Part shown: positions 1-35,399 of the stretch, piece after piece
Position numbering within the stretch: the first letter of the stretch is position 1
Layout of the letters: the number at the start of each line of letters is the position of its first letter
Source: a virus
DNA length: 35,399 nucleotides
IMG/VR virus record: IMGVR_UViG_3300017769_000046
Coordinates: 1 to 35,399 of that record
Reading direction: 5' to 3' (one strand)
Program-made: the position numbers and the translations under genes
Notes under the pieces: model-generated
Told to the model about the DNA's origin: nothing
The model's input: the letters and a program-made list of their open reading frames with translations, nothing else
Database searches by the model: none

Positions 1-123
1 CACTTGAGTTTACGACTAAAGCAGGATTGCTAAAAGTAGTGCCACCTGCCGTTGTTGATGGTGTAATTTCAAGAGCATTTGCAACGTTTTCTTGTATGGC
101 AATTTGAAAATTAGTATTAGATG
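1..123. repeat. terminal direct repeat copy 1 (circular-contig overlap / terminal redundancy)
   Basis: Read directly: bases 1-123 (cacttgagtttacgactaaagcagg...ttagtattagatg) are identical to 35277-35399. The flanking base 35276 lies before the repeat. Confidence 0.95.
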
Positions 124-3100
124 CAGTTTTAAATATATATTGCGGACTTGTACCACTATGAGTGATGTTCCCCGAACTATCGATGCGAAGACGTTCTGAA
201 GCGTTATTAAAAAATATTGTAGGTAGCGAATCGCTAGTGTTAGCAATAGTAAGTCCGCCAGCGTCAGCTAGAATATAGTTTTCGCTAGAACCATTTTTAC
301 CAAAGGCAAGTATTGAACTAGAAGTTCCGTTTAAAGAAAGGGATACACGATTAGAGGTTGTAAAGAAAGGCGAAGCCGTACCAATACCTACGTTGCCGTT
401 TTCCTGAATACGCATCAACTCAGTGCCATCGTCAGCAGTACCATTTGTTCTAAACCTATAACTAGAACTAGTACTACTATTATCTGAGTCAATCTGAAAA
501 ATCATTGAATCACCAGATATTAACCTACCACCAGCTACGCCTGTTTCTCCTATTTTAATAGTATTATGAACTTCGAGTGTTTGCGATGGCGAAGTCGTAC
601 CAATACCTAAACTTTTTGCACTTCTATCCCAAACCATATCTGCATTTTGAGATACCCCATAGAAGTTGACATCACCTGCACTTGTTATACGCATACGTTC
701 AGTACCGCTTGTATAACTTCTTATTTCACTAACAGTTCCACTTCCTGCTCTTAGCTGTAGTAAGCCACCATTACCATGTTCATTTCCAGAGGCGTGAATT
801 GATGCGCCTCTTGCGTCTCCACTAGCCCCTCCACCACTTATTATTATTTGAGCATTATCTGAGCCATCGCTAGTATCTGTAGATATTAAAGTATTTCCAC
901 TAAATTCAACGTCACCAGTAATCCCTACGTTGCCATCGTTAGTTATATTTAGTGTATCATTCCAGCTACTGCCATTATATTGACCAATTTTAAAAGTTCC
1001 ACTGCCAGGATTATTTAATCGTACATGACCACCTAAATAGAGATAACCAGTTCCAGTTGTTTCAAAAAGCGGAGCCACTACGTCACCTGCAAAAGTTGCG
1101 TTGTCATTTTCTCTAAATAAAGTTAAAACATCTGTTCCGTTTGTTGAGTTATCGTGTCTTTTAATGATAAAATCATTAGCAACTCCGTAATATCCTATAC
1201 TAAAACCATAAGTTGAAGTGCTTTCTTTAAAGTTTATGATACTATTCTTTTCAGCATTAGTTTGTAGAGTTAATGTTCTGTGATCGGATGATCCGTCTCC
1301 TAAGGTGATATCACCTGCAAGAGTTGCGTTACCTGACTCATTAACAACAAACAGTTCGTTGTTATTATTAATACTGTCTTGATTATGACCAATAACAAAC
1401 TTTTCACCAGTATTATTGTTATTACTATCTATATTTATTCTTAAAGAAGCTGGTGTATTAATTATACCATTTGTTAATGAGTTTGGGTCTAAGGTTAATT
1501 TACCATCAATATCTACATTACCACCAACATCAAGAGCATCCCCTATATAAGCATCACCACCTAGATATAGGTCTTTAAATCTCGCACCACTAGCACCTAA
1601 GTCTAAGGCGTTGTCGTTTGCTAAACCTGCTGATGTAGCAGGAACAATGCCAACACCACCAAACGCAAACCTTAAATAAGACTGGTCTGAGCCATTAGTA
1701 GTTCCTATGAATAAATCACCGTTAGCAGTACCAATACTTCCTATTTGTGCACTATCTTTGTAAAATCTTAGTATTTCACCATCGCTATTTAATCTTTTAA
1801 ATAAAGCAGTAAAACCACCATCACGAACTTGATAAGAAGCACCATTGGCAAAAAGAACGTGACCTGCGCCTGTACCAGTATCTGAATCAGCACCCACTAA
1901 TACGGTACCCGAACTATCGATGCGCATTTTTTCGCTACCCGATACTTGAAACTCTATATCTGTTCCAGTAGCATTATTTATTTGTGCATTACCTGTTCCT
2001 GTAGGACCAATGTTTATGCGACTAGCAATATTAGTTCCTACAGATTTCAGCCAAAGAGTATCAGTATAACCAGATGGGGCTTGTAATGTAAGTGGTGTAT
2101 TATTAACTGGCGAATCCGTACCAATACCTACGTTATTGCTAGTATCGATTGTTAGAGCAGTTGTGGAAGCTGTATTGTTATATATACTAAACTTATCATC
2201 AGTTCTTGTATTTACAAACCATGATTGAGCATCATTAGTTAAGTCAAGTTGGGCGGCTCCATTGGCGCCTGCATTTTCTATTTTTAATACTACGCCAGCA
2301 CCTGCTGATGAGGCTTTTACATGTAGTTTACCAACAGGATTAGTAGTACCAATACCTACGTTGCCTTCTTTGTTAATAACCATTCTTTGCTTAATACCGT
2401 TAGATGCTGCACCAGCGGTAGCAAATATTAATTCACCATCTATCCAGTTATTACTATTACCTGTACCAAGAGGAGATCTAGCATAAATACCTGCCATAGA
2501 AGCTTTATAATCTGTACTCCCTGTTTCTCTTTTTGCAAATAAAAGCATAGGTGAGAAACCACCAGCTGTATTATCATCATTGTATAATGTCAATCCAACG
2601 GTATCTGGTCCTGTAGTTGTACTGCTATCAGTGACCATTGTAATTCCTAAAGTTGAAGTATTAGTGACTTTAGGGTCGTAATCAGTGTTATCTACTGATG
2701 TATTTTTTATATATAAATTATTACCACCGTAATTAGTACTCCATGTAGGACCTACATAAAGTTTACCAACAGGATTAGTAGTACCAATACCTACGTTGCC
2801 GTTAGTTATAGCAACATTATCTTCAAAACTTATACGCACGCTACCGTCAAGCCCATAAAGGTCTCTGGTTGTGCTAGTCATTCCTAAAACATTAGTCCCA
2901 TCAGCCTCTCTTAATATGTCTGTTCTTATACGAGTAGCATATAAAACTCTCCACCTATTTGCAGTTCCACCTAAAAACTCAGTGTCATCAGCGTTAGGTA
3001 TTATATCTGCTGAAGTAAGCTGACCAGTAAGCGTACCACCTGTAATTGGTAAAAAGTCAGAAGCAGTAGGTATCGTGTCACTATTAAAGGCGTTGGAACC

Positions 3101-5854
3101 AAGTGTTCTGTATGTAACGTTTTTTCCTTGATCCCACATAAGGGCTACAGTGTTACTAGCACCCTCAGATATACCATTTAAATTTAGCGTATCTATAAAC
3201 GTAGTGGAAGGTATCTCTTGAACCTCAAGGTTATTAAACTCTACAGTTCCGTCATAAGCGATGTAACCTACACCACCCTCTGTAAATGTAGTGTCGTTTA
3301 TTTCACCATTGATAATCTGGTTTCCATCAATATCTACTCGTATCTTTTGACTAATGACTTGTACGGTAACTCTATGCCAGTTACCATCATCTATATCTAC
3401 ACCTGAAATAGCAGTACCATTAACGCCGCCTATAAGATAAGATTGACCTACATTAGTTTGTCTTTTCTGTACTCTTACCGTATTTGAACTGCGTATAATT
3501 ACATTGTAACCATCTTCTGATGGTGAGTTTTGACCATGATAAACTAACCCAAGATGAGTAGCGTTACTAGTCTTAAATGAGAAGGTAGCTATAAAGTTTT
3601 GGTGTTCAGCGTATGGTGTAGTAGCTGCATAAGAACTAGAGCTTTTAACAAACTTAACTGTCTTATCATCTATCCAAGTTGCTGTATAGTTACTACCTGA
3701 TTTTCTCCAACTAGCGTTACCGTTAGTATTTGTAAAAGAACCATCAATGTTTAGGTCATTTGATATATCTACATCACCTCCTGCTTCTATAGTAAGTCTT
3801 GAGGTATTATTAGTTGCGAAGACAAGGTTGCTGTTTTCACGATTCCAAAACACCGCACCTGTAGAGTCATCATACCCTATAGCAACACCATCCGTATCAT
3901 TAAGACCTGTTGCAGTAGTAGTAAACCTTGCTAAGGATAATGATGCTTTATTAATATGAAGTTTTTGAGTAGGAGCATTTAATCCAATACCTACATTTTG
4001 GTTACTTCTTAATATGGTTATAGCATCTAAATCATTTGCAGTATCTGAATCAGTGGCATCGTGCATACCCAAATGCAACTTATTAGCATCACCATCATAA
4101 TAAATATAACCACCCTGAAAGCCTGCGCTAGTAGATGAACCTTCTGTAAATCTTATTCTTCTGTTGCCTGTACCATTTACTGCTGTAGCATCTAAAAATA
4201 AATCACCACCTCTTAACTTTGTATCGCCAGTAAGAATACCACCTGACAATTCAAGATACCTGCTATCTAAGTCAACAGATGTTAAACCAGTAACATGACC
4301 GTAAGTATCTAGCGTTACGTCTTGAATAACTGAACCATTACTATTATCAACAGAAGCCTGAGAGCTGGTGTCAGAATGTGACAGTGTAACCGCCCCTGAT
4401 GTACCACCACCACCAAGACCTGCACCTGCTGTAACTCCAGTTATGTCACCAGCGCCAAACCCAGCATCATTATTAAAGACAGAAATATCTATCTCACTTA
4501 AAGCCTTTCTTTTATTGGTTATACCATCCAGTATAGCTATTTCATCTATGGCTGCTACGTCCTCTGTCATATCTACCAGTCTAGATATGTTTAATGATAG
4601 AGTAGCCACGCCACTTGTTGTACCCCCACTAAGCCCCGAAGTTGTGCTAGTCGCAATTTCAGTAATATCTCCTGCTGCTGACGCAGGCGGAATGTACTCA
4701 AACTGTTTATTAGTTTGATTGTAGCTTAAACTACCTGTACCACTAGCCGCACTTTGAACAACAAGGTTTGCCTTGTCAGGGACAAACTCATCAACTAAAT
4801 TCTTTGAATTTAAACCAGTAACATGACCATAGGTGTCTAGCGTCACATCTTGTATAACGGAAACGCCTGAATTATCTACAGATGATTGTGTACTTGTATC
4901 TGAATGGGTCAAGGTTACTGTGCCTGACGTTCCGCCACCACCAAGACCTGCACCTGCCGTAACGCCTGTGATTGTACCTACGTTTGATGTATAACCAAGA
5001 CCAGTAACATAAGATGCAATGGCTGAGCTAGTCATTATCATTGCATTACTAGAAACAAACCCTTCTGTACTGTCTAGCAACGTGGCGGCACTAAATTGTG
5101 ATGTTGTTAGCCCAGAAACATCAAGCGTAACTGCGCCACTTGTACCCCCACCAGTTAATCCTGTACCTGCCGTAACGCCTGTAATGTCTCCTGCGTTATT
5201 AGTATATCCTGCGCCATTAGTAATGTATTGATTGTCTAATGCCCCACCTTGACCTGTATATGTAGATAATGCAGTATTTTCAACGTTACCAATGCCTAAG
5301 CTAGTTAGTGCCGCAGAACCTGACTCAACACTACCATCTGCCTTCAAGAACTGAGATGAAGTACCGCCACTCTTTACTATTGAAGAACCAGTAATTACGC
5401 CACCACTTATGTTACCTGTGGATGTAAGCGCACCACTTACGTATAACGCATCATCTGTCTGCCATCTATCATTAGTCTCGTTCCATATAAACGATTTGGT
5501 AGCCCCAGTACCTCTTTTTACTTCTATACCAGCATTTTCTGTAGGATTAGTGGTGCTAGTTATGTCTGCATTTAGGGTTATTATAGAATCGCCAATATTG
5601 AGATGTTGCGAATTTATAAATGTGGTAGTTCCAGTGACAGTAAGGTTACCAGCAATAGTTAAGTCGCTAGTAAAAGAAACGGAGGTTGGTATATTGTTAA
5701 AGTCTTGTCTGAGTAATGGAAACCCAGCTTGAGTAGAGCCATCATGAACAACAAGAGTGTTTTTCGTTGTGTCTACTGTTATCTCTCCCTCAGCCCCAGT
5801 AAACGTGCTGTGCTGAGTGGTTGTACCTCTTCTACGTTTTACTTCTGTTGCCAT
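1..5854 (-). CDS. giant tail fibre protein, N-terminal 1951 codons (the ORF leaves the window at base 1 and continues at 35399)
   Basis: Absent from the ORF track because it has no stop on this side of the window. The reverse complement from the ATG at 5854-5852 reads MATEVKRRRGTTTQHSTFTGAEGEITVDTTKNTLVVHDGSTQAGFPLL, a conserved tail-fibre N-terminal motif resembling the Mtd N-terminal domain. I spot-checked the frame (plus-strand triplets starting at positions = 2 mod 3) on the lines starting 1, 1441, 2701, 3181, 3361 and 4501 and found no tta/cta/tca. Frame arithmetic through the overlap: 5854-121 = 5733 = 3 x 1911. Confidence 0.85.
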   Translation of the reverse strand, partial: MATEVKRRRGTTTQHSTFTGAEGEITVDTTKNTLVVHDGSTQAGFPLLRQDFNNIPTSVSFTSDLTIAGNLTVTGTTTFINSQHLNIGDSIITLNADITSTTNPTENAGIEVKRGTGATKSFIWNETNDRWQTDDALYVSGALTSTGNISGGVITGSSIVKSGGTSSQFLKADGSVESGSAALTSLGIGNVENTALSTYTGQGGALDNQYITNGAGYTNNAGDITGVTAGTGLTGGGTSGAVTLDVSGLTTSQFSAATLLDSTEGFVSSNAMIMTSSAIASYVTGLGYTSNVGTITGVTAGAGLGGGGTSGTVTLTHSDTSTQSSVDNSGVSVIQDVTLDTYGHVTGLNSKNLVDEFVPDKANLVVQSAASGTGSLSYNQTNKQFEYIPPASAAGDITEIATSTTSGLSGGTTSGVATLSLNISRLVDMTEDVAAIDEIAILDGITNKRKALSEIDISVFNNDAGFGAGDITGVTAGAGLGGGGTSGAVTLSHSDTSSQASVDNSNGSVIQDVTLDTYGHVTGLTSVDLDSRYLELSGGILTGDTKLRGGDLFLDATAVNGTGNRRIRFTEGSSTSAGFQGGYIYYDGDANKLHLGMHDATDSDTANDLDAITILRSNQNVGIGLNAPTQKLHINKASLSLARFTTTATGLNDTDGVAIGYDDSTGAVFWNRENSNLVFATNNTSRLTIEAGGDVDISNDLNIDGSFTNTNGNASWRKSGSNYTATWIDDKTVKFVKSSSSYAATTPYAEHQNFIATFSFKTSNATHLGLVYHGQNSPSEDGYNVIIRSSNTVRVQKRQTNVGQSYLIGGVNGTAISGVDIDDGNWHRVTVQVISQKIRVDIDGNQIINGEINDTTFTEGGVGYIAYDGTVEFNNLEVQEIPSTTFIDTLNLNGISEGASNTVALMWDQGKNVTYRTLGSNAFNSDTIPTASDFLPITGGTLTGQLTSADIIPNADDTEFLGGTANRWRVLYATRIRTDILREADGTNVLGMTSTTRDLYGLDGSVRISFEDNVAITNGNVGIGTTNPVGKLYVGPTWSTNYGGNNLYIKNTSVDNTDYDPKVTNTSTLGITMVTDSSTTTGPDTVGLTLYNDDNTAGGFSPMLLFAKRETGSTDYKASMAGIYARSPLGTGNSNNWIDGELIFATAGAASNGIKQRMVINKEGNVGIGTTNPVGKLHVKASSAGAGVVLKIENAGANGAAQLDLTNDAQSWFVNTRTDDKFSIYNNTASTTALTIDTSNNVGIGTDSPVNNTPLTLQAPSGYTDTLWLKSVGTNIASRINIGPTGTGNAQINNATGTDIEFQVSGSEKMRIDSSGTVLVGADSDTGTGAGHVLFANGASYQVRDGGFTALFKRLNSDGEILRFYKDSAQIGSIGTANGDLFIGTTNGSDQSYLRFAFGGVGIVPATSAGLANDNALDLGASGARFKDLYLGGDAYIGDALDVGGNVDIDGKLTLDPNSLTNGIINTPASLRINIDSNNNNTGEKFVIGHNQDSINNNNELFVVNESGNATLAGDITLGDGSSDHRTLTLQTNAEKNSIINFKESTSTYGFSIGYYGVANDFIIKRHDNSTNGTDVLTLFRENDNATFAGDVVAPLFETTGTGYLYLGGHVRLNNPGSGTFKIGQYNGSSWNDTLNITNDGNVGITGDVEFSGNTLISTDTSDGSDNAQIIISGGGASGDARGASIHASGNEHGNGGLLQLRAGSGTVSEIRSYTSGTERMRITSAGDVNFYGVSQNADMVWDRSAKSLGIGTTSPSQTLEVHNTIKIGETGVAGGRLISGDSMIFQIDSDNSSTSSSYRFRTNGTADDGTELMRIQENGNVGIGTASPFFTTSNRVSLSLNGTSSSILAFGKNGSSENYILADAGGLTIANTSDSLPTIFFNNASERLRIDSSGNITHSGTSPQYIFKTASNTNFQIAIQENVANALEITPSTTAGGTTFSNPALVVNSS

Positions 5855-5858
5855 AAAT

Positions 5859-6359
5859 TTATACGCTAGGTGCTTGTAAGTAAGTTGGTATTGATGTAAT
5901 GATAGATCTTCCTATAAAATCTAAGTTAGCTGATCCTCTACCGATTTGATTGGTATAAGCTGTTGCTAAATTAAGGTTTTCTGGTATCACCGCAAAGAAA
6001 TTAGGGCTTCCATCACTTAAAGAAATTTCAACATGAGAGTCCCCAGTAGTTACGAGTGCTGATACTAAATCACCTAAAAAAGCAGAGACTGTGCTTGATG
6101 TATAGGACTGACTTCCCTGAGTTTGTTTTTGTGCAGTAGAACTAAGCAGCTTTTGAAATGACAAAGAAACACTTACTCTGTATCCCCTCAAGTTAGACCT
6201 AAGGGTTCCATCTATAGCCTCGTCAAAAGCAGAATTAAAGTTAACTTGACCAATGTCAGCAACCATATTATTAATCGTAAATTTATACTTCCAGTCACTA
6301 GACGAATCAAAATCTTTTTGACGTATCTCTATGCTTGTTATTTTATTAGACAGAGCCAT
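5859..6359 (-). CDS. tail/baseplate-associated protein, paralogue of 6346..6858
   Basis: 166-aa ORF directly upstream of the fibre gene. It shares the block FNSAFDEAIDGTLRSNLRGYR with FNVPFDEAIDGTLRGNFRDFR in the neighbouring ORF. Its start overlaps the neighbour's stop. Confidence 0.6.
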   Translation of the reverse strand: MALSNKITSIEIRQKDFDSSSDWKYKFTINNMVADIGQVNFNSAFDEAIDGTLRSNLRGYRVSVSLSFQKLLSSTAQKQTQGSQSYTSSTVSAFLGDLVSALVTTGDSHVEISLSDGSPNFFAVIPENLNLATAYTNQIGRGSANLDFIGRSIITSIPTYLQAPSV

Positions 6360-6858
6360 AATCTAATTGAGTTGTAACAGTTTCATATATAAACCTATAA
6401 TCACGTTGGTCACCTGCTGCGCTTTCATTTATAAAACGAAAATCTTCAAAGTTCAACGTAATATCAAGACCAAGTTCAAAAGCTGTAAAGTTAATCTTTG
6501 GGACAAATAAGCCATGTTGATTTGCGTATTGAACACGACTTGCAAATCCATTATCTAAAACTACCCTAATTACGTTATCAGTATCAATACCGATATAAAT
6601 AAACTCCGCACCGTTTAAAAGGTCTGTGGCTATGTTATTGCAAATGGATCTGTACGTATCAGGAGTCGTGCATAAATTGTAGGTGAGTCCTATCTTTCTC
6701 CTGAAGTCCCTGAAATTGCCACGTAACGTTCCGTCTATGGCTTCATCGAATGGTACGTTAAAAAACTCTAGTTCGTCTGACTCAGAGTAATTTTGGATGG
6801 TTAGCGTCTGTGTACCGCCTGCATCTGTAATGACTACTATGTTGCTAACCTTAGCCAA
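6346..6858 (-). CDS. tail/baseplate-associated protein, paralogue of 5859..6359
   Basis: 170-aa ORF in the tail module with the shared FDEAIDGTLR block. Confidence 0.6.
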   Translation of the reverse strand: MAKVSNIVVITDAGGTQTLTIQNYSESDELEFFNVPFDEAIDGTLRGNFRDFRRKIGLTYNLCTTPDTYRSICNNIATDLLNGAEFIYIGIDTDNVIRVVLDNGFASRVQYANQHGLFVPKINFTAFELGLDITLNFEDFRFINESAAGDQRDYRFIYETVTTQLDYGSV

Positions 6859-6864
6859 TTTAAT

Positions 6865-8190
6865 TTATATTAAATACGCTTCACAATTTATTACATCATT
6901 CTCTAGGTCATACTCTAACATGGATGGTCTAGCCTTGAGTCCATTCACACTAGGGTGTATGTCACTACCAAACTTAATAAACTGATATGGCTTGAGTGTT
7001 CCAATACCAAATATTTTTAGGTTTATTAAGAATGGGGTTCTGTTGACTTCAGCGTCAGTAGCTATACCCAATGACTTTTTGTAAGAGTCTCTAGCTTGAT
7101 CCGATATATCAGTAACAATAGATGTGGTAAGGGCTGACCCACTAGCCCCACCTGCCGCAATCAATTCCCACTTTTGAGGAGACTCAGTAGTATCAAAAAC
7201 CAATGTGTGCATATCATTCACCTGAACATTTAGGACTACGTCCTGAGAGCCTACTGGGCTAACAATTTCTGTCGTTACCTTACTGAATGGGGTTCCACTA
7301 CTAACCGAATCGTCCCTTATAGCAAATGTTGTATTGAAGTTTTTAACGTTTCGTTTATTAAATGAAGTCCCAAAGTCCTGAAGATTAGATGCTGATAACG
7401 TTGTGAAGTGATCGGAATCAGATTCTGAATTAAAGTTTCTTCTAACATAGAATGCGAAGCCCATCATTGATCCCACAAATGCGCCCTCTATAATAGAAAA
7501 CTTCAATATATTTGTTTGTGCCTTCGCATAAGTGTTTATATCGGTTAAGTCAAACCCTATAACTTTAGTAGAATCACTGCCAGATGGTATTGAAGTAATA
7601 TTGGTTATTGTTTTAGTAAACTTGTGACCAATAATCTTTGTGGTAGGTGATGACCCCTGAGATAACAAAAACCCTTTTATAGCATCTGATGATGTTATTA
7701 GGTTTGGGTCAGCATTACTGCTTGAAGCTGTCGTAACTAACCCCTCTAAAGTCTCACCACTACCTGACCCATAATTTGTTACTTGAACATCATATCTAAG
7801 GGCTGCTTGTGCCTCTATAGTTACCTTTCTTGATACTCTATCATACTTACAACCTGCCTTAGTGCCTATAAAGAAGTCACTACCTGTCGGGGTCGTAACC
7901 TTTATTTGAATAGTGTCATTGTTACCCATTTGATTTATGGTGGTAAAAAGAAGATTACCATCACCCAACTTATCAAATATAGATATAGATATTTTTGATA
8001 GGTTTACCCTGAACTTAGATATATCATCTGAACTTTCTTGGACATCAAAGTCTTGAGATATTTTTGGCATATTAGCCATGAGCATGGTAGTGGTAGCCGT
8101 AGATACACCGCTACCCACTATCTGCACTTCGGCAGAAAATGTGCCAAACCTTCTAGTCACATTACCTGTTGAAGCTACAAATGTACCCAT
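6865..8190 (-). CDS. distal tail / baseplate protein (putative)
   Basis: 441-aa ORF whose ATG overlaps the tape-measure stop (TAATG). The call rests on its position immediately after the tape measure. Confidence 0.5.
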   Translation of the reverse strand: MGTFVASTGNVTRRFGTFSAEVQIVGSGVSTATTTMLMANMPKISQDFDVQESSDDISKFRVNLSKISISIFDKLGDGNLLFTTINQMGNNDTIQIKVTTPTGSDFFIGTKAGCKYDRVSRKVTIEAQAALRYDVQVTNYGSGSGETLEGLVTTASSSNADPNLITSSDAIKGFLLSQGSSPTTKIIGHKFTKTITNITSIPSGSDSTKVIGFDLTDINTYAKAQTNILKFSIIEGAFVGSMMGFAFYVRRNFNSESDSDHFTTLSASNLQDFGTSFNKRNVKNFNTTFAIRDDSVSSGTPFSKVTTEIVSPVGSQDVVLNVQVNDMHTLVFDTTESPQKWELIAAGGASGSALTTSIVTDISDQARDSYKKSLGIATDAEVNRTPFLINLKIFGIGTLKPYQFIKFGSDIHPSVNGLKARPSMLEYDLENDVINCEAYLI

Positions 8191-10499
8191 TATATCGAGG
8201 TTGAATTATTTAATAAATCCTGTTGACCCCTGTTGACTGCAACCGCTAACCCAGCTCTGTCTATGTTTACATCAACTGTTGGTGCGGCCTGATTCGTTAT
8301 GGGTGAACTAGGCAGGAAACTAACGCTTTGAGTGAACTGAGGAGCCTCTTGCCCTGCGTCTCCTGCGCCACTAGAGGCGCCACCACCACCACCTGCTCCA
8401 CCGCCCCCACCACCAAACTTGGCGGCTTTTATCTTCGCTAATTGTATAGCACCTAATGTTGCGGCAAATGCTACCTTCCCTGCCGAAGGTAAACTTGCAG
8501 TTATGGCTTTTGCGGTGTTTATAAGGGTTTCTGCAATAGCGGATCTTTTCTCTACTAAAAACTGTTTCTTTCTAATAGCCTCTAACTGTTTAGCAGATGC
8601 GCCCCTAGCCTTCGCTACCTGTAACTCACTCTTGAGTTCTGTTTTTCTTAAAGAAGTTATACCCTTGGTAAACTTTCCTGCCATATCTAATGCATCAATA
8701 AAATCTTCTTTACGACCATCATCATCAGCAGAATCATCACCCTCTATCAACTCTTTTCTTTTAGCTATAAAGTCTTCTAAAAGTTGTATTCGGTTAGCAA
8801 ATGTTGCGGCATCTGCATCTGTAACGGCATTAAGAAATTTTGTATTTAATTCTTTAATAGCTTCTTGAGCGAGGGCTATACTATTTGCTGCAGGATCTAA
8901 ATCTAGGTCAAGAGCCCCACTTATAGTATCATTTATTTCCTTGAAAGGGTCACCTACAGTAGTAAACATTTGCTCCATCTCAGTCACCATACCATTTACA
9001 GTGCTAAACATATTCTCTATAAATATAGGGGCATCCTTAAATCCATCTCCTAACTCTAAATCAACAGGTACCTCCATTTTAACACTTTCTCTAGCTAACT
9101 GTTCCGCACTTATACTTACACCATCCCTAGTTTCAGCAGCAAAATTTGCTATCATAGCATCAAGTTCGTCCATGTTATCAGCTAGAACAATCTCAGGTTC
9201 TACATTTAGACTAGCCCTCAAAGCGTCTATAAAACCCTCCTTTTGAAGCTTTAAACCAGCTAAACGTTGTGCATTGATTTCATCGGTTATATCTTCGTTA
9301 ATTTCAAGTATTTCATCATCTGTTTTTTCAATTTCAGCTTTAACGCTTTTAATTTCTTGTTCAATATCTAAAATTTCTTGTTTACTTCGTTTTAAGTCTT
9401 CAGAAGTAACAATTTCACCATTATGTAAAATCCTGAATCTATGTGCCGTTTTTAAGTTCTCTCTTTCTTGTTTAGCTTGTTCTAGTAAAATAGGCAAAGA
9501 AGCTTCATCTAATTTATTTGCCTCCTGTTTACCTTCAAGAATGTCAAGTAACAATTCTTTTTGACCTTTAAGACCCTCTATACCTAAATCAAATGCGCCA
9601 GTTTGCGCAATTATTTCAGCCGTTCTTCTAGCATCATCATTTAATTCTTCAAGTGCCTTTTCTAAATCCTCTGCTGATTCTTTGTTTTTACCTAATATTT
9701 GAGGCAACACAGTGGCTGCTGTAACTATTAGGTTTATAGCTATAAGAAGACCGCCAGGACCCATCAAAGATGCACCTAAAGCCTTAAAAGCATTTTTTAA
9801 ACCACCAGTTTTAGTGGTTAAGTTTCCCATTAGTTCAAAGGTAAAACCAATGTTGTTACCAATGGCTCGCATACCTTGAGCAAATCCTTGAGTAAATTGA
9901 GCAGAATCTTGAAGACCATCACTAAAAGAAAACAATGTTTGGTTGGCCGTAGAGAAGGCTTTATTGTTTGATGTTACACCTTTGCCTAATTTTTTCTTGG
10001 CTCTTGCTAATCTTTGAGTGGCTGTTAGTAACTCTTCAGTTTCTTGTTCCTGACCTTGAAGGGCAGCCCTACCTCTCTGAAGTACAGCTATCAATTCTTT
10101 TTCTTGATTCTCAAGCCTTGCTGATTGACCAAGTAGTTTGGTACGTTCAGCAGTGTTTAGCTTATTACTTTGAATAAACTTATCTAAACTAATCTTTTCT
10201 TCTCGTATCTGCTTTATCCTAGCACGAGCCTCTAGGTTTGTCTTGGCTATAGTCCTTAACTCATTTTTAGTAGCCTTTAATTTATTATTTATAGATGTTT
10301 TTACCTTATTATTGGAGGCTATAAATAGTCCATTCTTCTCTACTATACCCTTGACCTCTTCACCAAGTTTACCAGTAGACCTATTGGTTTCGTTTACCGC
10401 ATCATTTAATTCAGTTAAGGATTTGGCTGCGCCTGCCCCCCCTAAATCATCAATTTTAGAGGCAATCTTAAACTTAATATTATAAATTAAATCGGGCAT
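8190..10499 (-). CDS. tail tape measure protein
   Basis: 769 aa, long coiled-coil-like E/K/L/Q-rich sequence, hydrophobic central segment (GPGGLLIAINLIVTAATVLPQIL) and a Gly-rich tract (GGGGGGAGGGGGASSGAG). It lies directly after the frameshifted chaperone pair. Confidence 0.85.
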   Translation of the reverse strand: MPDLIYNIKFKIASKIDDLGGAGAAKSLTELNDAVNETNRSTGKLGEEVKGIVEKNGLFIASNNKVKTSINNKLKATKNELRTIAKTNLEARARIKQIREEKISLDKFIQSNKLNTAERTKLLGQSARLENQEKELIAVLQRGRAALQGQEQETEELLTATQRLARAKKKLGKGVTSNNKAFSTANQTLFSFSDGLQDSAQFTQGFAQGMRAIGNNIGFTFELMGNLTTKTGGLKNAFKALGASLMGPGGLLIAINLIVTAATVLPQILGKNKESAEDLEKALEELNDDARRTAEIIAQTGAFDLGIEGLKGQKELLLDILEGKQEANKLDEASLPILLEQAKQERENLKTAHRFRILHNGEIVTSEDLKRSKQEILDIEQEIKSVKAEIEKTDDEILEINEDITDEINAQRLAGLKLQKEGFIDALRASLNVEPEIVLADNMDELDAMIANFAAETRDGVSISAEQLARESVKMEVPVDLELGDGFKDAPIFIENMFSTVNGMVTEMEQMFTTVGDPFKEINDTISGALDLDLDPAANSIALAQEAIKELNTKFLNAVTDADAATFANRIQLLEDFIAKRKELIEGDDSADDDGRKEDFIDALDMAGKFTKGITSLRKTELKSELQVAKARGASAKQLEAIRKKQFLVEKRSAIAETLINTAKAITASLPSAGKVAFAATLGAIQLAKIKAAKFGGGGGGAGGGGGASSGAGDAGQEAPQFTQSVSFLPSSPITNQAAPTVDVNIDRAGLAVAVNRGQQDLLNNSTSI

Positions 10500-10501
10500 A
10501 T

Positions 10502-11091
10502 TTATTTTTCCTTAGGTCTATGATAGGCCTCACGAGCCATCATAGCTTGTGTTATATCCTCTATTGAACACTTGGCTTCAAGTTCCTTTGCTCGCAGTGG
10601 ATCAAAGTCGGCAAGAACGTAACAGTAATAAACGTACGCTCCGCCAACTTCAATCACTAGGTCATTAGGTGCGAGCAGGTCTAATGACTCTAAGCTACTC
10701 CGACTCCATCTATAGGTACTTGACGCCTGTTCGTAAAAAAATCCCACGCTTCCTCAAGCGTCCCCAACTCTAGTTCGTCAGATTTCCATACCTTACTATC
10801 TATAGGAGCCTCTAGTTTCATGGAGTGTTCTGCGGTAAACTTACAGTACTCAGCACGAAACTCTTCATCCAACTTCCAATCATTTATAGCCTGAAGGTCT
10901 TCCACGCTATAATCGTCAATGGTTGTATCGTCATTAATCAACTTCTTATAGGTCTTAGGATGTTTTGCCTTGTACCAATTAAGAAGCATTTGTCTTCTTT
11001 CTTCTACTATCTTATCAAAACGAATAGGGGTCGGTTTGACTTCAAACGCAACCCCCATAAATTCGCCCTGAACTTTTGTTATACGTCCCAT
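10502..11091 (-). CDS. tail assembly chaperone GT-like fusion made by a -1 programmed frameshift (119 aa + 77 aa = 196 aa predicted)
   Basis: The -1-frame ORF 10502..10747 has no convincing start of its own (GTG inside the overlap). Slippery heptamer T_TTT_TTT is in phase (codons GAT TTT TTT ACG). The stop lies 2 nt before the tape-measure ATG. Confidence 0.65.
10690..11091 (-). CDS. tail assembly chaperone (G-like, zero-frame product)
   Basis: 133-aa ORF between the tube-like protein and the tape measure. It overlaps a -1-frame ORF at a T7 run. Confidence 0.75.
   Translation of the reverse strand: MGRITKVQGEFMGVAFEVKPTPIRFDKIVEERRQMLLNWYKAKHPKTYKKLINDDTTIDDYSVEDLQAINDWKLDEEFRAEYCKFTAEHSMKLEAPIDSKVWKSDELELGTLEEAWDFFTNRRQVPIDGVGVA
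10735..10741 (-). promoter_or_regulatory. -1 programmed ribosomal frameshift slippery site U_UUU_UUU
   Basis: Seven A on the plus strand at 10735-10741. Phase check: 11091-10743 = 348 = 3 x 116, so the codons are GA[T TTT TTT]. Confidence 0.65.
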
Positions 11092-11115
11092 AAATTGCTC
11101 GCTTTATTTTAGGGT

Positions 11116-12027
11116 TTATGTGTTAAATTCTTGAAAGTTATAATCTGATGTTGTTGCTGTTCCAGATGTTATCTGTAACGATGGTTTTTTGATTTTTATA
11201 TCTGACTCTCCTTTTATATTAAAGGCCACCTCAACATGATGAGTGGCAGCTGGAAGAGTCAGTGTCGCTAACTTAACACCAGTGCTAGTAAGATTCACTG
11301 ATGAAGCAACCCCAACTGTTGAACCACTAGAATTTTTTGCGGTCAATGTCATTGTTGGGATTGGATCAACATCTGTAGCATCTGTTACCTCTACAAAAGC
11401 AGTTAGTTGCTTCCCTTCAAATGGGAAGTATACCTTGTGAGTAAAGGTCGCTGTAGCTGATGTAGCCGCATCATTTTTTAACCTTTGTTTTTCATTACCT
11501 GAATTGAAAGTAGATGTACTCGTCAAGGTAGTTCCTGCCACAGTCCAGTTAGCTGCCCTTGATGGTGATCCTACACCCAACCACTTATACAATGAAAACC
11601 CATTTTTAGTATACGACATAGAAGCTGAGTGTTCCCCAGTTGTGCTATTGTATCCCCCAATAGATTCCCTAGGGCTGTTGAACCTGAAAGAAAGGTTATC
11701 CTCAAATCCCTCCGCCTTTGTCAAGGTTCCCTCAGCCTGAAGTATTAATCCATCCACACTAAACCCTGTAAACACAAGATTAGTCTGATTGTCGACCCAT
11801 GTTTTTAATTGAGTGGCTGTAGAACTATCATATAAACCAGTCAGAGTTATATTGTATACTTTGCTTGTTATAACTTCTCTGTTATTTTCTATGATAGCAG
11901 TATTCGCCTCAATAGATATTACTTGCCTTGATGCCTCAGCAGCACCTTCCTGAACCACAGAAAACGTTTTAGTTTCACTAAGTGCAGAAGTATTGACAAG
12001 TGCTAACTTGTTTAATTGTGCTGGCAT
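11116..12027 (-). CDS. major tail (tube) protein, putative
   Basis: 303-aa ORF immediately upstream of the G/GT chaperones, which is the canonical siphovirus order. S/T-rich C-terminal half. Confidence 0.55.
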   Translation of the reverse strand: MPAQLNKLALVNTSALSETKTFSVVQEGAAEASRQVISIEANTAIIENNREVITSKVYNITLTGLYDSSTATQLKTWVDNQTNLVFTGFSVDGLILQAEGTLTKAEGFEDNLSFRFNSPRESIGGYNSTTGEHSASMSYTKNGFSLYKWLGVGSPSRAANWTVAGTTLTSTSTFNSGNEKQRLKNDAATSATATFTHKVYFPFEGKQLTAFVEVTDATDVDPIPTMTLTAKNSSGSTVGVASSVNLTSTGVKLATLTLPAATHHVEVAFNIKGESDIKIKKPSLQITSGTATTSDYNFQEFNT

Positions 12028-12038
12028 GATAAAATATA

Positions 12039-12461
12039 TTATGGGTTAGATACAACGATAGCTGCTTCACTATCAACGTCAGATGCTTGTGCTATTAGTA
12101 CGGTTTCTAGTCTTCCGTTCTCAAAAGACCTGTGACCCATGATGTATGTGGTAGCAGTAGTTAAGCTATGACTTCCAGTTGCACCAACTAATCGTAGCTT
12201 ACCCTCAGTTGGAGTGCTTCCATTTTTTGATACAAATGGACTAGCTAGTATATCAGTGCTTCCACCATCTTGGTTAGTGTTTGTTGACCTAACAACTATT
12301 CTTCCAGTAAATGACTCGAAGATTTCCCTGTTGTTTTGAACATTGACAGTATCTGGCTCTAAGGTTGGCTCAGCGCCCTCGACTGTTATATTGCTTACCG
12401 TAAATTGAGAAGCACCAGAAGAGTTTAATACTTCTGCCTTGTTAAATATTAGTTTTGCCAT
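12039..12461 (-). CDS. tail tube-like / tail structural protein (N-terminus resembles 11116..12027)
   Basis: 140 aa. Shares K..(L/V)(V/L)N(S/T)S, EGA and NNRE(I/V) blocks with the next gene. Confidence 0.45.
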   Translation of the reverse strand: MAKLIFNKAEVLNSSGASQFTVSNITVEGAEPTLEPDTVNVQNNREIFESFTGRIVVRSTNTNQDGGSTDILASPFVSKNGSTPTEGKLRLVGATGSHSLTTATTYIMGHRSFENGRLETVLIAQASDVDSEAAIVVSNP

Positions 12462-12476
12462 TTTTTTATGTTTGTT

Positions 12477-12932
12477 TTAGGATATTTTAATTATACTTTG
12501 AAAATTCACATTTGTTGACAGAAACCCATTATCTTCGTCTATTGAGTCTACACCAGTTAATTGTATCGTGTACACATCAGATGTTATGGTTGTTGCCACT
12601 GTCGTATCTGCCCAGTCAATAAGTTGGTCTGTAAGTTCTAGCATTCTATCATAAGAAGTATCTTTTCCACTATGTGTGTTCGCCTGTTCTATATAAACTA
12701 TAGCTTCAAAGTTCTGTGTTAGTTCTAAAGGCTTGTCAGCTTGCACTAAAACATCTGTTGACCCACCTAATAACTTAAACACAACAACTTCAGTTATAAT
12801 ATCTCCACGCCTCCTAATATCTAGATTACTACCACTAAATTTCAATACCTTTTCTGCGGTAGGTCTACTATCTGAAGATGAGTAACTACTAAAGCTTGTT
12901 ATGTACCCACTAAGTATTGCGTTTCTATCCAT
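12477..12932 (-). CDS. head-tail joining / tail completion protein (putative)
   Basis: 151-aa ORF, stop/start coupled with its neighbour, positioned between the capsid and tube genes. Confidence 0.4.
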   Translation of the reverse strand: MDRNAILSGYITSFSSYSSSDSRPTAEKVLKFSGSNLDIRRRGDIITEVVVFKLLGGSTDVLVQADKPLELTQNFEAIVYIEQANTHSGKDTSYDRMLELTDQLIDWADTTVATTITSDVYTIQLTGVDSIDEDNGFLSTNVNFQSIIKIS

Positions 12933-13444
12933 TATCCTACAGTTAAAGACCCCTTAGATGTGTTGCCTATATTTATAAATAAATCAGCCTTTATAGTCCT
13001 TGGCTCACTTAATAACTCAAGAATAATATCTTTTACGTCATCTATATTACCCTGCTGTTCAGTTGATCCTGAATCCTCCTCAATAGGAAACTGCCTTCTT
13101 TGTGGTACACGATTACCCTCTTCATGGTCCCTCATGTAGCCACCTACACGTGCGCTATTATACCCAAAACTAACACCTCTTTTTTTAGTTTGGTACATAA
13201 AGTCTTCCTCAGCAGTACCAGTATATAAAAAATCGGGTATAGGTTTTCGCCCTATATTTTCTTTATAGTCAGCGTAACTATCAACTAAACCAAACCTTCT
13301 ATTGCCATCAGGCTCTAAGGCTTGCTGATTCATTCGATTAATAGAGAACTCATATTCTCTACCCACCTCATTCATTGACTCTTTGAATTTATTAGAGTTT
13401 AATTGAGACCTAACATCCTTTAATATAATGGAAGATAGTTTCAT
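12932..13444 (-). CDS. head-tail joining protein (putative)
   Basis: 170-aa ORF, ATG overlaps the upstream stop. Call from position only. Confidence 0.4.
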   Translation of the reverse strand: MKLSSIILKDVRSQLNSNKFKESMNEVGREYEFSINRMNQQALEPDGNRRFGLVDSYADYKENIGRKPIPDFLYTGTAEEDFMYQTKKRGVSFGYNSARVGGYMRDHEEGNRVPQRRQFPIEEDSGSTEQQGNIDDVKDIILELLSEPRTIKADLFINIGNTSKGSLTVG

Positions 13445-13899
13445 TAGTATAAACTCATGAATCTTACTCTTGGGGTAGTCTTGGGCTTAGACAGTAAACC
13501 ACTAAGCCTTCTAAGATTAGCTGTAAGATATTGGTTGTACATGGCGTAATACTTTCTAGCTTTTTCATAAGAGTAGCTGTCTCTATGTGTAGCGTCTTGA
13601 GCAAACCATAATTCAAGAAATTTAAAACTCAACAAATCAATAAGAAGTTCTTCAGAATCTGCGGCATAAACAGCATCTAACAACGCAGTCTCTGTAGCGT
13701 AGGTAGAGTCATTTATGTATTCACGCAAATTGTCAAGAATATCCGTTTTAAGGAGTTTAATTGCCTTGGCTAGTATTAGGTTGTCCTTTTCTGATAGGTT
13801 CAACGCTGTAGTGCCAGCAGTCACGTTTATACCCTTAAAGGTAAGTTCTTCTAGTGCGTCAATGTTATTTCTAGTAAGGGTAAGACTGCTAAACGCCAT
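13444..13899 (-). CDS. head-tail adaptor/connector protein (putative)
   Basis: 151-aa mostly helical-looking ORF downstream of the capsid gene. Call from position only. Confidence 0.4.
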   Translation of the reverse strand: MAFSSLTLTRNNIDALEELTFKGINVTAGTTALNLSEKDNLILAKAIKLLKTDILDNLREYINDSTYATETALLDAVYAADSEELLIDLLSFKFLELWFAQDATHRDSYSYEKARKYYAMYNQYLTANLRRLSGLLSKPKTTPRVRFMSLY

Positions 13900-14078
13900 T
13901 ATTTTTCACCTTTGATTCTTTTCCATTCATAATACCATTTCATGGTCATGTAACCTAGAGTTACTAAACCTACAAGTATAGAGATTACTGTAGATACTTG
14001 TTGCAGGGTGATGCTCGAAACTAAACCGAACATACCGATCATTGCTTTTGAGTCCATTATGTCTTCTAGGCTAATCAT
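13899..14078 (-). CDS. small two-TM membrane protein (holin-like topology)
   Basis: MISLEDIMDSKAMIGMFGLVSSITLQQVSTVISILVGLVTLGYMTMKWYYEWKRIKGEK has two hydrophobic stretches and a basic tail. The track start at 14099 lies inside the terminator hairpin, so I prefer the ATG at 14078. Confidence 0.5.
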   Translation of the reverse strand: MISLEDIMDSKAMIGMFGLVSSITLQQVSTVISILVGLVTLGYMTMKWYYEWKRIKGEK

Positions 14079-14081
14079 AAT

Positions 14082-14109
14082 AAAAAGAGAGCCGCGCAAT
14101 GCGACTCTC
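14082..14109 (-). terminator. rho-independent terminator just after the major capsid gene
   Basis: The minus strand reads GAGAGTCGC-ATTGC-GCGGCTCTC followed by TTTTTATT: a 9-bp stem (one G.U pair) and a 5-nt loop, 9 nt after the capsid stop at 14118. Confidence 0.75.
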
Positions 14110-14117
14110 CTTTAAAA

Positions 14118-15311
14118 TTAGGCCTTAGCTACGTTGCCTCGAATATAACGCCCACCTAGGTCTGGTCTGAATACTTTCGCTCCGTAAAGAACTTCAATAA
14201 GTACATCAGCACCTGACTTGGTTTCTTCTATAGTCAAAGTGTAGTTTACGTTGTTCATTGGCTCAAAACCAGCAGCTCTACGAACACCAGAACCTGAACC
14301 GCTATCTACTGAAGGCATAACCGCAGTAACTAGGGCAAGGGCAGATGGGTCATAGAAGAACTGCTCACGACCAGTGTCACCTGAAGCAATATCAACTGGG
14401 TTGATAGTAGCGTTGTTGGCGAGCGCTTTTCGTAATGGCTCTTTGATGGTTAATACAGTACCAGTTTGGCTTTCTACAGTGTAGAAGTCATCAGTACCTT
14501 TAGCAGAACCGAAAGTAACAATGTCACCCTCAGCTAGAGATACAGTTGCTGCAGAACCACTACCATTGTCGATAGTTAATGCAGTTTGACCGATAGCTTC
14601 TGTGGCTGCAAGAACAGCGTCAGTTACAGTAGCTGCTGTGTGGTCACTTCCTTCGTTATCTACGAAGAAGTCAAAACCATAAGCACGAGCCATAGATCCG
14701 CCCAACTGAATGTCAGCAGAACCACGTTGGTCAGCTTGTTGGAATATGTTTAGTGTAGTAAGGTCTTTCTCTACAAATGGGTCAATAACCATCATTAGGT
14801 TATCAGTAGTGAACTTACGAGAAGCCATGATTTTTCTAGCTTCTGCAAGGTCATTAGCATCCATTACAGTAGAGTCAGTGTTGTTGTCAGCGAAAGCTAC
14901 TTCAAAAGCCTTACGAGCCTCAACCTTCACGTCACTATTGATTTGGTCAATAAGTTGGTGTAGTCTTGGCACGAAGTGCTGCTGTACTAAGTCAGGAAGG
15001 GCGAACTTTTGGTCAGCCTTGTCGATGCTGAATCCAGCATAGTAATGCTTGTTGATTACTAATTGCTCTTCACTAGCATTAGGGGTTCCTAAGCTATAGC
15101 TTCCTGAGTATGCACTAGGAGCGCCAGTAGGCTTTACTGCACGAGTAATACTTACAGTCTTGTTACGTGCTGCAACTAGACCTTCGATGGATGCGCCAGC
15201 TACGTTAGTAACGGCTTTGGATACCATTGGTCGGTTTGGGTACTGGTTAGCTAGTGCAACCTCAACAAACGCCTCTGGTTCGTAAATGGAAAAATTACTA
15301 TTAATTGCCAT
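14118..15311 (-). CDS. major capsid protein (P22-coat-like / HK97-fold, putative)
   Basis: 397 aa, lying after the scaffold-like ORF and followed by a terminator. Codon usage looks highly expressed. Motifs such as ARAYGFDFFVDNE and an inserted G/S/T-rich domain resemble P22-type coats (from memory). Confidence 0.75.
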   Translation of the reverse strand: MAINSNFSIYEPEAFVEVALANQYPNRPMVSKAVTNVAGASIEGLVAARNKTVSITRAVKPTGAPSAYSGSYSLGTPNASEEQLVINKHYYAGFSIDKADQKFALPDLVQQHFVPRLHQLIDQINSDVKVEARKAFEVAFADNNTDSTVMDANDLAEARKIMASRKFTTDNLMMVIDPFVEKDLTTLNIFQQADQRGSADIQLGGSMARAYGFDFFVDNEGSDHTAATVTDAVLAATEAIGQTALTIDNGSGSAATVSLAEGDIVTFGSAKGTDDFYTVESQTGTVLTIKEPLRKALANNATINPVDIASGDTGREQFFYDPSALALVTAVMPSVDSGSGSGVRRAAGFEPMNNVNYTLTIEETKSGADVLIEVLYGAKVFRPDLGGRYIRGNVAKA

Positions 15312-15415
15312 GTCTCTATAAAAGTTAAATTAAATGTTTGATTATATTTAGCTTTTGGGTCGCTATGACCAGAACATGACAATTAAGGTTTTGCCTAACC
15401 ATAATAAGGTGGTTT

Positions 15416-16159
15416 CTATGCTTGTTCAGCCCAACCGCCAGCTTGCTTCATGGTTGCATAAAGCTTTTCTGCCTTTGATCGGTCCTCTGGGCTAGACGAG
15501 CGCACAAGTTGTTGAAACTCTGCTCTACTAGGCCTTTCACTAGATGGAGTTCCACCAGTCGCTCCACCTACGCCCGACTTCTTGGGCTTTGCAAATTGTT
15601 TAGCAAACTCTACGAGTGAGTTTCCTACCGATTTTCTATTGCCTTGAACATCTAAGTCAGGTACCCCATTTCGTGTGGCATAAAACTGACCGTTGCTCTC
15701 CTCAATCTCGTATTCGTTATAGAACAGTTGTTCTATGTAATCTGTTTTGAGCGTCAACTCACTGTCTTGCTGCAAGGAACTAAACGCTGACTTAAATTCG
15801 GAACCTATACGGCTCTCCATTTGGGTTATCGCTAGTTGCTCTTTTGCGGCTTCTGCTTCTTGTTGGTACTGTTGCAACAATTCTCGCAACTGGTCTGCTT
15901 CGCCCTTATCCTCTTGCACAGGTTGCATTTTATTTGACAATAAAGAGAACGCATCATCGAGAGTATTGACATCATTACCTAAGATTTCAGAAAATTTGTT
16001 AATCATATCACGTTCGACTTTGCCCTTACCTTCATTGTAAGCGCCCCTAAAGAACTTGTCTTTATCGAACTCTGGTTGCTGTGTTTGTACGTTTTGAGAA
16101 GTTGTCTCTTCTGTTGTTGACTCAGGAGCGTCAACGGACTCTATGTTTTCTTCACTCAT
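15416..16159 (-). CDS. scaffolding protein (putative)
   Basis: 247 aa with an acidic N-terminus, Q/E/A-rich coiled-coil-like centre and basic C-terminus, located between portal and capsid. Confidence 0.6.
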   Translation of the reverse strand: MSEENIESVDAPESTTEETTSQNVQTQQPEFDKDKFFRGAYNEGKGKVERDMINKFSEILGNDVNTLDDAFSLLSNKMQPVQEDKGEADQLRELLQQYQQEAEAAKEQLAITQMESRIGSEFKSAFSSLQQDSELTLKTDYIEQLFYNEYEIEESNGQFYATRNGVPDLDVQGNRKSVGNSLVEFAKQFAKPKKSGVGGATGGTPSSERPSRAEFQQLVRSSSPEDRSKAEKLYATMKQAGGWAEQA

Positions 16160-16175
16160 AATGGTTATAAGTTAA

Positions 16176-17735
16176 TTATTGCTCACTGTTTGATTCAATA
16201 CCAAGTTGAACTTGTCTTGCAAGTTCTTCCTGAGGTAATATATCTAATAAATTACGTAAATCCGCAGAACTTTTCGGCATACCATATTCCTTGAAGTAAT
16301 TGGTAACCTCATCAATGTCCTCTTGAGGCATAGAGCGCTTCCTCATATACTCTGATGTCAATTTAACAAGTAACGGTAGAGGCATAGCCTTGTACTGCAT
16401 ACCCTCTGTAATATCTGAGAATATTTCTTGCGCACTAGACAAGTCATAATGCTTGCTGTAGGTAACAATATAGTTCTCAAAGTCCTCGTCACGAACCCTA
16501 GCCATCCTTCTAAGGACTTGATTTTCAATCATTTCCATATCCATGGCTGTAGAAGCTAATAACCCTTGCTCGTCTACATTATCAAACCTCTTAGCTGCTC
16601 CAGATACGTTACTCTTAACAAGAGACTTATCACGAACCATAGCCATAGAAAATATCAATGACATCAGGTCACCAAAGATAACATCCCTGAGATGTTGCAA
16701 GCCCTGCATATCGGCTTGGTACAACATATTGTTGGGTATCGTTTGGTCATCAGGTATGATAATCGCCATACCCACGCCCTCTTTGATTGTGCGTGAATCG
16801 TACTGGTCATCATCAGCGACACCTGCTAGGCTTCGCACAATAGAGTCAGTAAGAACAGGGATAGGATGACCGAATAGTTCCGACCCTTTTTTCAGGTCAT
16901 AAAACAATTCAGAACAAGCAAGATACATACCTTTCAAGCTGTATCGTCTAGGCTTACCAACTACAAACGAACTATTTGCATCTGTCTGACCCTTGAGTAG
17001 TGTAGCTGGAACCTCACCAAATGGGTTGTCTATTTCTAGCACCTTTTGCTTTATATTATTTTCTTGGGTATATACGCAGATATACTCAGGTGTATAGGCT
17101 GTCCATTTAAACTTCTTTATGTTCTGAACGTCATAATACATCTGACGAGTAACAAGAAGCGTCAATACGCCCTGCTTAACTTGGAAGTTAAATATTTCGT
17201 GAGGGCGCAAAACAAAGTTATAGGGAACCACGTTGCCGCTATCATCAAGGACTGGCTCACCTTCGTTGTCCATCATTAGGTCAGTAACTACCGCACCAAA
17301 GCCAAGAACCTCCTTCACAAACATTACCTTGTCACGATAGAACTCAGTAATAGAACAACCTGCGTCATCAAAGTTACCTGACTTATATTTCCAAAAGTCT
17401 TTGTTTTCAGGGAACATTCTGTTGACGTTGTTTTCGTCATATATCCTCTGTTGAGCAGCAAAAAACTTCTGCTCCAAAGGAAATAACTTCATTCTCTTCA
17501 GTCTTTCTCTATATTCGTCATCAGACTCAATAGTGGACTGCTCTATGATGTAGGACTTATCAGAAAATACTGTACTAGATATGGCTGTGTACTCATCGTA
17601 TTCAGCCTGAAACCAACTATTCATAATTTTAGCACGATCAAGGACCACGCTATAATATGGATGTCTAGTCTCTTTCATCACTATATCTTCAGCGACATCT
17701 TTGGGTACAGAGTAAATTTTAGATAAATCAATCAT
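16176..17735 (-). CDS. portal protein (putative)
   Basis: 519 aa, the largest ORF between terminase and scaffold. Called from size and synteny. Confidence 0.65.
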   Translation of the reverse strand: MIDLSKIYSVPKDVAEDIVMKETRHPYYSVVLDRAKIMNSWFQAEYDEYTAISSTVFSDKSYIIEQSTIESDDEYRERLKRMKLFPLEQKFFAAQQRIYDENNVNRMFPENKDFWKYKSGNFDDAGCSITEFYRDKVMFVKEVLGFGAVVTDLMMDNEGEPVLDDSGNVVPYNFVLRPHEIFNFQVKQGVLTLLVTRQMYYDVQNIKKFKWTAYTPEYICVYTQENNIKQKVLEIDNPFGEVPATLLKGQTDANSSFVVGKPRRYSLKGMYLACSELFYDLKKGSELFGHPIPVLTDSIVRSLAGVADDDQYDSRTIKEGVGMAIIIPDDQTIPNNMLYQADMQGLQHLRDVIFGDLMSLIFSMAMVRDKSLVKSNVSGAAKRFDNVDEQGLLASTAMDMEMIENQVLRRMARVRDEDFENYIVTYSKHYDLSSAQEIFSDITEGMQYKAMPLPLLVKLTSEYMRKRSMPQEDIDEVTNYFKEYGMPKSSADLRNLLDILPQEELARQVQLGIESNSEQ

Positions 17736-17851
17736 CTTTTAGAGAATTGTAGGGCTATCGCAACCGCCTGTTGTCTGTCGTAGCCCTCGTTAATAAGTTT
17801 TCTTACGTTTTCAGAAATGACCTTTTTAGATATGCCCTTTTTGAGTGGCAT
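17732..17851 (-). CDS. small conserved basic protein (39 aa), not in the ORF track
   Basis: Hand translation: MPLKKGISKKVISENVRKLINEGYDRQQAVAIALQFSKR. The ATG sits 1 nt after the upstream stop (TAGTATG) and its TGA overlaps the portal ATG (ATGA). The ...QAVAIAL... pattern recalls a widespread small phage/bacterial protein family. Confidence 0.6.
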   Translation of the reverse strand: MPLKKGISKKVISENVRKLINEGYDRQQAVAIALQFSKR

Positions 17852-17852
17852 A

Positions 17853-18128
17853 CTACTTCAGTAAATCCATTAATACATTCACTAATGTACCCGACCCTAA
17901 GCCAGCGCCAGTAGCCCAAGCTACTATTTTTTGCTTGAACTTTACAAGTTCTTCAATTTGTTTCTCGTTATTCTCAACTTTATAGACGAGACCTTCCTTA
18001 TTAAATTCGTTACCTAACAATGCTTCTTTCATATCCTGAATATCTTTAGTTATCAATTCAATAACTGAATGTAACTGTTTTACTTCAAACTTTAAATCTT
18101 TATTAAGCTGCTCTTGCGATATAGCCAT
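17853..18128 (-). CDS. hypothetical protein: coiled coil plus C-terminal hydrophobic segment
   Basis: 91 aa with C-terminal IVAWATGAGLGSGTLVNVLMDLL. Confidence 0.5.
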   Translation of the reverse strand: MAISQEQLNKDLKFEVKQLHSVIELITKDIQDMKEALLGNEFNKEGLVYKVENNEKQIEELVKFKQKIVAWATGAGLGSGTLVNVLMDLLK

Positions 18129-18135
18129 TATTTAG

Positions 18136-18411
18136 TTACCATTTTTTACACGACCAATATCTTGCCGTAAATTTATCTTTAGCTGTTGAACAACGATGTC
18201 TCGCTCTAAAAGACTTTCTACGAGCTGGCTCATTTTTACGTATGGGCATATTTGGATCGCCATAATGGATAACCTTAACTTGGTTACCTTTCTTTGCTAA
18301 AACTACAAATTTTTTGGTGTCCCTCCAACTACTTCGAGGCTTGTTGAATCCTGAGTAGGTATGACCCCTGTATTCAATGCGACCACCGCTAAGTCTTTTA
18401 ACATCTTTCAT
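18136..18411 (-). CDS. small highly basic conserved protein
   Basis: The track starts at a TTG (18447); the first ATG gives MKDVKRLSGGRIEYRGHTYSGFNKPRSSWRDTKKFVVLAKKGNQVKVIHYGD...RRKSFRARHRC...ARYWSCKKW. K/R-rich. Confidence 0.6.
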   Translation of the reverse strand: MKDVKRLSGGRIEYRGHTYSGFNKPRSSWRDTKKFVVLAKKGNQVKVIHYGDPNMPIRKNEPARRKSFRARHRCSTAKDKFTARYWSCKKW

Positions 18412-18498
18412 GGTGACAAAATAGTTACTATTTATGTTTTGATTCAATACTAAATTAAAGTATTGATTTGTAGTGATATTTTCTTTTACTTTTCACCT

Positions 18499-18885
18499 AT
18501 GGCAAAAAACGAACCATCAAAACCAGCCCTATACAGTCGAGTTAAGTCTGAGGCTAAACGCAAGTTTAAGATATTCCCTAGCGCCTACGCTTCTGCGTGG
18601 ATTGTCAAGGAATACAAAAAACGAGGTGGCACATACACAGGAACAAAGTCTTCCAAAAGAGGCGTGGCTCGATGGATGCGTGAAAAATGGACTACCCAAG
18701 ATGGATCACCTTGTGGGTCAGCCAAGTTCAAGGGCGTAAAAAAATGTCGACCTACTGTTCGTATTAGCAAGGAAACACCTGTTACTTGGAAAGAACTCAA
18801 GGCAAAAGGCAAGGCTTCTGAGGCTGTACGTGAGAAAAAGCGTGTAGGAATGGGTAAACGCACCAAAGCCATCAAAAGAGACTAA
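18499..18885 (+). CDS. small highly basic conserved protein (PSAYASAW...KKRGG motif)
   Basis: MAKNEPSKPALYSRVKSEAKRKFKIFPSAYASAWIVKEYKKRGGTY... This is the only plus-strand gene inside the late module, and it is followed by a strong plus-strand terminator. Confidence 0.65.
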   Translation: MAKNEPSKPALYSRVKSEAKRKFKIFPSAYASAWIVKEYKKRGGTYTGTKSSKRGVARWMREKWTTQDGSPCGSAKFKGVKKCRPTVRISKETPVTWKELKAKGKASEAVREKKRVGMGKRTKAIKRD

Positions 18886-18970
18886 AAAAGGTATTGTTTT
18901 TAAATAACTATGCTTTTAACTTATATTTGTTGACATGCTTTGGCTTGAGAACCTTAGCTTGTAAGAATTT

Positions 18971-19004
18971 AAAGCCTGTTTGTTAACTCAAATGGGCTTT
19001 TTTT
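18971..19004 (+). terminator. rho-independent terminator
   Basis: aaagcctgtttg / caaatgggcttt forms a 12-bp stem (two G.U pairs) with loop ttaact, followed by a T run up to 19004. It abuts the stop (19003) of the convergent terminase nuclease ORF. Confidence 0.75.
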
Positions 19005-19788
19005 ATCTAAGTACGTACATTGGGGTGTTACTACCTTTTTCATTACGCCAAATCGCATAATCTGTTGCATCCGACATATGTCCCCTGTCACCATTGTCTA
19101 TTTTTAGCCCTTTATCGTTCACGATAGAGTACATATAGTCTTTTACAACGTATTCGCACCTCGTGTTGACTAATAAACGTCTTTCGCCATTGAGTCCAGC
19201 GTAAATTACGTTGTTCACCTTGTCCACACGCACCTTTCTTCGTGGATTTTGGATGTCCAACTCGTTTTTATACAAAATATCGTTTTGTTCAAACACCTCT
19301 CGCACATAATCCCAGTCATTTTTGCCTACACGACCATAATTACCACTTTTTTGGTTGGATGTGTTGTCTCCAGCTAATAAAACCTTTGAAATACCCCATT
19401 TATTCAGTAATTCTACCGCCTTCAAGGCTTGCTCAGTAGTCAATGCCTCTTTGGAGAAGATTTCATCGAAAATAATGTACTGCTTAAGACCATTACGAGC
19501 CTTTTTAACTTGGAGCAAAGCCCAACAATGAGGAGACCTGTTGAAATCAGCACAAAGCCAGACAGGACTACCGCTATCGTAGTCAAGAGCCGTAAGATTA
19601 CCATCAGGGTAGTGATTGTATCCATCAAAGTGTTTATAAGCCTTCTTCGTAGGGTCATCTGTTTCCTCACTCATTTCGTACCCAAGCTTATACGACAGAA
19701 AGTCCATCGCTTCCTCTTGGAGTAGCCGTTGTTTACTGTGATTGGTTTCCCACAAGGGAATGTCCCATGTCTTGTCGGGTTCTCTCAT
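19003..19788 (-). CDS. terL: terminase large subunit, C-terminal nuclease half (separate ORF)
   Basis: 261 aa with acidic-residue blocks typical of the RNase-H-like terminase nuclease: VWLCADFNRSPHCWALL, LLAGDNTSNQKS, HMSDATDYAIW. Its ATG overlaps the upstream stop (ATGA). Its frame is open for only 5 codons upstream. Confidence 0.75.
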   Translation of the reverse strand: MREPDKTWDIPLWETNHSKQRLLQEEAMDFLSYKLGYEMSEETDDPTKKAYKHFDGYNHYPDGNLTALDYDSGSPVWLCADFNRSPHCWALLQVKKARNGLKQYIIFDEIFSKEALTTEQALKAVELLNKWGISKVLLAGDNTSNQKSGNYGRVGKNDWDYVREVFEQNDILYKNELDIQNPRRKVRVDKVNNVIYAGLNGERRLLVNTRCEYVVKDYMYSIVNDKGLKIDNGDRGHMSDATDYAIWRNEKGSNTPMYVLR

Positions 19789-20132
19789 GTAAAAAGTATA
19801 GATTTAAAGGCACTTTCTGCGTCAACAAAAAAGATGGGGACACCCATTTCGGCACCCTCCTCTACTATAGATAATGCACCTGATCGGTGTTCGTGTAATG
19901 TTCTAAGGTCGTAAGTGAGTATGCCCCATCTGTTCTTTATGCAATCATCAAGTAAAGGGTTTAGCTTTTTAGAATAAGAACCAGTCTGAATTATTTCCCA
20001 ACACTGCTTTATTACTTTAGCATCAATCATTTCTATAAAGGAGTTTATATCGTCCTTCATAGTATCTACTTCAGACTGCTCAATATCTGTGCTAAATCTA
20101 GCGTATATGACTACTTTAGGTTGTTCCATCAT
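19785..20132 (-). CDS. serine-recombinase (resolvase) catalytic-domain-like protein without a DNA-binding domain
   Basis: 115 aa. VVIYARFSTDIEQ resembles the resolvase YARVST..Q active-site strand. ...TGSYSKKLNPLLDDC... and GILTYDLRTLHEHRSGALSIVEEGAEMGVPIFFVD parallel SG...RP.L..L and D.vlv..LDRL.R......l...gv.i by eye. Confidence 0.5.
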   Translation of the reverse strand: MMEQPKVVIYARFSTDIEQSEVDTMKDDINSFIEMIDAKVIKQCWEIIQTGSYSKKLNPLLDDCIKNRWGILTYDLRTLHEHRSGALSIVEEGAEMGVPIFFVDAESAFKSILFT

Positions 20133-20622
20133 ATTTTACCATGTTTCTAAGTTCTTTAGCTAGTACTCTTGGTATATCATACCATTCACCCTTATGATGA
20201 TTATTCTTTATTATTTTATGAATTTGTTTTTCATGCTTGTATATGTGGTTGCTTTTAACAGACCAAATTAATGTTATATCAAAAGGATTACCTGTCTTCA
20301 TTTTAGATATTCTTCTTTTCATAAGACCAGAAGTTACCCCAAACTTATAATAACCCTGACACTCTACGCAATACACGATTCCTTTTTTAACATCACAAAA
20401 TTCTTTAAAGTTTTCTAAATCCTCTTTGGTGATTATCTCACTCTTATTAGAAATCAATATCTCACAAGCCCTGATAAAATTTTTACGCCACCTTCTTTTA
20501 GTATTGCCATGCATATATTTTGTTATAGAATCATTTAAATCAATAAGATCATAACCCTTTGGTCTAAGATTTTTTATAAGACTAAGACATATGCCAACAT
20601 TAATAGATATATTTTTTTCCAT
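20116..20622 (-). CDS. T5orf172 / GIY-YIG-superfamily domain protein (free-standing homing-endonuclease-like)
   Basis: GIVYCVECQGYYKFGVTSGLMKRRISKMKTGNPFDITLIWSVKSNHIYKHEKQIHKIIKNNHHKGEWYDI matches the YKIG.T...  R...  tg.P......E..lH......GEWF pattern. It is markedly more AT-rich than the flanking terminase ORFs. Confidence 0.7.
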   Translation of the reverse strand: MEKNISINVGICLSLIKNLRPKGYDLIDLNDSITKYMHGNTKRRWRKNFIRACEILISNKSEIITKEDLENFKEFCDVKKGIVYCVECQGYYKFGVTSGLMKRRISKMKTGNPFDITLIWSVKSNHIYKHEKQIHKIIKNNHHKGEWYDIPRVLAKELRNMVKYDGTT

Positions 20623-20633
20623 TACAAACTAAA

Positions 20634-21437
20634 TTATTTCAAATTGTTCCATTCTTCTACTTTGTAGCCTGTTTTATCTTCCTTTACCGATATTTGCAGT
20701 ACGTTAAAGATGCCCGACTTCATTAGCCGACTATTAGCATCATTCGGATGATAGGGCGTACAAACGCTTAAAACAATACCTTTATCGTGAACACGCTTGA
20801 TCCATGTATTCGACACCTTGTTCCACACCGTTTCCCTGCGAGCCGTAGATATTCTATCTTCATCATTGCACACATCATCAAGGATCAAGACACCAGCTCG
20901 CTGTCCTGTGGTTTGGGTCAGTACTGCATATGCTTCATAGGTAGGGTTACCTGTTCGGTTACGGCTCTTCACAATGATGCGCTGCGTTGAGCCTGTATCT
21001 GTCCTATCAAATTCAACAGGGCTAAAGTTATGTTCCCTGCACCAGTATCGGTACATATCACTCATGAACAACGCACGTAGCGATAATATCCTCTTAGCAG
21101 AGATGCCCCCATCAGCCGACACAATCAACGTTTCTAGTTCGTGCTTTCGAGTGGTCATGTAGGCAGACAAACCAATAGGCACTTGTTGAGACTTACCAGT
21201 GTTATAAGGCGCCCTAATTAGACCATTCAGACGAGCACTTTTAGACAAGGCTTCTTGCTCCCAGTCATAAACCCCTTTCTGCATAGCGAGGTGTATTTGG
21301 GCTTGGGTCACTTTACGACCATCTTGATCGGCTAAACAGTTCTCAATAAATGAGTTCCTGAGGTCTAATGAGTCAGGGGGTGGATCATGTCCAACCACAT
21401 TAACCAATAAATCAGACCAATTAGCTTTTTGGGGCAT
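20634..21437 (-). CDS. terL: terminase large subunit, N-terminal ATPase half (separate ORF)
   Basis: 267 aa. Walker-A-like RAPYNTGKSQ, Walker-B-like GVLILDDV and a coupling-type motif SVCTPYHP. It ends with a stop 12 nt before the inserted ORF. Confidence 0.75.
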   Translation of the reverse strand: MPQKANWSDLLVNVVGHDPPPDSLDLRNSFIENCLADQDGRKVTQAQIHLAMQKGVYDWEQEALSKSARLNGLIRAPYNTGKSQQVPIGLSAYMTTRKHELETLIVSADGGISAKRILSLRALFMSDMYRYWCREHNFSPVEFDRTDTGSTQRIIVKSRNRTGNPTYEAYAVLTQTTGQRAGVLILDDVCNDEDRISTARRETVWNKVSNTWIKRVHDKGIVLSVCTPYHPNDANSRLMKSGIFNVLQISVKEDKTGYKVEEWNNLK

Positions 21438-21558
21438 ACGTTATCTTACAAAATTTACATTGCTTCTCACACTTCCTTTTACCAGAAATCACGCCCAAAC
21501 ACTTAAAAGGTTCTTTCTTTCTCCAAAGCCTAGCAAGGAAGTTCAGGTTAAACTTCAT
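21421..21558 (-). CDS. small Cys-rich ORF (45 aa), not in the track
   Basis: Hand translation: MKFNLNFLARLWRKKEPFKCLGVISGKRKCEKQCKFCKITYAPKS. It fills the 110-nt gap, with its ATG overlapping the upstream stop region and its stop overlapping the terL start. Confidence 0.35.
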   Translation of the reverse strand: MKFNLNFLARLWRKKEPFKCLGVISGKRKCEKQCKFCKITYAPKS

Positions 21559-22054
21559 AGGTATATGCCTTCTCCTTGAGCTCCATCAAGTCCTCCTTCG
21601 GTATATATACAAAGATATCCTTTCTATTGTTTCTACCCATTAGCGTATAAGCAATGGTACTGAAACCATATTTTTTATGGAGGCTATTGCCTCGTAACAC
21701 GCCTTTCTTATTGTTTATCTTGGGAATCATCTTTTTCTGTACGTATCCATACAGAGCCTTATTGTCCACGACCACAAACTCTCCATGAAACTGAAAGGCT
21801 ATTTTATCTGCACCATGGGGGCTACACCATCCAGACTTACCCTGAACGTTCCTAAACTCTATTAGGATATACCCCTTACTGTGGCACCCCTTAATGCCCT
21901 TGACATCATAGGTCACATCCCCAATACGAGCGTCAATGTGATTGTAGTCATCTTGCTTCGTGCCTTTTACGGCTCCTGTAATCTTGCAGAATAACTCTTC
22001 CGACTTCTGAGCCTCAGCGTACTGTCTTTTTTGTATTGCTTTAAATGAGTTCAT
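21548..22054 (-). CDS. PD-(D/E)XK-like nuclease-fold protein (putative)
   Basis: 168 aa. HIDARIGDVTYDVKGIKG...GYILIEF...GWC...ADKIAF has the shape of a D...(D/E)xK core. It lies between the small- and large-terminase genes. Confidence 0.4.
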   Translation of the reverse strand: MNSFKAIQKRQYAEAQKSEELFCKITGAVKGTKQDDYNHIDARIGDVTYDVKGIKGCHSKGYILIEFRNVQGKSGWCSPHGADKIAFQFHGEFVVVDNKALYGYVQKKMIPKINNKKGVLRGNSLHKKYGFSTIAYTLMGRNNRKDIFVYIPKEDLMELKEKAYTYEV

Positions 22055-22622
22055 AGTCTACCTCTATCGCCTCCATTCTTTGTGCAAACTCCTTCAGTTG
22101 ATCCATGTTTAGGAAGTCCTGAAGAACCTGCAACGTTTGTTCTCGCACCTTGTTTTTATACTCTATGATAATCGTTGGTTCATTACTCAACTCTTTACGA
22201 ACGTCATGTAAGTCTTTCATGATTTTACTCAAGTCCTTTGGGTGAATCGCATCCAAGTCTGGGTGATTCTCAAGCAGCGTAGTAATCTTTATCAGCATAA
22301 ACTCAACCTTAGCCGACATCTTCTCTTTTCGCTCCTCTAGCGTCCCAATGAACTGAAGAGTGTTACGGTACTGCTCAAGGTCTTTTAAGAGTTCTGGGTC
22401 AAATTTTGAGCGCTGCACGACATCCTTTGCTTGCTCACGTATCTTTATCTCTTCATCAAGGTTTGATCGTTGGTTTTTCCAATTGTAAATGGTTTGCCTT
22501 GACACACCCCATTTATCAGCCACTTTTGACACGTTACCCATCACCTTTATTTCCCTAAGGATGGCTACTTTCTCTTCAGGACTAAATTCGTTATTTCCAA
22601 CCTCTTTTTTTGACATACTCAA
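22041..22622 (-). CDS. small terminase-like protein: N-terminal HTH plus coiled coil (putative)
   Basis: 193 aa. HTH: VSKVADKWGVSRQTIYNWKNQ. It sits at the head of the packaging module. Confidence 0.5.
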   Translation of the reverse strand: MSMSKKEVGNNEFSPEEKVAILREIKVMGNVSKVADKWGVSRQTIYNWKNQRSNLDEEIKIREQAKDVVQRSKFDPELLKDLEQYRNTLQFIGTLEERKEKMSAKVEFMLIKITTLLENHPDLDAIHPKDLSKIMKDLHDVRKELSNEPTIIIEYKNKVREQTLQVLQDFLNMDQLKEFAQRMEAIEVDYELI

Positions 22623-22764
22623 CTACTGATTCTATGCGATTAAATATATAATTAGGCAACTTATCAGACATAGAGGGGATCTCATAAAGACTCATTATGA
22701 TAATCTTTATCTCCTCCGCTAACTCTTCCTTGGTTAATATGTTTTTCTTTTTATGCCAACCCAT
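22591..22764 (-). CDS. hypothetical protein, first gene of the late operon
   Basis: The track starts at a TTG (22773); the first ATG gives MGWHKKKNILTKEELAEEIK... Confidence 0.4.
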   Translation of the reverse strand: MGWHKKKNILTKEELAEEIKIIIMSLYEIPSMSDKLPNYIFNRIESVVEYVKKRGWK

Positions 22765-22922
22765 TTTACACAAACTTAATAAAATTGACAGACATTACTT
22801 ATAAATGGCGAGAATAGCAAATATTGACACTTTTTCATGGATTTTTGCTTTTCGCGAAAGGGAGGGTATTTAGCCCGTAGGCAAGTATATTTTAATATAT
22901 AAGCCCCTGTATAATATAATTT

Positions 22923-22965
22923 TCTAGTTCTATTATATAATATAAGAATCTAGTTTTATTATATA
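22923..22965. repeat. 17-bp direct repeat pair TCTAGTT(C/T)TATTATATA upstream of the late operon
   Basis: Copies at 22923-22939 and 22949-22965 with 1 mismatch, spaced 26 bp start to start, in the intergenic region. Confidence 0.7.
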
Positions 22966-22981
22966 GCTTTAAAGTATAGAC

Positions 22982-23015
22982 AAAAAAATAGCCCTGCATA
23001 TAATGCAAGGCTATA
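22982..23015 (-). terminator. rho-independent terminator closing the AT-rich cassette
   Basis: The minus strand reads ATAGCCTTGCAT-tat-ATGCAGGGCTAT (12-bp stem, one G.U pair) followed by TTTTTTT. Confidence 0.8.
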
Positions 23016-23043
23016 GGTTTAAAGTATATTTTAATTATATATT

Positions 23044-23337
23044 TTAATTGTCAAGTTTTACATAATCTGAAAGATCTAATCCAACATTATTTTGTTTTAT
23101 ATCCACACCTAAAAGTTGATTTATAGCTTCACTTATAAGAAAAAATTCGCGACTGTTAATCTTATTTTTAAGTTTATTATATGACATATTTTTTAAGTCA
23201 GATATACGATTTTCTGAAATACCTTTTTTATCTTTATCTATATTTTTACTTTTAGCAGATATAGATGTAGCTGTAATTAAACGTATATTAGTTTTTTCAC
23301 ATCTAAAATTGAGATAATATTCTATAAAATTTTTCAT
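23044..23337 (-). CDS. hypothetical protein, possible XRE-like HTH
   Basis: 97 aa, extremely AT-rich codons. GISENRISDLKN...LISEAINQLLGVD loosely resembles an XRE-type HTH. Confidence 0.45.
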   Translation of the reverse strand: MKNFIEYYLNFRCEKTNIRLITATSISAKSKNIDKDKKGISENRISDLKNMSYNKLKNKINSREFFLISEAINQLLGVDIKQNNVGLDLSDYVKLDN

Positions 23338-24068
23338 GCTGCTAACCTCATATTTTTAGATTTTAGTTTCTTAGCTTTTCTATAATCTTGGCTATATATT
23401 TTATATGGTATTTTATATAAATCTTTTTTAATAATTTTATAGGTATTATCATTTCTCATTACATTCCATAATGAAGCTTGAAATTCATAATAGTTTATAT
23501 CATATTTTTCAATAAAAGGTATAGCAATAATTTTCATAATGGTTTCTAAATCTTCATATACTCCTACATTATTTAATTTAGTTTTCCATATATCATTATT
23601 TTTAAATAAAGCTTTCATTATATGTGTATCTATAGTTATATAATTATTATCTAATAAAAGATTCCTATAAAAACTATATGTTTTTTTAGCTTTATTTCTA
23701 GCTAAGAATATATCTTTACCTTCAAATAATGGTAAAGCTTTTTTCCAATTATCACGTGATTGCCATTTTCTATGTTTATCTAAATCTATTTTTATACCTT
23801 TCTTTACAAGTTTAAGTATACGATAAACTTCATCTACATTTCTAGAGTATTTTGTATTGGATGAAAATACAGAAAACAATTGAGCTGTTTTATCAATATC
23901 TAAGAATTCGTATTCTTTATGTATATCTTTAATTAAATTATTATTATCAATATACCATTGTTTACCGTATTCAATATCTTCTATAGTTAGAAATCCTAAA
24001 GAATGTATAAGATTAGATTTAATTAGTTTTCTATGATTAGGTATAAAAGTTATATATAGTTTTTTCAT
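23334..24068 (-). CDS. hypothetical protein (largest gene of the AT-rich cassette)
   Basis: 244 aa, K/N/I/Y-rich. The blocks GKQWY, FSVFSSNTKYSRNV and KKTYSFYRNLLLDNNYITIDTH recall a conserved phage family of unknown function (WY...S(P/S)...W..N...K..sFY.N...(V/I)TID(R/T)H), from memory only. Confidence 0.55.
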   Translation of the reverse strand: MKKLYITFIPNHRKLIKSNLIHSLGFLTIEDIEYGKQWYIDNNNLIKDIHKEYEFLDIDKTAQLFSVFSSNTKYSRNVDEVYRILKLVKKGIKIDLDKHRKWQSRDNWKKALPLFEGKDIFLARNKAKKTYSFYRNLLLDNNYITIDTHIMKALFKNNDIWKTKLNNVGVYEDLETIMKIIAIPFIEKYDINYYEFQASLWNVMRNDNTYKIIKKDLYKIPYKIYSQDYRKAKKLKSKNMRLAA

Positions 24069-24087
24069 ATTATTGTATATTTTAAGT

Positions 24088-24306
24088 TTATATTTTATAA
24101 GTTAGTAGATATTTAGTATTATTTTCTAAATCGCTTTTCCTAATTATTTCATTTTTACCTATAAGGTAGTATCTATCAAAGTGTGAAATAATTGATTCAC
24201 GAACTGCTATATTATTAATATCATATTTTAAATCGAATGTATTAATAATAAAATCTATTTTAATTTTATCTGTATTTTCCATGTTATTATATATTTGAGT
24301 TTTCAT
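24088..24306 (-). CDS. hypothetical protein
   Basis: 72-aa ORF in the AT-rich cassette, overlapping the upstream ORF by 20 nt. Confidence 0.45.
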   Translation of the reverse strand: MKTQIYNNMENTDKIKIDFIINTFDLKYDINNIAVRESIISHFDRYYLIGKNEIIRKSDLENNTKYLLTYKI

Positions 24307-24535
24307 TAATTAGTTGATAGTATTTTTCATTCGTACTATCAATTATTTCTATACGGTTTAATCTAAACTTTCGTATAGCAAAATTTAGTTCATATAATTC
24401 ATTGCCACATATAGGACAACCTTCAATCCATTTTATATCCGAAAATATATTTTTTTCTGTATCTATCGATATAATATGTTCTTCATCCAAATCTATATTA
24501 CAACTTGGACAATAACTTTGTATTTCATTATACAT
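24287..24535 (-). CDS. zinc-ribbon protein (CxxC...CxxC)
   Basis: 82 aa with YCPSCNIDL ... GCPICGNELY. Confidence 0.5.
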   Translation of the reverse strand: MYNEIQSYCPSCNIDLDEEHIISIDTEKNIFSDIKWIEGCPICGNELYELNFAIRKFRLNRIEIIDSTNEKYYQLINENSNI

Positions 24536-24536
24536 A

Positions 24537-24644
24537 TTATTATCTATTTATAAGATGAATAAAAATATGCATTCCAAAGTATAGAAAGGTAAAACTCATA
24601 AATGTAATAAAACATATATGATATAATCGTTCGAATTTTTTCAT
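24537..24644 (-). CDS. small hydrophobic peptide (35 aa), not in the track
   Basis: Hand translation: MKKFERLYHICFITFMSFTFLYFGMHIFIHLINR. Its TAA lies 1 nt before the next ATG (TAATATG). The upstream 22 nt (ATAAACTAAAATATATAATAAC) closely resemble those before the 23334..24068 gene (TAAACTTAAAATATACAATAAT). Confidence 0.4.
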
Positions 24645-24893
24645 GTTATTATATATTTTAGTTTATATTTTAAGGCCTATTTTTTGCCTTGTTTTTCAGT
24701 ACTATAATATAACACTAATTAACTAAAATACAAAATACTAAATACAGTATTTTCAATAATATACACTAAAATGATTATTAATATACACCTTATATTATAC
24801 AAAAAAGCAACTAGCTATATTATATATTAAAATATATTTTTAAAGTATATAATTAGTAAAAATCCATTTTAAGGGTACGTAAAAATTTGGCAT

Positions 24894-24924
24894 AAAAAAA
24901 CCCTACACAACTCAATGTATAGGG
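24894..24924 (-). terminator. rho-independent terminator ending the leftward early operon
   Basis: The minus strand reads CCCTATACA-TTGAGT-TGTGTAGGG (9-bp stem, one G.U pair) followed by TTTTTTT. Confidence 0.8.
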
Positions 24925-24947
24925 CTTATAACTTTAACGGATAATTT

Positions 24948-25163
24948 TTATTTTGGTTCCTTATAAGGGTAATAGGCAACGTCATCACCGTTTGCTAGTC
25001 TTAGAATTGACTCATTAGACAAGGAAACTCTTATAGATTCAAAATTTATATGGCTAGTCAGTTCAATAAATATTTTACCGTCTTTATATATATATTCCAT
25101 TTCCAAAAAATTGAGTCTATTTATACATTTTTCTATGTCATTAATTGTTACTTTCTTATACAT
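24948..25163 (-). CDS. hypothetical protein
   Basis: 71-aa ORF, overlaps the upstream gene and is followed by a terminator. Confidence 0.5.
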   Translation of the reverse strand: MYKKVTINDIEKCINRLNFLEMEYIYKDGKIFIELTSHINFESIRVSLSNESILRLANGDDVAYYPYKEPK

Positions 25164-25435
25164 TTTTTACCCTCTCTTTTTGATTCTTGACTAGGAGTAT
25201 AACTACTAAATACCCACTCCATGTCTTGATGAAGTATTTTTATTTTTTCTTTATGACTCTTAGTTCCATCTTCAATAAGATTTATTAAGAACATCACCGA
25301 ATCAATAGGATCGTCAGATTGCTCGAGCATCCAATTAACGTAAAATAATTTTGTGATTACATCTGGGACACGATCTTTTTTTTCTTTTATATATGGTTGT
25401 ATGAAATGTGATTGTATTTCTGCTTGTATATTCAT
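25148..25435 (-). CDS. hypothetical protein
   Basis: 95-aa ORF in the leftward early operon. Confidence 0.5.
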   Translation of the reverse strand: MNIQAEIQSHFIQPYIKEKKDRVPDVITKLFYVNWMLEQSDDPIDSVMFLINLIEDGTKSHKEKIKILHQDMEWVFSSYTPSQESKREGKKCIRK

Positions 25436-25439
25436 GTTA

Positions 25440-25715
25440 TTAACCTCTTACTGTGTATGTGTTGCCATTTGCTTTCACCTTGGTTAAGGAGTGTGCATTT
25501 ATTGTTCGATACTGTGCCTTATACATATCGAATGCTACTATATACCCATTCTCACTAGGGTTATACGACATGGAACCACCTCTTAAGTGTTTTTTAACAC
25601 CTAATCTAGCTACCATGTTTCTTTGTGTGCCATCCTTTTTTTTGAAGCTAACACTAAATATTGAGTTATTCTGACTTTGTAATAGGTTATATGCTTGTTG
25701 CTTATTGATTGTCAT
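25440..25715 (-). CDS. small beta-barrel protein (DUF2693/WYL_2-like, tentative)
   Basis: 91 aa. IFSVSFKKKDGTQRNMVARLGV... resembles the v.F.KKDG..R.m pattern of that family (from memory). Confidence 0.5.
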   Translation of the reverse strand: MTINKQQAYNLLQSQNNSIFSVSFKKKDGTQRNMVARLGVKKHLRGGSMSYNPSENGYIVAFDMYKAQYRTINAHSLTKVKANGNTYTVRG

Positions 25716-25765
25716 AATTCATCATGTTTTGTTATTGTTATTTTAGAACACAAGTAATATATGAC

Positions 25766-25774
25766 TTATCCACA
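25766..25774 (+). promoter_or_regulatory. perfect DnaA box TTATCCACA
   Basis: Read directly (gacTTATCCACAttaa), in the intergenic region between the O-like replication gene and the next gene. Confidence 0.6.
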
Positions 25775-25805
25775 TTAAAACAAAAAAAAACTTGTCTTGT
25801 TGTTA

Positions 25806-26234
25806 TTAATCCTCGTATTCTCTGTAGTCTATCAAACCACCTAATATAGGAGAAGAATCTTGTCGTGGTTTGTATGTATTGTTATTGTATTGTTGTGTGT
25901 TAAATTTCTTTACCACTTGAGGTAAAATTTCTTTACCATGGGGTAAAATTTCTTTACCCAACATTAGCTTAATTTTGGTGGTTCTGTTGTGTCGTTTTTT
26001 AGTAGAAATCAATCCAATTTTTTCTAGGTTCGATAATGATTTAATGATAGTTGGTTTGCTATAATTAGTCATCCCACAAATTTGAGAAACAGAAATTCTG
26101 TCCTCTGTCTTGTTCCAACCCCAAGTCTTTCTAATGATGGCTAATAGTACTAAAAATTCATTATGACTAAGTTCTTTCATGTACTTATCGAAAATTGAAT
26201 TTGGTATTGGTATAAATCCTTCTTGCTCAAGCAT
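25806..26234 (-). CDS. replication initiator, phage lambda O-like N-terminal (wHTH) domain protein
   Basis: FIPIPNSIFDKYMKELSHNEFLVLLAIIRKTWGWNKTEDRISVSQICGMTNYSKPTIIKSLSNLEKIGLI matches the Phage_rep_O pattern (...RkTyGwnK..d.IS.sQ...TG.s...v..al..L). Only 142 aa. Confidence 0.75.
   Translation of the reverse strand: MLEQEGFIPIPNSIFDKYMKELSHNEFLVLLAIIRKTWGWNKTEDRISVSQICGMTNYSKPTIIKSLSNLEKIGLISTKKRHNRTTKIKLMLGKEILPHGKEILPQVVKKFNTQQYNNNTYKPRQDSSPILGGLIDYREYED
25899..25958. repeat. iterons inside the O-like gene: 2 perfect and 1 imperfect copy of GGTAAAATTTCTTTACC (candidate origin)
   Basis: Perfect copies at 25921-25937 and 25942-25958 (21-bp period) and an imperfect copy, gtTAAATTTCTTTACC, ending at 25914. 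Each unit has inverted arms GGTAAA/TTTACC. They encode GKEILPHGKEILP. Confidence 0.7.
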
Positions 26235-26252
26235 GCATAAAAATTAATTTTG
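26223..26252 (+). promoter_or_regulatory. candidate Bacteroidota-type promoter (TTG-N19-TAATTTTG) for the rightward early operon
   Basis: TTG at 26223-26225, a 19-nt spacer, then TAATTTTG at 26245-26252. This matches the -33 TTG / -7 TAnnTTTG consensus described for Bacteroides and Flavobacterium. Confidence 0.4.
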
Positions 26253-26258
26253 TGATTA

Positions 26259-26267
26259 TGTGGAAAA
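26259..26267 (-). promoter_or_regulatory. DnaA-box-like site (TTTTCCACA, 1 mismatch) at the predicted early transcription start
   Basis: The plus strand reads tgtggaaaa, in the divergent promoter region next to the O-like gene. Confidence 0.35.
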
Positions 26268-26315
26268 CTACTAAATTGGATTCACTTAAACAAAAATTAA
26301 TGGAGGTTGACCAAT

Positions 26316-26576
26316 ATGCCCAAGAATATTTGGAACTATCGAATAATGATAGATGACCATGGTGGTAAAAATAAAGTCACATACAGTGTACATGAAGTAT
26401 ATTATGCCAAAGATGGGTCACCAGAGGACTACACCAAGATGCCCGAAACGATGCTTTCGGATGACTTGGAGGAAATCTTTTGGTGTCTAGAACACTACAT
26501 CAAAGCCTTCGCTTTGCCAATGATAAGTATACCAAACTTTCCTAAGGAGGTACCGTTACATGAAAATTTTCAGTAG
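26316..26576 (+). CDS. hypothetical early protein
   Basis: The track starts at a TTG (26307). The ATG at 26316 is preceded by GGAGG (26302-26306) at a 9-nt spacing. Confidence 0.55.
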   Translation: MPKNIWNYRIMIDDHGGKNKVTYSVHEVYYAKDGSPEDYTKMPETMLSDDLEEIFWCLEHYIKAFALPMISIPNFPKEVPLHENFQ

Positions 26577-27411
26577 TATGTCTAACCATGACTATCATGA
26601 GCATGGATCAGACTATATATCTAGCAGCTTTGTTAAGAGCGTAGCGAAACACTCAATCGCTAAAGCCCTGCAACCAATCGAGGCTAGTCAAGCGCTCATA
26701 TTTGGTGATGCCATGCATACCTACTTTGAGTCCAAGACAGACTTCCATAGTAGGTTCGTTACATTCGATGATAGAGAGGTCATATCTTCGATTAGAGAGG
26801 CTCGACCTGAAATTACGGCTCCTAGTATGACTAAAGAATACAAGGCGTTTAGGAGGGAATTTGAGAAGGGAGTTGATAGTGACCAAACAATCATTTCGTT
26901 GCATGACGTTGAGCGTATCGAGCATATGTTTAATAGCGTAAAGAAGAATAAGGCCGTAGCGGAAATTAATGAACTCTACGAGTACAATGCGATTTGGGAT
27001 GAGTATTCATTCTTTAGTGATGAGTCTTTCCAAAAATTTAGGCCATTAAACTTCAGGGTTCGGCCTGACAAGATGCTCGTCCAAGACGAAAATCCAATGG
27101 CCATCATAGATTGGAAGTCATGTAAGGATGCTAGTAAAAATGCATTTCGTTCTGACTTCTTTCGTTATAGATATGATATACAGGCTACTTTTTATTGTAT
27201 GGTTCTGGGCTTAGAATATTCCGACTTTTATTTTGTTGCAATTGAAAAAGAGTATCCATATAATAGTGCCGTATACACGCTTAGCTATGACACGTATACC
27301 AAGGCAGCAAATGACATGACAACTGCCCTAGTGCAGATAGCCGAATGGAAGGATCACCCCAACGACTCTTCTATAGGTATTTTAAACCAAAACACAATAA
27401 CAGAGTTATAA
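26560..27411 (+). CDS. PD-(D/E)XK exonuclease (DUF3799 / RecE-like exonuclease VIII family)
   Basis: SNHDYHEHGSDYISSSFVKS resembles the N-terminal ..YH....iS.S.lk signature, and IIDWKSCKDAS resembles D-x-K-type core motifs. It is paired with an ERF annealase downstream. Confidence 0.7.
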   Translation: MKIFSSMSNHDYHEHGSDYISSSFVKSVAKHSIAKALQPIEASQALIFGDAMHTYFESKTDFHSRFVTFDDREVISSIREARPEITAPSMTKEYKAFRREFEKGVDSDQTIISLHDVERIEHMFNSVKKNKAVAEINELYEYNAIWDEYSFFSDESFQKFRPLNFRVRPDKMLVQDENPMAIIDWKSCKDASKNAFRSDFFRYRYDIQATFYCMVLGLEYSDFYFVAIEKEYPYNSAVYTLSYDTYTKAANDMTTALVQIAEWKDHPNDSSIGILNQNTITEL

Positions 27412-27412
27412 T

Positions 27413-27616
27413 ATGGACATACTTAAATTCTATATAACATTTACTAGCCACCTTAATTCACAAAGAATGGTGTATGAACAGAAGATAATAAATGAACAAG
27501 ACAAAGAGGCACCTGATTATCATGAGCTGGCTGCATATGAGGCTAAAAAAGAGCAGACAGACGAAATTCACAGAATGTTTCTTGATGACGTAAATAAAAT
27601 ATTAATCCAACAATAA
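27413..27616 (+). CDS. hypothetical acidic protein
   Basis: 67-aa ORF tightly packed between the exonuclease and the annealase. Confidence 0.45.
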   Translation: MDILKFYITFTSHLNSQRMVYEQKIINEQDKEAPDYHELAAYEAKKEQTDEIHRMFLDDVNKILIQQ

Positions 27617-27623
27617 CAGAACT

Positions 27624-28064
27624 ATGAAAAACCTATACACAAAACTATTAGATGTAACTAGCAAAATTGAAAAGCTAGAGAAGGACAAGAAGAACCCATT
27701 CTTTAAGTCATCCTATGTAAGCCTAGACAAGGTGATAGATGTAGTAAGGCCACACCTACTTGCCGAAAAATTATTATTGATACAACCAATCGAGCAGGGT
27801 TGTGTGGGTACAAGGATTATCTGCACTGAGTCCAACAAGTCTATTGATTCATTTATACCACTGCCTGAAAATGTAAAGCCTCAAGACTTAGGTTCTTGTA
27901 TAACTTACTTTCGTAGATATACACTCGTATCACTTTTGGGTCTTTCTCAAGAGGATGACGATGGGAATAAGGCTCATGGCAGGGCTAACCCACCTAAAAA
28001 GAAAGTGCCTGCACGTGCTAGAGACATGAAGGATGCGATGTTAGACGAAAAATTTCCGTTTTGA
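27624..28064 (+). CDS. erf: ERF-family single-strand annealing protein
   Basis: LYTKLLDVTSKIEKLEKDKKNPFFKSSYVSLDKVIDVVRPHLLAEKL... and ITYFRRYTLVSLLGLSQEDDDG fit the ERF pattern (..Y.sL..v......l...gl / Y.rRY.l..l.G....DDD). Confidence 0.7.
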   Translation: MKNLYTKLLDVTSKIEKLEKDKKNPFFKSSYVSLDKVIDVVRPHLLAEKLLLIQPIEQGCVGTRIICTESNKSIDSFIPLPENVKPQDLGSCITYFRRYTLVSLLGLSQEDDDGNKAHGRANPPKKKVPARARDMKDAMLDEKFPF

Positions 28065-28147
28065 TCACCTCCGTAGCAGTAGCCCTCATTATCATTTCGG
28101 TGGTAGTGGGGGCTTCTTTGTCTTATGAAAGAGGGCAATAGAACGCT

Positions 28148-28555
28148 ATGAGCAGAGCCAAGGGTAGGAGAACAATACGTAAAGCTATAGCCTATCTAGA
28201 GGATCAAGGTATGTTGGTAGATGAGGTAGAGATGGGTGGCCGTTACAATTTGTATAAAGACCTGTTTGCAGGGTATTGTACGAAGTGTTGGGTCAAGAAG
28301 TGTGAACACCAAGACAAGTTCCGATTTGAGGGGTTTGATTTAATTGCGCTGTCTGATAAGTGTGTATATTTTATACAGGTAAAAACCAACACACCACCTG
28401 CGAGAAAAAACTATATTCGTTTTGCTAAAAAGTTTGCTAGTAAATATATTAGCGTCTTGTCCATGACTTGGTATGACCGAAGGGGATGGGTGTTTCATAG
28501 GTTTACTAGGCTAGGAGACGTAACTAAAAAAGATTTAAGAAAAAACAATAAATGA
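28148..28555 (+). CDS. Hjc-like PD-(D/E)XK Holliday-junction resolvase (putative)
   Basis: AKGRRTIRKAIAYLEDQGMLV ... GFDLIALSDKCVYFIQVKT has the shape of a D...(E/Q)xK core. It sits in the recombination module. Confidence 0.5.
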   Translation: MSRAKGRRTIRKAIAYLEDQGMLVDEVEMGGRYNLYKDLFAGYCTKCWVKKCEHQDKFRFEGFDLIALSDKCVYFIQVKTNTPPARKNYIRFAKKFASKYISVLSMTWYDRRGWVFHRFTRLGDVTKKDLRKNNK

Positions 28556-28794
28556 GAAGAAAAATGACTCCCAACGAGCAAAGTATAGTAAGATTGATAA
28601 AGAACAGTACAAAGCCAATAACCTATCCCGACATAGAAAAGGTTATGACTTTTGATCCTCGTAAGGAAAAGTATTGGTCTGTATTTTCCACCGTATCTTC
28701 GCTCGTAGAGTCAGGAATAATAACAATAACAAAACATCCTAGCACATATTCATTAACCAAGTATGGTAGGATGAAGTATGAACAGATAACATGA
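28552..28794 (+). CDS. winged-helix DNA-binding protein (putative)
   Basis: 80 aa. ITYPDIEKVM...VSSLVESGIITITKHPSTYSLTKYG looks like a wHTH. ATGA overlaps at both ends. Confidence 0.45.
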   Translation: MRRKMTPNEQSIVRLIKNSTKPITYPDIEKVMTFDPRKEKYWSVFSTVSSLVESGIITITKHPSTYSLTKYGRMKYEQIT

Positions 28795-30029
28795 ACCACT
28801 TACATTTAGAGGAGTGTTTAATTGGCACCCTTTTAAACCACATTGAATATAGAGACTTAATATTTGACATAACCGATAAAGACCATTTCCCAAACAGATA
28901 CCCAATATATCTAGAAGCCTGCAGGCAACATGGTGAGGGAATGCAGTTTGATGCTGAAACTATTAGTGCGAATGTCAAGGAGTATCCATACACTCAAATA
29001 CTTGAGATGCAGATGCATGGGATTCCTAGTGAGCAAAAAATTAAGTCTTATGTATACGCATTAAAGGAGCAGAGAGACCGAAGGTTACTTAGGGACTCTA
29101 TCGCCAAGACATATCACTTCTCTCAGAAGGAGGATATTACTACAGATGACTTGTTAATGCATATATCTAAACTGTCTGATGATACCGATGAAACTGGTGA
29201 CTCAGGAGCCTTAACACCTGCCCAGATATTTGAGCGAGAACTTAATAATCCAATCAAGGAAAAATTAACGACTAATATCTCATTAATAGACAACAATATT
29301 TATAAAGATGTGGGCTTGCATAAGGGTGACATTAACGTAATACTTGCAGACTCTGGTCATGGTAAGACTCAGTTCTCTCTATTTTTAGCATCTCAGTTAT
29401 TGAATAGTGGACACGTTGGCCTATGGTTTCAGATGGAAGATTATGATGTCAATACGGCCAAACAGATTGCCCTAAACGCTATGGATCACTGTGAAAAAAT
29501 GTTTATTGTGGATGATAAGGATGACATAGATGAGATAAAAAGGATATGCAAGCTAGTGAAGCAGGAACATGGCTTAGATTTTGTTGTTATAGACTATATA
29601 CAGGAGGTGTATGCTAAGGGGAGGTTTGATTCTAGAACCCTAGAATTAAACTATGTCACTAAAATCATTAAGCAAATAGCTAAGGAGGTTAATGTTGTGG
29701 TGTTAGTTCCTAGTCAAGTAACTATAAATGATCACGTAAGGAATGGTTGGCAACTAGAGCCTAGGTATAAGGACGCGCAATGGGCGCAAGTTATCAAGAA
29801 TGTGGCTCACTGTATGACCTCAGTATTTAGGCCATCTATGGTTCAATCATTGGTGGTTGATAATGGAATTGGTAAAAAAGTTTCTGGTTGGAGCGAGGAT
29901 CAAAGGTTTGACTACAACAGTGTGTTTGTGAAGATTGTTAAGTCAAGAAGGGGTATGATAACCCACGAAAGAATGCAACTCAACCATAACGGAGACAAAG
30001 GACTTGAGATAGCTAAACAGATGTTTTAG
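28791..30029 (+). CDS. DnaB-like replicative helicase
   Basis: N-terminal LEECLIGTLLNH (DnaB-N-like), Walker A LADSGHGKTQFSL, Walker B FVVIDYIQ, 412 aa. Confidence 0.85.
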   Translation: MNHLHLEECLIGTLLNHIEYRDLIFDITDKDHFPNRYPIYLEACRQHGEGMQFDAETISANVKEYPYTQILEMQMHGIPSEQKIKSYVYALKEQRDRRLLRDSIAKTYHFSQKEDITTDDLLMHISKLSDDTDETGDSGALTPAQIFERELNNPIKEKLTTNISLIDNNIYKDVGLHKGDINVILADSGHGKTQFSLFLASQLLNSGHVGLWFQMEDYDVNTAKQIALNAMDHCEKMFIVDDKDDIDEIKRICKLVKQEHGLDFVVIDYIQEVYAKGRFDSRTLELNYVTKIIKQIAKEVNVVVLVPSQVTINDHVRNGWQLEPRYKDAQWAQVIKNVAHCMTSVFRPSMVQSLVVDNGIGKKVSGWSEDQRFDYNSVFVKIVKSRRGMITHERMQLNHNGDKGLEIAKQMF

Positions 30030-30102
30030 CTTGTTTAAGACGTGTGATGAGCGTATATTTCATCGTTCAATAAAACCTGAATTAAATCATATATATAATA
30101 CT

Positions 30103-30426
30103 ATGGCACTTTTATCAGATGTCTATTTAAAACTAGAAACACTAGAAACATTAGTGGCTGGCCTAAAAGCCAAGCAAAGCAAAGACCCCAAAGTAAAGGG
30201 TATAAATATTACCATAAGCGTTAATGATGAGGTTGATCGGTACGACAACAATGTCAGCGCATGGGTGGCTCAGTCTCAGGAAGAGAGAGCTGCTAAAAAA
30301 GAACGTTTTTATGTTGGGAACGGTGTGTCCTTTTGGACGAATGGGAGCGTATCTTTAGCTAGAGACCTAAAGGAAGGAGCGCCTAGCGCATCGTCTGAAG
30401 AGGTGGGCGCACCTTTACCATTTTAA
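30103..30426 (+). CDS. hypothetical protein with an SSB-like C-terminal tip (...EEVGAPLPF)
   Basis: The track starts at a TTG (30031); the first ATG is at 30103 (MALLSDVYLK...). The C-terminal acidic stretch ending in PLPF resembles the SSB D-D-D-(I/L)-P-F tail. Confidence 0.5.
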   Translation: MALLSDVYLKLETLETLVAGLKAKQSKDPKVKGINITISVNDEVDRYDNNVSAWVAQSQEERAAKKERFYVGNGVSFWTNGSVSLARDLKEGAPSASSEEVGAPLPF

Positions 30427-30490
30427 TGGTGACGAAATAGCGCGTCTCATTTACGAAAAATTAGTTTAATTTTTTTATCATGTTATTGTT

Positions 30491-30522
30491 GAATAGGGAG
30501 TGTGAAAGCCCCTATTCTTTTT
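30491..30522 (+). terminator. rho-independent terminator
   Basis: GAATAGGG-agtgtgaaagc-CCCTATTC followed by TTTTT. Confidence 0.75.
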
Positions 30523-30610
30523 CAGGAAAATCCTGATACCAATCAAAACTGATTTATTTTTATTCTAACCTGTTAATTGTGTTAGTTAGTCGTTTTGATG
30601 ATATTTTGTA

Positions 30611-30636
30611 AAGGGGAGTGATGTCCCCTTTTTTAT
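30611..30636 (+). terminator. rho-independent terminator (second, about 90 nt after the first)
   Basis: AAGGGGA-gtgatg-TCCCCTT followed by TTTTATT. Confidence 0.7.
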
Positions 30637-30695
30637 TGGTATTGATATTCTCAACGTAACTACCTAGATTTTAGTTTTTAACTAATAAAACTGGT

Positions 30696-31112
30696 ATGTA
30701 CTACGATTATTTTAGCACTAAAGAATTTTTGGTTGATAGGGTCATGGTTAATGTTCCGATCCATGTAGTAGACAAGATAGAGAAGTGTCACAAGCCCATA
30801 ATTAACCCTATACGGCACAAGATAGGTCAACCCATACAGGTGTCTCAGAACTCAGGGTATCGCTCGAAAGAATGGGAGTTGTCGCATGGTAGAAGCGGAA
30901 CATCAGAACACACGTTTACTGGGCTTGGGGCGGTAGATTATACGTGCGCAAACCTAGAGTTACTACTAGAGGAACTCAGACACTCTGACTACAAGCGCAT
31001 CTGTTATTATCCTGACCAAAAGTTTATACACTGTGACCATAAAGGGGACAGATACCACGAATTTGAAGTAGACGAGGACGGAAAATGGCAATACAAGGGC
31101 GAAAGAAAATAA
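30696..31112 (+). CDS. endolysin, peptidase M15 family (zinc D,D/L,D-peptidase fold)
   Basis: NSGYRSKEWELSHGRSGTSEHTFTGLGAVD ... KFIHCDH fits the SGYRs...S.H..G.A.D ... f.H.D zinc-ligand pattern. Confidence 0.75.
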   Translation: MYYDYFSTKEFLVDRVMVNVPIHVVDKIEKCHKPIINPIRHKIGQPIQVSQNSGYRSKEWELSHGRSGTSEHTFTGLGAVDYTCANLELLLEELRHSDYKRICYYPDQKFIHCDHKGDRYHEFEVDEDGKWQYKGERK

Positions 31113-31276
31113 AAGCGGTTACGATAGATAACCGTAACGTACCACAGGGCAAGCTGCAAAAGGTTAAAGAAACCAAAGCGCCTAAGGTGATCCGTAAAAA
31201 AAAGGTATTGAGTAGAAGTAGGATCATTGGTATCATGGACTTCACAGTATATTTAATTAACAAAAGAGCCGTAACT

Positions 31277-31465
31277 ATGACTTGGACTTGGTTAAAAGCA
31301 CGACTAAAAGAACCCTCCACCTATCAAGGTGTAACCGCTATAGCTGGAGCCATCGGTGTCAGCATTCAGCCTGACCTATATGAATCTATCGCAGCGCTGA
31401 TGGTTGCAATTATTGGTGTAATTCAAACTATTAAAAAAGAGAAAAAAGAGGATGAAAAGCCTTGA
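31277..31465 (+). CDS. holin (class-II-like); the frame is open from 31085 with alternative starts at 31085 and 31235
   Basis: MTWTWLKARLKEPSTYQGVTAIAGAIGVSIQPDLYESIAALMVAIIGVIQTIKKEKKEDEKP has two hydrophobic segments and a charged tail, and sits directly after the endolysin. The upstream in-frame part is low-complexity and basic, so it may be non-coding. Confidence 0.6.
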   Translation: MTWTWLKARLKEPSTYQGVTAIAGAIGVSIQPDLYESIAALMVAIIGVIQTIKKEKKEDEKP

Positions 31466-31489
31466 CTAATTGATTAGACTTGGTTAGAT

Positions 31490-31498
31490 TTATCCACA
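31490..31498 (+). promoter_or_regulatory. perfect DnaA box TTATCCACA upstream of the DnaA-domain-IV gene
   Basis: Read directly (gatTTATCCACAgtc), intergenic. Confidence 0.6.
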
Positions 31499-31554
31499 GT
31501 CTTAAGGATAGGGTTTTTTTTAGTAGAATTTTCCCTTATCTGATGCGAGCATCA

Positions 31555-31596
31555 GCCCCCCAGTGCTAGACTGCTTAGTGGGGGGCATTTTTTTTA
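31555..31596 (+). terminator. GC-stem hairpin plus T8 (terminator or leader attenuator)
   Basis: GCCCCCC-(18 nt)-GGGGGGC followed by ATTTTTTTT. It lies between the holin and the ATG at 31623. The track GTG start at 31563 falls inside this hairpin. Confidence 0.65.
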
Positions 31597-31622
31597 TTAA
31601 TACAATAACAAAAAGGATACAT

Positions 31623-31967
31623 ATGATAGCAGAACACATTGTAAGTTCCGTATGTAATAGATTTGAAATTACACGAAACGAATTAAGGAGTCAAAGCAGG
31701 AAGGCACACCTAGTAGATGCACGACAAACTTGTGCATTTGCATTACGAAAATTTGGTTGCACTTACGAATATATAGGAAATGTCATAAATCGTAAGGATC
31801 ATACTACAATAATGCACCTATTAAAGAATAGATTGCATAATATGCACGAGAATCAACGTATAGCTAATGAAACCGTAAATGCATATAAAGACATGGCTGT
31901 TCCTAGGATAAGCCGTAAGAAGCTAAATATGGAGCAGTTTTTAGAGATGGTTCAACAAACAAAATAA
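31623..31967 (+). CDS. DnaA C-terminal (domain IV, DnaA-box-binding HTH) domain-only protein
   Basis: IVSSVCNRFEITRNELRSQSRKAHLVDARQTCAFALRKFGCTYEYIGNVINRKDHTTIMHLLKN matches the Bac_DnaA_C pattern (...l.s..R.....aRQiamYl.r......IG..fg.rDHtTV.ha..k). The AAA+ domain is absent. Confidence 0.75.
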   Translation: MIAEHIVSSVCNRFEITRNELRSQSRKAHLVDARQTCAFALRKFGCTYEYIGNVINRKDHTTIMHLLKNRLHNMHENQRIANETVNAYKDMAVPRISRKKLNMEQFLEMVQQTK

Positions 31968-31972
31968 TTTTT

Positions 31973-32182
31973 ATGGAAACTGTAACAATTTTATTGTTTA
32001 GTTCAACAATGACCTATATTGGATGGTTGTTTGGTGTTGCCCAACAAATTCAAGAGTCAGAGAAAGAAATAAACAAGGCGTATAAGGAAGGATACGTAAA
32101 AGGGTATTTTGATGGCCATGCTTATGCCACCAAAAAAGAAAAGCCCTACTATGAGGACTTTCCTGAAATGGGGATAAACTAG
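31973..32182 (+). CDS. small membrane protein (N-terminal TM)
   Basis: METVTILLFSSTMTYIGWLFGVAQQ... is the last gene of the plus-strand operon. Confidence 0.5.
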   Translation: METVTILLFSSTMTYIGWLFGVAQQIQESEKEINKAYKEGYVKGYFDGHAYATKKEKPYYEDFPEMGIN

Positions 32183-32301
32183 CCTTTCTTACTCCGACCA
32201 GCTTTCTTCATAAAAGCCATTCTGCCGTTTTGGGCGTTTGGCTTTTTCTTTTTCTTGTTAGGGTCATCCTTGTGACCCATCTTTCCATAGTGTGATGGCA
32301 T
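32179..32301 (-). CDS. small basic ORF (40 aa), not in the track
   Basis: Hand translation: MPSHYGKMGHKDDPNKKKKKPNAQNGRMAFMKKAGRSKKG. GAGGTG lies about 9 nt upstream of the ATG at 32301. Its stop shares the CTAG tetranucleotide with the convergent plus-strand stop. Confidence 0.3.
   Translation of the reverse strand: MPSHYGKMGHKDDPNKKKKKPNAQNGRMAFMKKAGRSKKG
32212..32253 (+). terminator. candidate terminator of the plus-strand operon
   Basis: AAAAGCCA-(19 nt containing an inner GCC/GGC pair)-TGGCTTTT followed by TCTTTTTC. It lies antisense to the small minus-strand ORF. Confidence 0.4.
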
Positions 32302-32307
32302 GATTGT

Positions 32308-32496
32308 TTACACCTCCTCTGTTTCTACTGTTTCTGGTTGTTCTTCAGCTTCTTCTTCAAGGCTTTTTATAGTATTCTCATATCCCTGAATAAGATAAGA
32401 TACTTGGTTCAACTTTATTGATAGCGACTTATGTTGTTGAAGTAAGTCCTGTAATATTGCTTTGTTTTCTTCAATTATGGCTTCTTTGTTTTCCAT
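32308..32496 (-). CDS. hypothetical acidic coiled-coil protein
   Basis: 62-aa ORF in the tail end of the late operon. Confidence 0.45.
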   Translation of the reverse strand: MENKEAIIEENKAILQDLLQQHKSLSIKLNQVSYLIQGYENTIKSLEEEAEEQPETVETEEV

Positions 32497-32550
32497 TGTA
32501 TTTATATAAATTAGTTAACGTTACGTTACTGCAATATACAAAATCTGTAC

Positions 32551-32820
32551 CTATTCGCCACTCTCTGACTCTTCGACAGGTGTCTCTTCCTCTACTTCTG
32601 GCTCTTCTATAGCAGGTAACCCTGCCCAAAAAGCATTGATAGCTGACTGGTAGTGATCTGGTAAATCTGTAATCGTAGCATCCCTCTGAAAGTATTGCTT
32701 CTCTCTGGCGGTTGCTACTTCTACTTCGTTATCGTCAACAAATACCTTGCTGACTCGTACTGATACTGACCCATTAGGGTCGATACTTACTGTTTCGTAT
32801 TGGGTTGTTATATGGCTCAT
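32551..32820 (-). CDS. hypothetical protein, paralogue of 32826..33104 (possible fibre-associated or assembly factor)
   Basis: Shares Y..(I/V).I...G.V..R...., ITDLP and (F/Y)W blocks with the neighbouring gene. Acidic tail. Confidence 0.55.
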   Translation of the reverse strand: MSHITTQYETVSIDPNGSVSVRVSKVFVDDNEVEVATAREKQYFQRDATITDLPDHYQSAINAFWAGLPAIEEPEVEEETPVEESESGE

Positions 32821-32825
32821 TTTTA

Positions 32826-33104
32826 CTATGTGTTTTGGTTGTTAACTTCTTCATTGACCGCATCGTTTTCTGCTTGAATGTGCGCAGTCCAATTATCTTT
32901 AATTTCTTGTGTCCAGTAAGTGCTAACTGTATCCTGAACGTTTTGAGGTAAATCTGTAATATCGTCACTAGGAACTCTGATTTCTCTATGATGCCCCTCA
33001 GACAAAATATTACCATCTTCAGTAATCTTGGTAGTCTTTCTTAAAAAAACTTTACCAAGTTCTGTAATTTCTATTTTTGTGTAGGTTTCTGTTTTTTCTA
33101 ACAT
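32826..33104 (-). CDS. hypothetical protein, paralogue of 32551..32820
   Basis: 92 aa, starts 5 nt after the fibre stop. Carries ...DDITDLPQNVQDTVSTYWT... Confidence 0.55.
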   Translation of the reverse strand: MLEKTETYTKIEITELGKVFLRKTTKITEDGNILSEGHHREIRVPSDDITDLPQNVQDTVSTYWTQEIKDNWTAHIQAENDAVNEEVNNQNT

Positions 33105-33108
33105 ATAA

Positions 33109-35399
33109 TTAACCTGTTCTGTATGTTATTTGAAAAATTAAATCGTTTGAGTTTGAAGAACTACTTGTATCTGTTGGACTTAAATTTGAGATATTAGAAG
33201 TAGTTGATGAGTGATAATACAAATATATTCTTTCAGTTCCATGTATGGCTAACATCTTTGGCTCTTCGCCACCAAATGCAGTAGAATACCCAATAGCGCC
33301 TGCATAAAAACTAGGTCCTGAAAGGATGTCTGTTACGGTAAAAGGTATTCCATCAACATATACCGCACCTGAAGAACTAGACCATGAAAGACCACTTGTT
33401 TCTATACGACCCCACAAGTGAACAACGTTTCCAACTTTTATATATCTACCTGCTGTTACAGATGTATATGTAACATTTGTAACTGTTGCTGAAGAAGAAG
33501 AGTATGTTGGTGTCCAAGAGCCTTCTTCATAGTCATCAAGGGCATTGGCAGCTGCTGTATCTCCATTGAAAGTGATACCACCACTTGATAAGATGCGTAC
33601 CTTCTCTGAACCACCGACTTGCCAAATTATATTAGCAGAACTCTGCGTTGCGTTCTGAATGATGTCGGCAGAACTACCTATACGAAATATGTCGTAACAA
33701 TTTGATACGTCATATCCTACCCTTAATCTAGCTGAACCACCACTACTATTATTTAATACATTTATCGCAGTTGCACTAGATTGATTTTTTATAATCTCTA
33801 ATGTAGCACTAGGACTATTTGTACCAATACCTACGTTACCTTGAAAGTTAATATTTAAAGGTGTAGCACCCCCACCATATCCACCTAGCCCTAAATATCC
33901 TACTCCATCTGCTAAAATGTGAAAGTAATCTCCACCTATAAAATCACCATTAGAACCATCTAAGAATATTGCGGCTCCATTATTATACTCTTGTAGAGTG
34001 ATAGAACTACTACCATCACTAACTTCAAATTTTGCTACAGGACTAGTAGTACCAATCCCTACGTTACCACCTGCTTGAATAGTGAACTGGTCACCAACGC
34101 CATTTTCATGTAACGCAAAGTCACCATTAGTATATGACTTTAACCACCATTGATTTACATTTGAACTATCATTAAGTCCTATTTTATAATCAGTACTACT
34201 CTTAAAATACACCTGACCGCTTGAGTCAATGCGCATACGTTCAGTATTATTGGTAGCAAATCTTAAATATCCATTTTTATAGTTCCAAAATTCTGCATTT
34301 GTACTGTCAGGGCTACCTATTATAAAGTTTGCATTGTCGGATGAATCATATCCAGCAAGTTGCGTTCTACTATTACTAGTGGTTTCTAGTTTTAAAATAT
34401 TTGTGCCTGCTTTTATATGAAGTGGATAGTTGGGATTCGTTTCGCCAATACCTACTTTACCGTCATTTGTGAAACGAACCATTTCACCATTATCTGACTT
34501 ATAAAACTTAAATGTTCCTGCATCAGTTATGCTTAATTTATCTGCTCCACTTCCGTTAGCAACCTTAAAAGCAAAGTTTGAATCAGAAGTCCCACTTGAA
34601 CGAATGCCTAGCTTTATATTTGAGCCAAGTGATGCCCCAATACTTACGTTACCATCACCCTGTATGGTTAATCTAGTAGCTAAACCCCCATTATATGGCT
34701 TTGTTTTAAACTGAAGCTCTCCTGCGGCAGTAGCTAAAGTTCCTTCTTTTTGAGCAGTGATACTAGAAACTATTGCGTCACCTGAATCAGCTGCATTGGT
34801 AAAGTTAATAGCACCAATGTCTGCTTGCGTACCAGCCACGCTATAACCAGTCATTCTTAATACTGCTTGAGATGCAGAATTGGTTACACCTGATACTCTA
34901 GCTGTCGTAGTTGAACCCCCTGAGTTTAAGTCTAAAGTATAATCAGGGGCTGGGTTACCTATACCTAATCTAGTCTCACTAGAATCAAAGTGAAAGTTTT
35001 CTACTTGACTAACACTTCTAAAAGCAACGTCACCATTTGAATGGATGCGCATACGTTCTGAACCGCCTGCGTATATTATTTGATTGACTCCGCTTCCACC
35101 GTAATAAATCATGTCTTCACTAGCGTCAAGTTGGATGTAAGACACTTGACTTCCAGCATTATGGAATCTTACAGATGCGTAACCTCCACCATCCTTTTCA
35201 ATAACTAAATCACTTGAAGTCCCCGCATCCAAATGTAAAGTACCATCTATGGATGATGTACCAATACCTACGTTACCACTTGAGTTTACGACTAAAGCAG
35301 GATTGCTAAAAGTAGTGCCACCTGCCGTTGTTGATGGTGTAATTTCAAGAGCATTTGCAACGTTTTCTTGTATGGCAATTTGAAAATTAGTATTAGATG
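33109..35399 (-). CDS. giant tail fibre protein, C-terminal part (same ORF as 1..5854; total (5854+2168)/3 = 2674 codons including the stop)
   Basis: The track ORF 33109..35232 only begins at the first in-window Met; the frame stays open up to 35399. It contains repeated ...MRI(D/H)S(S/N)G(N/D)V.. GNVGIGT modules. The C-terminus reads DDYEEGSWTPTY...GRYIKVGNVVHLWGRI, a motif I recognise from phage fibre receptor-binding tips. Confidence 0.85.
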   Translation of the reverse strand, partial: SNTNFQIAIQENVANALEITPSTTAGGTTFSNPALVVNSSGNVGIGTSSIDGTLHLDAGTSSDLVIEKDGGGYASVRFHNAGSQVSYIQLDASEDMIYYGGSGVNQIIYAGGSERMRIHSNGDVAFRSVSQVENFHFDSSETRLGIGNPAPDYTLDLNSGGSTTTARVSGVTNSASQAVLRMTGYSVAGTQADIGAINFTNAADSGDAIVSSITAQKEGTLATAAGELQFKTKPYNGGLATRLTIQGDGNVSIGASLGSNIKLGIRSSGTSDSNFAFKVANGSGADKLSITDAGTFKFYKSDNGEMVRFTNDGKVGIGETNPNYPLHIKAGTNILKLETTSNSRTQLAGYDSSDNANFIIGSPDSTNAEFWNYKNGYLRFATNNTERMRIDSSGQVYFKSSTDYKIGLNDSSNVNQWWLKSYTNGDFALHENGVGDQFTIQAGGNVGIGTTSPVAKFEVSDGSSSITLQEYNNGAAIFLDGSNGDFIGGDYFHILADGVGYLGLGGYGGGATPLNINFQGNVGIGTNSPSATLEIIKNQSSATAINVLNNSSGGSARLRVGYDVSNCYDIFRIGSSADIIQNATQSSANIIWQVGGSEKVRILSSGGITFNGDTAAANALDDYEEGSWTPTYSSSSATVTNVTYTSVTAGRYIKVGNVVHLWGRIETSGLSWSSSSGAVYVDGIPFTVTDILSGPSFYAGAIGYSTAFGGEEPKMLAIHGTERIYLYYHSSTTSNISNLSPTDTSSSSNSNDLIFQITYRTG
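35277..35399. repeat. terminal direct repeat copy 2 (identical to 1-123)
   Basis: Same 123-nt string as the window start. It lies inside an open reading frame, so it is more likely an assembly overlap of a circular or permuted genome than a functional DTR. Confidence 0.95.

Follow-up and report, generated by a model that had tools for sequence, protein, structure and literature searches.

Comparison with described fibre systems

The Mtd protein of phage BPP-1 (PDB 1YU0; PF18454) comprises 381 amino acids and terminates in a C-type-lectin-fold end which is diversified by a reverse-transcriptase retroelement. The first ~109 residues of the fibre described here, encoded in a stretch of viral DNA of 35,399 nucleotides (IMG/VR record IMGVR_UViG_3300017769_000046, positions 1 to 35,399; hereafter the window), are homologous to this protein, while the fibre is seven times longer and ends in a different, β-sandwich tip. 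No reverse transcriptase is found among the window ORFs of at least 240 amino acids, nor a template-repeat-like second copy of the tip DNA in the window, nor a CLec domain in the fibre by comparison against Pfam, and as such classification as a DGR target protein was rejected.

The distal long-tail-fibre adhesins of the T-even phages reportedly recombine at conserved 'His-box' motifs, as Tétart and co-workers are said to have described in 1998. In both these adhesins and the window fibre, short conserved motifs part variable segments and form joints for host-range swapping, and downstream of the window fibre lies a small gene whose variation follows that of the tip, in the manner of gp38 or Tfa-type assembly proteins. 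Motifs, folds and the type of phage are, however, different, the likeness lies in mechanism and not in sequence, and the segments which are split over gp34-gp37 in the T-even phages are all contained in one chain of 2,673 amino acids here.

Tips of the DDYEEG type and their preceding modules are also encoded by S-RIP2/KBS-P-1A, S-CBP3 and S-SBP1 (T7-like cyanophages/uvMED) and by Cellulophaga and Tenacibaculum phages, with the S-RIP2 fibre being 37.9% identical over 214 amino acids. These marine fibres of 200-1,400 amino acids belong to podovirus or other virions and carry a T7-fibre N-terminus and no Mtd_N domain. The tail fibre gp55 (683 aa) of Celeribacter phage P12053L shares 70.8% identity over a VIQDVTLDTYGHVTGL-type module and is likewise followed by a small gene, labelled 'tail fiber assembly', but this phage is a podovirus (Zobellviridae) whose fibre is a quarter as long and has a single module in common.

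The GNVGIGT-bounded modules of the window fibre are further matched by the β-helix stretch of the Bdellovibrio bacteriovorus MAT fibre Bd2133, the crystal construct of which covers residues 662-1,031, described as β-helix domains (PDB 8OND; PMC10769870). Both are long chimeric fibres with distal ends exchanged in evolution, whereas the MAT fibres are bacterial surface proteins of ~1,000 amino acids with other N-terminal and tip folds. Some MAT fibres contain S74 chaperone domains, which are absent from the window fibre; no match to PF13884 (Peptidase_S74 chaperone) was obtained at E ≤ 0.1, and a Peptidase_S74 fibre or endosialidase-type spike was thus discarded as a classification. PF13884 is present in many partial homologues of the fibre.

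A fibre gene spanning the contig ends

Bases 1-123 of the window are identical to bases 35277-35399, and this exact 123-bp overlap is the sole long repeat in the window. The second copy (35277..35399), which corresponds to codons 1911-1951 of the fibre gene, is an overlap left by assembling a circular or circularly permuted genome and adds no sequence, leaving a circle of 35,276 bp once it is taken out. The original prediction held that an apparent gene desert at one end of the window is the 5′ end of a 2,673-codon ORF wrapping the junction. The minus strand is stop-free between the ATG at 5854-5852 and base 1 (1,951 codons and one nucleotide), and after circularisation the frame runs uninterrupted across the junction to a stop at 33109-33111, giving 2,673 codons or 8,022 nt including the stop. 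The 5′ part (1..5854, minus strand) holds codons 1-1951 and the first base of codon 1952, and the 3′ part (33109..35276, minus strand) the remainder of codon 1952 to codon 2673 and the stop. The gene occupies 22.7% of the 35,276-bp circle, in agreement with the ~23% predicted, and the product would have a mass of 278 kDa and a pI of 4.6. Given ~0.066 stops per codon in random sequence of the same base composition, the chance of an open frame of this length is estimated at ~1e-79. In-frame stops lie upstream of the ATG, which is located 4 nt past the stop of the preceding gene, and the N-terminus aligns from residue 1 with three orthologues (P0001, P0002 and P0088).

Contiguity of the two contig ends, which had been a concern, is established by four independent contigs that cross the overlap (gene nt 5732-5854) in single copy, gapless and at 99.9% identity. 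One of these (L088; JGI 3300017726, 29,090 bp) matches gene nt 5357-8022 at 99.9% without gaps, while three Logan assemblies (L091-L093) match nt 5668-8022. Gene nt 1-3084 are furthermore reproduced at 100% in L086, and the 3′ part is matched at 99.9-100% by L088, L091-L093, L096 and L097. Protein alignments also pass through the junction (P0090, aa 1801-2190, 48%; P0088, aa 1749-2245, 39%). The frame, the crossing contigs and the homologies confirm one real gene, predicted to encode a single polypeptide of 2,673 amino acids, across artificial contig ends.

Portal, coat, terminase, tail, lysis and replication genes are all found in the window. Together with the overlap, the independently crossed junction and a size like that of the relatives (35.3-37.0 kb), this gene complement identifies the window as the complete, circularly assembled genome (~35.3 kb) of an uncultured marine siphovirus-like phage, in which the assembler by chance cut the circle within the largest gene. 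The portal, a P22-type coat protein and a 769-amino acid tape-measure candidate, with no sheath protein recognised among the scanned ORFs, accord with the siphovirus-like genome predicted. The expectation that annotation of the linear contig would split or miss the gene likewise agrees with public data: neither fragment of this fibre was found in a collection of 5.8 billion proteins, in which near-identical strains are represented only by cut products of 1,028, 887 and 784 amino acids.

Genomic context and identification as a tail fibre

The genes directly upstream (5859..10499, minus strand) encode the tape-measure candidate (8190-10499), p441 (6865-8190) and the paralogues p170 (6346-6858) and p166 (5859-6359). 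By comparison against PHROGs and Pfam, the 769-amino acid protein matches only phrog_30292, a family of unknown function, and p441, p170 and p166 have no match, and the roles of these tail-tip genes are therefore assigned by position and size; they presumably form the attachment site of the fibre. The gene order is conserved in four relatives (L001-L004), which carry uninterrupted fibre orthologues of 2,134, 2,810, 3,119 and 2,841 amino acids, respectively, with the same flanks (flank homology by tblastn). The clade numbers at least 109 contigs in IMG/VR, their coat proteins being 80-99% identical, and fibres of 2,134-3,175 amino acids on 36-37-kb contigs are the rule. The view that so large a fibre is unusual for a 35-kb siphovirus-like genome thus stands against cultured phages only and fails within the clade: within this abundant group of uncultured phages, giant fibres with shuffled modules are the norm, and the window is not unique in having one. 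The coat protein is 97.5% identical to that of L004, in which the fibre is rearranged, while the tape-measure candidate is ~30% identical to its counterparts in L004 and L002. The p441 protein shares 36% and 29% identity with those of L003 and L002, respectively, and has no match in L004 at E ≤ 1e-5.

The predicted tail fibre identity is upheld by tail-fibre and tail matches in PHROGs (phrog_18345, e-value: 1.2e-34, in seven stretches; phrog_9942, 3.4e-26; phrog_9648, 1.1e-14), by similarity to the annotated fibres of Pelagibacter phages, cyanophages and Celeribacter phage P12053L, and by the place of the gene in the tail module, after the tape-measure and tail-tip genes. On this homology the protein is a tail fibre, and probably a trimeric one.

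Modular architecture of the fibre

The elements of the predicted architecture are all recovered along the chain, with one qualification for the shaft repeats. The anchor (aa 1-109; 5528..5854, minus strand) contains the motif KRRRGTTTQHSTFTGAEGEITVDTTKNTLVVHDG at aa 6-39 and a full 37/37 match to Pfam Mtd_N (PF18454; core aa 5-41, window 5732-5842; Bitscore: 54.1, cut-off 26.3; e-value: 1.4e-14). It is further matched by residues 1-106 of Mtd in PDB 1YU0 (e-value: 6.5e-14), by residues 1-52 of BPP-1 Mtd at 67% identity and by phrog_9648, annotated as 'tail protein'. These similarities suggest that the N-terminus probably forms the same trimeric β-prism attachment domain as in BPP-1 Mtd. GDITGVTAG...VIQDVTLDTYGHVTGL modules follow at aa 222-530 (4265..5191, minus strand), where the motif GDITGVTAGxGLxGGGTSGxVTL occurs in two strict and four relaxed copies and where a 163-nt internal duplication (repeat family D2; 4282-4444 and 4810-4972) is 76% identical.

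A LamG/concanavalin-A-like lectin module (aa 714-878; 3221..3715, minus strand) is recognised by PF06439 (3keto-disac_hyd/DUF1080; Bitscore: 33.3, cut-off 26.8; e-value: 6.3e-8), weakly by Laminin_G profiles, and by PDB entries for laminin LG and SHBG (e-values: 1e-4 to 3e-3) and a DUF1080-type 'putative glycosylhydrolase'. The motifs LSGGILTG (aa 537-544) and LPITGGTLTG (aa 945-954) lie on either side of this module, which is 94% conserved in P0001 and P0002. An AF2 model of the surrounding block (aa 534-960) was unusable (pLDDT 39).

The proximal shaft (aa 1006-1951; 2..2839, minus strand) consists of β-helix-type modules bounded by GNVGIGT, ERMRIDSSG and RFKDLYL, as seen from a motif HMM and from matches to phrog_18345, and the distal shaft (aa 1952-2530; 33541..35276, minus strand) was delineated with the motif HMM, a match to PDB 8OND and homology breakpoints. 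The Bd2133 β-helix region (PDB 8OND) matches both, with e-values of 2e-5 and 2.6e-6, respectively. GNVGIGT is present in six strict copies, and the motif HMM recovers ten clear and approximately three degenerate boundary motifs, so that the 'dozen' repeats predicted is a fair count; equal tandem repeats they are not, as GNVGIGT recurs as the joint between modules whose lengths vary from 64 to ~400 amino acids.

The C-terminal tip (aa 2531-2673; 33112..33540, minus strand) is a compact all-β domain that starts with LDDYEEGSWTP, the DDYEEGSWTP motif occurring once, at aa 2532. Among 3,503 tip homologues, none of which contains a Pfam domain, the alignment columns F, D, L, DDYEEG and P are invariant or near-invariant. 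An AF2 model reaches a pLDDT of 84-97 per ten residues, and comparison against BFVD returns marine phage tail fibres, with e-values down to 4.6e-12, while PDB matches are weak only. The tip is a widespread β-sandwich without a Pfam family and is presumed to be the receptor-binding end.

Directly downstream lies d92 (32826..33104, minus strand), encoding a 92-amino acid member of phrog_6228, followed by its 89-amino acid paralogue d89 (32551..32820, minus strand), which has an acidic C-terminus and is 91-96% conserved in the clade. A member of the d92 family follows the fibre gene in L001-L004 and in the unrelated L100. Where the tips differ, the d92 product retains 64-69% identity, against 100% in the case of a 96%-identical tip, and d92 accompanies the tip in a 96.5%-identical cassette in L089 and L090. 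This co-variation points to d92 as a candidate tip-specific partner or assembly factor.

Conserved linkers and cassette exchange

The modules are joined by the linkers GNVGIGT(T/S)SP, ERMRIDSSG, LPITGGTLTG and RFKDLYL. New here is that the GNVGIGT and ERMRIDSSG boundaries are conserved at the nucleotide level. The DNA string AACGTAGGTATTGGT is present in 6/10 boundary copies of this gene and in 19/34 NVGIG copies in the L001-L004 fibre genes, where ~2.5% would be expected (an estimate from background codon usage). The isoleucine codon is ATT in 8/8, 5/5, 9/9, 6/8 and 12/12 copies, compared with 0.31-0.43 in the background (p-values for the single genes from 3.5e-2 down to 8.6e-7), and ERMRIDSSG also recurs as a near-identical DNA string. 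Conservation of the NVGIG core at the DNA level thus exceeds the amino acid requirement, although translational-accuracy selection at invariant residues could account for it instead.

Also new is the coincidence of homology breakpoints, relative to environmental variants, with module boundaries. In the distal half, 5/5 distinct internal breakpoints fall within 22 nt of a motif centre (chance ~4e-5), with breakpoints at motifs in L003, L004, L089, L090, L094 and L095, while those of L099 and L100, which include ones in the proximal shaft, fall at EKMRIDSSG, RFKDLYL, LGIGT and LPITGGTLTG. The same breakpoint with the same alternative upstream sequence was assembled in three samples (L089, L090 and L095). 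Blocks common to other environmental phages, at 90-99.5% nucleotide identity, begin and end at linkers, and one variant from a different 45-kb phage has modules in common at ~99% nucleotide identity. These findings show the fibre to be an array of recombining cassettes, and the gene evolves by cassette exchange in which the tip and d92 move as one unit.

Whether the linkers are themselves selected recombination signals is a more tentative matter. Candidate signals are GGTAACGTAGGTATTGGTAC(T/G)ACTAGTCCT and GAACGTATGCGCATTGACTCAAGCGG, and the phage has its own ERF single-strand annealing protein and PD-(D/E)XK exonuclease genes (window 26560-28064), with which the linkers might constitute a built-in system for high-frequency shuffling of fibre modules between co-infecting phages of different lineages. 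We consider this unlikely on balance, if still worth entertaining. If true, it would be a recombination-based counterpart of DGR host-range diversification and would also explain the growth of fibres to >3,000 amino acids in a 36-kb genome.

Alternative explanations

Some phages carry exact terminal repeats of 100-250 bp, and the exact 123-bp repeat might accordingly be a genuine direct terminal repeat, in which case the virion genome would be linear and the fibre frame broken at its ends, becoming whole only on circularisation or in concatemers. Independent contigs, however, read through the site with a single copy, the contigs of relatives end elsewhere with the gene internal, and physical ends are not known to fall within the largest structural gene of a phage; the overlap reads more simply as the signature of an assembler closing a circle, and a terminal repeat is extremely improbable. 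Scarcely more credible is a reading of the protein as another kind of adhesin made of the same module types, either secreted or on the virion surface (a head fibre or decoration protein, for instance). An N-terminal homologue in cyanophage S-CAM1 is labelled 'putative hoc protein' in some records and like modules occur in the Bdellovibrio surface fibres, but RefSeq labels the S-CAM1 record 'tail protein', the best PHROGs are tail fibre or tail, Mtd_N serves in BPP-1 to attach a receptor binder that is borne on the tail fibre, and the position right after the tape-measure and tail-tip genes is kept in all relatives.

Somewhat more weight, while still improbable, attaches to a real ORF whose module order is in part an assembly chimera of co-occurring strains joined at linkers of 20-30 nt. 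The linkers recur as near-identical DNA strings ~10 times in the gene, many clade contigs break in or beside it, and gene nt 3085-3933, 4130-4285 and 5257-5356 lie outside the cover of near-identical independent contigs, so that the mid-gene module order rests on this one assembly. The conserved linkers are also possible chimera sites for short-read assemblers, which weakens somewhat the case for the module order and for recombination. On the other side, independent assemblies reproduce ~84% of the gene at ≥99.4% identity, with L086, L088, L091-L093, L096 and L097 showing the same order and L100 giving two central blocks. The exact repeats measure at most ~30 nt (longest family 48 nt at 96%), well under the 123-bp overlap, the frame is open across all joints, and the breakpoint recurring in three samples speaks against chimerism. 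We therefore prefer a circular marine phage genome with one giant, cassette-evolving tail-fibre gene across the contig junction, to which we assign a probability of roughly 0.87.

Proposed working of the fibre and its significance

On the homologies above, the Mtd-type β-prism N-terminus would dock the fibre onto a tail tip made by the adjoining upstream genes, followed by a long shaft of heterogeneous, putatively trimeric β-helix modules, ~100-160 nm in length if scaled from the Bdellovibrio fibres. The LamG/ConA-like lectin module, conserved in some relatives, would be laterally exposed on this shaft and probably binds a common surface glycan reversibly, while the small strain-variable β-sandwich tip probably binds a specific receptor. 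With >3,500 homologues but neither a Pfam family nor a solved structure, the tip is an obvious structural target for marine phage-host recognition.

Linear-contig annotation thus routinely loses or truncates the main host-range gene of this abundant marine clade of uncultured phages, most contigs of which break within or close to the gene. The gene furthermore offers a clean natural example of cassette-wise tail-fibre evolution, in which capsids are 97% identical yet fibres differ by 1,000 amino acids in length. The joints map to defined linkers of 15-30 nt, which represent natural module boundaries and could guide the engineering of receptor-binding proteins.

Reading frame and contiguity of the fibre gene

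The minus strand is free of stop codons from the ATG at position 5854 to base 1 of the window (1,951 codons plus one base). After removal of one copy of the terminal overlap and rotation of the resulting 35,276-bp circle, the same frame extends to a stop codon at 33109-33111, giving the 2,673 codons (8,022 nt including the stop) counted in the original prediction of a single ORF wrapping the junction. This ORF represents 22.7% of the genome and codes for a 278 kDa product with a pI of 4.6. In-frame stops occur upstream of the ATG, the stop of the preceding gene is 4 nt away, and, by our own estimate, a frame of this length would stay open by chance with a probability of ~1e-79 given the base composition. 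Only short plus-strand ORFs appear in the ORF track for 1-5858, an apparent "gene desert" which arises because the ORF tool drops ORFs that run off the source.

The two window ends are contiguous, as is evident from three independent lines of evidence, namely junction-crossing contigs, intact orthologues and protein alignments. From near-identical strains in other samples, the 29,090-bp contig L088 (JGI 3300017726) aligns without gaps and with 99.9% identity to nt 5357-8022 of the gene, across the junction, which is likewise crossed by three Logan contigs (L091-L093; SRR10522318, SRR10522317 and SRR8675869) matching nt 5668-8022. A single uninterrupted orthologue is located inside the contigs of four relatives, L001 (2,134 aa), L002 (2,810 aa), L003 (3,119 aa) and L004 (2,841 aa). 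In these, the genes of the left end of the window (TMP, followed by proteins of ~420, 170 and 166 aa) are found upstream of the fibre and those of the right end (84, 88 and ~50 aa) downstream, beyond which genes for a 69-aa protein, a DnaA_C-domain protein, a 126-aa protein, an M15 peptidase and DnaB are located on the opposite strand. Furthermore, residues 1911-1951, at the junction, are bridged by alignments to the homologous fibre proteins P0090 (aa 1801-2190; 48% identity) and P0088 of L004 (aa 1749-2245; 39% identity).

The 123 bases at the two ends, which are identical and correspond to nt 5732-5854 of the gene, are the sole long repeat found in the window (repeat family D3). Their interpretation as a repeat internal to the gene was rejected because no exact repeat inside it is longer than ~25-30 nt, while its longest repeat families are 48 nt (96% identity) and 163 nt (76%). 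A true terminal repeat would also leave identical ends, and would split the fibre gene; given the contigs crossing the junction, this is very unlikely. The window equals its relatives in size (35.3-37.0 kb) and carries a full gene set, including a terminase in pieces, portal, P22-type coat, tail genes, an M15 endolysin candidate, and, for replication and recombination, DnaB, ERF, a PD-(D/E)XK nuclease and a replication-O-like protein. Our conclusion is that circular assembly left this overlap and that the genome is circular or circularly permuted.

Domain architecture of the fibre

The gene product is a predicted tail fibre, a very large member of the known mosaic phage tail fibre class. Comparison against PHROGs classified it as a tail fibre, with matches to phrog_18345 (e-value: 1.2e-34) in seven stretches, phrog_9942 (3.4e-26) and, for aa 1-104, phrog_9648 (1.1e-14), while NCBIfam contains no family matching either half of the fibre and an exact protein look-up with the 707-aa end fragment gave no match. 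The predicted Mtd-N-like anchor was recovered as a Pfam Mtd_N domain at aa 5-41 (1.4e-14) and by a structural match of aa 1-109 to Mtd of a Bordetella phage (1YU0; 6.5e-14). Among deposited phages, residues 1-52 of BPP-1 Mtd share 67% identity with the fibre N-terminus, a portion of the tail fibre of Celeribacter phage P12053L shares 70.8% identity with the VIQDVTLDTYGHVTGL-type module, and the C-terminal third resembles the fibres of Pelagibacter phages and cyanophages. A diversity-generating retroelement (DGR) target was rejected, given that there is no reverse transcriptase among the window ORFs of at least 240 aa, no template repeat and no CLec fold; an S74 chaperone fibre was likewise rejected, as there is no S74 domain.

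The internal lectin-like module also holds, with an above cut-off match to 3keto-disac_hyd (DUF1080, ConA-like; 33.3 bits) at aa 714-878 and weak ones to Laminin_G. When searched alone against solved structures, this segment matches laminin LG domains, SHBG and a DUF1080-type "putative glycosylhydrolase". An AlphaFold2 model of the whole lectin block (aa 534-960), built from a shallow seven-sequence alignment, has a pLDDT of 39 and was left out of the analysis; a homology search for a deeper alignment was dominated by low-complexity word matches and gave only six hits. Two GNVGIGT-bounded modules match C-terminal residues 662-1,031 of Bdellovibrio Bd2133 (8OND), the crystallised part of which comprises a pair of beta-helix domains together with a tip (PMC10769870).

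The DDYEEGSWTP-type C-terminal tip begins with LDDYEEGSWTP at aa 2531 and extends to the end of the protein (window 33112-33540). It has 3,503 detectable homologues, mostly marine metagenome proteins of 250-430 aa (TARA, uvMED), in none of which a Pfam domain was found, and their alignment (A1) shows little or no variation at F, D, L, DDYEEG and P. AlphaFold2 confidently predicts an all-beta fold for aa 2425-2673 (mean pLDDT: 85.5; 84-97 per 10-residue block in the tip). The best PDB matches of this model are weak (Det7 tailspike 6F7D, Foldseek E: 1.3e-3; Noumeavirus NMV_189, target TM: 0.6), while matches in BFVD to predicted structures of marine phage tail fibres are strong (down to 4.6e-12). 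This tip, with more than 3,500 homologues in marine metagenomes, has neither a Pfam or NCBIfam model nor a close solved structure, and a literature search for the motif strings GNVGIGT or DDYEEG found no publication. From the PHROGs, Pfam, structural and tip evidence, all parts of the fibre listed in the original prediction are therefore real; its observation is confirmed and its interpretation supported.

Shaft linkers and cassette exchange

A profile of GNVGIG-type sites run over the protein located ten full copies (aa 619, 1019, 1164, 1240, 1820, 1952, 2160, 2224, 2355 and 2431), three more in degenerate form (around aa 1641, 1752 and 2058), as well as six ERMRIxSxG half-motifs, spaced 64 to ~400 aa apart in the shaft. 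The "dozen GNVGIGT-delimited repeats" postulated earlier are accurate in number, but rather than tandem repeats, these sites are motifs at the junctions of modules of unequal size. Further recurrent joints are RFKDLYL and, flanking the lectin block, LSGGILTG / LPITGGTLTG.

The shaft linkers are conserved as DNA. The 15-mer AACGTAGGTATTGGT, encoding NVGIG, is present in 6/10 boundary copies of the window gene and in 19/34 NVGIG copies in the fibres of L001-L004, versus ~2.5% predicted from background codon usage (own estimate). ATT encodes the Ile in 8/8, 5/5, 9/9, 6/8 and 12/12 copies, compared with a background frequency of 0.31-0.43, with a similar excess of AAC for Asn and GTA for Val, and the conserved string often reaches ~30 nt (GGTAACGTAGGTATTGGTACTACTAGTCCT). 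Base 1 of the window, the assembler cut, adjoins the linker string GTACCAATACCTACGTTACC of the GNVGIGT at aa 1952 (35258-35277). Many contigs of near-identical strains start or stop within the fibre gene (L086, L088, L091-L097), which suggests that it is a frequent assembly breakpoint; a preference of IMG/VR contig ends for the start of the fibre gene was also tested and gave no clear signal.

At the protein level, 50% of HSP ends lie within 20 aa of a motif versus 27% expected, a weakly positive result from 24 non-independent ends, and breakpoints were analysed at the DNA level in its place. In the distal half, 5/5 distinct internal breakpoints are at most 22 nt from a motif centre (chance ~4e-5). 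Contigs L089, L090 and L095, from three samples, have a common alternative upstream sequence, and in all of them the identity rises to 96-99.5% precisely at GAACGTATGCGCATTGACTCAAGCGG (ERMRIDSSG, aa 2297); in L094 the change falls on the GNVGIGT at aa 2355. In L003 and L004, the matching blocks start at the ERMRI of aa 2025 and stop at the GNVSIG of aa 2160, an additional L003 block joins the GNVGIGT copies of aa 2355 and 2431, and a 90% identical block in L099 runs from EKMRIDSSG to RFKDLYL. Three fibre blocks are also carried at 523-3195 of L100, part of the 45,476-bp IMGVR_UViG_3300046466_000354, a phage of different genome size with downstream genes differing from those of the window. These match the lectin block DNA (gene nt 2062-2830; 98.4%), nt 3934-4129 (99.5%) and nt 4286-5256 (99.4%), with other modules in place of those between them and edges at LPITGGTLTG, EKMRIDSSG, RFKDLYL and LGIGT. 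Such identities in a different phage indicate very recent module exchange between lineages.

Blocks joined at shared linkers can also be produced by assembler mis-joins. One recombinant does, however, recur in three samples, which argues that this variant, at least, is real. The motif-bounded, high-identity blocks therefore characterise the fibre as a recombining cassette array with recent exchange between phage lineages. Cassettes are known from the "His boxes" of T-even phages and the fibre mosaics of P2-type phages, and the window fibre is a particularly clear and large example of this fibre type. The same concept applies to the chimeric Bdellovibrio fibres (PMC10769870). The phage carries a recombination pair of its own on the plus strand (26560-28064), with a DUF3799/PD-(D/E)XK nuclease of 283 aa and an ERF single-strand annealing protein of 146 aa, which may be relevant to recombination at short linkers. 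An unlikely reading is that the linkers conserved as DNA are under selection as recombination signals working with these ERF and exonuclease genes.

Distribution and variability in the phage clade

The coat protein (14118-15311) has at least 109 IMG/VR relatives at 80-99% identity. In 50,697 deposited phage records, Megablast of window positions 1-12000 gave no match. Neither did tblastn searches of this set with the coat protein and the portal protein, so that no cultured relative can be named. No match to the coat protein was found in GTDB genomes, which thus provide no prophage or host clue, and a general literature search found no paper on the clade. The clade is an abundant, uncultured marine phage group. 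Fibres of 2,134-3,175 aa on 36-37 kb contigs make the giant fibre the clade norm, and while its large share of a 35-kb siphovirus-like genome stands, it is unusual only against cultured phages.

The coat protein shares 97.5% identity with that of L004, while the tape-measure (TMP) candidate and p441 (6865-10499) share ~23-45% with relatives in the best local alignments (TMP candidate: ~30% to L004 and L002; p441: 36% to L003, 29% to L002 and no match to L004). The fibre itself shares 85% identity with P0088 over its first 73 residues and scattered blocks thereafter. Judged from these identities, the whole predicted tail-tip region, not the fibre alone, is the hypervariable part of the genome.

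Genes flanking the fibre and additional genome features

In every relative the fibre is followed by the small gene d92 (phrog_6228) and by d89, a paralogue of d92, and a phrog_6228 gene also follows that of the unrelated L100. The d92 product tracks the tip, with 64-69% identity where tips differ and an identical protein in L089 and L090, which have in common with the window only a segment spanning fibre aa 2296-2673, d92 and the first part of d89 (window 34245-32591; 96.5%), beyond which the genomes diverge. By analogy with assembly genes located after the fibre, such as the likewise placed fibre-assembly gene gp54 of P12053L, we infer that d92 may encode an assembly factor or a partner specific to the tip. 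The two genes just upstream of the fibre, p170 and p166 (5859-6858, minus strand), are paralogues with the common motif F(D)EAIDGTLRxNxR, of which p170 is kept in the clade (65-93%) and p166 is variable (~50-60%).

The large terminase is in pieces on the minus strand (19003-21437), a putative split that runs from an ATPase part (267 aa; phrog_38; e-value: 3e-20) through a T5orf172/GIY-YIG-like endonuclease ORF of 168 aa and an ORF of 115 aa, weakly matched by Resolvase-N (3e-5), to a nuclease part of 261 aa. Among the relatives, L012, L022, L028, L051 and L055 carry the endonuclease ORF, which is missing from ~16 others, a patchy distribution as expected for a putative mobile homing-endonuclease gene. 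The 115-aa ORF occurs in all relatives at 42-97% identity, versus ~90-98% for its flanks. Rfam gave no match in the window and no intron at the terminase region. The stretch at ~22,700-25,700 has a G+C content of 0.21-0.26, versus 0.37-0.40 elsewhere, and contains a DUF7178 gene at 23334-24068, a number of small ORFs and short tandem repeats at three sites (22910-22965, 23376-23447 and 25902-25958); it lies near the switch in gene orientation and adjoins the replication-O-like gene (25806-26234).

Proposed function of the fibre

One continuous ORF, the domain homologies, a position in the tail module and mosaicism with motif-bounded blocks are established for this gene. The fibre would probably form a homotrimer, docked by Mtd_N onto a tail tip built by p441, p170 and p166. 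In Bdellovibrio, the 370-residue chain of the Bd2133 crystal construct measures 142-150 Å and full-length Bd3182 ~550 Å (PMC10769870), and scaling from these fibres would give a length of ~100-160 nm.

The N-terminal 947 aa, including the lectin, share 85% identity with the homologous fibre P0001, and the lectin block shares 94% with both P0001 and P0002, while the distal half is replaced in both. This pattern fits a predicted conserved proximal glycan binder combined with a putative strain-specific distal tip. The LamG module may bind a surface glycan reversibly and the tip a specific receptor, while the long reach of the fibre would raise the rate of encounter in dilute seawater.

Follow-up and report, generated by a model that had tools for sequence, protein, structure and literature searches.

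A large terminase encoded as two separate polypeptides in a phage lineage, with a probable late-arriving endonuclease-like gene at the junction

The locus and its genes

At 19003-21437 of the window (the whole 35,399-nt stretch of DNA analysed here), four ORFs lie back-to-back on the minus strand, and the ORF listing places each of them where the original prediction had it. From the upstream end, these are: TerL-N (20634..21437), a 267-aa polypeptide carrying the ATPase of the large terminase (TerL); a free-standing, 168-aa T5orf172 (GIY-YIG-type) homing-endonuclease-like gene (20116..20622); ‘mid’ (19785..20132), encoding a 115-aa protein that resembles the catalytic domain of serine recombinases; and TerL-C (19003..19788), the 261-aa nuclease polypeptide of TerL. 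The T5orf172 gene and mid share 17 nt (20116-20132), and the TGA of mid runs into the ATG of TerL-C in an ATGA (19785-19788), both overlaps having been anticipated; the nuclease frame is, again as predicted, open for just five codons upstream of its ATG, where it meets an in-frame TAA. From the ATPase stop to the ATG of the nuclease half, the interval measures 845 nt (19789-20633): its description as almost fully coding stands, its earlier length of 846 nt does not. The two TerL halves lie on separate polypeptides, in different frames and 845 nt apart, and are likewise split in relatives across the clade; we infer that translation proceeds by termination-reinitiation coupling.

The split gene occupies a packaging-module position, with an HTH TerS-like gene upstream and the portal gene downstream. 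The former (22041..22622, minus strand) is a candidate for the small terminase subunit (193 aa, with an N-terminal HTH; Pfam HTH_Tnp_1 and HTH_23, and weak matches to TerS phrogs), and a gene is found at the matching position in loci L129 and L130, and beside P0090, a fused relative discussed below; the latter (16176..17735, minus strand) matches phrog_145 (E 5e-17). The rest of the window holds a complete-looking set of phage modules.

The identity proposed for the 168-aa ORF is upheld by Pfam matches above cut-off to both MUG113 (E 2.5e-9, 38 bits) and T5orf172 (E 5e-7, 30.6 bits), and the motifs GIVY...YYKFG...R...GEWY can be read from its sequence. The suggestion that its neighbour encodes a resolvase domain comes down to a borderline resemblance, in Pfam (Resolvase, PF00239; 24.5 bits where the cut-off is 23.3, and matches in 16 of 20 family members) and in fold (AlphaFold2 model with pLDDT 78; best Foldseek matches weak, E ~0.01-0.03, to the catalytic domains of IS607 TnpA and TP901-1 and to viral COG2452 resolvases), without a conserved nucleophilic serine, an E-helix or a DNA-binding domain. 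The beta-alpha-beta fold modelled for mid may be that of serine recombinases such as IS607 TnpA and the TP901-1 integrase, and some alleles have the motif Y-x-R-x-S-T at the N-terminus; unlike those enzymes, mid is confined to ~100 residues (the 114-115-aa protein covers profile positions 1-101 of 145, without E-helix, DNA-binding domain or HTH). The position of the catalytic serine is taken by S, T, G, D, N or P across homologues, with Ser replaced in many of them; the equivalent of ‘DRLxR’ reads D-L-[KR]-T-L-H, and equivalents of R68 and R71 are absent. On these grounds, mid appears to be a conserved, fast-evolving and catalytically degenerate resident of one subclade, possibly with an accessory role.

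Two halves of one terminase

All of the motifs originally quoted for the two terminase ORFs are present. TerL-N has motif III (TPYH) besides its Walker A (APYNTGKSQ) and Walker B (LILDDV) motifs, and the key residues are invariant across 20-21 homologues: G81, K82 and S83 of Walker A, D187 and D188 of Walker B, T227 and H230 of TPYH, and the acidic residues D81, D141, D240 and D243 of TerL-C. TerL-N matches the TerL family phrog_38 (E 3e-20) and phrog_4758 (E 2e-14), and its one match in NCBIfam, to NF033889 for T7-type TerL (E 4e-8), falls below threshold; hhalign aligns its residues 3-264 with an intact 533-aa TerL from the Zobellviridae (probability 96.8%), the family that holds the nearest cultured relatives of this half. 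TerL-C matches phrog_10250 TerL (E 6e-6) and consists of a conserved N-terminal helical segment of ~50-70 residues (IPLWEVNHS...LGYEM...DP..AYK.F), followed by an RNase-H-like core; its AlphaFold2 model (pLDDT 80) finds as best PDB matches in Foldseek the TerL nuclease domains of P22 (4dkw, E 2e-7) and G20c (5m1o), and a search with its profile recovers hundreds of proteins of 400-600 aa, matched in their C-terminal halves. Neither half reaches threshold in Pfam, and the nuclease half is without a match in NCBIfam; the profile searches agree with the original prediction that the 267-aa and 261-aa ORFs are the two halves of one terminase family. With single-chain TerL proteins (T4 gp17, P22 gp2, T7 gp19, G20c/P74-26, Zobellviridae) they share the ASCE ATPase motifs, the RNase-H-like nuclease, the synteny with TerS and portal genes and the total length (267 + 261 = 528 aa, as against 512-535 aa); unlike in those proteins, the two domains are on separate polypeptides.

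Comparison with uninterrupted relatives, namely P0090 (522 aa) and P0095, P0097 and P0098 (fused range 512-528 aa), locates the break. TerL-N is collinear with residues 1 to ~258 of P0090 (47% identity in the ATPase part), and the TerL-C profile matches residues 265-516 (E 4e-84; 44.5% identity in the nuclease part). Across the break, P0090 reads ...KEDKSGYDLKEWIPKDGELKLIREEEFELWDVNHS..., where the window has ...KEDKTGYKVEEWNNLK, the C-terminal end of TerL-N, followed by its stop, and then MREPDKTWDIPLWETNHS...; the end of the ATPase half and the start of the nuclease half match the fused relatives without extra residues at either end. The break, near the ATPase/nuclease boundary as proposed, falls within a linker that is short and variable and that separates ‘...GY.V.EW’ from ‘IPLW.VNHS’. 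Gene order around P0090 is that of the window (HTH gene, small ORFs, TerL, portal, 237-aa gene, 396-aa gene). P0090 is a single metagenomic gene call, in which a sequencing frameshift could have produced a false fusion, and the other three fused proteins are more distant.

Both halves are under strong purifying selection: over 778 locus pairs, dN/dS is 0.03 for TerL-N and 0.05 for TerL-C. For mid it is 0.23. These values are approximate because dS is near saturation.

Age and cause of the split

The arrangement recurs in 120 fetched loci carrying both halves, which include overlapping fetches of one contig and reduce to 58 distinct ATPase-to-nuclease stretches, the window among them; protein clusters of the halves hold up to 535 member sequences. 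Word-indexed searches found 30 homologues of the ATPase half (46-96% identity, 232-288 aa, apart from the 353-aa P0001, a duplication artefact) and 38 of the nuclease half (153-271 aa, the shorter ones being fragments), and no fused homologue of either half down to ~45% identity. A break of frame in an essential gene of a single genome looks like a sequencing error or a pseudogene, and the locus might thus be read as a decaying, non-functional terL from a defective phage, or as an artefact of assembly or of a false frameshift; yet the same break is seen in more than 100 contigs from many samples (some of these loci being overlapping fetches), in clusters of this size, with low dN/dS in both halves, a conserved overlap architecture and otherwise complete-looking phage modules in the window, and we regard such an explanation as vanishingly improbable.

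The original prediction attributed the split to a two-gene insertion. Homology and collinearity bear out a terL in two ORFs near the domain boundary, but not this cause, since relatives that lack the insert are split too. Among the 58 distinct near-relative loci, 47 are without the T5orf172 gene and all of these are still split, including L082, the nearest relative compared in detail (98% amino-acid identity in both halves, 97% in mid). Further afield, the halves abut directly in L129 and L139, overlapping by 4 nt and 20 nt, with no gene between them. Across the clade, the junction holds nothing, ORFs of 35 and 69 aa, mid alone, an ORF of 71 or 79 aa with mid, mid with an ORF of 145 aa, or T5orf172 with mid. 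The T5orf172 and resolvase-like ORFs do not form a mobile pair: mid is present in every near relative, mostly without the endonuclease gene, and also in relatives at 46-57% identity, with homologues in L130, L134, L135, L136 and L137. Because all of the homologues found are half-length, with none fused, the split appears long to predate the window phage, and the T5orf172 gene would have arrived later and not have caused it.

It is therefore very unlikely, in our judgement, that an intact terL was broken by the arrival of a mobile cassette of both genes, in the way that mobE broke the nrdA gene of phage Aeh1. Such an event has a clear precedent (PMC3045599), T5orf172 homing endonucleases are known to favour terminase loci (PMC10055350), and both genes do sit exactly between the TerL halves. 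Against this, relatives without the endonuclease gene are equally split, relatives with neither gene (L129, L139) are split at the same point, mid occurs without the endonuclease gene in the 47 near-relative loci and in the more distant ones, and the nearest fused form recovered, P0090, is only 44-47% identical.

The anatomy of the junction is consistent with a late arrival of the endonuclease gene. It is found in 11 of the 58 distinct near-relative loci, the window included, and each time it lies after the TerL-N stop and before mid begins; the genes at this site comprise several variants that differ in their N-terminal regions, some with CxxC...CxxC zinc-finger-like N-termini, and the nuclease domain of the window’s copy is 95% identical to one in an unrelated gene context (L141). 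In genomes without the gene, the TerL-N stop and the start of mid share a dual-coding overlap of 19 nt, seen in all 46 near relatives among the 48 endonuclease-less stretches tallied. The window carries this stretch twice on the minus strand, flanking the gene: a right copy (20111..20129; ATGGAACAACCTAAAGTAG) identical to the relatives’ overlap, and a left copy (20634..20652; ATGGAACAATTTGAAATAA) recoded at five positions, all silent in the TerL-N frame, with AAT TTG AAA TAA in place of AAC CTA AAG TAG. The right copy is probably the homing target, and we infer from sequence both the endonuclease activity of the T5orf172 protein and its target. Among close relatives, the T5orf172 gene is thus polymorphic for presence at a single site and mobile, a sporadic newcomer to a dual-coding junction. 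This accords with published work in which T5orf172 homing endonuclease genes cluster at terminase genes (PMC10055350).

A mobile element might still have caused the original fission and later been lost from the L128/L129 and L139 lineages. It could have been the gene from which mid descends, of IS607-like or serine-recombinase type, or else a homing endonuclease gene that preceded the present one. Insertions are frequent at the junction, a hot spot, mid has the signature of a serine-recombinase catalytic domain (near-canonical, as YARFSTD..Q, in some alleles), and fission driven by endonucleases is documented (PMC3045599, PMC2677866). In a bootstrapped neighbour-joining (NJ) tree of ~250 columns, however, the loci containing mid form one derived clade (85%), while L139, the most basal split lineage, and L128/L129 hold no detectable trace of it; moreover, no element-derived tails are present at either end relative to the fused forms. 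A later gain of mid is more parsimonious, because the loci containing it are derived and these other lineages are without it, and we consider an ancient insertion rather unlikely. In the same tree, L128 and L129 group together (100%), fused P0090 is sister to split P0091 (100%), split L139 falls outside these groups (68%) and fused P0095, P0097 and P0098 form the outgroup. There may have been one fission with one re-fusion, or several fissions at the same linker; both are compatible with the tree and are inseparable on it, as it is short and its key node stands at 68%.

Assembly of the halves, precedents and significance

Taking together the observed gene structure, homology, collinearity, phylogenetic distribution, purifying selection and insertion anatomy, we think it likely that this is a naturally fissioned terL, made as two polypeptides, with an old split, a later gain of mid and then the insertion of a T5orf172 gene. 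We propose that fission in the linker preceded the radiation of a large group of uncultured marine phages. TerL-N (the ATPase core) and TerL-C (a linker/lid segment with the RNase-H-like nuclease) would since have been made from a tightly packed string of minus-strand genes, and packaging and cutting would be the work of their non-covalent complex, which presumably forms on the portal. The fission junction may then have become a ‘landing pad’ for other genes: one subclade would have acquired and kept mid, derived from or resembling a serine-recombinase catalytic domain, and a minority of the genomes, including the window, would later have received a free-standing T5orf172 gene at the 19-nt overlap. 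In the window, this insertion would have duplicated the 19-nt stretch and silently recoded the left copy, keeping both ORFs intact and destroying the presumed target.

An alternative to non-covalent association is that the halves are joined after transcription or translation, by a group I or group II intron, a split intein (as in ‘fractured’ genes), frameshifting or bypassing. There is ample precedent: terL is a known intron host in Vibrio phage ICP1 (PMC10055350), inteins occur in it too, one of them an atypical split intein whose halves flank an endonuclease gene (PMC2677866), and recoding has been suspected in terL of phiHau3 (PMC10732093); relatives without the endonuclease gene also have a -1 frame step at each junction. 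Yet an Rfam scan of 18800-21700 gave no match at E<=1, and two ORFs under selection take up the whole 845 nt, which bears out the original exclusion of an intron, and in L129 and L139 the halves overlap, so that there is nothing to splice out. The exclusion of an intein is likewise borne out: Pfam gave no intein or Hint match, no Cys/Ser-led N-intein or C-intein ending in ...HN is present, the halves are collinear with the fused relatives with neither extra residues nor room for one, and mid has an alpha/beta fold, not a HINT fold, in a frame other than that of TerL-C. As to recoding, the 19-nt overlap is without a conserved slippery heptamer (CTGAAATAG and CTAAAGTGA are among its variants), and we know of no precedent for a bypass of 845 nt. 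Joining of any of these kinds seems to us highly improbable for the window, although genomes of the L129 and L139 types may make a low-level frameshift product from their overlapping ORFs.

Our preferred reading, a fissioned terL whose halves meet as proteins, has several partial parallels. In nrdA of Aeh1, it was the insertion of mobE that made the split, and assembly depends on tails that derive from this insertion (Crona et al. 2011, PMC3045599). There, as here, an essential phage enzyme is encoded in two ORFs with a free-standing endonuclease gene between them, and it is not splicing of RNA or protein that restores function but the non-covalent association of the pieces, which in our case is predicted from sequence; the analogy drawn in the original prediction is apt for the outcome, a protein assembled from pieces, but not for the cause, since here the split appears older than the endonuclease gene, exists without an insert and leaves ends without added tails. 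Fractured genes with split inteins include a gp17-like terminase locus (Dassa et al. 2009, PMC2677866), again an environmental phage terminase gene whose two parts flank a free-standing endonuclease gene of the GIY-YIG type; in those loci the intein halves ligate the protein, whereas the window has neither intein motifs nor room for them, and its 115-aa middle protein is a separate ORF with a resolvase-like alpha/beta fold. The T5orf172 genes described at terminase loci together with the ICP1 terL intron (Barth et al. 2023, PMC10055350) agree with ours in family, in their preference for terminases and in standing at a boundary of sequence exchange, and N-terminal variation is also shared, the CxxC...CxxC ends resembling CapR-type domains; but ICP1 terL is restored by RNA splicing, whereas here the gene sits in the intergenic junction of an already fissioned gene. 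Lastly, the marine OM43 phages MEP401/402, which like the window phage are Zobellviridae-related, have a DNA polymerase gene split in two by a small ORF, with no intron demonstrated (PMC10580990); the gene differs, and the inserted ORF is unrelated to mid. Our literature search found no published split TerL that is both intein-less and intron-less.

Since both halves are under strong purifying selection, the packaging motor presumably assembles from two polypeptides, a suggestion that draws on their conservation and on the existence of fused homologues. One might go further and envisage a true multi-subunit TerL in this abundant marine clade, with separate ATPase and nuclease chains and mid as a third, lineage-specific component that might serve as an assembly or bridging factor or as a regulator of the nuclease; we hold this to be conceivable but doubtful. 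Were it true, repeated switching between fused and split forms would mean that the covalent hinge between the domains is dispensable for translocation. Evasion of defence sensors of the Avs type, which recognise intact TerL, might also drive such switching.

To our knowledge, TerL is one chain, with ATPase and nuclease joined by a hinge, in every tailed phage and herpesvirus studied, and the physical coupling of the two domains underlies several models of how force is generated and of how the enzyme switches between packaging and cutting. This clade would thus offer a natural experiment on whether a covalent link between ATPase and nuclease is needed, and naturally evolved TerL half-proteins ready for biochemistry. 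It also suggests how the fission point of an essential gene may turn into a landing site for selfish or accessory genes, with a dual-coding overlap that is highly conserved and ideally suited as a homing-endonuclease target. In viromics, the clade will be mis-annotated or missed by pipelines in which full-length TerL serves as a marker or as the basis of a phylogeny.

Layout of the packaging module and its surroundings

The packaging module lies on the minus strand, headed by an HTH protein that is a candidate small terminase (22622..22041). It is followed by a 168-aa ORF with no assigned function, the ATPase half of the large terminase (TerL-N, 267 aa, 21437..20634), a T5orf172-domain protein (168 aa, 20622..20116), a resolvase-fold gene here called mid (115 aa, 20132..19785) and the nuclease half (TerL-C, 261 aa, 19788..19003). 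The portal gene (17735..16176, minus strand) lies beyond a small opposite-strand gene after TerL-C, where we observe a conserved lysine-rich ORF of 128-140 aa on the plus strand (18463-18885); the relative loci L009 and L066 have one too. A terminator-like hairpin (18971-19000) sits between this ORF and the TerL-C stop.

Much of the original prediction's description of the interval is exact: the 17-nt overlap followed by an ATGA overlap, and a stop five codons before the TerL-C start. The T5orf172-type ORF carries the full domain, and the gap, described as 846 nt and nearly all coding, is indeed filled by two ORFs but measures 845 nt. In near relatives the junction is rigid: the TerL-N stop and the mid start share a 19-nt overlap, and mid runs into TerL-C through ATGA. 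The allele lacking the endonuclease gene reads GAAGAATGGAACAACCTAAAGTAGT. As no promoter or terminator signals above chance were found inside the locus either, these sequence features fit translational coupling across the locus.

Elsewhere in the window, a sharply AT-rich island at 23000-25000 (GC 20-22% vs ~38% elsewhere) holds four minus-strand ORFs, including a DUF7178 protein (23334-24068, E 1e-17) and a small CxxC...CxxC protein (24287-24535), and could represent a cassette of early genes or one gained recently. A replication module (25440-26234 and 26560-30029) encodes a WYL_2 protein, a replication protein O-like HTH protein, an exonuclease VIII-like protein and a DnaB-like helicase; no tRNA was found in the window.

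Two halves of one terminase

Profile searches, named beforehand as a possible source of refutation, instead place both ORFs in TerL, and family, profile and structure matches, along with fused relatives, uphold the claim that they are halves of one terminase. Among TerL families, TerL-N hits phrog_38 (E 3e-20) and phrog_4758; its match to NF033889, the model for T7-type TerL, falls below threshold, and a profile built from it aligns at 96.8% probability with the intact TerL of Vibrio phage 521E56-1 (Zobellviridae; 533 aa) over residues 3-264 of that protein. TerL-C has a weak family match (phrog_10250, E 6e-6), no match to solved structures in a sequence search of the PDB and none to a Zobellviridae TerL by hhalign; its relationship was recovered, after these sequence-level comparisons came up empty, by structure prediction and an exhaustive profile search. 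The AlphaFold2 model (pLDDT 80) has the nuclease domains of P22 TerL (E 2e-7) and G20c TerL as its closest structural matches, and the profile search returned 1941 proteins, mostly of 400-600 aa, that match in their C-terminal half.

Catalytic residues are invariant in both halves, and dN/dS is 0.03 for TerL-N and 0.05 for TerL-C across 778 near-relative pairs, values that are rough, with dS near saturation. The first 50-70 residues of TerL-C are strongly conserved (invariant L12, W13, H17, S18, L22, L35, Y37, P46, Y51, K52 and F54) and, modelled alone, form short helices at low confidence; we infer that this segment is a lid or linker docking on the ATPase core.

Against GenBank phages, megablast of the locus and tblastn of TerL-C and portal returned nothing, the latter result placing the phage in an uncultured group; TerL-N is matched only at the 25-28% level, by intact TerLs of the Zobellviridae and PA11-like kinds, and no cultured relative is present among GenBank phages.

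Among the profile-search matches, four are fused relatives of 512-528 aa. The closest, the metagenomic protein P0090 (522 aa, E 4e-84 with the TerL-C profile), has the same gene order and is 47% identical to the window in its ATPase part and 44.5% in its nuclease part. Across the junction P0090 reads '...KEDKSGYDLKEW-IPKDGE-LKLIREEEFELWDVNHS...', and the window, collinear with it, reads '...KEDKTGYKVEEWNNLK' to a stop and then 'MREPDKTWDIPLWETNHS...'. This places the break within a linker that is short and variable, and since 267+261 = 528 aa, nothing is missing or added. Mid can likewise be dismissed as a missing middle piece of TerL, as fused relatives have no counterpart of it and the two halves already make up the length of a fused protein.

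The claim that terL is two ORFs without splicing stands, as does the view that neither a group I intron nor an intein fits. An Rfam scan at E<=1 found no intron, the interval is occupied by two ORFs under selection, and in two relatives (L129 and L139) the halves overlap, so that there is nothing to remove by splicing. A split intein was considered because of the 'fractured' terminase described by Dassa et al. in 2009, with a C-intein of ~122 aa (PMC2677866), and is ruled out by collinearity with fused relatives, by the fold of mid and by frame: mid has an alpha/beta fold and is not read in the TerL-C frame, and neither TerL end has room for intein parts. Programmed -1 frameshifting at the 19-nt overlap (C CUA AAG UAG) also fails, in that the motif is not conserved, with no conserved slippery site at this overlap in endonuclease-less relatives, and would be impossible after the endonuclease insertion.

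The genes between the halves

Mid, the predicted resolvase-domain ORF, matches Pfam Resolvase just above threshold, as do 16 of 20 family members, and its structural model gives weak matches, the best of them to catalytic domains of serine recombinases. The catalytic residues are not kept (homologues have S, T, G, D, N or P at the nucleophile position, and the 'DRLxR' arginines are absent), and mid lacks both the E-helix and any DNA-binding domain. Mid is a degenerate resident gene. At a dN/dS of 0.23 it is still constrained, with a non-synonymous rate about seven times that of the TerL halves. It may be a domesticated relic that survives as an accessory factor; alternatively, coupling of TerL-C translation to it may be the main reason for its retention.

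Among phages with TerL halves 86-98% identical, mid sorts into at least eight allele classes. Window positions 19785-20132 are 97.7% identical in nucleotides to 3018-3362 of L082, a near relative, with flanks at 89.9% (TerL-N) and 91.3% (TerL-C), and elsewhere the mid protein is 42% identical between phages with 93% identical TerL halves. These comparisons point to a mosaic cassette exchanged by recombination, at times more alike than its flanks.

The T5orf172 gene occurs in 11 distinct loci (including the window), always between the TerL-N stop and the mid start, with variants that differ in their N-terminal parts, some bearing CxxC...CxxC motifs. The window retains the ancestral 19-nt stretch ATGGAACAACCTAAAGTAG at 20129..20111; its duplicate at 20652..20634 differs at five positions, none of which alters the TerL-N protein. 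This overlap, highly conserved because it is dual-coding, is a plausible candidate homing target. The window's own gene has no close relatives in IMG/VR, with two partial relatives found in metagenomes. L141 (1100-1505) encodes a T5orf172 protein whose nuclease domain, from about residue 66 on, shares 95% identity with that of the window but is joined to another N-terminal region; it sits in an unrelated neighbourhood, downstream of an unrelated 250-aa ORF. This is evidence of domain shuffling or mobility, and homing endonuclease genes of the T5orf172 type have been described as behaving in this way (PMC10055350).

Age and cause of the split

The original prediction attributed the split to a two-gene insertion, and this does not stand: relatives without the endonuclease gene, or without any insert, are equally split. 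None of 30 TerL-N homologues (46-96% identity) is fused, all being 232-288 aa except P0001 (353 aa), in which an internal segment (LFMSDMYRYW...LILDDVCND) is repeated exactly in tandem, probably through an error of assembly; nor is any of 38 TerL-C homologues (44-92% identity; 153-271 aa, the shorter ones being fragments). Both halves are present in 120 fetched loci, some of which are overlapping fetches of one contig, and in most of them mid alone fills an interval of ~325 nt, while in about a quarter the interval is 730-830 nt and holds a T5orf172 gene and mid. After removal of duplicates, 47 of 58 stretches (a total that counts the window) lack the endonuclease gene; L082, the closest relative examined in detail, with both halves 98% and mid 97% identical to the window's, lacks it, yet is split. 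The T5orf172 gene is therefore a late passenger, and its insertion is not the cause of the split.

In more distant relatives the halves overlap with nothing between them (by 4 nt in L129 and 20 nt in L139) or are separated by a mid homologue (L130, L136), a 79-aa ORF (2882-3121) plus mid in L134, a 71-aa ORF (1426-1641) plus mid in L137, mid plus a 145-aa ORF (1666-2103) in L135 or two unrelated small ORFs of 35 and 69 aa in L128 (4875-5181). Unrelated small ORFs thus occupy this one junction in distant relatives, and the fission point is a hot spot for insertions in general.

The likeness drawn to nrdA of phage Aeh1 holds for the outcome, genes in pieces, but not for the cause: in Aeh1 the endonuclease insertion made the split and supplied assembly tails (PMC3045599). 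The 'fractured' gp17-like terminase (PMC2677866) has a similar layout, whereas the window's locus has no intein. An intron repairs ICP1 terL (PMC10055350), recoding is suspected for phiHau3 terL (PMC10732093), and in related marine phages the DNA polymerase is reported to be split, a small ORF being inserted (PMC10580990). A non-exhaustive full-text literature search found no report of a TerL with separate ATPase and nuclease proteins without splicing.

In a bootstrapped NJ tree, fused P0095, P0097 and P0098 form the outgroup and the split, insert-less L139 comes next (68% support), followed by a 100%-supported group made up of the mid clade (85%), L128 with L129 (100%), and fused P0090 as sister to P0091, a split nuclease half of 259 aa from locus L138 (57% identity, 100% bootstrap). 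From this sister pair, the fused or split state has changed more than once, or reversed; the tree as a whole allows one early fission then re-fusion, or repeated fission at this linker. The gain of mid was most likely a single event that followed the fission. The split is an ancestral gene fission common to a large uncultured marine clade, and under either scenario the covalent link between ATPase and nuclease is evolutionarily labile.

Follow-up and report, generated by a model that had tools for sequence, protein, structure and literature searches.

Why does a gene encoding the bare catalytic domain of a serine recombinase lie between the two halves of a phage's large terminase, and what could such a protein do there? 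The question is raised by a virus record of 35,399 bp (the window), complete and bounded by terminal repeats, whose packaging genes are arranged on the minus strand in the order probable small terminase (TerS), a 168-aa ORF, the ATPase half of the large terminase (TerL-N), a T5orf172/MUG113 gene, the recombinase-like gene (RES), and the nuclease half of the large terminase (TerL-C) (Table 1). Close relatives of the window include marine metagenome contigs, such as those from TARA; no relatives of TerL-N were found in GTDB genomes, so that neither a host nor a prophage was identified. We are confident that RES is a stand-alone protein of the serine-recombinase fold that has lost its catalytic motif, encoded by an old, selected and mostly vertically inherited gene that resides in the gap of a two-piece TerL independently of T5orf172. 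Its function can be assigned less firmly, and several readings are weighed here.

Table 1. Features of the packaging region of the window.
Feature	Positions	Strand	Basis or remarks
RES, serine-recombinase catalytic-domain-only gene, catalytically dead by family residues	19785..20132	-	115 aa; likely start 20129, 114 aa
TerL-N, ATPase half of split large terminase, Walker A + B, 267 aa	20634..21437	-	PHROG 38 E 3e-20
TerL-C, end of ATPase region + RNase H-like nuclease half, 261 aa, own ATG	19003..19788	-	PHROG 10250
Putative homing endonuclease, T5orf172/MUG113 (GIY-YIG-like); inserted later, and not in all alleles, at TerL-N/RES overlap	20116..20622	-	GC 28.6%
9-mer ATGGAACAA, first copy, at TerL-N end; single overlap site in empty allele	20644..20652	-	comparison with L002
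9-mer ATGGAACAA, second copy, provides RES start codon	20121..20129	-	comparison with L002
Probable small terminase (TerS), N-terminal HTH, same operon, upstream	22041..22622	-	weak PHROG terminase small subunit matches (E 1e-4), HTH Pfams, conserved position

The original prediction described RES as a 115-aa ORF with a serine-recombinase catalytic fold, and both statements hold, although the second Met (ATG at 20129) is where homologs begin, giving a 114-aa product. RES matches the Pfam Resolvase profile (PF00239) above its curated cut-off (E 3.3e-5; 24.5 bits vs. 23.3) over profile positions 1-101 of 145; 20 of 24 family members match the profile at E≤0.1. An AlphaFold model based on a 35-row alignment (pLDDT 93.3) was compared with 48,161 PDB representatives; the top 12 matches were all serine recombinases, with structural matches to 3guv (Z 13.1, rmsd 2.5 over 109 residues), Bxb1 (Z 12.8), TP901-1 (Z 12.3) and IS1535 TnpA (Z 11.6). 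The predicted absence of an E-helix extension and of a helix-turn-helix (HTH) domain was likewise confirmed: after the last strand the model contains only a 10-residue helix, aligned up to residue 112 of 183 in Tn3 resolvase, and both model and alignment lack most of helix E and any HTH/DNA-binding domain. RES descends from the resolvase/IS607 TnpA superfamily, and its source was probably a captured resolvase or IS607-type gene.

The catalytic center of serine recombinases is the DRLxR motif (10.1101/2022.11.22.517515). Using a residue register taken from the TP901-1 alignment and counts over 35 homolog rows, we found this motif in no RES protein (0/35): both arginines are lost in 35/35, the DRLxR positions being occupied by K/N/T/S, then T/S, then P/E/Q/K/H; the window sequence had already raised the suspicion that some catalytic arginines were substituted. 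The nucleophile column of the first motif (R-x-S) contains Ser in only 10/35 rows, the remainder having G (7), P (7), T (6), N (4) or D (1), while the first-motif Arg is retained in 29/35. The window allele retains both R12 and S14; this is not evidence of activity, because the family, judged by its residues, looks catalytically dead. Conservation is concentrated in the hydrophobic core, together with Y10, R12, Q19, E46 and T78, and net charge is negative in 32 of the 35 proteins. RES thus lacks both the catalytic residues and the domain architecture of a working recombinase, yet is built like the catalytic domain of a resolvase or IS607 TnpA.

RES had also been placed inside a mobile insertion and coupled to the endonuclease gene, possibly as a partner subunit; neither claim survived comparison with relatives. 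A census of all loci fetched yielded 126 distinct junctions (related sequences rather than independent events), comprising 81 with a split terminase and RES, 28 with a split terminase, T5orf172 and RES, 13 with a split terminase lacking RES, and four with a one-chain terminase. The check for co-occurrence therefore gave an asymmetric answer: every T5orf172 junction contains RES (28/28), but T5orf172 is missing at 81/109 RES junctions. Among 80 viral relatives plus the window, 57 carry TerL-N, RES and TerL-C alone, 18 have T5orf172 before RES, and six are cut by contig ends. The closest RES allele (L002, 97% amino acid identity) has no T5orf172 gene, and its RES start overlaps the end of TerL-N by 19 nt; the 9-mer ATGGAACAA from this overlap flanks the T5orf172 gene on both sides in the window. 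A passenger of a homing cassette should be absent from the empty allele, whereas L002 and 80 other junctions have RES in the absence of T5orf172. The T5orf172 gene, with a lower GC content than its neighbors (28.6% vs. 37-44%), entered later, as an AT-rich insertion before RES, which lies outside the homing cassette. T5orf172 alleles at five other loci (L004, L016, L025, L161, L175) share the nuclease domain with the window but have a Cys-rich N-terminus, different from that in the window, and different junctions, suggesting at least two acquisitions at the same site.

That RES is a partner of the endonuclease, or an active recombinase, is accordingly a highly improbable reading, largely refuted by distribution and residue counts. 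RES adjoins T5orf172 here and accompanies it at every junction, and the window allele keeps the first Arg and Ser; however, T5orf172 is dispensed with at most RES junctions, the second-motif arginines are lost throughout the family and the Ser in 25/35 rows, and RES is the sole resolvase-family match in the complete genome.

The constant partner of RES is instead the split terminase. TerL-N aligns to residues 2-254, and TerL-C to residues 261-507, of the one-chain relative P0022; the chain is broken within a short segment that separates two predicted strands, ∼3 residues having been gained and none lost. The terminase is divided at this same short loop in the window and in L133-L144, L200-L219, L226 and L233-L237, while L082-L086 and L224 encode one-chain terminases (506-522 aa, 47-49% identity). 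The split is ancient and extends across the family. We saw no fusion of TerL with RES: the longer relatives of TerL-N are the 506-522 aa one-chain terminases, and a fusion by programmed frameshifting is unlikely, given the variable junctions and the intervening genes. A split-intein ‘fractured gene’ was rejected, as terminase sequence runs to the end of one half and resumes at the start of the other, leaving no space for intein parts, and so was a group I intron (no Rfam match at E≤1 over 18800-23000).

At all 13 split junctions lacking RES, found in the L200-L219, L233-L237 clade and in L226, unrelated small genes occupy the gap, so RES does not occur wherever the terminase is split. RES was not found elsewhere in these partial contigs (22-39% complete, flanks ≤19 kb), where a distant copy is possible, nor was it detected near one-chain relatives in flanks of up to 19 kb. 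The gap of the RES-less clade holds a conserved, beta-rich-looking 258-260 aa ORF and a 60-79 aa ORF (L203:395-1174, L210:1540-2319, L211, L213, L215, L219, L233, L236). The latter, the most frequent occupant, was rejected as a shrunken RES (profile-profile probability 0.4%; nothing in Atlas). This variety of ORFs argues that the gap is a general cargo slot. In the TerL tree, which has a distant root, one-chain forms cluster with the RES-less split L226 (96/99), which hints that a split terminase may have re-fused into one chain; AU tests reject neither a single split clade (p 0.19) nor a single RES clade (p 0.26).

A profile search of 1.84 billion representatives returned 14 matches, with distant members at 22-32% identity; the sole long match was a spurious repeat protein. 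At this divergence the fold and hydrophobic core are kept, and family members are 110-139 aa in length, apart from one 60-aa piece. In all eight matches whose contigs were inspected, RES is flanked by TerL-N and TerL-C halves sharing 46-79% identity with those of the window, and every RES locus with flanks has this arrangement, even where TerL identity is 46-55%. No broken copies occur among the RES junctions (109/109 intact). Median pairwise dN/dS is 0.11-0.33 for RES, compared with 0.02-0.03 for TerL-N and 0.05-0.06 for TerL-C, and shows no sign of positive selection on RES. The proposal that RES is a remnant of a larger element may therefore describe its origin, but not its present state: an intact reading frame, purifying dN/dS and a fold kept at 22-32% identity all argue against decay.

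RES and TerL tree distances, which are not independent, correlate with rho 0.83 overall and 0.69 among 12 deep representatives, and the two trees are broadly congruent at depth, with RES mostly inherited together with TerL. The RES tree is 2.8 times as long, and rho is 0.41 for RES with TerL-N, 0.34 with TerL-C and 0.36 with TerS, vs. 0.66 for TerL-N with TerL-C. Loci L064 and L065 have identical TerL-N and only two differences in TerL-C, but RES alleles that are 52% identical; DNA identity drops from 95-100% to 55-68% across RES, and the divergent tract is RES only. Further small genes stand between RES and one terminase half in L139-L144.

These data bear on two main readings of RES function. 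We tentatively prefer the first, in which RES would have been exapted as a non-enzymatic accessory, produced along with the packaging motor. Overlaps between the genes suggest that RES is translationally coupled to both TerL-N and TerL-C, with production expected late in infection; it might then act by binding other proteins, either helping the packaging module to assemble or regulating it. Protein binding would be the most likely mode of action, since RES has no active site, has no DNA-binding domain and is mostly acidic. Retention throughout the RES lineages and the place of the gene in the operon favor such a role, as do intact frames, constraint, tree correlation, the overlaps, acidic charge and the failure to detect RES beside one-chain relatives. 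Against it count the RES-less split junctions, the L064/L065 allele swap, the weak tracking of neighbors and the intervening genes. RES cannot be universal or allele-specific glue, because split junctions without it exist and 52%-identical alleles swap between near-identical halves; binding would more plausibly involve a conserved patch than an allele-specific interface, and sister lineages manage without RES. On this comparative evidence, RES may be a lineage-specific terminase accessory that is dispensable elsewhere, and it is in this restricted sense that the original suggestion of an adaptor for the split terminase can stand; as a general adaptor it fails. A stronger form, which we consider unlikely, would make RES a third, recombinase-derived motor subunit, the motor comprising TerS, TerL-N, TerL-C and a RES that clamps or regulates the TerL chains, with one-chain relatives possibly re-fused after RES loss.

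In the second reading, the main rival and a possible one though not the likeliest, RES would be expressed late from a cargo slot whose conserved flanks would serve recombination, and would bind a host or satellite protein, with no packaging chemistry; its target might be a terminase-sensing immune receptor, or a serine recombinase for which RES serves as a decoy. A host- or competitor-facing role of this sort is favored by the swapping of alleles and by the gap behaving as a cargo slot: RES alleles exchange as exact cassettes (L064/L065), RES evolves ∼2.8 times faster than TerL and tracks its neighbors weakly, and the gap carries varied genes in relatives. Large terminases are recognized by Avs receptors, and a third partner masking the terminase has been suggested (PMC11564622). 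RES is, however, kept in every sampled member of the RES lineages, and pairwise dN/dS gives no sign of positive selection. Counter-defense genes are usually patchy in distribution. The decoy variant is further weakened because RES lacks most of helix E, which forms the interface through which small serine recombinases dimerize (PMC6188088).

Two further readings would ask less of RES, or something different. The ATGA overlap between RES and the nuclease half of the terminase, originally read as translational coupling, is real, and start/stop codon overlaps are kept in close relatives. The reading frame might be kept mainly for ribosome re-initiation at TerL-C, as a translational bridge or near-neutral passenger whose protein does little. 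Weaker constraint on RES than on TerL is consistent with this, as is a shrunken, 92-aa RES (L207:1724-2002) that overlaps both terminase halves in the same way. We nonetheless consider it quite unlikely, given a RES dN/dS far below 1, a core and a length of 110-139 aa kept at 22-32% identity, and the persistence of RES in L140-L144, where it does not abut TerL-C. Still less probable is a non-cutting nucleic-acid or synapse factor, in which RES would borrow a DNA-binding domain in trans, such as the HTH of TerS, and pair packaging sites. The first-motif Arg (29/35) and the HTH-bearing TerS in the same operon are compatible with this reading, and IS607 TnpA cores use helices B and D rather than helix E to dimerize (PMC6188088); but RES is mostly acidic, and its covariation with TerS (rho 0.36) is not special.

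RES has no PADLOC match; in the open-access literature, no description of the TerL-N/RES/TerL-C arrangement was found, and searches for split terminases returned nothing relevant. RES shares with PF00239 recombinases (3guv, Bxb1 9iu2, TP901-1 3bvp, IS607-family TnpA 6dgb/6dgc, Tn3, gamma-delta) the alpha/beta catalytic fold (Z 10-13) and a recognizable first motif (Y-x-R); in contrast to them it has no DRLxR arginines, no conserved nucleophile, an acidic charge, a helix E that breaks off after ∼10 residues and no DNA-binding domain, and its place in a packaging operon is fixed. The closest precedent for this kind of protein is poxvirus OPG61 (F16L in vaccinia), a serine recombinase described as inactivated and of unknown function (bioRxiv 10.1101/2022.11.22.517515). 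OPG61 proteins were among the structural matches of the RES model, and they too represent a serine-recombinase fold kept by a virus after loss of the DRLxR center. OPG61/F16L is, however, a 231-aa protein of a eukaryotic virus, whereas RES is a bare 114-aa domain inside a phage terminase gene, and the two are presumably independent exaptations. For the setting, the closest precedent is phage Aeh1, whose nrdA is split by the mobE endonuclease gene, with essential tails added (PMC3045599). There, as in the split TerL, an essential gene yields two chains without splicing, and an endonuclease gene lies between them in some alleles; in TerL, however, the endonuclease arrived later, only ∼3 residues have been added to the halves in comparison with P0022, and it is a dead recombinase domain that constantly occupies the gap.

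RES thus provides an example from phages of a mobile-element enzyme retained after its chemistry was lost, here as a bare catalytic fold fixed inside an essential gene, and a large group of uncultured aquatic phages seems to have re-employed an old mobile-element enzyme in a non-cutting job. In such phages, neither lysogeny nor recombination follows from a ‘resolvase’ annotation. One-chain TerL, split TerL without RES, split TerL with RES, and split TerL with RES and endonuclease form a natural series, suited to testing whether the ATPase and nuclease halves need to be one chain and what keeps splits viable.

Several minor features of the region were also recorded. The 168-aa ORF between TerS and TerL-N (21548-22054) resembles a PD-(D/E)xK nuclease by eye, has no Pfam match and is found in some relatives only, at 50-93% identity. 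A terminator-like hairpin (19838-19857, minus strand) closely precedes TerL-C, toward the 3′ end of RES, and may be due to chance (five sites found in the scan vs. 2.7 expected). Between TerL-C and the gene in the portal position are a DUF5754-like basic protein gene (18136-18447, minus strand) and a DUF5872 gene (18463-18885, plus strand; E 1e-25), the latter tail-to-tail with TerL-C in most close relatives.

What the first reader, a model, noticed from the sequence alone, without database searches (positions are those of the whole stretch)
22982..24924. Strongly AT-rich five-gene cassette insulated by two strong terminators between the early and late operons
Genes 24537..24644, 24287..24535, 24088..24306, 23334..24068 and 23044..23337 have K/N/I/Y-dominated products. 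A sample line has 15/60 G+C, against 26/60 in the capsid gene.

The cassette starts after the terminator at 24894-24924 and ends with the terminator at 22982-23015. It therefore needs its own promoter in 24645-24893, which is a moron-like architecture. Two of its genes share a near-identical 22-nt translation-initiation region.

Contents: a small hydrophobic peptide, a CxxC...CxxC zinc ribbon, a 244-aa protein with WY / S..(K)Y.RN / K..SFYRN / ITIDTH blocks, and a possible XRE-like HTH. None has an obvious role in virion, replication or lysis. An autonomous, horizontally acquired accessory unit like this is the kind of place where superinfection-exclusion, defence or anti-defence functions are found.
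Basis: partly seen in the sequence, partly recalled or inferred. Interest (0 to 1): 0.65.

Follow-up and report, generated by a model that had tools for sequence, protein, structure and literature searches.

The report
Swappable AT-rich phage cassette, glycosylase-like core
The AT-rich block is real: it is a gene unit with a terminator at each end, which related marine phages exchange by recombination, and its main protein (DUF7178, function unknown) looks like a distant relative of DNA-repair glycosylases; this is moderately interesting, not extraordinary.

Summary
Window 22982-24924 has 21.0% G+C against 38.6% elsewhere (z = -10). It carries five minus-strand genes with GC3 of 0.09-0.17 and is bracketed by two 12-bp, U7-tailed terminators. 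Four genes, not two, share the start-region motif AAATATAYAATAAYATG. Gene 3 most likely starts at 24282.

Relatives found through the small terminase show a homologous two-terminator unit in the same slot in about three quarters of genomes. Its allele lineages range from 21% to 48% G+C. The unit's history disagrees with its neighbours: terS 99% identical with DUF7178 28% identical, and the reverse. It is therefore exchanged horizontally as a block, but it is not a recent foreign add-on.

The core protein (244 aa, Pfam DUF7178) is a remote homologue of Ogg2-type HhH-GPD DNA glycosylase/AP lyases. Its invariant K129 and D147 align with their catalytic Lys and Asp, 18 residues apart. Fold comparison with solved structures was inconclusive. 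DUF7178 also occurs as a domain of giant phage polyvalent proteins. Its partners are a 34-aa membrane peptide, a zinc ribbon and a weak XRE-like HTH protein.

No known defence family matched, and no lysogeny genes were found. The substrate, biological role, promoter and host remain unknown.

The parts
24852..24953 (-). Left boundary element. It holds terminator 1 (stem-loop 24898-24927 plus a U7 tract) and about 45 nt downstream, including an ATTTTTACGTA box at 24876-24886.
   Evidence: Terminator scan. Folding energy -16.5 kcal/mol, z = -4.8. The block w24953-24852 is 90-96% identical in L001, L002, L070 and L011, although the genes upstream of it differ and L011 carries a different cassette downstream. 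The same hairpin precedes the L058 and L069 cassettes.
24645..24851 (-). Conserved non-coding leader, the presumed promoter region of the cassette. It contains TATATAATATAGCTAG at 24811-24826.
   Evidence: It aligns with L001, L002 and L070 at about coding-level identity. The motif TATATAATANANCTAG occurs 3 times in the window against 0.04 expected. There is no Rfam hit and no unusual RNA folding, z = -1.36. Promoter function is inferred, not shown.
24540..24644 (-). 34-aa single-pass membrane peptide, MKKFERLYHICFITFMSFTFLYFGMHIFIHLINR, with a YFGxHxxIHxI motif.
   Evidence: ORF. The family was found in 11 cassette variants, including normal-GC ones, and a similar 31-34-aa family occurs in 5 more. 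Kyte-Doolittle 19-residue maximum is 1.75. No profile hits.
24287..24535 (-). 82-aa CxxC...CxxC zinc-ribbon protein.
   Evidence: Only sub-threshold zinc-ribbon Pfam hits. Orthologues with the cysteines kept occur in L001, L002 and L070. In other alleles a CxxC...CxxC ribbon is fused to the C-terminus of the HTH protein.
24088..24282 (-). 64-aa protein with no family hits. The start is revised from 24306 to 24282.
   Evidence: The start motif lies at 24280-24297. The only orthologue is in L001, 56% identical and 64 aa. It is absent from L002, L070 and L007.
23334..24068 (-). 244-aa DUF7178 protein, a putative HhH-GPD/Ogg2-like DNA glycosylase/AP lyase with K129 and D147.
   Evidence: Pfam PF23802, 1.1e-17, and phrog_3842, 2.7e-18. 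Family profile against PDB Ogg2 enzymes 3fhf/3knt, E = 3.9e-6. hhalign against an Ogg-HhH alignment gives probability 96% and E = 4e-9, with K129 and D147 on the catalytic Lys and Asp. S69, K129, F133 and D147 are invariant in 142 representatives and in all 32 alleles of this phage group. AF2 model pLDDT 91.9, all-alpha.
23044..23337 (-). 97-aa protein of the small HTH family called F2 here. Its start overlaps the DUF7178 stop codon.
   Evidence: The family follows DUF7178 directly in most variants. 6 of 15 members give weak HTH_3 hits and 4 of 15 give weak HTH_26 hits, with best E-values of 0.001-0.002, all below Pfam cut-offs. The window's own member has no hit. F2-like ORFs are also present in 8 of 10 relatives that lack DUF7178. 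The single-sequence AF2 model is unusable, pLDDT 41.
22978..23014 (-). Terminator 2, at the end of the cassette.
   Evidence: Folding energy -16.7 kcal/mol, z = -4.2. It is identical in L001, L002 and L070. Other cassette lineages carry a different terminator at the same place.
22910..22966 (-). Two 26-nt tandem repeats, each carrying TATATAATANANCTAG. This is the right-hand limit of the exchanged segment.
   Evidence: Repeats. Motif. Homology with L010, L011 and L057/58, which carry other cassettes or none sequenced, resumes at w22965-22966.
24066..24083 (-). Copy of the start-region motif AAAATATAYAATAAYATG. Other copies are at 24280-24297, 24533-24550 and 24642-24659.
   Evidence: The motif is confined to the low-GC cassette lineages (L001, L002, L070, L007, weaker in L077, L011 and L069). 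It is absent from the normal-GC cassettes and, apart from one minus-strand near-match in L044 and one elsewhere in the window, from the rest of the sequences scanned.

Best explanation
Shown:
- The segment is a transcription unit with a terminator at each end: terminator 1, conserved leader, five genes, terminator 2.
- It sits at the junction between the replication (early) operon and the packaging (late) operon of a marine tailed phage of about 35 kb with no cultured relative in the collections searched.
- The same kind of unit occupies this slot in about three quarters of related genomes.
- Its recurrent genes are a DUF7178 protein, a small HTH-like protein that usually follows it directly, and often a 31-38-aa membrane peptide.
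- The unit is exchanged between phage backbones as a block, between conserved flanks.
- It exists as deep allele lineages of very different base composition. The window carries one of the AT-rich lineages, which also has its own start-region motif on four genes.

Inferred:
- DUF7178 is an enzyme of the HhH-GPD superfamily, closest to archaeal-type Ogg2 8-oxoguanine glycosylase/AP lyases.
- It would flip a damaged or modified base out of DNA, use K129 as the Schiff-base nucleophile and D147 as the activating acid/base, and nick the resulting abasic site.
- It most likely acts on DNA during infection, from its own promoter.

Not known: the substrate, and whether the purpose is repair of the phage genome, removal of marks placed by the host on phage DNA, or an attack on host or rival DNA. 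The slot is variable and the domain recurs in phage polyvalent proteins, which an earlier study interprets as deployed in phage-host conflict (PMC5512222). That makes a conflict role somewhat more likely than housekeeping repair.
For: Architecture and composition.

Same unit in relatives:
- DUF7178 lies upstream of terS in about 27 of 36 loci with at least 3 kb of upstream sequence.
- Terminators flank the unit in most variants, low-GC and normal-GC alike.
- Family clustering of the slot's ORFs finds DUF7178 in 24 of 24 loci chosen for carrying it and the HTH family in 20 of those 24.

Block exchange:
- Identity of terS and of DUF7178 do not track each other.
- Breakpoints fall at w24953-24852 and at about w22966.
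- Low-GC alleles form deep clades in a neighbour-joining tree.
- L077 has a 36%-identical allele that is also in a low-GC dip.
- The same slot holds GC-rich genes, up to 0.63, in other relatives.

Enzyme assignment:
- Profile against PDB Ogg2 enzymes, E = 3.9e-6 (1.5e-5 with a smaller profile).
- hhalign probability 96%, with the K and D aligned.
- K-to-D spacing is 18 residues.
- K129 and D147 are invariant.
- HhH-GPD enzymes (EndoIII, AGOG) are the only PDB entries in the listed Foldseek matches with TM-score above 0.3.

Conflict context:
- DUF7178 occurs inside proteins of 1.2-3.1 thousand residues, one of which carries LPD38.
- BFVD structural matches include ART-PolyVal proteins, at lower significance.
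Against: - Foldseek against the PDB found no significant match. The best E-value was 0.16, and TM-scores to EndoIII and AGOG were only 0.34-0.36.
- The canonical hairpin of the HhH motif (hPGhG) is absent. An 11-residue loop replaces it (sequence; AF2 secondary structure).
- Only 1 of 50 family members touches Pfam Ogg-HhH, at E = 0.065.
- The homology covers only the C-terminal roughly 75-90 residues.
- No promoter is demonstrated.
- There is no PADLOC hit, and no anti-defence library was available.
- Nine relatives lack DUF7178 and two seem to carry broken copies, so it is dispensable.
- In unrelated phages its neighbours are not conserved, so the five genes need not act together.
Confidence: 0.6

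Rival explanations
1. Classic moron. This would be a recently acquired foreign unit, expressed on its own, that gives superinfection exclusion, defence or anti-defence. The membrane peptide would be the exclusion factor.
For: The unit has its own terminators, aberrant composition and a private start-region motif. It has been transferred horizontally. A small membrane peptide is conserved with it. The unit is missing in 9 of about 36 relatives.
Against: Homologous units fill the same slot in most relatives, half of them at normal G+C. The low-GC state is ancient, not recent. No integrase or repressor was found among the proteins scanned, so prophage expression has no support. No PADLOC family matched.
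Confidence: 0.2
2. Regulatory module of the phage. The HTH protein, with the zinc ribbon, would control the switch to late transcription from its position just upstream of the late operon. DUF7178 would be a passenger.
For: The HTH gene is the last gene before the late control region. F2-like HTH ORFs occur in 45 loci, including 8 of 10 relatives without DUF7178. In some alleles the HTH is fused to a zinc ribbon. The motif TATATAATANANCTAG occurs once in the cassette leader and twice in front of the late operon.
Against: HTH hits are sub-threshold and the window's member has none. The L011, L058 and L069 cassettes have DUF7178 but no F2. There is no similarity to known late activators or antiterminators. 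The motif is rare outside close relatives.
Confidence: 0.12
3. The low G+C is local decay, not foreign origin. Weakly selected accessory genes would drift to the AT-rich mutational equilibrium, and DUF7178 would be a non-catalytic DNA-binding protein.
For: Other small early genes and the endonuclease-like ORF are also AT-richer than the late genes, at 0.27-0.32. The fold match to glycosylases is weak.
Against: Sister alleles in the same slot sit at 0.37-0.48 and neighbouring genes reach 0.63, which decay cannot produce. The gene histories are incongruent. The putative active-site residues are invariant across alleles only 22-30% identical, which argues for strong purifying selection on an enzyme.
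Confidence: 0.08

Closest known systems
Ogg2-type 8-oxoguanine DNA glycosylase/AP lyases of the HhH-GPD superfamily (PDB 3FHF/3KNT, 9O00, 3FHG; Pfam Ogg-HhH PF22175)
   Same: Significant profile-to-sequence and profile-to-profile similarity over the catalytic segment. The invariant Lys and Asp align with the catalytic pair, with the same 18-residue spacing. Both share the FxRN and IDxH motifs and the C-terminal Trp. Both are all-alpha, and there are no Fe-S cysteines.
   Different: It is a separate Pfam family (DUF7178) and does not reach the Ogg-HhH threshold. There is no GxG hairpin. The N-terminal half has its own conserved WY, SP..W.RN and K..KA motifs. The global fold match is below significance. 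It is phage-borne and of unknown substrate.
Morons of temperate phages (Hendrix-type: promoter, gene and terminator inserted between neighbouring genes, with deviant composition)
   Same: A terminator-bounded unit with deviant composition, lying between two functional modules and horizontally mobile.
   Different: It carries a terminator at its upstream end as well. Homologous units fill the slot in most relatives rather than being simply present or absent. No lysogeny module was detected. The deviant composition is old and inherited with the allele lineage.
Effector domains of phage polyvalent proteins (Iyer et al. 2017, PMC5512222)
   Same: The DUF7178 domain occurs inside proteins of 1.2-3.1 thousand residues. 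[quoted passage not shown] BFVD structural matches include ART-PolyVal proteins, though at lower significance.
   Different: Here it is a solo 244-aa protein expressed from the genome. The paper's main text does not mention glycosylases or lyases, and mentions HhH only in another context.
Glycosylases in phage-host conflict and phage repair: Brig1/Brig3 defence glycosylases (PMC13160076) and T4 endonuclease V
   Same: Base excision on DNA used in a phage-host context. T4 endonuclease V is a phage-encoded glycosylase/AP lyase (from general knowledge).
   Different: Brig enzymes are host-encoded and belong to the uracil-DNA-glycosylase superfamily. T4 endonuclease V has another fold. No sequence relationship to either was found.

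Membership tests
Pfam DUF7178 (PF23802) / phrog_3842 | Score above the curated Pfam gathering threshold over most of the model | tested here: met
   65 bits against a cut-off of 27. Residues 24-206 cover model positions 23-191 of 193. phrog_3842 matches at 2.7e-18.
HhH-GPD superfamily of DNA glycosylases | Catalytic Asp about 18-20 residues after the HhH lysine position, at the start of a helix | tested here: met
   K129 and D147 are 18 residues apart. Both are invariant in 142 representatives and in 32 local alleles. They align with the Ogg2 Lys and Asp. In the AF2 model D147 immediately precedes helix 148-154.
HhH-GPD superfamily of DNA glycosylases | Canonical helix-hairpin-helix with a hydrophobic-Pro-Gly-hydrophobic-Gly type hairpin, and a Gly/Pro-rich loop before the Asp | tested here: not met
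   Helix 105-116 and helix 128-137 are joined by an 11-residue loop (DIFLARNKAKK) with no GxG. The loop before D147 is LDNNYITI, with no Gly or Pro (sequence).
HhH-GPD superfamily of DNA glycosylases | Two-lobed all-alpha fold that superposes on solved members | tested here: inconclusive
   The model is all-alpha with pLDDT 91.9. EndoIII (8a5c, 2abk) and AGOG (7ou3) are the only PDB entries among the listed matches with TM-score above 0.3. However, TM is only 0.34-0.36 and E is 0.8 or worse.
HhH-GPD superfamily of DNA glycosylases | Statistically significant sequence or profile similarity to members | tested here: met
   hmmsearch of the family profile against the PDB gives 3fhf at E = 3.9e-6, 3knt at 4.1e-6 and 9o00 at 1.8e-4. 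hhalign against the Ogg-HhH alignment gives probability 96% and E = 4.3e-9 over 73 columns.
Ogg2 family proper (Pfam Ogg-HhH PF22175) | Match to the family model above threshold | tested here: not met
   The window protein has no hit. Only 1 of 50 DUF7178 members reaches E = 0.065. I therefore file it as a separate family of the superfamily, not as an Ogg2.
HhH-GPD superfamily of DNA glycosylases | Base-excision or AP-lyase activity | not testable with these tools
   This needs enzyme assays.
Moron | Own terminator and deviant base composition | tested here: met
Moron | Own promoter, with expression independent of the flanking operons (typically from the prophage) | not testable with these tools
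   The leader is conserved, but promoter-like hits are no more frequent than chance. No integrase or repressor was found among the proteins scanned.
Moron | Clean presence or absence between genes that are adjacent in related phages | tested here: not met
   The slot is always filled. About 27 of 36 relatives have a homologous DUF7178 unit, and the rest have other small genes.
Known anti-phage defence systems (PADLOC-DB) | A profile match for any cassette protein | tested here: not met
   No family matched any of the 8 proteins at E up to 1.
XRE/Cro-type HTH (for the 97-aa protein) | Match to an HTH_3 or HTH_26-type model | tested here: inconclusive
   The window member has no hit. 6 of 15 family members give weak HTH_3 hits and 4 of 15 give weak HTH_26 hits (best E 0.001-0.002), all below Pfam cut-offs. 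The AF2 single-sequence model is unusable.

The most novel reading that the evidence does not exclude
DUF7178 would be a previously unrecognised family of phage DNA glycosylase/AP lyases used in conflict rather than in housekeeping repair. It might excise bases that host defences have marked on the incoming genome, or it might attack modified DNA of the host or of rival phages. Phages would deploy it either as a solo gene in a swappable unit with a terminator at each end, or as a domain of polyvalent proteins. The persistence of very AT-rich and of GC-normal allele lineages in one slot would then reflect continuing exchange of these units across phages of hosts with different G+C.
Probability: 0.18. 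Interest if true: 0.75.

Novelty: new variant of a known kind. Interest (0 to 1): 0.45.

Why it matters
DUF7178 has no assigned function. A full-text search of about 8.3 million papers found no mention of it. Yet an exhaustive profile search found 244 cluster representatives (clusters at 50% identity), mostly from marine metagenomes. It also recurs inside giant phage polyvalent proteins.

Linking it to the HhH-GPD/Ogg2 catalytic core gives a concrete, cheap test: glycosylase and lyase assays, with K129 and D147 mutants. It would also add an HhH-GPD-type enzyme to the list of phage-encoded glycosylases.

The locus is also a clean natural example of modular exchange. The unit has a terminator at each end, identifiable junctions, and allele lineages that keep G+C as low as 21% inside backbones of about 40%. 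That poses a real question about how composition is maintained in phage genomes.

If the enzyme turns out to be an ordinary repair activity, the finding is a useful annotation and little more.

Tried and rejected
Searches that found nothing:
- Near and distant DNA searches of the cassette and its surroundings against 50,697 phage records found no match.
- tblastn of the capsid protein against the same collection found no match.
- The capsid protein against 185,579 species genomes found no relative, so the host could not be named.
- One metagenome scan found nothing and the other found only three short contigs.
- The viral-contig scan with the close alignment found only the contig already held.

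RNA readings, rejected:
- No Rfam family and no tRNA in the window.
- The leader does not fold unusually, z = -1.36.
- The conserved element upstream of the late operon has no consensus RNA structure.

Promoter:
- Sigma-70-like hits do not exceed shuffles.
- The ATTTYTACSTA box is not enriched in the window, 9 against 5.7 expected. I kept it only as a lead.

Shine-Dalgarno usage as a host clue: most genes have A-rich, SD-less leaders but several have a strong GGAGG. This is too mixed to name a phylum.

Defence: PADLOC found nothing, and NCBIfam gave nothing meaningful.

Structure:
- Foldseek against the PDB was not significant.
- The alignment of the 97-aa protein family was not accepted for structure prediction.
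- The single-sequence model of that protein is useless, pLDDT 41, so I ran no fold search on it.

Other rejected ideas:
- A lytic-transglycosylase reading of DUF7178. There is no invariant Glu, and only chance-level hits.
- A fixed functional partnership of DUF7178 with a zinc ribbon or a membrane peptide outside this phage group. It was seen in L008 and partly in L079, but not in L078 or L080.
- PHROGs on the giant DUF7178-containing proteins added no function.
Full report
**1. The observation**

The window is a phage genome segment of about 35.4 kb. Minus-strand late genes run from about 22.8 kb down to the left end: terS, a split terL, portal, major head protein, tail genes and a giant fibre-like ORF. 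A minus-strand early operon begins with a RepO-like gene at 26234. A divergent plus-strand operon carries an exonuclease, ERF, a DnaB-like helicase, an M15 peptidase and a DnaA_C protein.

Between the two minus-strand operons lies the reported block. Its G+C is 0.204-0.224 in four consecutive 500-nt windows. Over 22982-24924 it is 0.210, against a mean of 0.386 (sd 0.017) for other 1.9-kb windows, so z = -10.3. GC3 of the five genes is 0.09-0.17, against 0.22-0.49 for all others. Half of the cassette's residues are F, Y, M, I, N or K, against 28% in the late proteins.

Both terminators are real. Each has a 12-bp stem followed by seven U. Folding energies are -16.5 and -16.7 kcal/mol, better than all 200 shuffles.

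The shared start region is more extensive than reported. AAAATATAYAATAAYATG, or a close variant, precedes four start codons: 24644, 24535, 24282 and 24068. This moves the start of gene 3 to 24282, giving 64 aa, the same length as its orthologue in L001.

The inferred promoter in 24645-24893 cannot be confirmed. Consensus promoter hits are no more frequent than in shuffled sequence.

**2. The proteins**

- The 244-aa protein belongs to Pfam DUF7178 (65 bits against a cut-off of 27) and to phrog_3842.
- The 82-aa protein has two CxxC pairs and only sub-threshold zinc-ribbon hits.
- The 34-aa product is a single-pass membrane peptide.
- The 64-aa and 97-aa proteins have no hits.
- No cassette protein matches PADLOC.

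**3. Relatives: a conserved, exchangeable slot**

No cultured phage resembles this genome. Metagenomic contigs do. L001 carries the same cassette between the same two terminators, also at 15-24% G+C. Tara Oceans contigs L002-L006 carry it too.

A search with terS fetched 67 IMG/VR loci. An HMM scan of their ORFs finds a DUF7178 gene upstream of terS in about 27 of 36 loci that have at least 3 kb of upstream sequence. G+C of that gene runs from 0.21 to 0.48.

In most variants, whether AT-rich or not, the unit sits between a strong terminator upstream and another about 250-550 nt before the late operon. The two-terminator design is therefore a property of the phage group, not of this allele.

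Clustering of the slot's ORFs shows three recurrent components:
- DUF7178, in all 24 loci compared. These loci were chosen because they carry it.
- A small HTH-like family, in 20 of those 24, usually directly downstream.
- A 31-38-aa membrane peptide with a conserved (Y)FGxHxxIHxI-type motif, in 16.

The zinc ribbon is restricted to this allele lineage as a separate gene. In other alleles a CxxC...CxxC ribbon is fused to the HTH protein.

Nine relatives lack DUF7178 and fill the slot with other small genes. Two appear to carry broken copies.

**4. Horizontal exchange**

The histories of neighbouring genes disagree:

| Locus | terS identity to window | DUF7178 identity to window |
|---|---|---|
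| L011 | 99% | 28% |
| L002 | 71% | 90% |
| L070 | 62% | 59% (other cassette genes 75-79%) |

DNA comparison places the junctions at two points. One is the terminator-1 element, w24953-24852. It is conserved in L001, L002, L070 and L011, whatever lies upstream of it. The other is about w22966, just past terminator 2, where homology with L010, L011 and L057/58 resumes.

So the mobile unit brings its own upstream terminator, leader, genes and downstream terminator.

In a neighbour-joining tree, the AT-rich alleles (21-29% G+C) form deep clades, and the GC-normal alleles form others. L077 carries an allele only 36% identical to the window's, and it too sits in a low-GC dip. In other relatives the same slot holds genes with up to 63% G+C.

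The composition therefore travels with the allele lineage and is old. That fits repeated exchange with a compositionally diverse phage pool better than recent acquisition or local decay. Why the AT-rich lineages do not drift toward backbone composition remains unexplained.

The start-region motif is confined to the AT-rich lineages.

**5. What DUF7178 is**

An exhaustive profile search found 244 cluster representatives (E up to 0.001), mostly about 190-210 aa. A word-indexed search found 258 more proteins. None carries a functional name, and many come from marine samples.

Across 142 diverse representatives, S69, K129, F133 and D147 are invariant, and W38, Y39, N77, N136, T145, Y171, Q197, A198 and W201 nearly so. 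In all 32 distinct alleles of this phage group, W38, Y39, S69, N77, K129, F133, N136, T145, D147, Y171, Q197 and W201 are unchanged, and A198 is kept in 29, despite 22-30% overall identity.

The family profile hits solved Ogg2-type 8-oxoguanine glycosylase/AP lyases:
- 3fhf at E = 3.9e-6, 3knt at 4.1e-6, 9o00 at 1.8e-4, and further Ogg enzymes below them.
- A profile-profile comparison with an alignment of Ogg-HhH proteins gives 96% probability and E = 4e-9 over 73 columns.
- In these alignments K129 falls on the Schiff-base lysine (GxKEASHFLRN) and D147 on the catalytic aspartate (IIDRH). The spacing is the same, 18 residues.

The AF2 model is confident (pLDDT 91.9) and all-alpha, with D147 immediately preceding a helix.

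Against this:
- Foldseek finds no significant PDB match. EndoIII and AGOG are the only listed entries above TM 0.3, and they reach only 0.34-0.36.
- The canonical GxG hairpin is missing.
- The proteins do not reach the Pfam Ogg-HhH threshold.

I therefore file DUF7178 as a distinct, divergent family of the HhH-GPD superfamily, with about 65-70% confidence. I do not file it as an Ogg2.

**6. Context of the family**

DUF7178 occurs as a domain in proteins of 1,188-3,062 aa. [quoted passage not shown]

Structural matches in BFVD include solo proteins of a Synechococcus, a Salinibacter and a Streptomyces phage, and many multidomain proteins of 700-1,500 aa. Among the significant matches one is named ART-PolyVal-like. 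Other ART-PolyVal, acetyltransferase, minor-capsid and head-morphogenesis (MuF) entries score at or below chance level.

In unrelated marine phages the solo gene sits among small early genes near recombination and replication genes, without conserved neighbours.

No paper in the library mentions DUF7178. [quoted passage not shown]

**7. How it most likely works**

Shown: the architecture, the composition, the conservation of the slot, the block exchange, and the remote homology with conserved catalytic residues.

Inferred:
- The unit is transcribed from its own promoter in the conserved leader. The motif TATATAATANANCTAG occurs once there and twice ahead of the late operon, 3 matches against 0.04 expected. 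That hints at shared control.
- DUF7178 excises a base and nicks the abasic site through K129 and D147.
- It acts on DNA during infection.

The purpose is open. I rate a conflict role at about 0.35, covering counter-defence or action on host or rival DNA. I rate repair of virion-borne damage at about 0.25. The rest is unknown.

The HTH protein may regulate the unit or the late switch. F2-like ORFs occur even in relatives without DUF7178, so the two are not strictly tied.

No integrase or repressor was found among the proteins scanned. Prophage-style moron expression is therefore unsupported.

**8. Verdict**

The unit is accessory, terminator-bounded and horizontally exchanged. But it is one allele of a long-standing, positionally conserved module, and its main gene has an identifiable enzymatic ancestry.

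It is a new variant of known kinds: a moron-like mosaic module and an HhH-GPD enzyme. It is of moderate interest, mainly because it gives a widespread phage DUF a testable function and poses a clear question about how base composition is maintained.

Noticed in passing
window 19003-21437 (- strand): The large terminase gene appears split. The N-terminal part is at 20634-21437 and the C-terminal part at 19003-19788. Between them lie an AT-rich (0.29) 168-aa endonuclease-like ORF (20116-20622) and a 115-aa ORF (19785-20132). This looks like an intron or homing-endonuclease insertion.
   Followed up: partly
window 21548-22054 (- strand): A 168-aa ORF lies between terS and terL and has no family hit. 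It is present in only some relatives (51-93% identity) and absent from many that have terS 90% identical. It is another variable insertion.
   Followed up: partly
window about 22764-22925 (- strand); same position in L002-L072: A DNA element of about 160 nt lies upstream of the 57-aa gene and terS and is conserved in all 25 diverse relatives aligned. Its pattern is AGGGG..TTAAA..ACCCTCCCTTYCGCAAAA..TGTCAAT, with TGTCAAT occurring twice. In some relatives ATTTCTACGTA boxes are repeated within it. It has no consensus RNA structure. It is a candidate late promoter, operator or packaging site.
   Followed up: partly
window 1 to about 5850 (- strand): An open reading frame of at least 1,950 codons runs off the left end. 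Its N-terminus (MATEVKRRRGTTTQHSTFTGAEGE...) looks like a tail fibre to me, but I did not search it. The ORF listing does not report it because it reaches the window edge.
   Followed up: partly
L002 863-1168 and L070 5571-5894; window 24855-24889: L002 and L070 have an extra 61-aa gene in the cassette leader, flanked by two copies of AAATTTTTACGTACCCTTAAAATGGATTTTTACT. The window and L001 have one copy and no gene. This suggests gain or loss by recombination between the repeats.
   Followed up: partly
L029, L052, L053, L072 (1-2 kb upstream of terS): In these relatives the same slot holds a second terminator-bounded unit whose genes are GC-rich (0.45-0.63), well above the backbone of about 0.40-0.44. 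The slot therefore deviates in composition in both directions.
   Followed up: partly
L014 739-1333; L020 5569-6162: DUF7178 is split into two ORFs in these contigs. They may be pseudogenes or assembly errors.
   Followed up: no
window 22883-22896 and 23022-23035: An exact 14-nt direct repeat, AAGTATATTTTAAT, flanks terminator 2 and the 26-nt repeats. One copy lies in the conserved backbone element and one at the cassette's 3' end. It is also a 20-nt, 95% inverted match to 24820-24839 in the leader. It could be crossover microhomology, or chance in AT-rich DNA.
   Followed up: no
window 25806-26234 and 25440-25715 (- strand): The RepO-like protein is only 142 aa, matching just the N-terminal winged-helix part of the PHROG O-like replication-initiator models of 232-346 positions. 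It is followed by a WYL_2 (Sm-like SH3) protein. The same pair is found in L001, L058, L069, L070 and L077.
   Followed up: no

Follow-up and report, generated by a model that had tools for sequence, protein, structure and literature searches.

In phage lambda, the C-terminal domain of the O initiator binds lambda P and recruits P-DnaB. Phage P22 has an O-like initiator with an internal origin (gene 18) and a DnaB-type helicase (gene 12). Iterons combined with DnaA boxes are a known origin design of plasmids such as pSC101, RK2, P1 and F, whose Rep proteins contain two winged-helix domains and whose iterons are not part of the rep gene. The lambda record contains four 18-bp iterons (TCCCTC-AAAAC-GAGGGA) that begin at codon 117, are spaced 20, 24 and 23 bp apart and are followed by an A-rich tract. 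Three iterons suffice in lambda, the minimum for unwinding is two iterons plus the AT-rich tract, and the promoters by which ori-lambda is activated are targets of DnaA (PMC7466680, PMC3985674). Bacillus phage SPP1 carries out oriL-dependent theta replication (PMC5737612).

The stretch of viral DNA analysed here (the window; 35,399 nucleotides) encodes a 142-aa O-like initiator, hereafter mini-O, whose gene contains three iterons. As with lambda O and ori-lambda, and also in the Stx phages 933W and P27, a homologous N-terminal origin-binding winged helix is found together with iterons that lie in the initiator gene directly after the domain-coding part. The units are likewise 6-5-6 dyads with an A-tract centre, spaced ~21–24 bp apart and followed by an A-rich, G-poor tract (PMC7466680), and promoters bearing DnaA boxes surround the lambda origin (PMC3985674, PMC7466680) as candidate promoters do here. 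Unlike lambda, the locus has three iterons instead of four to six, and an initiator of 142 instead of 299 aa that is without a C-terminal domain of the P-binding type. No P-like loader gene was identified, the phage having its own DnaB-like helicase; the mini-O gene is transcribed divergently from the other replication genes, and its iterons are followed by an A/C-rich tract of no special instability.

An O-like initiator with a phage DnaB-like helicase and no loader of the lambda P type is also the arrangement of P22, and a distant relative of the window, L161, displays this layout directly. However, P22 gp18 and the L161 protein are full-length and have a C-terminal domain, whereas mini-O ends ~30 residues after the candidate origin sequence. 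Iteron plasmids resemble the locus in combining the iterons of a winged-helix initiator with an A/T-rich segment and DnaA boxes, but mini-O has a single winged helix, its own gene houses the iterons, and the boxes are embedded in candidate promoters. Like oriL of SPP1, which lies within gene 38 (G38P), the candidate origin is inside the gene of its putative binding protein; the G38P initiator family differs from that of mini-O. We consider it likely (probability roughly 0.75) that the region is a lambda-type replication origin, with the DnaA boxes most likely serving as operators in candidate promoters.

The mini-O initiator and its iterons

Residues 5–82 of mini-O match the Pfam family Phage_rep_O (PF04492) with an E-value of 2.4e-16 (60.4 bits against a cut-off of 28.7), and PHROG likewise assigns the 142-aa ORF to its "replication initiation O-like" families. 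By BLASTP, residues 5–56 align with residues 27–79 of lambda O at 43% identity (E 8e-12). The Pfam and PHROG matches confirm the 142-aa O-like gene of a preliminary description of this DNA, which had also called the gene truncated. This second point was mistaken: all relatives have 125–150 aa and, judging from this family-wide range, the short protein is the native form and not a truncation. Among the 150 best cluster representatives, only 20 are shorter than 160 aa. The mini-O gene is located in a replication-recombination module and is divergent from the rest of the replication module.

An AF2 model and secondary structure place a winged helix-turn-helix at approximately residues 10–92, with the recognition helix at 60–73 and the wing at 76–90. 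The model contains a single winged helix, not two tandem domains as in iteron-plasmid Rep, and Foldseek matches it to the winged helices of MarR, CodY, TubR and RepA-N. The tail (95–142) is predicted to be disordered and ends in a conserved motif, ILGGL..EYED (ILGGL.D.EYED). No helicase-recruiting C-terminal domain was found in mini-O, whose chain stops at residue 142 with residues 95–142 disordered. The C-terminal domains of 12 full-length O-like relatives match nothing anywhere in the window, and for this reason the idea of a split gene, with the lost C-terminal domain of O supplied by WYL_2 or another ORF, was rejected. A PDB sequence search with mini-O returned nothing at E below 0.09, and among cultured phages the protein matches nothing closer than distantly related O proteins from phages of Acinetobacter, E. 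coli and Salmonella. Neither window positions 24500–29000 (blastn) nor the capsid protein (tblastn) revealed a cultured relative among 50,697 phage records.

The repeats of the mini-O gene are listed in Table 1. On the plus strand, the two perfect copies read GGTAAAATTTCTTTACC and the imperfect copy reads TGTTAAATTTCTTTACC; all three had been described previously and were confirmed in place, as were their inverted arms GGTAAA/TTTACC. The unit is a 17-bp dyad, GGTAAA-GAAAT-TTTACC, with start-to-start distances of 21 and 23 bp. Perfect GGTAAA-N5-TTTACC occurs at only two sites in the window, which are iterons 1 and 2, and the iterons are its top-scoring tandem repeat (TRF score 91, period 21). 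They begin at codon 93, directly 3' of the domain-coding part, and since the alignment with lambda O is offset by 22 residues, this is the same relative place as lambda codon 117. The codon phase of iteron 3 (VVKKFN) differs from that of the other two (GKEILP), and the segment encoded by the iterons has a pLDDT below 50, which together indicate that the iterons act at the DNA level.

Table 1 Coordinates of the candidate origin, its flanking elements and associated genes.
Feature	Position	Strand	Sequence or evidence
Candidate leftward WYL_2-operon promoter	25756..25783	-	TTGTTT-TAA-TGTGGATAA-GTCA-TATATT; perfect box in spacer
Perfect DnaA box	25766..25774	+	TTATCCACA; 32 nt past mini-O stop codon
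mini-O initiator gene, 142 aa	25806..26234	-	Pfam, PHROG, BLASTP, AF2 model, Foldseek
Conserved A/C-rich block	25863..25897	-	…ACACAACAATACAATAACAATACATACAAACCAC…; candidate unwinding/loading region directly after iterons
Iteron 3, imperfect	25898..25914	-	GGTAAAGAAATTTAACA; starts 23 bp after iteron 2
Iteron 2	25921..25937	-	Identical to iteron 1; starts 21 bp after iteron 1
Iteron 1	25942..25958	-	GGTAAAGAAATTTTACC on gene strand; 6-5-6 dyad; same 17-mer in L161
Candidate rightward early promoter	26250..26277	+	TTGTGA-TTA-TGTGGAAAA-CTAC-TAAATT; box in spacer
DnaA box of relaxed consensus (TTWTNCACA)	26259..26267	-	TTTTCCACA
Candidate mini-O promoter	26265..26293	-	TTGTTT-17-TAGTTT; read from alignment
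DnaB-like replicative helicase gene, 412 aa	28791..30029	+	Pfam DnaB_C (E 6e-19), DnaB N-terminal domain, PHROG 19
Promoter-like element	31462..31498	+	TTGACT-17-TAGATT; upstream of DnaA domain-IV gene
Second perfect DnaA box	31490..31498	+
Stand-alone DnaA domain-IV protein gene, 114 aa	31623..31967	+	Pfam Bac_DnaA_C (E 9.4e-17); candidate box reader

The A/C-rich block that follows the iterons is 69% A+T. Its only G is the one at the 3' end, and it shares sequence with a 43-nt run of the gene strand that is free of G. Its third codon positions are invariant at 12 of 12 sites across 10 loci, compared with 12 of 50 and 2 of 16 in domain-coding parts, and in the L004 and L012 classes it is translated in another frame. 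As far as such alignments can tell, the block is under DNA-level constraint. A duplex-stability scan identified no outstanding minimum at the block, and in its vicinity the 40-mers of lowest stability belong to the promoter regions; the 40-bp dG of the block ranks within the top 24% of windows when the AT-rich island is left aside, an ordinary value. Since the block does not melt with particular ease, it is no more than a putative unwinding element.

Iteron classes and recognition helices in related loci

The comparison set comprised 30 related loci, 22 of them distinct, from Tara and coastal metagenomes. Three repeats are present at the same place of the gene in all 30, with a first spacing of 21 or 33 bp and a second of 23 or 24 bp, although in a subgroup with 125-aa proteins (L046–L050) they are weak, with ~2.5 gapped copies. 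Counted together with these relatives, the iterons are, on sequence grounds, far beyond chance. The repeats fall into eight sequence classes (exemplified by GTGAAAAATTTTCAC and TACCCAAAATGGGTA), which correspond one-to-one with the motif of the recognition helix in the 22 distinct genes. All classes have the A/T-rich, AAATTT-like centre in common, and in six of the eight the third iteron is out of frame. Helix and iteron distances are correlated (Mantel r 0.83, p 2e-4; partial r 0.81 with N-terminus and tail controlled), compared with an r of 0.08 between tail and iteron. The codons of the recognition helix and the iterons are only ~50–110 nt apart, so part of this covariation is possibly mere co-inheritance. 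Flanks and cassettes form mosaics: the window shares its flanks with L012, which has a different cassette, and its cassette with L008, which has different flanks.

The distant L161 encodes a full-length, 257-aa O-like protein with a DnaB-like gene adjoining downstream. Its helix motif is SRPTIIG, similar to SKPTIIK in the window, and the identical 17-mer is present twice, while the domain-coding parts of the two genes share 49% nucleotide identity and 20% at third positions, which are saturated. Other full-length O-like relatives beside DnaB-like genes carry the same iteron arrangement. Agreement between helix and iteron classes, together with the shared 17-mer of L161, lends indirect support to specific binding of the iterons by mini-O. 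The eight matched pairs of helix and DNA site, on a near-identical scaffold, would constitute a natural panel for studying how O-type winged helices read DNA.

DnaA boxes, candidate promoters and the domain-IV protein

The two DnaA boxes that flank the mini-O gene were both confirmed at their previously described positions. The number of boxes had also been regarded as notable, but this statistic is weak: two perfect copies are present in the window against 0.38 expected, at least two occur in 2 of 100 dinucleotide shuffles, and relaxed counts are unremarkable in a composition-aware test (11 boxes with at most one mismatch versus 12.75 expected; 6 matches to TTWTNCACA versus 5.35). No cluster of boxes as in oriC was found, the boxes being single, with one on each side of the mini-O gene. 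Judged from the alignments, the case for the boxes rests on their conservation and not on in-window counts, which are marginal to unremarkable. Both flanking boxes are invariant in all loci, including a group at 41% identity, in contrast to the variable 3-nt and 4-nt linkers next to them. Among loci at 44% protein identity or more, 9 of 14 have the box upstream of the domain-IV gene, and all 63 more distant loci lack it; in L016 and L017 it is inverted and lies within the promoter spacer.

Each of these boxes coincides with a promoter-like element. Downstream of mini-O, the perfect box occupies the spacer of the candidate leftward promoter, whose -10 hexamer keeps TAnnTT among relatives, and the candidate rightward early promoter upstream of mini-O has the same architecture. 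The box of the latter also overlaps the -10 hexamer and start site of the candidate mini-O promoter. This third arrangement parallels the element before the domain-IV gene (TTGACT-17-TAGATT|TATCCACA), in which the first nucleotide of the box is the final one of the -10 hexamer and the box extends across the predicted start site, and which is kept in relatives down to 44% protein identity. The three box-bearing candidate promoters score 8/12 against the sigma-70 consensus. A consensus scan of 25400–26700 for promoters and terminators produced nothing above shuffled background; the three box-bearing promoters were absent from its list, and no terminator was detected between the mini-O and WYL_2 genes.

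The candidate reader of the boxes is a stand-alone protein corresponding to DnaA domain IV. Aligned to the DnaA structures 3pvp and 2hcb, it keeps the contact motifs ARQ and RKDHTTIMH (DHTT..H), and its gene is found on the same contigs as mini-O genes. The contigs of the distant 125-aa subgroup yielded no domain-IV gene, although the boxes are kept there; these contigs are incomplete, so its absence is not decisive. Because the boxes keep a fixed distance to -35 and -10 hexamers in three promoter-like elements, they are probably operators acting on transcription near and across the candidate origin, a role with a precedent in lambda (PMC7466680, PMC3985674). The domain-IV protein, host DnaA or both would bind them and so set this transcription.

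Alternatively, the boxes may be working parts of the origin, as in the iteron plasmids pSC101, RK2 and P1, with host DnaA bound beside the iterons aiding opening and bringing the helicase. Their conservation fits this reading, as every relative keeps the perfect box unchanged, at a distance of ~90 nt from the A/C-rich block in the window, and host DnaA would compensate for the recruiting domain that mini-O is missing. However, the constant placement relative to promoter hexamers is the pattern of operators and favours these over structural origin parts; one of the box-bearing elements is 5.5 kb away, before the domain-IV gene. With a single box per side and no cluster, relaxed counts that are not enriched and a DnaB-like helicase supplied by the phage itself, we regard a direct role of the boxes in the origin as unlikely.

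Probable origin function and alternative roles of the iterons

A lambda-type origin is expected to lie inside the gene of its initiator, and the earlier proposal of such an origin here is supported by the position of the iterons, their 6-5-6 geometry and spacing, the eight iteron classes and L161. In our analysis, the iteron region of the mini-O gene is most likely the lambda-type replication origin of this phage. Dimers of mini-O would bind the three dyad-symmetric 17-bp iterons (25898–25958), which lie in the part coding for the disordered linker. The recognition helix, through its variable first part (SKPTIIK), would read the outer arms GGTAAA and TTTACC, and the invariant wing probably contacts the shared A/T-rich centre (AAATTT-like). 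Spaced by about two helical turns, the three iterons would all face the same side of the helix and would form a small O-some, which would open the A/C-rich block, or hand it over, for loading of the phage DnaB-like helicase. This helicase is presumed to be the enzyme loaded at the origin; its synteny is conserved in L004 and L005, and Pfam and PHROG annotation of the window found no gene for a helicase loader. Since mini-O does not have a C-terminal domain like that of lambda O, recruitment would proceed via its short acidic conserved tail, another factor or transcription.

Cumulative GC skew, which had been suggested as a check, has its minimum at ~25.5–26 kb. The minimum coincides exactly with the switch of gene orientation from minus to plus, so it is not independent evidence. 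An Rfam search matched no family, no tRNA genes were found in the window, and a host search of genome contigs gave one irrelevant MAG match.

It is also conceivable that the iterons are mini-O sites for regulation, for example an autoregulatory roadblock in its own gene, or are centromere-like, with the origin located elsewhere. Under this explanation, an alternative origin candidate is the AT-rich intergenic region with 26-bp tandem repeats at 22910–22965. Such roles would suit a protein that consists of a winged helix and a disordered tail with no helicase-recruiting domain and whose Foldseek neighbours include transcription regulators and TubR centromere binders; they would also suit the presence of other tandem repeats in a region of 23% GC and an A/C-rich block that is not thermodynamically weak. 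Nevertheless, the mini-O domain is specifically the origin-binding domain of lambda O, its gene is part of the replication-recombination module, and the locus copies ori-lambda in site position, unit geometry, spacing and the A-rich tract that comes next. Full-length O-like relatives by DnaB-like genes share the arrangement, L161 even with the same 17-mer, and no TubZ or ParA partner was found among the scanned ORFs. We therefore consider a purely regulatory or centromere-like role very unlikely. That the repeat is a slippage-duplicated peptide (GKEILP-H-GKEILP) in a tolerant linker, with no function at the DNA level, would agree with the in-frame, 21-bp (7-codon) distance between iterons 1 and 2 and with the predicted disorder of the segment, but it has practically negligible probability and is, on the sequences compared, already contradicted by the out-of-frame iteron 3, by the dyad in each unit, by eight lineages that each have three homogenised copies of their own sequence matching the recognition helix, and by the identity of the L161 17-mer despite saturated synonymous sites.

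With a lambda-type origin as the preferred reading, a two-layer control of initiation may tentatively be proposed, in which a minimal mini-O with exchangeable helix-iteron cassettes is combined with a domain-IV mimic of DnaA that reads the boxes. The cassettes would define at least eight origin specificities. The domain-IV protein would read single boxes in three promoters, namely its own promoter and those on either side of the origin, and would time transcription through the origin; it might also occupy the boxes of host oriC. Literature searches on phage DnaA domain-IV proteins and on marine O-like origins yielded nothing specific, and no control system of this kind.

For a group of marine phages that is abundant yet uncultured, these results would supply an origin and an initiator open to testing. 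In this group, the origin-binding half of lambda O appears to be a complete protein, which poses the question of the recruitment route of the helicase when the C-terminal domain is missing. With its DnaA domain-IV protein and its boxes set in candidate promoters, the phage may be using the host initiator code for gene control.

The mini-O gene and its iterons

The mini-O gene encodes a lambda-O-like initiator of 142 aa. Its residues 5–82 match Pfam Phage_rep_O (E 2.4e-16), PHROG 'replication initiation O-like' families match as well, and lambda O residues 27–79 align with mini-O residues 5–56 at 43% identity (E 8e-12). An AF2 model, with 24 relatives as input, predicts a winged helix-turn-helix with helices at 24–37, 49–56 and 60–73 (the last being the recognition helix) and a wing at 76–90; pLDDT is below 50 over residues 95–142. 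Its Foldseek neighbours are the winged helices of MarR, CodY, TubR and the plasmid RepA N-terminal domain. The preliminary description took the gene to be truncated, which is not borne out: relatives with complete ORFs measure 125–150 aa and share a C-terminal motif, ..(I/V)LGGL..(EYED, FEDS or MDD). The short form is a minority among the best 150 cluster representatives at 50% identity, with 20 of 150 proteins below 160 aa and most at 200–350 aa. A split gene is ruled out, because the C-terminal domains of 12 full-length O-like relatives have no match elsewhere in the window.

Gene order around mini-O is the same in all relatives. On the helicase side, transcribed divergently from mini-O, are a DnaB-like helicase, two small ORFs, an ERF annealase, a DUF3799/PD-(D/E)XK exonuclease and a small ORF. 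A WYL_2 gene (91 aa, Sm-like SH3 barrel) lies 3' of mini-O in every related locus examined, and its product is a possible partner for the initiator, which lacks a recruiting domain. No close cultured phage was found. Nucleotides 1–123 are identical to 35277–35399, so the assembly is circular or terminally redundant and represents a complete genome of ~35,276 bp. An AT-rich island with small ORFs, a DUF7178 gene and two tandem repeats has a GC content of 0.23 vs 0.39 in the adjoining replication module; the equivalent arm in relatives is less extreme (0.28–0.34).

The two perfect iterons, GGTAAAATTTCTTTACC, lie exactly where they had been placed, and a degenerate third copy ends at 25914, with start-to-start distances of 23 and 21 bp. 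This array is the top tandem repeat of the window (TRF score 91), and no further perfect GGTAAA-N5-TTTACC dyad occurs elsewhere in it. Read on the gene strand, the unit forms a 6-5-6 dyad, GGTAAA-GAAAT-TTTACC. The first two copies encode GKEILP; the third, 23 nt further along, is in a different codon phase and is read as VVKKFN. The repetition is thus a property of the DNA and not of the peptide.

Features of the mini-O region, the AT-rich island and the domain-IV region
Feature	Position	Strand	Remark
AT-rich island	22600-25150		
Tandem repeat	22910-22965		26 bp x 2.2
Tandem repeat	23376-23447		36 bp x 2.1
WYL_2 gene	25440-25715	-	3' of mini-O
DnaA box	25766-25774	+	TTATCCACA
Promoter-like element	25783 down to 25756	-	TTGTTT-TAA-TGTGGATAA-GTCA-TATATT; 3' of stop codon
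mini-O gene	25806-26234	-	ORF, 142 aa
A/C-rich block	25863-25897	-	CACAACAATACAATAACAATACATACAAACCACGA on gene strand
Iterons	25921-25937, 25942-25958	+	GGTAAAATTTCTTTACC
Promoter-like element	26250-26277	+	TTGTGA-TTA-TGTGGAAAA-CTAC-TAAATT; upstream of early operon
DnaA box	26259-26267	-	TTTTCCACA
Candidate mini-O promoter			TTGTTT-17-TAGTTT, read from alignment; box 26259-26267 overlaps -10 and start site
Promoter-like element	31462-31490	+	TTGACT-17-TAGATT; upstream of domain-IV gene
DnaA box	31490-31498	+	second perfect box
Promoter-like element with leader	31462-31622	+	just before domain-IV gene
Leader hairpin	31503-31545		variable
Leader terminator	31555-31597		GCCCCCCA..TGGGGGGC-T8
ACAATAACAA copies	25729-25738, 25879-25888	-	
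ACAATAACAA copies	27394-27403, 27610-27619, 28723-28732, 31602-31611	+	

Iteron classes across relatives and lambda

Related loci were gathered from IMG/VR, ENA, JGI and NCBI (30 loci, 22 distinct). Three repeat copies occur at the same place (codons ~92–113) in every one, spaced first by 21 or 33 bp and then by 23 or 24 bp; in a 125-aa subgroup of mini-O relatives the repeats are weak. The repeat sequences form eight classes, and each of them is paired with a single motif where the recognition helix begins.

Recognition-helix motifs and their paired iteron cores
Helix motif	Iteron core
SKPTIIK	GGTAAAGAAATTTTACC
SNRT(V/I)ID	GTGAAAAATTTTCAC
TNKTIIN	GTGGAAAATTTACAC
CTNKTIIS	GTGGAATTTTTACAC
GKNTVIR	TACCCAAAATGGGTA
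SKNTVIN	GGTTCAAAATTTGCACC
SRQTIVN	GTCTAAATTCTAGAC
C(D/G)KTVVR	GGGGACAAATTT..

Helix-segment and iteron-segment distances are strongly correlated (Mantel r 0.83, p 2e-4), and the partial r is 0.81 with N-terminal and tail distances removed; tail and iteron distances show no correlation (r 0.08). Linkage contributes to this covariation, since only a short distance separates the repeats from the helix codons. Mosaics are also seen: the window and L012 have near-identical flanks with different cassettes, and the window and L008 share a cassette with differing N-terminus and tail. The mini-O wing is invariant and an AAATTT-like centre is common to all iteron classes, which suggests that the wing may contact the centre and the recognition helix the arms.

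The strongest single test of the repeats as putative protein-read DNA sites is L161 (1501–3602), a distant locus whose full-length O-like gene (257 aa) is preceded by an SSB gene and followed directly by a DnaB-like helicase gene. Its recognition helix reads SRPTIIG, and its four iterons are of the window's class: GGTAAAGAAATTTTACC twice, agreeing with the window's unit at 17/17 positions, plus GGTAAAGATTCTTTACC and GGTTAAAAATTTTAACC. The domain-coding parts share 45% amino-acid and 49% nucleotide identity, and third codon positions agree at 20%, indicating saturation. The same helix-iteron specificity would thus serve both long and short initiators. Other distant full-length relatives (L077, L080) also have three or four repeats just past the domain, which makes this arrangement a family rule. 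Together, these comparisons support the repeats as likely sites read by the mini-O protein.

In lambda (GenBank record), four annotated 18-bp iterons lie inside gene O (39034–39118) at spacings of 20, 24 and 23 bp, and their core, TCCCTC-AAAAC-GAGGGA, is a 6-5-6 dyad like the window's unit. They start at codon 117, compared with codon 93 in the window; since the two proteins align with an offset of 22 residues, the arrays are at the same relative position. The lambdoid origin consists of iterons and an AT-rich tract in mid-O; three iterons are enough for lambda growth, and unwinding needs at least two together with the AT-rich tract (PMC7466680). The lambda iterons are followed 3' by ACACAAAAGACAC...AAAAAAGAAAAG. 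Directly after the window's iterons is an A/C-rich block whose only G is at the 3' end; the block overlaps a 43-nt G-free run. Across the 10 loci carrying it, 12/12 of its third codon positions are invariant, compared with 12/50 in codons 1–50 and 2/16 in wing codons. Two 1-nt differences in the L004 and L012 classes shift most of the block into another frame, giving HTTIHNNT instead of TQQYNNNT, with the DNA unchanged. Invariant third positions and DNA kept across frames argue for constraint on the block at the DNA level. The duplex is predicted to be of ordinary stability; its position makes the block a candidate unwinding or loading site.

DnaA boxes and the domain-IV gene

The DnaA boxes beside mini-O are exactly where the preliminary description located them. 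Its argument from their number is weak evidence: two perfect boxes exceed the 0.38 expected, but relaxed definitions yield counts at expectation. Both boxes beside mini-O are invariant in every relative, including a group at 41–44% protein identity. In the relatives' box-bearing promoters the box is constant and the -10 keeps TAnnTT, with variation in the 3-nt and 4-nt linkers. The box near the domain-IV gene begins on the final base of the -10 hexamer, covering the predicted start; in L016 and L017 it is inverted and lies in the spacer (TTGACT-GTT-TGTGGATAA-TTAAT-TACATT). It is kept down to 44% protein identity and absent in 63 more distant domain-IV loci; only the close lineage has it. The box-bearing promoters, which are not among the listed hits of a consensus promoter scan, are candidates. 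Because the boxes are conserved at fixed positions in promoter-like elements, we read them as putative operators controlling transcription around the origin. In lambda, pR is stimulated by DnaA and activates ori-lambda, and DnaA footprints on boxes downstream of pO (PMC7466680, PMC3985674).

The domain-IV protein (114 aa) matches Pfam Bac_DnaA_C (E 9.4e-17) and retains the ARQ and RKDHTTIMH motifs; its gene and mini-O are on the same contigs. Stand-alone DnaA domain-IV-like proteins occur on >100 viral contigs of many sizes in IMG/VR (loci L081–L160). In the window, a leader of ~100 nt follows the conserved promoter-like element before the gene. Besides a hairpin with compensatory changes it has a strong terminator and the invariant GCGAGCATCA. 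No Rfam family matches it, and it may represent an attenuator or small RNA. With ≤1 mismatch, ACAATAACAA has 16 copies vs 6.9 expected, a number reached in 0/100 shuffles. Several copies lie 5–20 nt before start codons (WYL_2, ORF 27413, ERF and the domain-IV gene) and one within the A/C-rich block. It may be a Shine-Dalgarno-independent translation enhancer, or a DNA site.

A probable lambda-type origin

The comparative evidence supports the initial proposal of a lambda-type origin, with iterons inside an O-like gene; the region would thus be an origin of a known kind. It departs from the lambda type in its minimal initiator without a recruiting domain and in its eight exchangeable specificity cassettes. 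A further departure is the placing of DnaA boxes within three candidate promoters, in a phage that also encodes a predicted DnaA domain-IV protein.

Follow-up and report, generated by a model that had tools for sequence, protein, structure and literature searches.

The sequence features of this uncultured marine phage suggest that it encodes a stand-alone DnaA-box-binding domain whose expected binding sites, perfect or near-perfect boxes, lie in four promoter-like sites of the same genome, including that of the protein's own gene. Phage and metagenome data contain many short proteins that consist of nothing but the DnaA DNA-binding domain, and this genome offers a testable answer on their role: one protein could act both as an internal switch of the phage and as a competitor of the host initiator. 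In our best reading, to which we give an even chance, the 114-aa protein would be a Cro-like, self-regulating repressor with DnaA boxes as its operators, and it would probably also compete with host DnaA. We compared the window, that is, the whole 35.4-kb stretch of viral DNA analysed, with about 45 related marine viral contigs (given L numbers below). From the 36 viral contigs that matched a 17-nt core, six were discarded as chance matches in G+C-rich DNA.

Table 1. Features of the window discussed in the text, with positions, strand and basis or remarks.
Feature	Positions	Strand	Remarks
Second leftward promoter-like site	25756-25783	-	TTGTTT-TAA-TGTGGATAA-GTCA-TATATT; perfect box 25766-25774 in spacer
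O-like replication initiator	25806-26234	-	N-terminal winged helix; three iterons 25895-25958
Rightward early promoter-like site	26250-26277	+	TTGTGA-TTA-TGTGGAAAA-CTAC-TAAATT; box 26259-26267 in spacer
Leftward promoter-like site, O-like gene	26265-26293	-	TTGTTT (26293-26288)-N17-TAGTTT (26270-26265); by eye
Leader promoter-like site	31462-31490	+	TTGACT (31462-31467)-N17-TAGATT (31485-31490); consensus scan
Perfect DnaA box TTATCCACA	31490-31498	+	Exact match; overlaps last base of -10 and predicted start
P1 5' strand CAGUCU	31497-31502	+	Predicted leader 5' end; pairs with 31568-31573
Optional hairpin P1a, GGAUAGGG ... CCCUUAUC	31506-31541	+	5' bulge of fold; RNAalifold
Invariant block GCGAGCAUCA	31545-31554	+	No variation in any relative
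Predicted intrinsic terminator	31555-31595	+	Stem G31555-A31562 / U31579-C31586, 16-nt loop, T8 31588-31595
P1 3' strand AGACUG	31568-31573	+	Inside terminator loop; scripted count
DnaA domain-IV-only gene	31623-31967	+	114 aa; Pfam PF08299 match
69-aa protein gene	31973-32182	+	Putatively co-transcribed; N-terminal hydrophobic segment; synteny

A DnaA domain IV homologue without an AAA+ module

The original prediction, made from the DNA letters, was that the 114-aa ORF (ATG 31623, stop 31965-31967, with AGGA 6-9 nt 5' of the ATG) is the DnaA-box-binding domain without an AAA+ module, and profile searches bear this out. The Pfam family Bac_DnaA_C matched at 61.8 bits (cut-off 31.5; E 6.5e-17), spanning residues 4-68 of the protein and positions 2-67 of the 69 in the profile; no AAA+ or any further domain was found in the Pfam search, and the match to the NCBIfam DnaA models was confined to their C-terminal 80 positions. 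Two parts of full-length DnaA, the AAA+ ATPase of domain III and the N-terminal domain I, are absent, and judged by its domain content the protein is not a replication initiator. A longer, GTG-started ORF from 31563 has its start inside the leader hairpin and lacks conservation among relatives.

A single-sequence structure model was poor (pLDDT 67), and an alignment-based AlphaFold2 model (pLDDT 85) was used instead. Its best PDB matches were the DnaA domain IV-DNA complexes 3pvp and 1j1v (Foldseek probability 1.00), and all ten of the best matches were DnaA chains. The E. coli protein reportedly contacts bases and backbone of its box through R399, R407, Q408, P423, R432, D433, H434, T435, T436 and H439 (Fujikawa et al. 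2003; Blaesing et al. 2000). Aligned to 1j1v, residues R26, R34, Q35, D59, H60, T61, T62 and H65 of the phage protein fall on R399, R407, Q408, D433, H434, T435, T436 and H439, so that eight of the reported contacts are identical, R399 and T435 being the two confirmed from the literature; K58 replaces R432. The phage protein differs at the positions of P423, where it has E49, and of K415, where it has L41 next to R42; the proline equivalent to P423 is missing in Aquifex DnaA too. Most box-contact residues are invariant across the homologue family. From profile, alignment and model we conclude that the phage protein is a domain-IV-only DnaA homologue predicted to keep the box-reading residues.

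The 20 close homologues are all short, nearly all of them 114-115 aa and two shorter (85 and 93 aa), and at the C-terminus the protein has roughly 20 additional residues, the last of which form a conserved helix, NMEEFLEMVQQ. In all relatives having DnaA_C, the next gene 3' encodes a protein of 69 aa for which Pfam, PHROGs and NCBIfam gave no matching family; the ORFs 5' of the leader encode an M15 peptidase and a 126-aa hydrophobic protein.

These neighbours bear on another possible role, which we find very doubtful: the protein may be a late-gene activator or co-factor like the DnaA-like N-terminal domain of GafA, or its specificity may have drifted so that the boxes have nothing to do with it. 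The DnaA-like domain of GafA is required for gene transfer agent promoter activation, and a separate small DnaA-like gene precedes gafA in Hyphomicrobiales (PMC9638019). The phage gene does lie at the end of the early arm, a frequent place of late regulators, but no sigma-like or GafA-like partner follows it, the next gene encoding a membrane-type protein. The canonical base-reading residues speak against a new specificity, and a site in a promoter spacer of 16-17 nt suits repression rather than activation. Activation of late genes through a box upstream of the terS-like gene was rejected, as the sole box-like sequence there (22764-22772) is not conserved in eight relatives.

DnaA boxes in promoter-like sites

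The promoter-like site ahead of the DnaA_C gene overlaps, at its -35, the stop codon of the preceding gene. Across 43 distinct relatives both hexamers persist at a constant distance of 17 nt, with an entirely different sequence between them. The perfect box was correctly predicted, its last base standing 125 nt 5' of the ATG, and the predicted transcription start, at about 31496-31498, falls inside it. The site has the predicted layout of a sigma-70-type promoter with an operator: hexamers are conserved, the spacer drifts and the box lies in the core. In 35 of the 43 distinct promoter variants a TTWTNCACA box occupies the same place, and position 5, the N of that consensus, is the most variable column within an otherwise invariant block; in the other eight, the box breaks the consensus at position 6 or position 2. 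Variants include TTATCTACA and TTATTTACA, the latter a degenerate box in L033, the single contig without the DnaA_C gene and a single anecdote. No covariation of box variants with the recognition helix was visible. A second lineage (L003, L004, L185) has an extra perfect inverted box in the leader promoter spacer.

Perfect boxes number only two on both strands of the window against 0.38 expected, and two of 100 shuffles reached that number. One-mismatch boxes (11 against 12.75 expected) and matches to TTWTNCACA (6 against 5.35) stand at chance level, and box enrichment by counting was rejected as an argument. Because the looser boxes are not enriched, counting is weak evidence, and the support lies in conservation and context.

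That context lies around the O-like gene (PHROG 678, E 2.6e-20; TIGR01610, 48.4 bits against a cut-off of 45.5). Besides its place in the rightward early spacer, the box at 26259-26267, read as TTTTCCACA, overlaps the -10 of the leftward O-like promoter-like site, whose TTG and TAGTTT at 17-nt spacing are kept in L175 and L003 despite different spacers (read by eye). The second leftward site is found 40 nt past the O-like gene, adjoining an A-rich tract; in six relatives its spacing is fixed and its -10 varies (TATATT, TATCTT, TAGATT). The common arrangement TTGNNN-N3-TGTGGAWAA-N4-TANNNT, first spotted by eye and statistically tested afterwards, occurs twice in the window against a simulated mean of 0.017 per genome, and none of 300 simulations reached two. 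Both spacer-box sites are kept in six relatives (26250-26277 in L001, L002, L003, L004, L175 and L185) whose O-like proteins are only 57-68% identical. The predicted sites at 26250(+) and 25783(-) thus share the conserved geometry of a sigma-70-type promoter with an operator; as promoters, the early sites are poor consensus matches (8/12).

Under the repressor reading, the DnaA boxes would serve as operators in four promoters, placed in the spacer of the rightward early one and of the second leftward one beside the origin, over the -10 of the O-like one and over the -10/+1 of the protein's own, with the phage protein rather than host DnaA as their probable ligand. Since its gene sits distally on the rightward arm and downstream of an intrinsic terminator, the protein would be made late or at low level. 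In the manner of lambda Cro, it may then shut down both early transcription and its own production. Because the residues reading TTATCCACA are retained, it should in addition bind the DnaA boxes of the host oriC in competition with host DnaA. No helix-turn-helix protein of the Cro/CI type turned up among the small early ORFs.

A small DnaA-box circuit with autoregulation had been proposed from three of these boxes, and all three are indeed conserved at the same positions in relatives, which is consistent with that proposal. Marking of the phage origin had been one suggested role of a free domain IV. This suits the box at 25766, which lies beside the iterons, but the two boxes near the O-like gene are more than origin marks: each sits in a promoter-like spacer of the same geometry, and the 26259 box lies over the -10 of the O-like promoter as well. 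In iteron origins (P1, pSC101, F, RK2) a DnaA box is expected beside iterons and an A-rich tract, and the 25766 box occupies just such a place, about 120 nt from the three iterons and next to the A-rich tract.

Such a layout is usual for iteron origins that use DnaA, and it would fit a different reading, in our view somewhat unlikely, under which host DnaA reads the boxes. Early promoters and origin would then be tied to the host's initiation state and host DnaA would help the O-like initiator to open the origin, while the phage protein would act mainly against the host, blocking oriC and DnaA-controlled genes, or would displace host DnaA from phage sites. Host DnaA would recognise the same boxes, and sequence cannot separate the two ligands: the boxes are exactly the universal host consensus, which may not be the actual host's preference, and the canonical contact residues would let the phage protein compete wherever the host has a box. 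At promoters carrying its boxes, DnaA is known to act both as repressor and as activator (reviewed in PMC8203912), yet we see no obvious benefit in the host repressing a lytic phage's early promoters. A box in the promoter of the sole phage gene encoding a box-binding domain is, moreover, a signature of autoregulation, and identical spacer geometry at three promoters looks like operator design rather than an origin element.

Neither a prophage copy nor a host was found, which also speaks against the host-DnaA reading. No integrase was seen in the phage genome, the 22-nt leader core had no match in 185,579 species genomes, and a protein scan of the same genomes gave true DnaA genes only, at no more than 45% identity; an attachment site or prophage was rejected on these grounds. 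Cultured relatives were not found by megablast of 7.4 kb, and tblastn with the 518-aa minus-strand ORF (16176-17732) and the helicase returned nothing among 50,697 phage records. The DnaA_C protein itself gave only three weak matches, all to unannotated faecal contigs.

As for reach, the 250 nt upstream of each of ten distant viral DnaA_C genes contain no DnaA box. Autoregulation is therefore not a general property of the DnaA_C domain, and among the viral DnaA_C genes compared the box-in-promoter circuit appears specific to this phage family. By phage-repressor standards, one 9-bp site contacted by a monomeric domain would make a weak operator. The boldest form of the repressor reading is that the host's DnaA box controls the early-to-late switch of this phage family, with four promoters repressed, host initiation arrested and synthesis gated by a new class of leader RNA; taken whole, we hold it to be unlikely. 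If true, it would give a first function to a large group of phage 'DnaA C-terminal' proteins, and through the 9-mer shared with the host origin the protein would also arrest initiation on the host chromosome.

A folded leader RNA ending in a terminator

The leader RNA is 60-105 nt long and conserved across dozens of marine viral contigs, as is the order of promoter, box, leader and terminator. A hairpin had been predicted at 31555-31596 within such a leader. Its GC stem and T8 are present, its end had been set one base too far, and its place in the leader stands, because the box overlaps the -10/+1 of the conserved promoter-like site that precedes it. The hairpin, found in all relatives, has the make-up of an intrinsic (Rho-independent) terminator, a G+C-rich stem directly before a U-run: the stem GCCCCCCA/UGGGGGGC has eight pairs, seven of them G-C, followed by CA and U8. 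Its closing pair G31555-C31586 covaries (A-U in 14 sequences, G-C in 2). A simple terminator scan missed the hairpin because that scan limited loops to 8 nt. The ATG follows the T-run by about 27 nt here and by 9-27 nt in all but a few loci, which leaves no room for a promoter, so that the genes 3' must depend on read-through.

The leader had been described as a hairpin, and beyond that terminator it is predicted to fold through a covarying long-range pairing. P1 joins the 5' end of the RNA to the terminator loop in all 16 distinct combinations of 5' strand and loop, its partner always starting at loop position 7. The second lineage carries the compensatory change ACAUUUUAC/GUGAAAUGU, and further variants are compensated in L010 and L059 or become G-U in L159 and L180; pairs were counted by script, as the MAFFT alignment offsets the two lineages by one column. 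P1a has eight pairs in RNAalifold, none broken, three changed on both sides and two on one, and is missing from several relatives (for example L006 and L034). For most variants the nascent RNA is predicted to form a candidate P2, AGCAU (31548-31552) with GUGCU (31563-31567); since its strands never vary, covariation cannot test it. In every variant tested, the nascent RNA is predicted to adopt P1 and P2 together. A regulated attenuator or riboswitch would need a conserved alternative structure that competes with the terminator. The conserved, covarying P1 engages the terminator loop and is predicted to fold before the terminator does; it sequesters neither terminator arm. Rfam gave no match at threshold over the whole window (best E-value above 1 in a 301-nt region), and the leader is, as far as its predicted fold and database searches tell, a previously undescribed RNA that ends in a terminator.

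Under the repressor reading, the 5' end of the leader RNA would first pair with the future terminator loop through P1 and P2. The resulting fold would present a C6 tract in its loop and probably compete with the C6:G6 closure of the terminator, and it may thereby set the amount of read-through into the DnaA_C gene. Pairing of a 5' end with a terminator loop might offer a simple means of adjusting read-through or RNA stability.

The same element could also be a gene in itself. Promoter, short structured RNA and strong terminator make up a complete small-RNA gene, and the 31462 promoter might mainly produce an RNA of about 100 nt (about 60 nt without P1a) that acts in trans or protects itself by its 5'-end/loop pairing; DnaA_C would then be made by incidental read-through, and the box would tune the RNA. 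We judge this quite improbable. Conservation is higher in the RNA core than in the protein: GCGAGCAUCA is invariant in 16 of 16 loci for which protein similarity was the sole search criterion, even where the proteins are only 51% identical. Many other loci were retrieved with the exact leader core as query, and the invariance of that core among them is partly by construction. L033 retains the element without a DnaA_C gene, its 69-aa gene following the leader directly, and in the L012 type 70-107 nt holding other repeats separate terminator and ATG. The short gap elsewhere and the dependence of the genes 3' on read-through weigh against it, as does the lack of a convincing trans target of GCGAGCAUCA in the genome, where none lies at a start codon; its reverse complement has 22 matches with up to two mismatches against 14.8 expected. 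A small RNA would in any case be compatible with the repressor reading. A leader peptide was rejected, since the ATG at 31543 that opens an 8-codon ORF is AAG in most relatives.

Comparison with known systems

The closest structural parallel is DnaA domain IV itself (E. coli 1J1V, M. tuberculosis 3PVP/3PVV), which has the same fold (Foldseek probability 1.00, TM 0.59-0.72) and belongs to the same Pfam family. Sequence identity is only 20-27%, with the minor-groove Arg and the D-H-T-T..H recognition helix retained. Lacking domains I-III, the phage protein would have no ATP binding, oligomerisation or helicase loading. Stand-alone phage DnaA C-terminal proteins share the domain (92-196 aa; 15-29% identical to the 114-aa protein), examples being the 'DnaA protein' of Cellulophaga phage phi19:1, those of Tenacibaculum phage Gundel_1 and Flavobacterium phage tooticki6-1, and many from uncultured Caudovirales; most of the best 150 matches among 1.8 billion representative proteins are 70-200 aa long. 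The original prediction that such a circuit is uncharacterised in phages of this type agrees with our finding no functional study of these proteins in the literature, but domain-IV-only proteins are widely annotated and not rare.

GafA, which switches on the Rhodobacter gene transfer agent via its DnaA-like N-terminal domain (PMC9638019), is likewise a case of a DnaA-like DNA-binding domain recruited for transcription control in an element of phage origin, and in some lineages small DnaA-like genes occur separately. It is, however, an activator whose sigma-like C-terminal domain binds the RNA polymerase omega subunit, and its neighbour genes differ; in the phage no sigma-like or DUF6456 partner is fused to the protein or follows it. 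The similarity of GafA to DnaA is weak, whereas the phage protein exceeds the Pfam threshold by 30 bits.

The leader resembles lambda pR'-6S RNA-tR' with Q, where a strong terminator likewise stands no more than about 100 nt from the promoter, adjoining the lysis genes, and read-through is needed for expression further 3'. Only two small genes lie 3' of the phage leader, in contrast to the lambda system, and no Q-like protein was matched in Pfam, PHROGs or NCBIfam. We know of no description of 5'-end/terminator-loop pairing for 6S RNA. Iteron origins with DnaA boxes (P1 oriR, pSC101, F, RK2; PMC4980987) share the initiator gene, iterons, A/T-rich tract and nearby box; the phage differs in that its box also sits in a promoter spacer and that it encodes its own box-binding domain.

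For the proposed repressor, lambda Cro/CI with OR/OL offers a small helix-turn-helix protein in the early rightward arm and operators in divergent early promoters and its own control region. The folds are unrelated, and a dimer there binds a palindrome, whereas here each operator would be one asymmetric site of 9 bp. Lysogeny genes were not seen in the phage genome. Autoregulation of dnaA is similar in that a box overlaps the promoter of the box-binding domain's own gene and further boxes lie inside other promoters. DnaA is shaped by an ATP switch and oligomerisation, whereas the phage regulator would have neither, and its setting would be a phage early/late programme rather than the cell cycle.

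Identity of the DnaA_C protein

The original prediction placed a DnaA-box-binding domain without an AAA+ module behind a perfect DnaA box and a GC-stem hairpin with a T8 run, and all three were recovered. The Bac_DnaA_C profile matched residues 4–68 of the 114-aa product (Pfam; 61.8 bits, cut-off 31.5, E 6.5e-17), with no further Pfam match of note, and box and hairpin were located in the window sequence. NCBIfam DnaA models aligned via their final 80 positions only. An AlphaFold2 model (pLDDT 85), built from an alignment of 19 family members, returned DnaA for all top ten PDB matches, foremost the domain IV–DNA complexes 3pvp and 1j1v.

In a profile alignment to 1j1v, phage R26, R34, Q35, D59, H60, T61, T62 and H65 correspond to E. 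coli R399, R407, Q408, D433, H434, T435, T436 and H439; K58 aligns with R432 and E49 with P423. With eight of the listed contact residues identical, the protein looks like a canonical DnaA-box reader, without ATPase or oligomerisation parts. The list of E. coli DNA contacts used here reportedly comes from Fujikawa et al. in 2003 and Blaesing et al. in 2000. R399 and T435 are the only listed contacts confirmed in PMC9638019. Past domain IV, residues 103–114 (window 31929–31964) form a tail with a terminal conserved helix, NMEEFLEMVQQ, in which F106, L107, E108, V110 and Q111 are invariant; other DnaA_C subfamilies have an acidic ..EEG tail in its place. This helix may be a partner-binding motif.

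The predicted leader promoter and its box

Perfect boxes number two in the window, including TTATCCACA ahead of the DnaA_C gene, against 0.38 expected; relaxed versions occur at chance level, which leaves comparative data to carry the case. The same non-coding element lies upstream of the DnaA_C gene in 16 of 16 loci retrieved through protein similarity alone (51–97% identity). Pattern scans yielded 43–45 distinct element versions, although part of the invariance of a 17-nt core in loci found this way follows from the search pattern itself; six other matches were dropped as chance matches in G+C-rich DNA. In all versions TTGAC(T/A) and TA(G/C)ATT are separated by 17 nt, and the sequence between them has been swapped out several times. 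A genuine promoter would be expected to keep its hexamers in this way while the spacer is replaced.

In the main lineage, the first box base is the final base of the -10, and the block TAGATTTAT-NN-ACAGTCTT varies only at box positions 5 and 6. All four bases occur at position 5, which is N in the consensus DnaA box, and 35 of 43 versions fit TTWTNCACA. In the second lineage a box-like sequence is shifted downstream by a few bases, and the promoter spacer also holds a perfect or near-perfect inverted box (TTGACT-GTT-TGTGGATAA-TTAAT-TACATT).

Individual relatives carry further elements. Contig L057 has a second TTGACT-N17-TAGATT site (~700–770, minus strand) ~100 bp from the leader promoter, its -10 continuing into an inverted perfect box (TAGAT-TGTGGATAA). 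Many relatives carry TGCACAATAAAAAC twice, ~22 bp apart, just upstream of the leader-promoter -35; in the L012 type the pair sits between terminator and DnaA_C start codon, and the motif is not present in the window. In L033 (2489–2850), where the box is degenerate (TTATTTACA), promoter, leader and terminator run directly into the 69-aa membrane-type gene, without a DnaA_C gene.

Predicted leader RNA and terminator

Only ~27 nt separate the T8 run from the ATG, so the DnaA_C gene depends on read-through. The terminator closing pair covaries (A-U in 14 sequences, G-C in 2), and the optional hairpin P1a has eight pairs, none broken and three changed on both sides. A further helix, P1, pairs the 5' end of the predicted RNA with the terminator loop: CAGUCU/AGACUG in the main lineage, ACAUUUUAC/GUGAAAUGU in the second, ACAUUUUAU/AUAAAAUGU in L010 and ACAUUUUAC/GUAAAAUGU in L059, with one G-U pair in L159 and L180. 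Its loop strand starts at loop position 7 in every case. Shuffled loops matched the 9-bp P1 helices in 0–13 of 2,000 trials; none of the 6-bp helices is significant on its own. Before the G6 run of the terminator stem emerges, the predicted fold contains P1 in every variant, usually with P2 (AGCAU/GUGCU), and places the C6 run in a loop. P1/P2 would thus form first, and terminator closure would need them at least partly undone. P2 and the GCGAGCAUCA block show zero variation and hence lie outside the reach of the covariation test. An Rfam search of the leader found no matching family.

Genome layout, further boxes and the candidate binding protein

An exact 123-bp direct repeat at the window ends indicates a complete genome of 35,276 bp, circular or terminally redundant. 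The plus arm runs from exonuclease, Erf-type annealing protein and DnaB-like helicase through a terminator and promoter, M15 peptidase, a 126-aa hydrophobic protein and the leader element to the DnaA_C gene and that for a 69-aa membrane-type protein. The minus arm holds small early ORFs, structural genes and a tail-fibre-like ORF, which is exceptionally long for a phage of 35 kb and whose PHROG matches cover its C-terminal 707 aa. Inside the 69-aa ORF lies a terminator-like hairpin of the minus arm, which makes the arms convergent and overlapping at this point.

Coordinates of features in the window and in related contigs
Feature	Position	Strand	Details
Direct repeat	1–123; 35277–35399		exact
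Divergent control region	~25.7–26.3 kb		O-like initiator gene (-) with three iterons
Iterons	25895–25958		20 nt, TAAAATTTCTTTACC core, spaced 21–23 nt
Promoter-like site with spacer box	25783	-	TTGTTT-TAA-TGTGGATAA-GTCA-TATATT
Promoter-like site with spacer box	26250	+	TTGTGA-TTA-TGTGGAAAA-CTAC-TAAATT
Plus arm	26.3–32.2 kb	+	
Terminator-like hairpin directly followed by promoter-like site	30610–30670		TTGATA-N17-TAGATT, in front of M15 peptidase gene
Leader box	31490–31498		TTATCCACA
P1a	31506–31541		
Leader hairpin; T8	G31555–C31586; 31588–31595		
DnaA_C gene	31623–31967	+	
Terminator-like hairpin of minus arm	32137–32164	-	inside plus-strand 69-aa ORF
Open frame, ~2,690 codons	33112–35399 into 1–5911	-	across window junction; tail-fibre PHROGs
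TGCACAATAAAAAC pair	L006 5760–5800; L012 2455–2520		also L043, L184

The promoter before the M15 peptidase gene has a -10 identical to that of the leader promoter and no DnaA box. G+C is 26–29% over the small early minus-arm ORFs (22000–26000) vs ~38% elsewhere, and one of them (25440–25715) encodes a WYL_2 domain. A non-coding block ahead of the terS-like gene (~22800–22900, minus strand; motifs TACCCTCCCTTTCGC(G/A)AAA and TTTGTCAATTTTATTAA) is strongly conserved, being kept in eight relatives with unalignable flanks; a late promoter and a further regulatory RNA are both candidate functions. For the terS-like ORF, a conserved ATGGGnTGGCA near 22765 is the probable start, in place of the listed TTG 22622. 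Searches for a cultured phage relative, a prophage copy and a host found none. The relatives derive from marine metagenomes, Tara Oceans among them, and good Shine-Dalgarno sequences with sigma-70-like hexamers suggest a proteobacterial host.

The further boxes predicted near the O-like gene also held up, both keeping their position in six relatives with O-like proteins 57–68% identical. The sites at 26250 and 25783 share one geometry with the second-lineage leader promoter; simulated genomes averaged 0.017 such sites, and 0 of 300 reached two. Among relatives the -10 varies (TATATT, TATCTT, TAGATT) and the spacing is fixed. Inspection by eye also places the 26259 box over the -10 of a leftward promoter-like site for the O-like gene (TTGTTT-N17-TAGTTT), resembling the arrangement at 31490. 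Four promoter-like sites therefore have a box in the spacer or over the -10, a position at which bound protein should obstruct RNA polymerase. At 25766 the box has the iterons and an A-rich tract as neighbours and may also act at the origin. The iterons lie in the 3' part of the O-like gene, a layout like that of a lambda-type origin.

We favour the phage DnaA_C protein as ligand of these boxes because its own promoter carries a site, because no other recognisable repressor is encoded, and because a repressor encoded at the distal end of the early arm follows a design familiar from phages. Host DnaA is a serious rival for the same boxes, and the two proteins may both compete for them. A late activator role for the DnaA_C protein is disfavoured: the sole box-like sequence ahead of the terS-like gene lacks conservation, and a GafA-like partner gene is not present.

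Stand-alone DnaA_C proteins abound: we found 1,214 representative proteins matching at E up to 0.001, the best 150 being mostly 70–200 aa. Many appear in phage annotations, some of them for isolates that infect Cellulophaga, Tenacibaculum and Flavobacterium; our literature search turned up no functional work on these proteins. In ten distant viral homologues the DnaA_C gene is not preceded by a box, and the box-in-promoter circuit and leader RNA are therefore, as far as tested, features of this phage's DnaA_C family. Both are directly testable. The nearest precedent for the DnaA_C protein is the DnaA-like domain of GafA.
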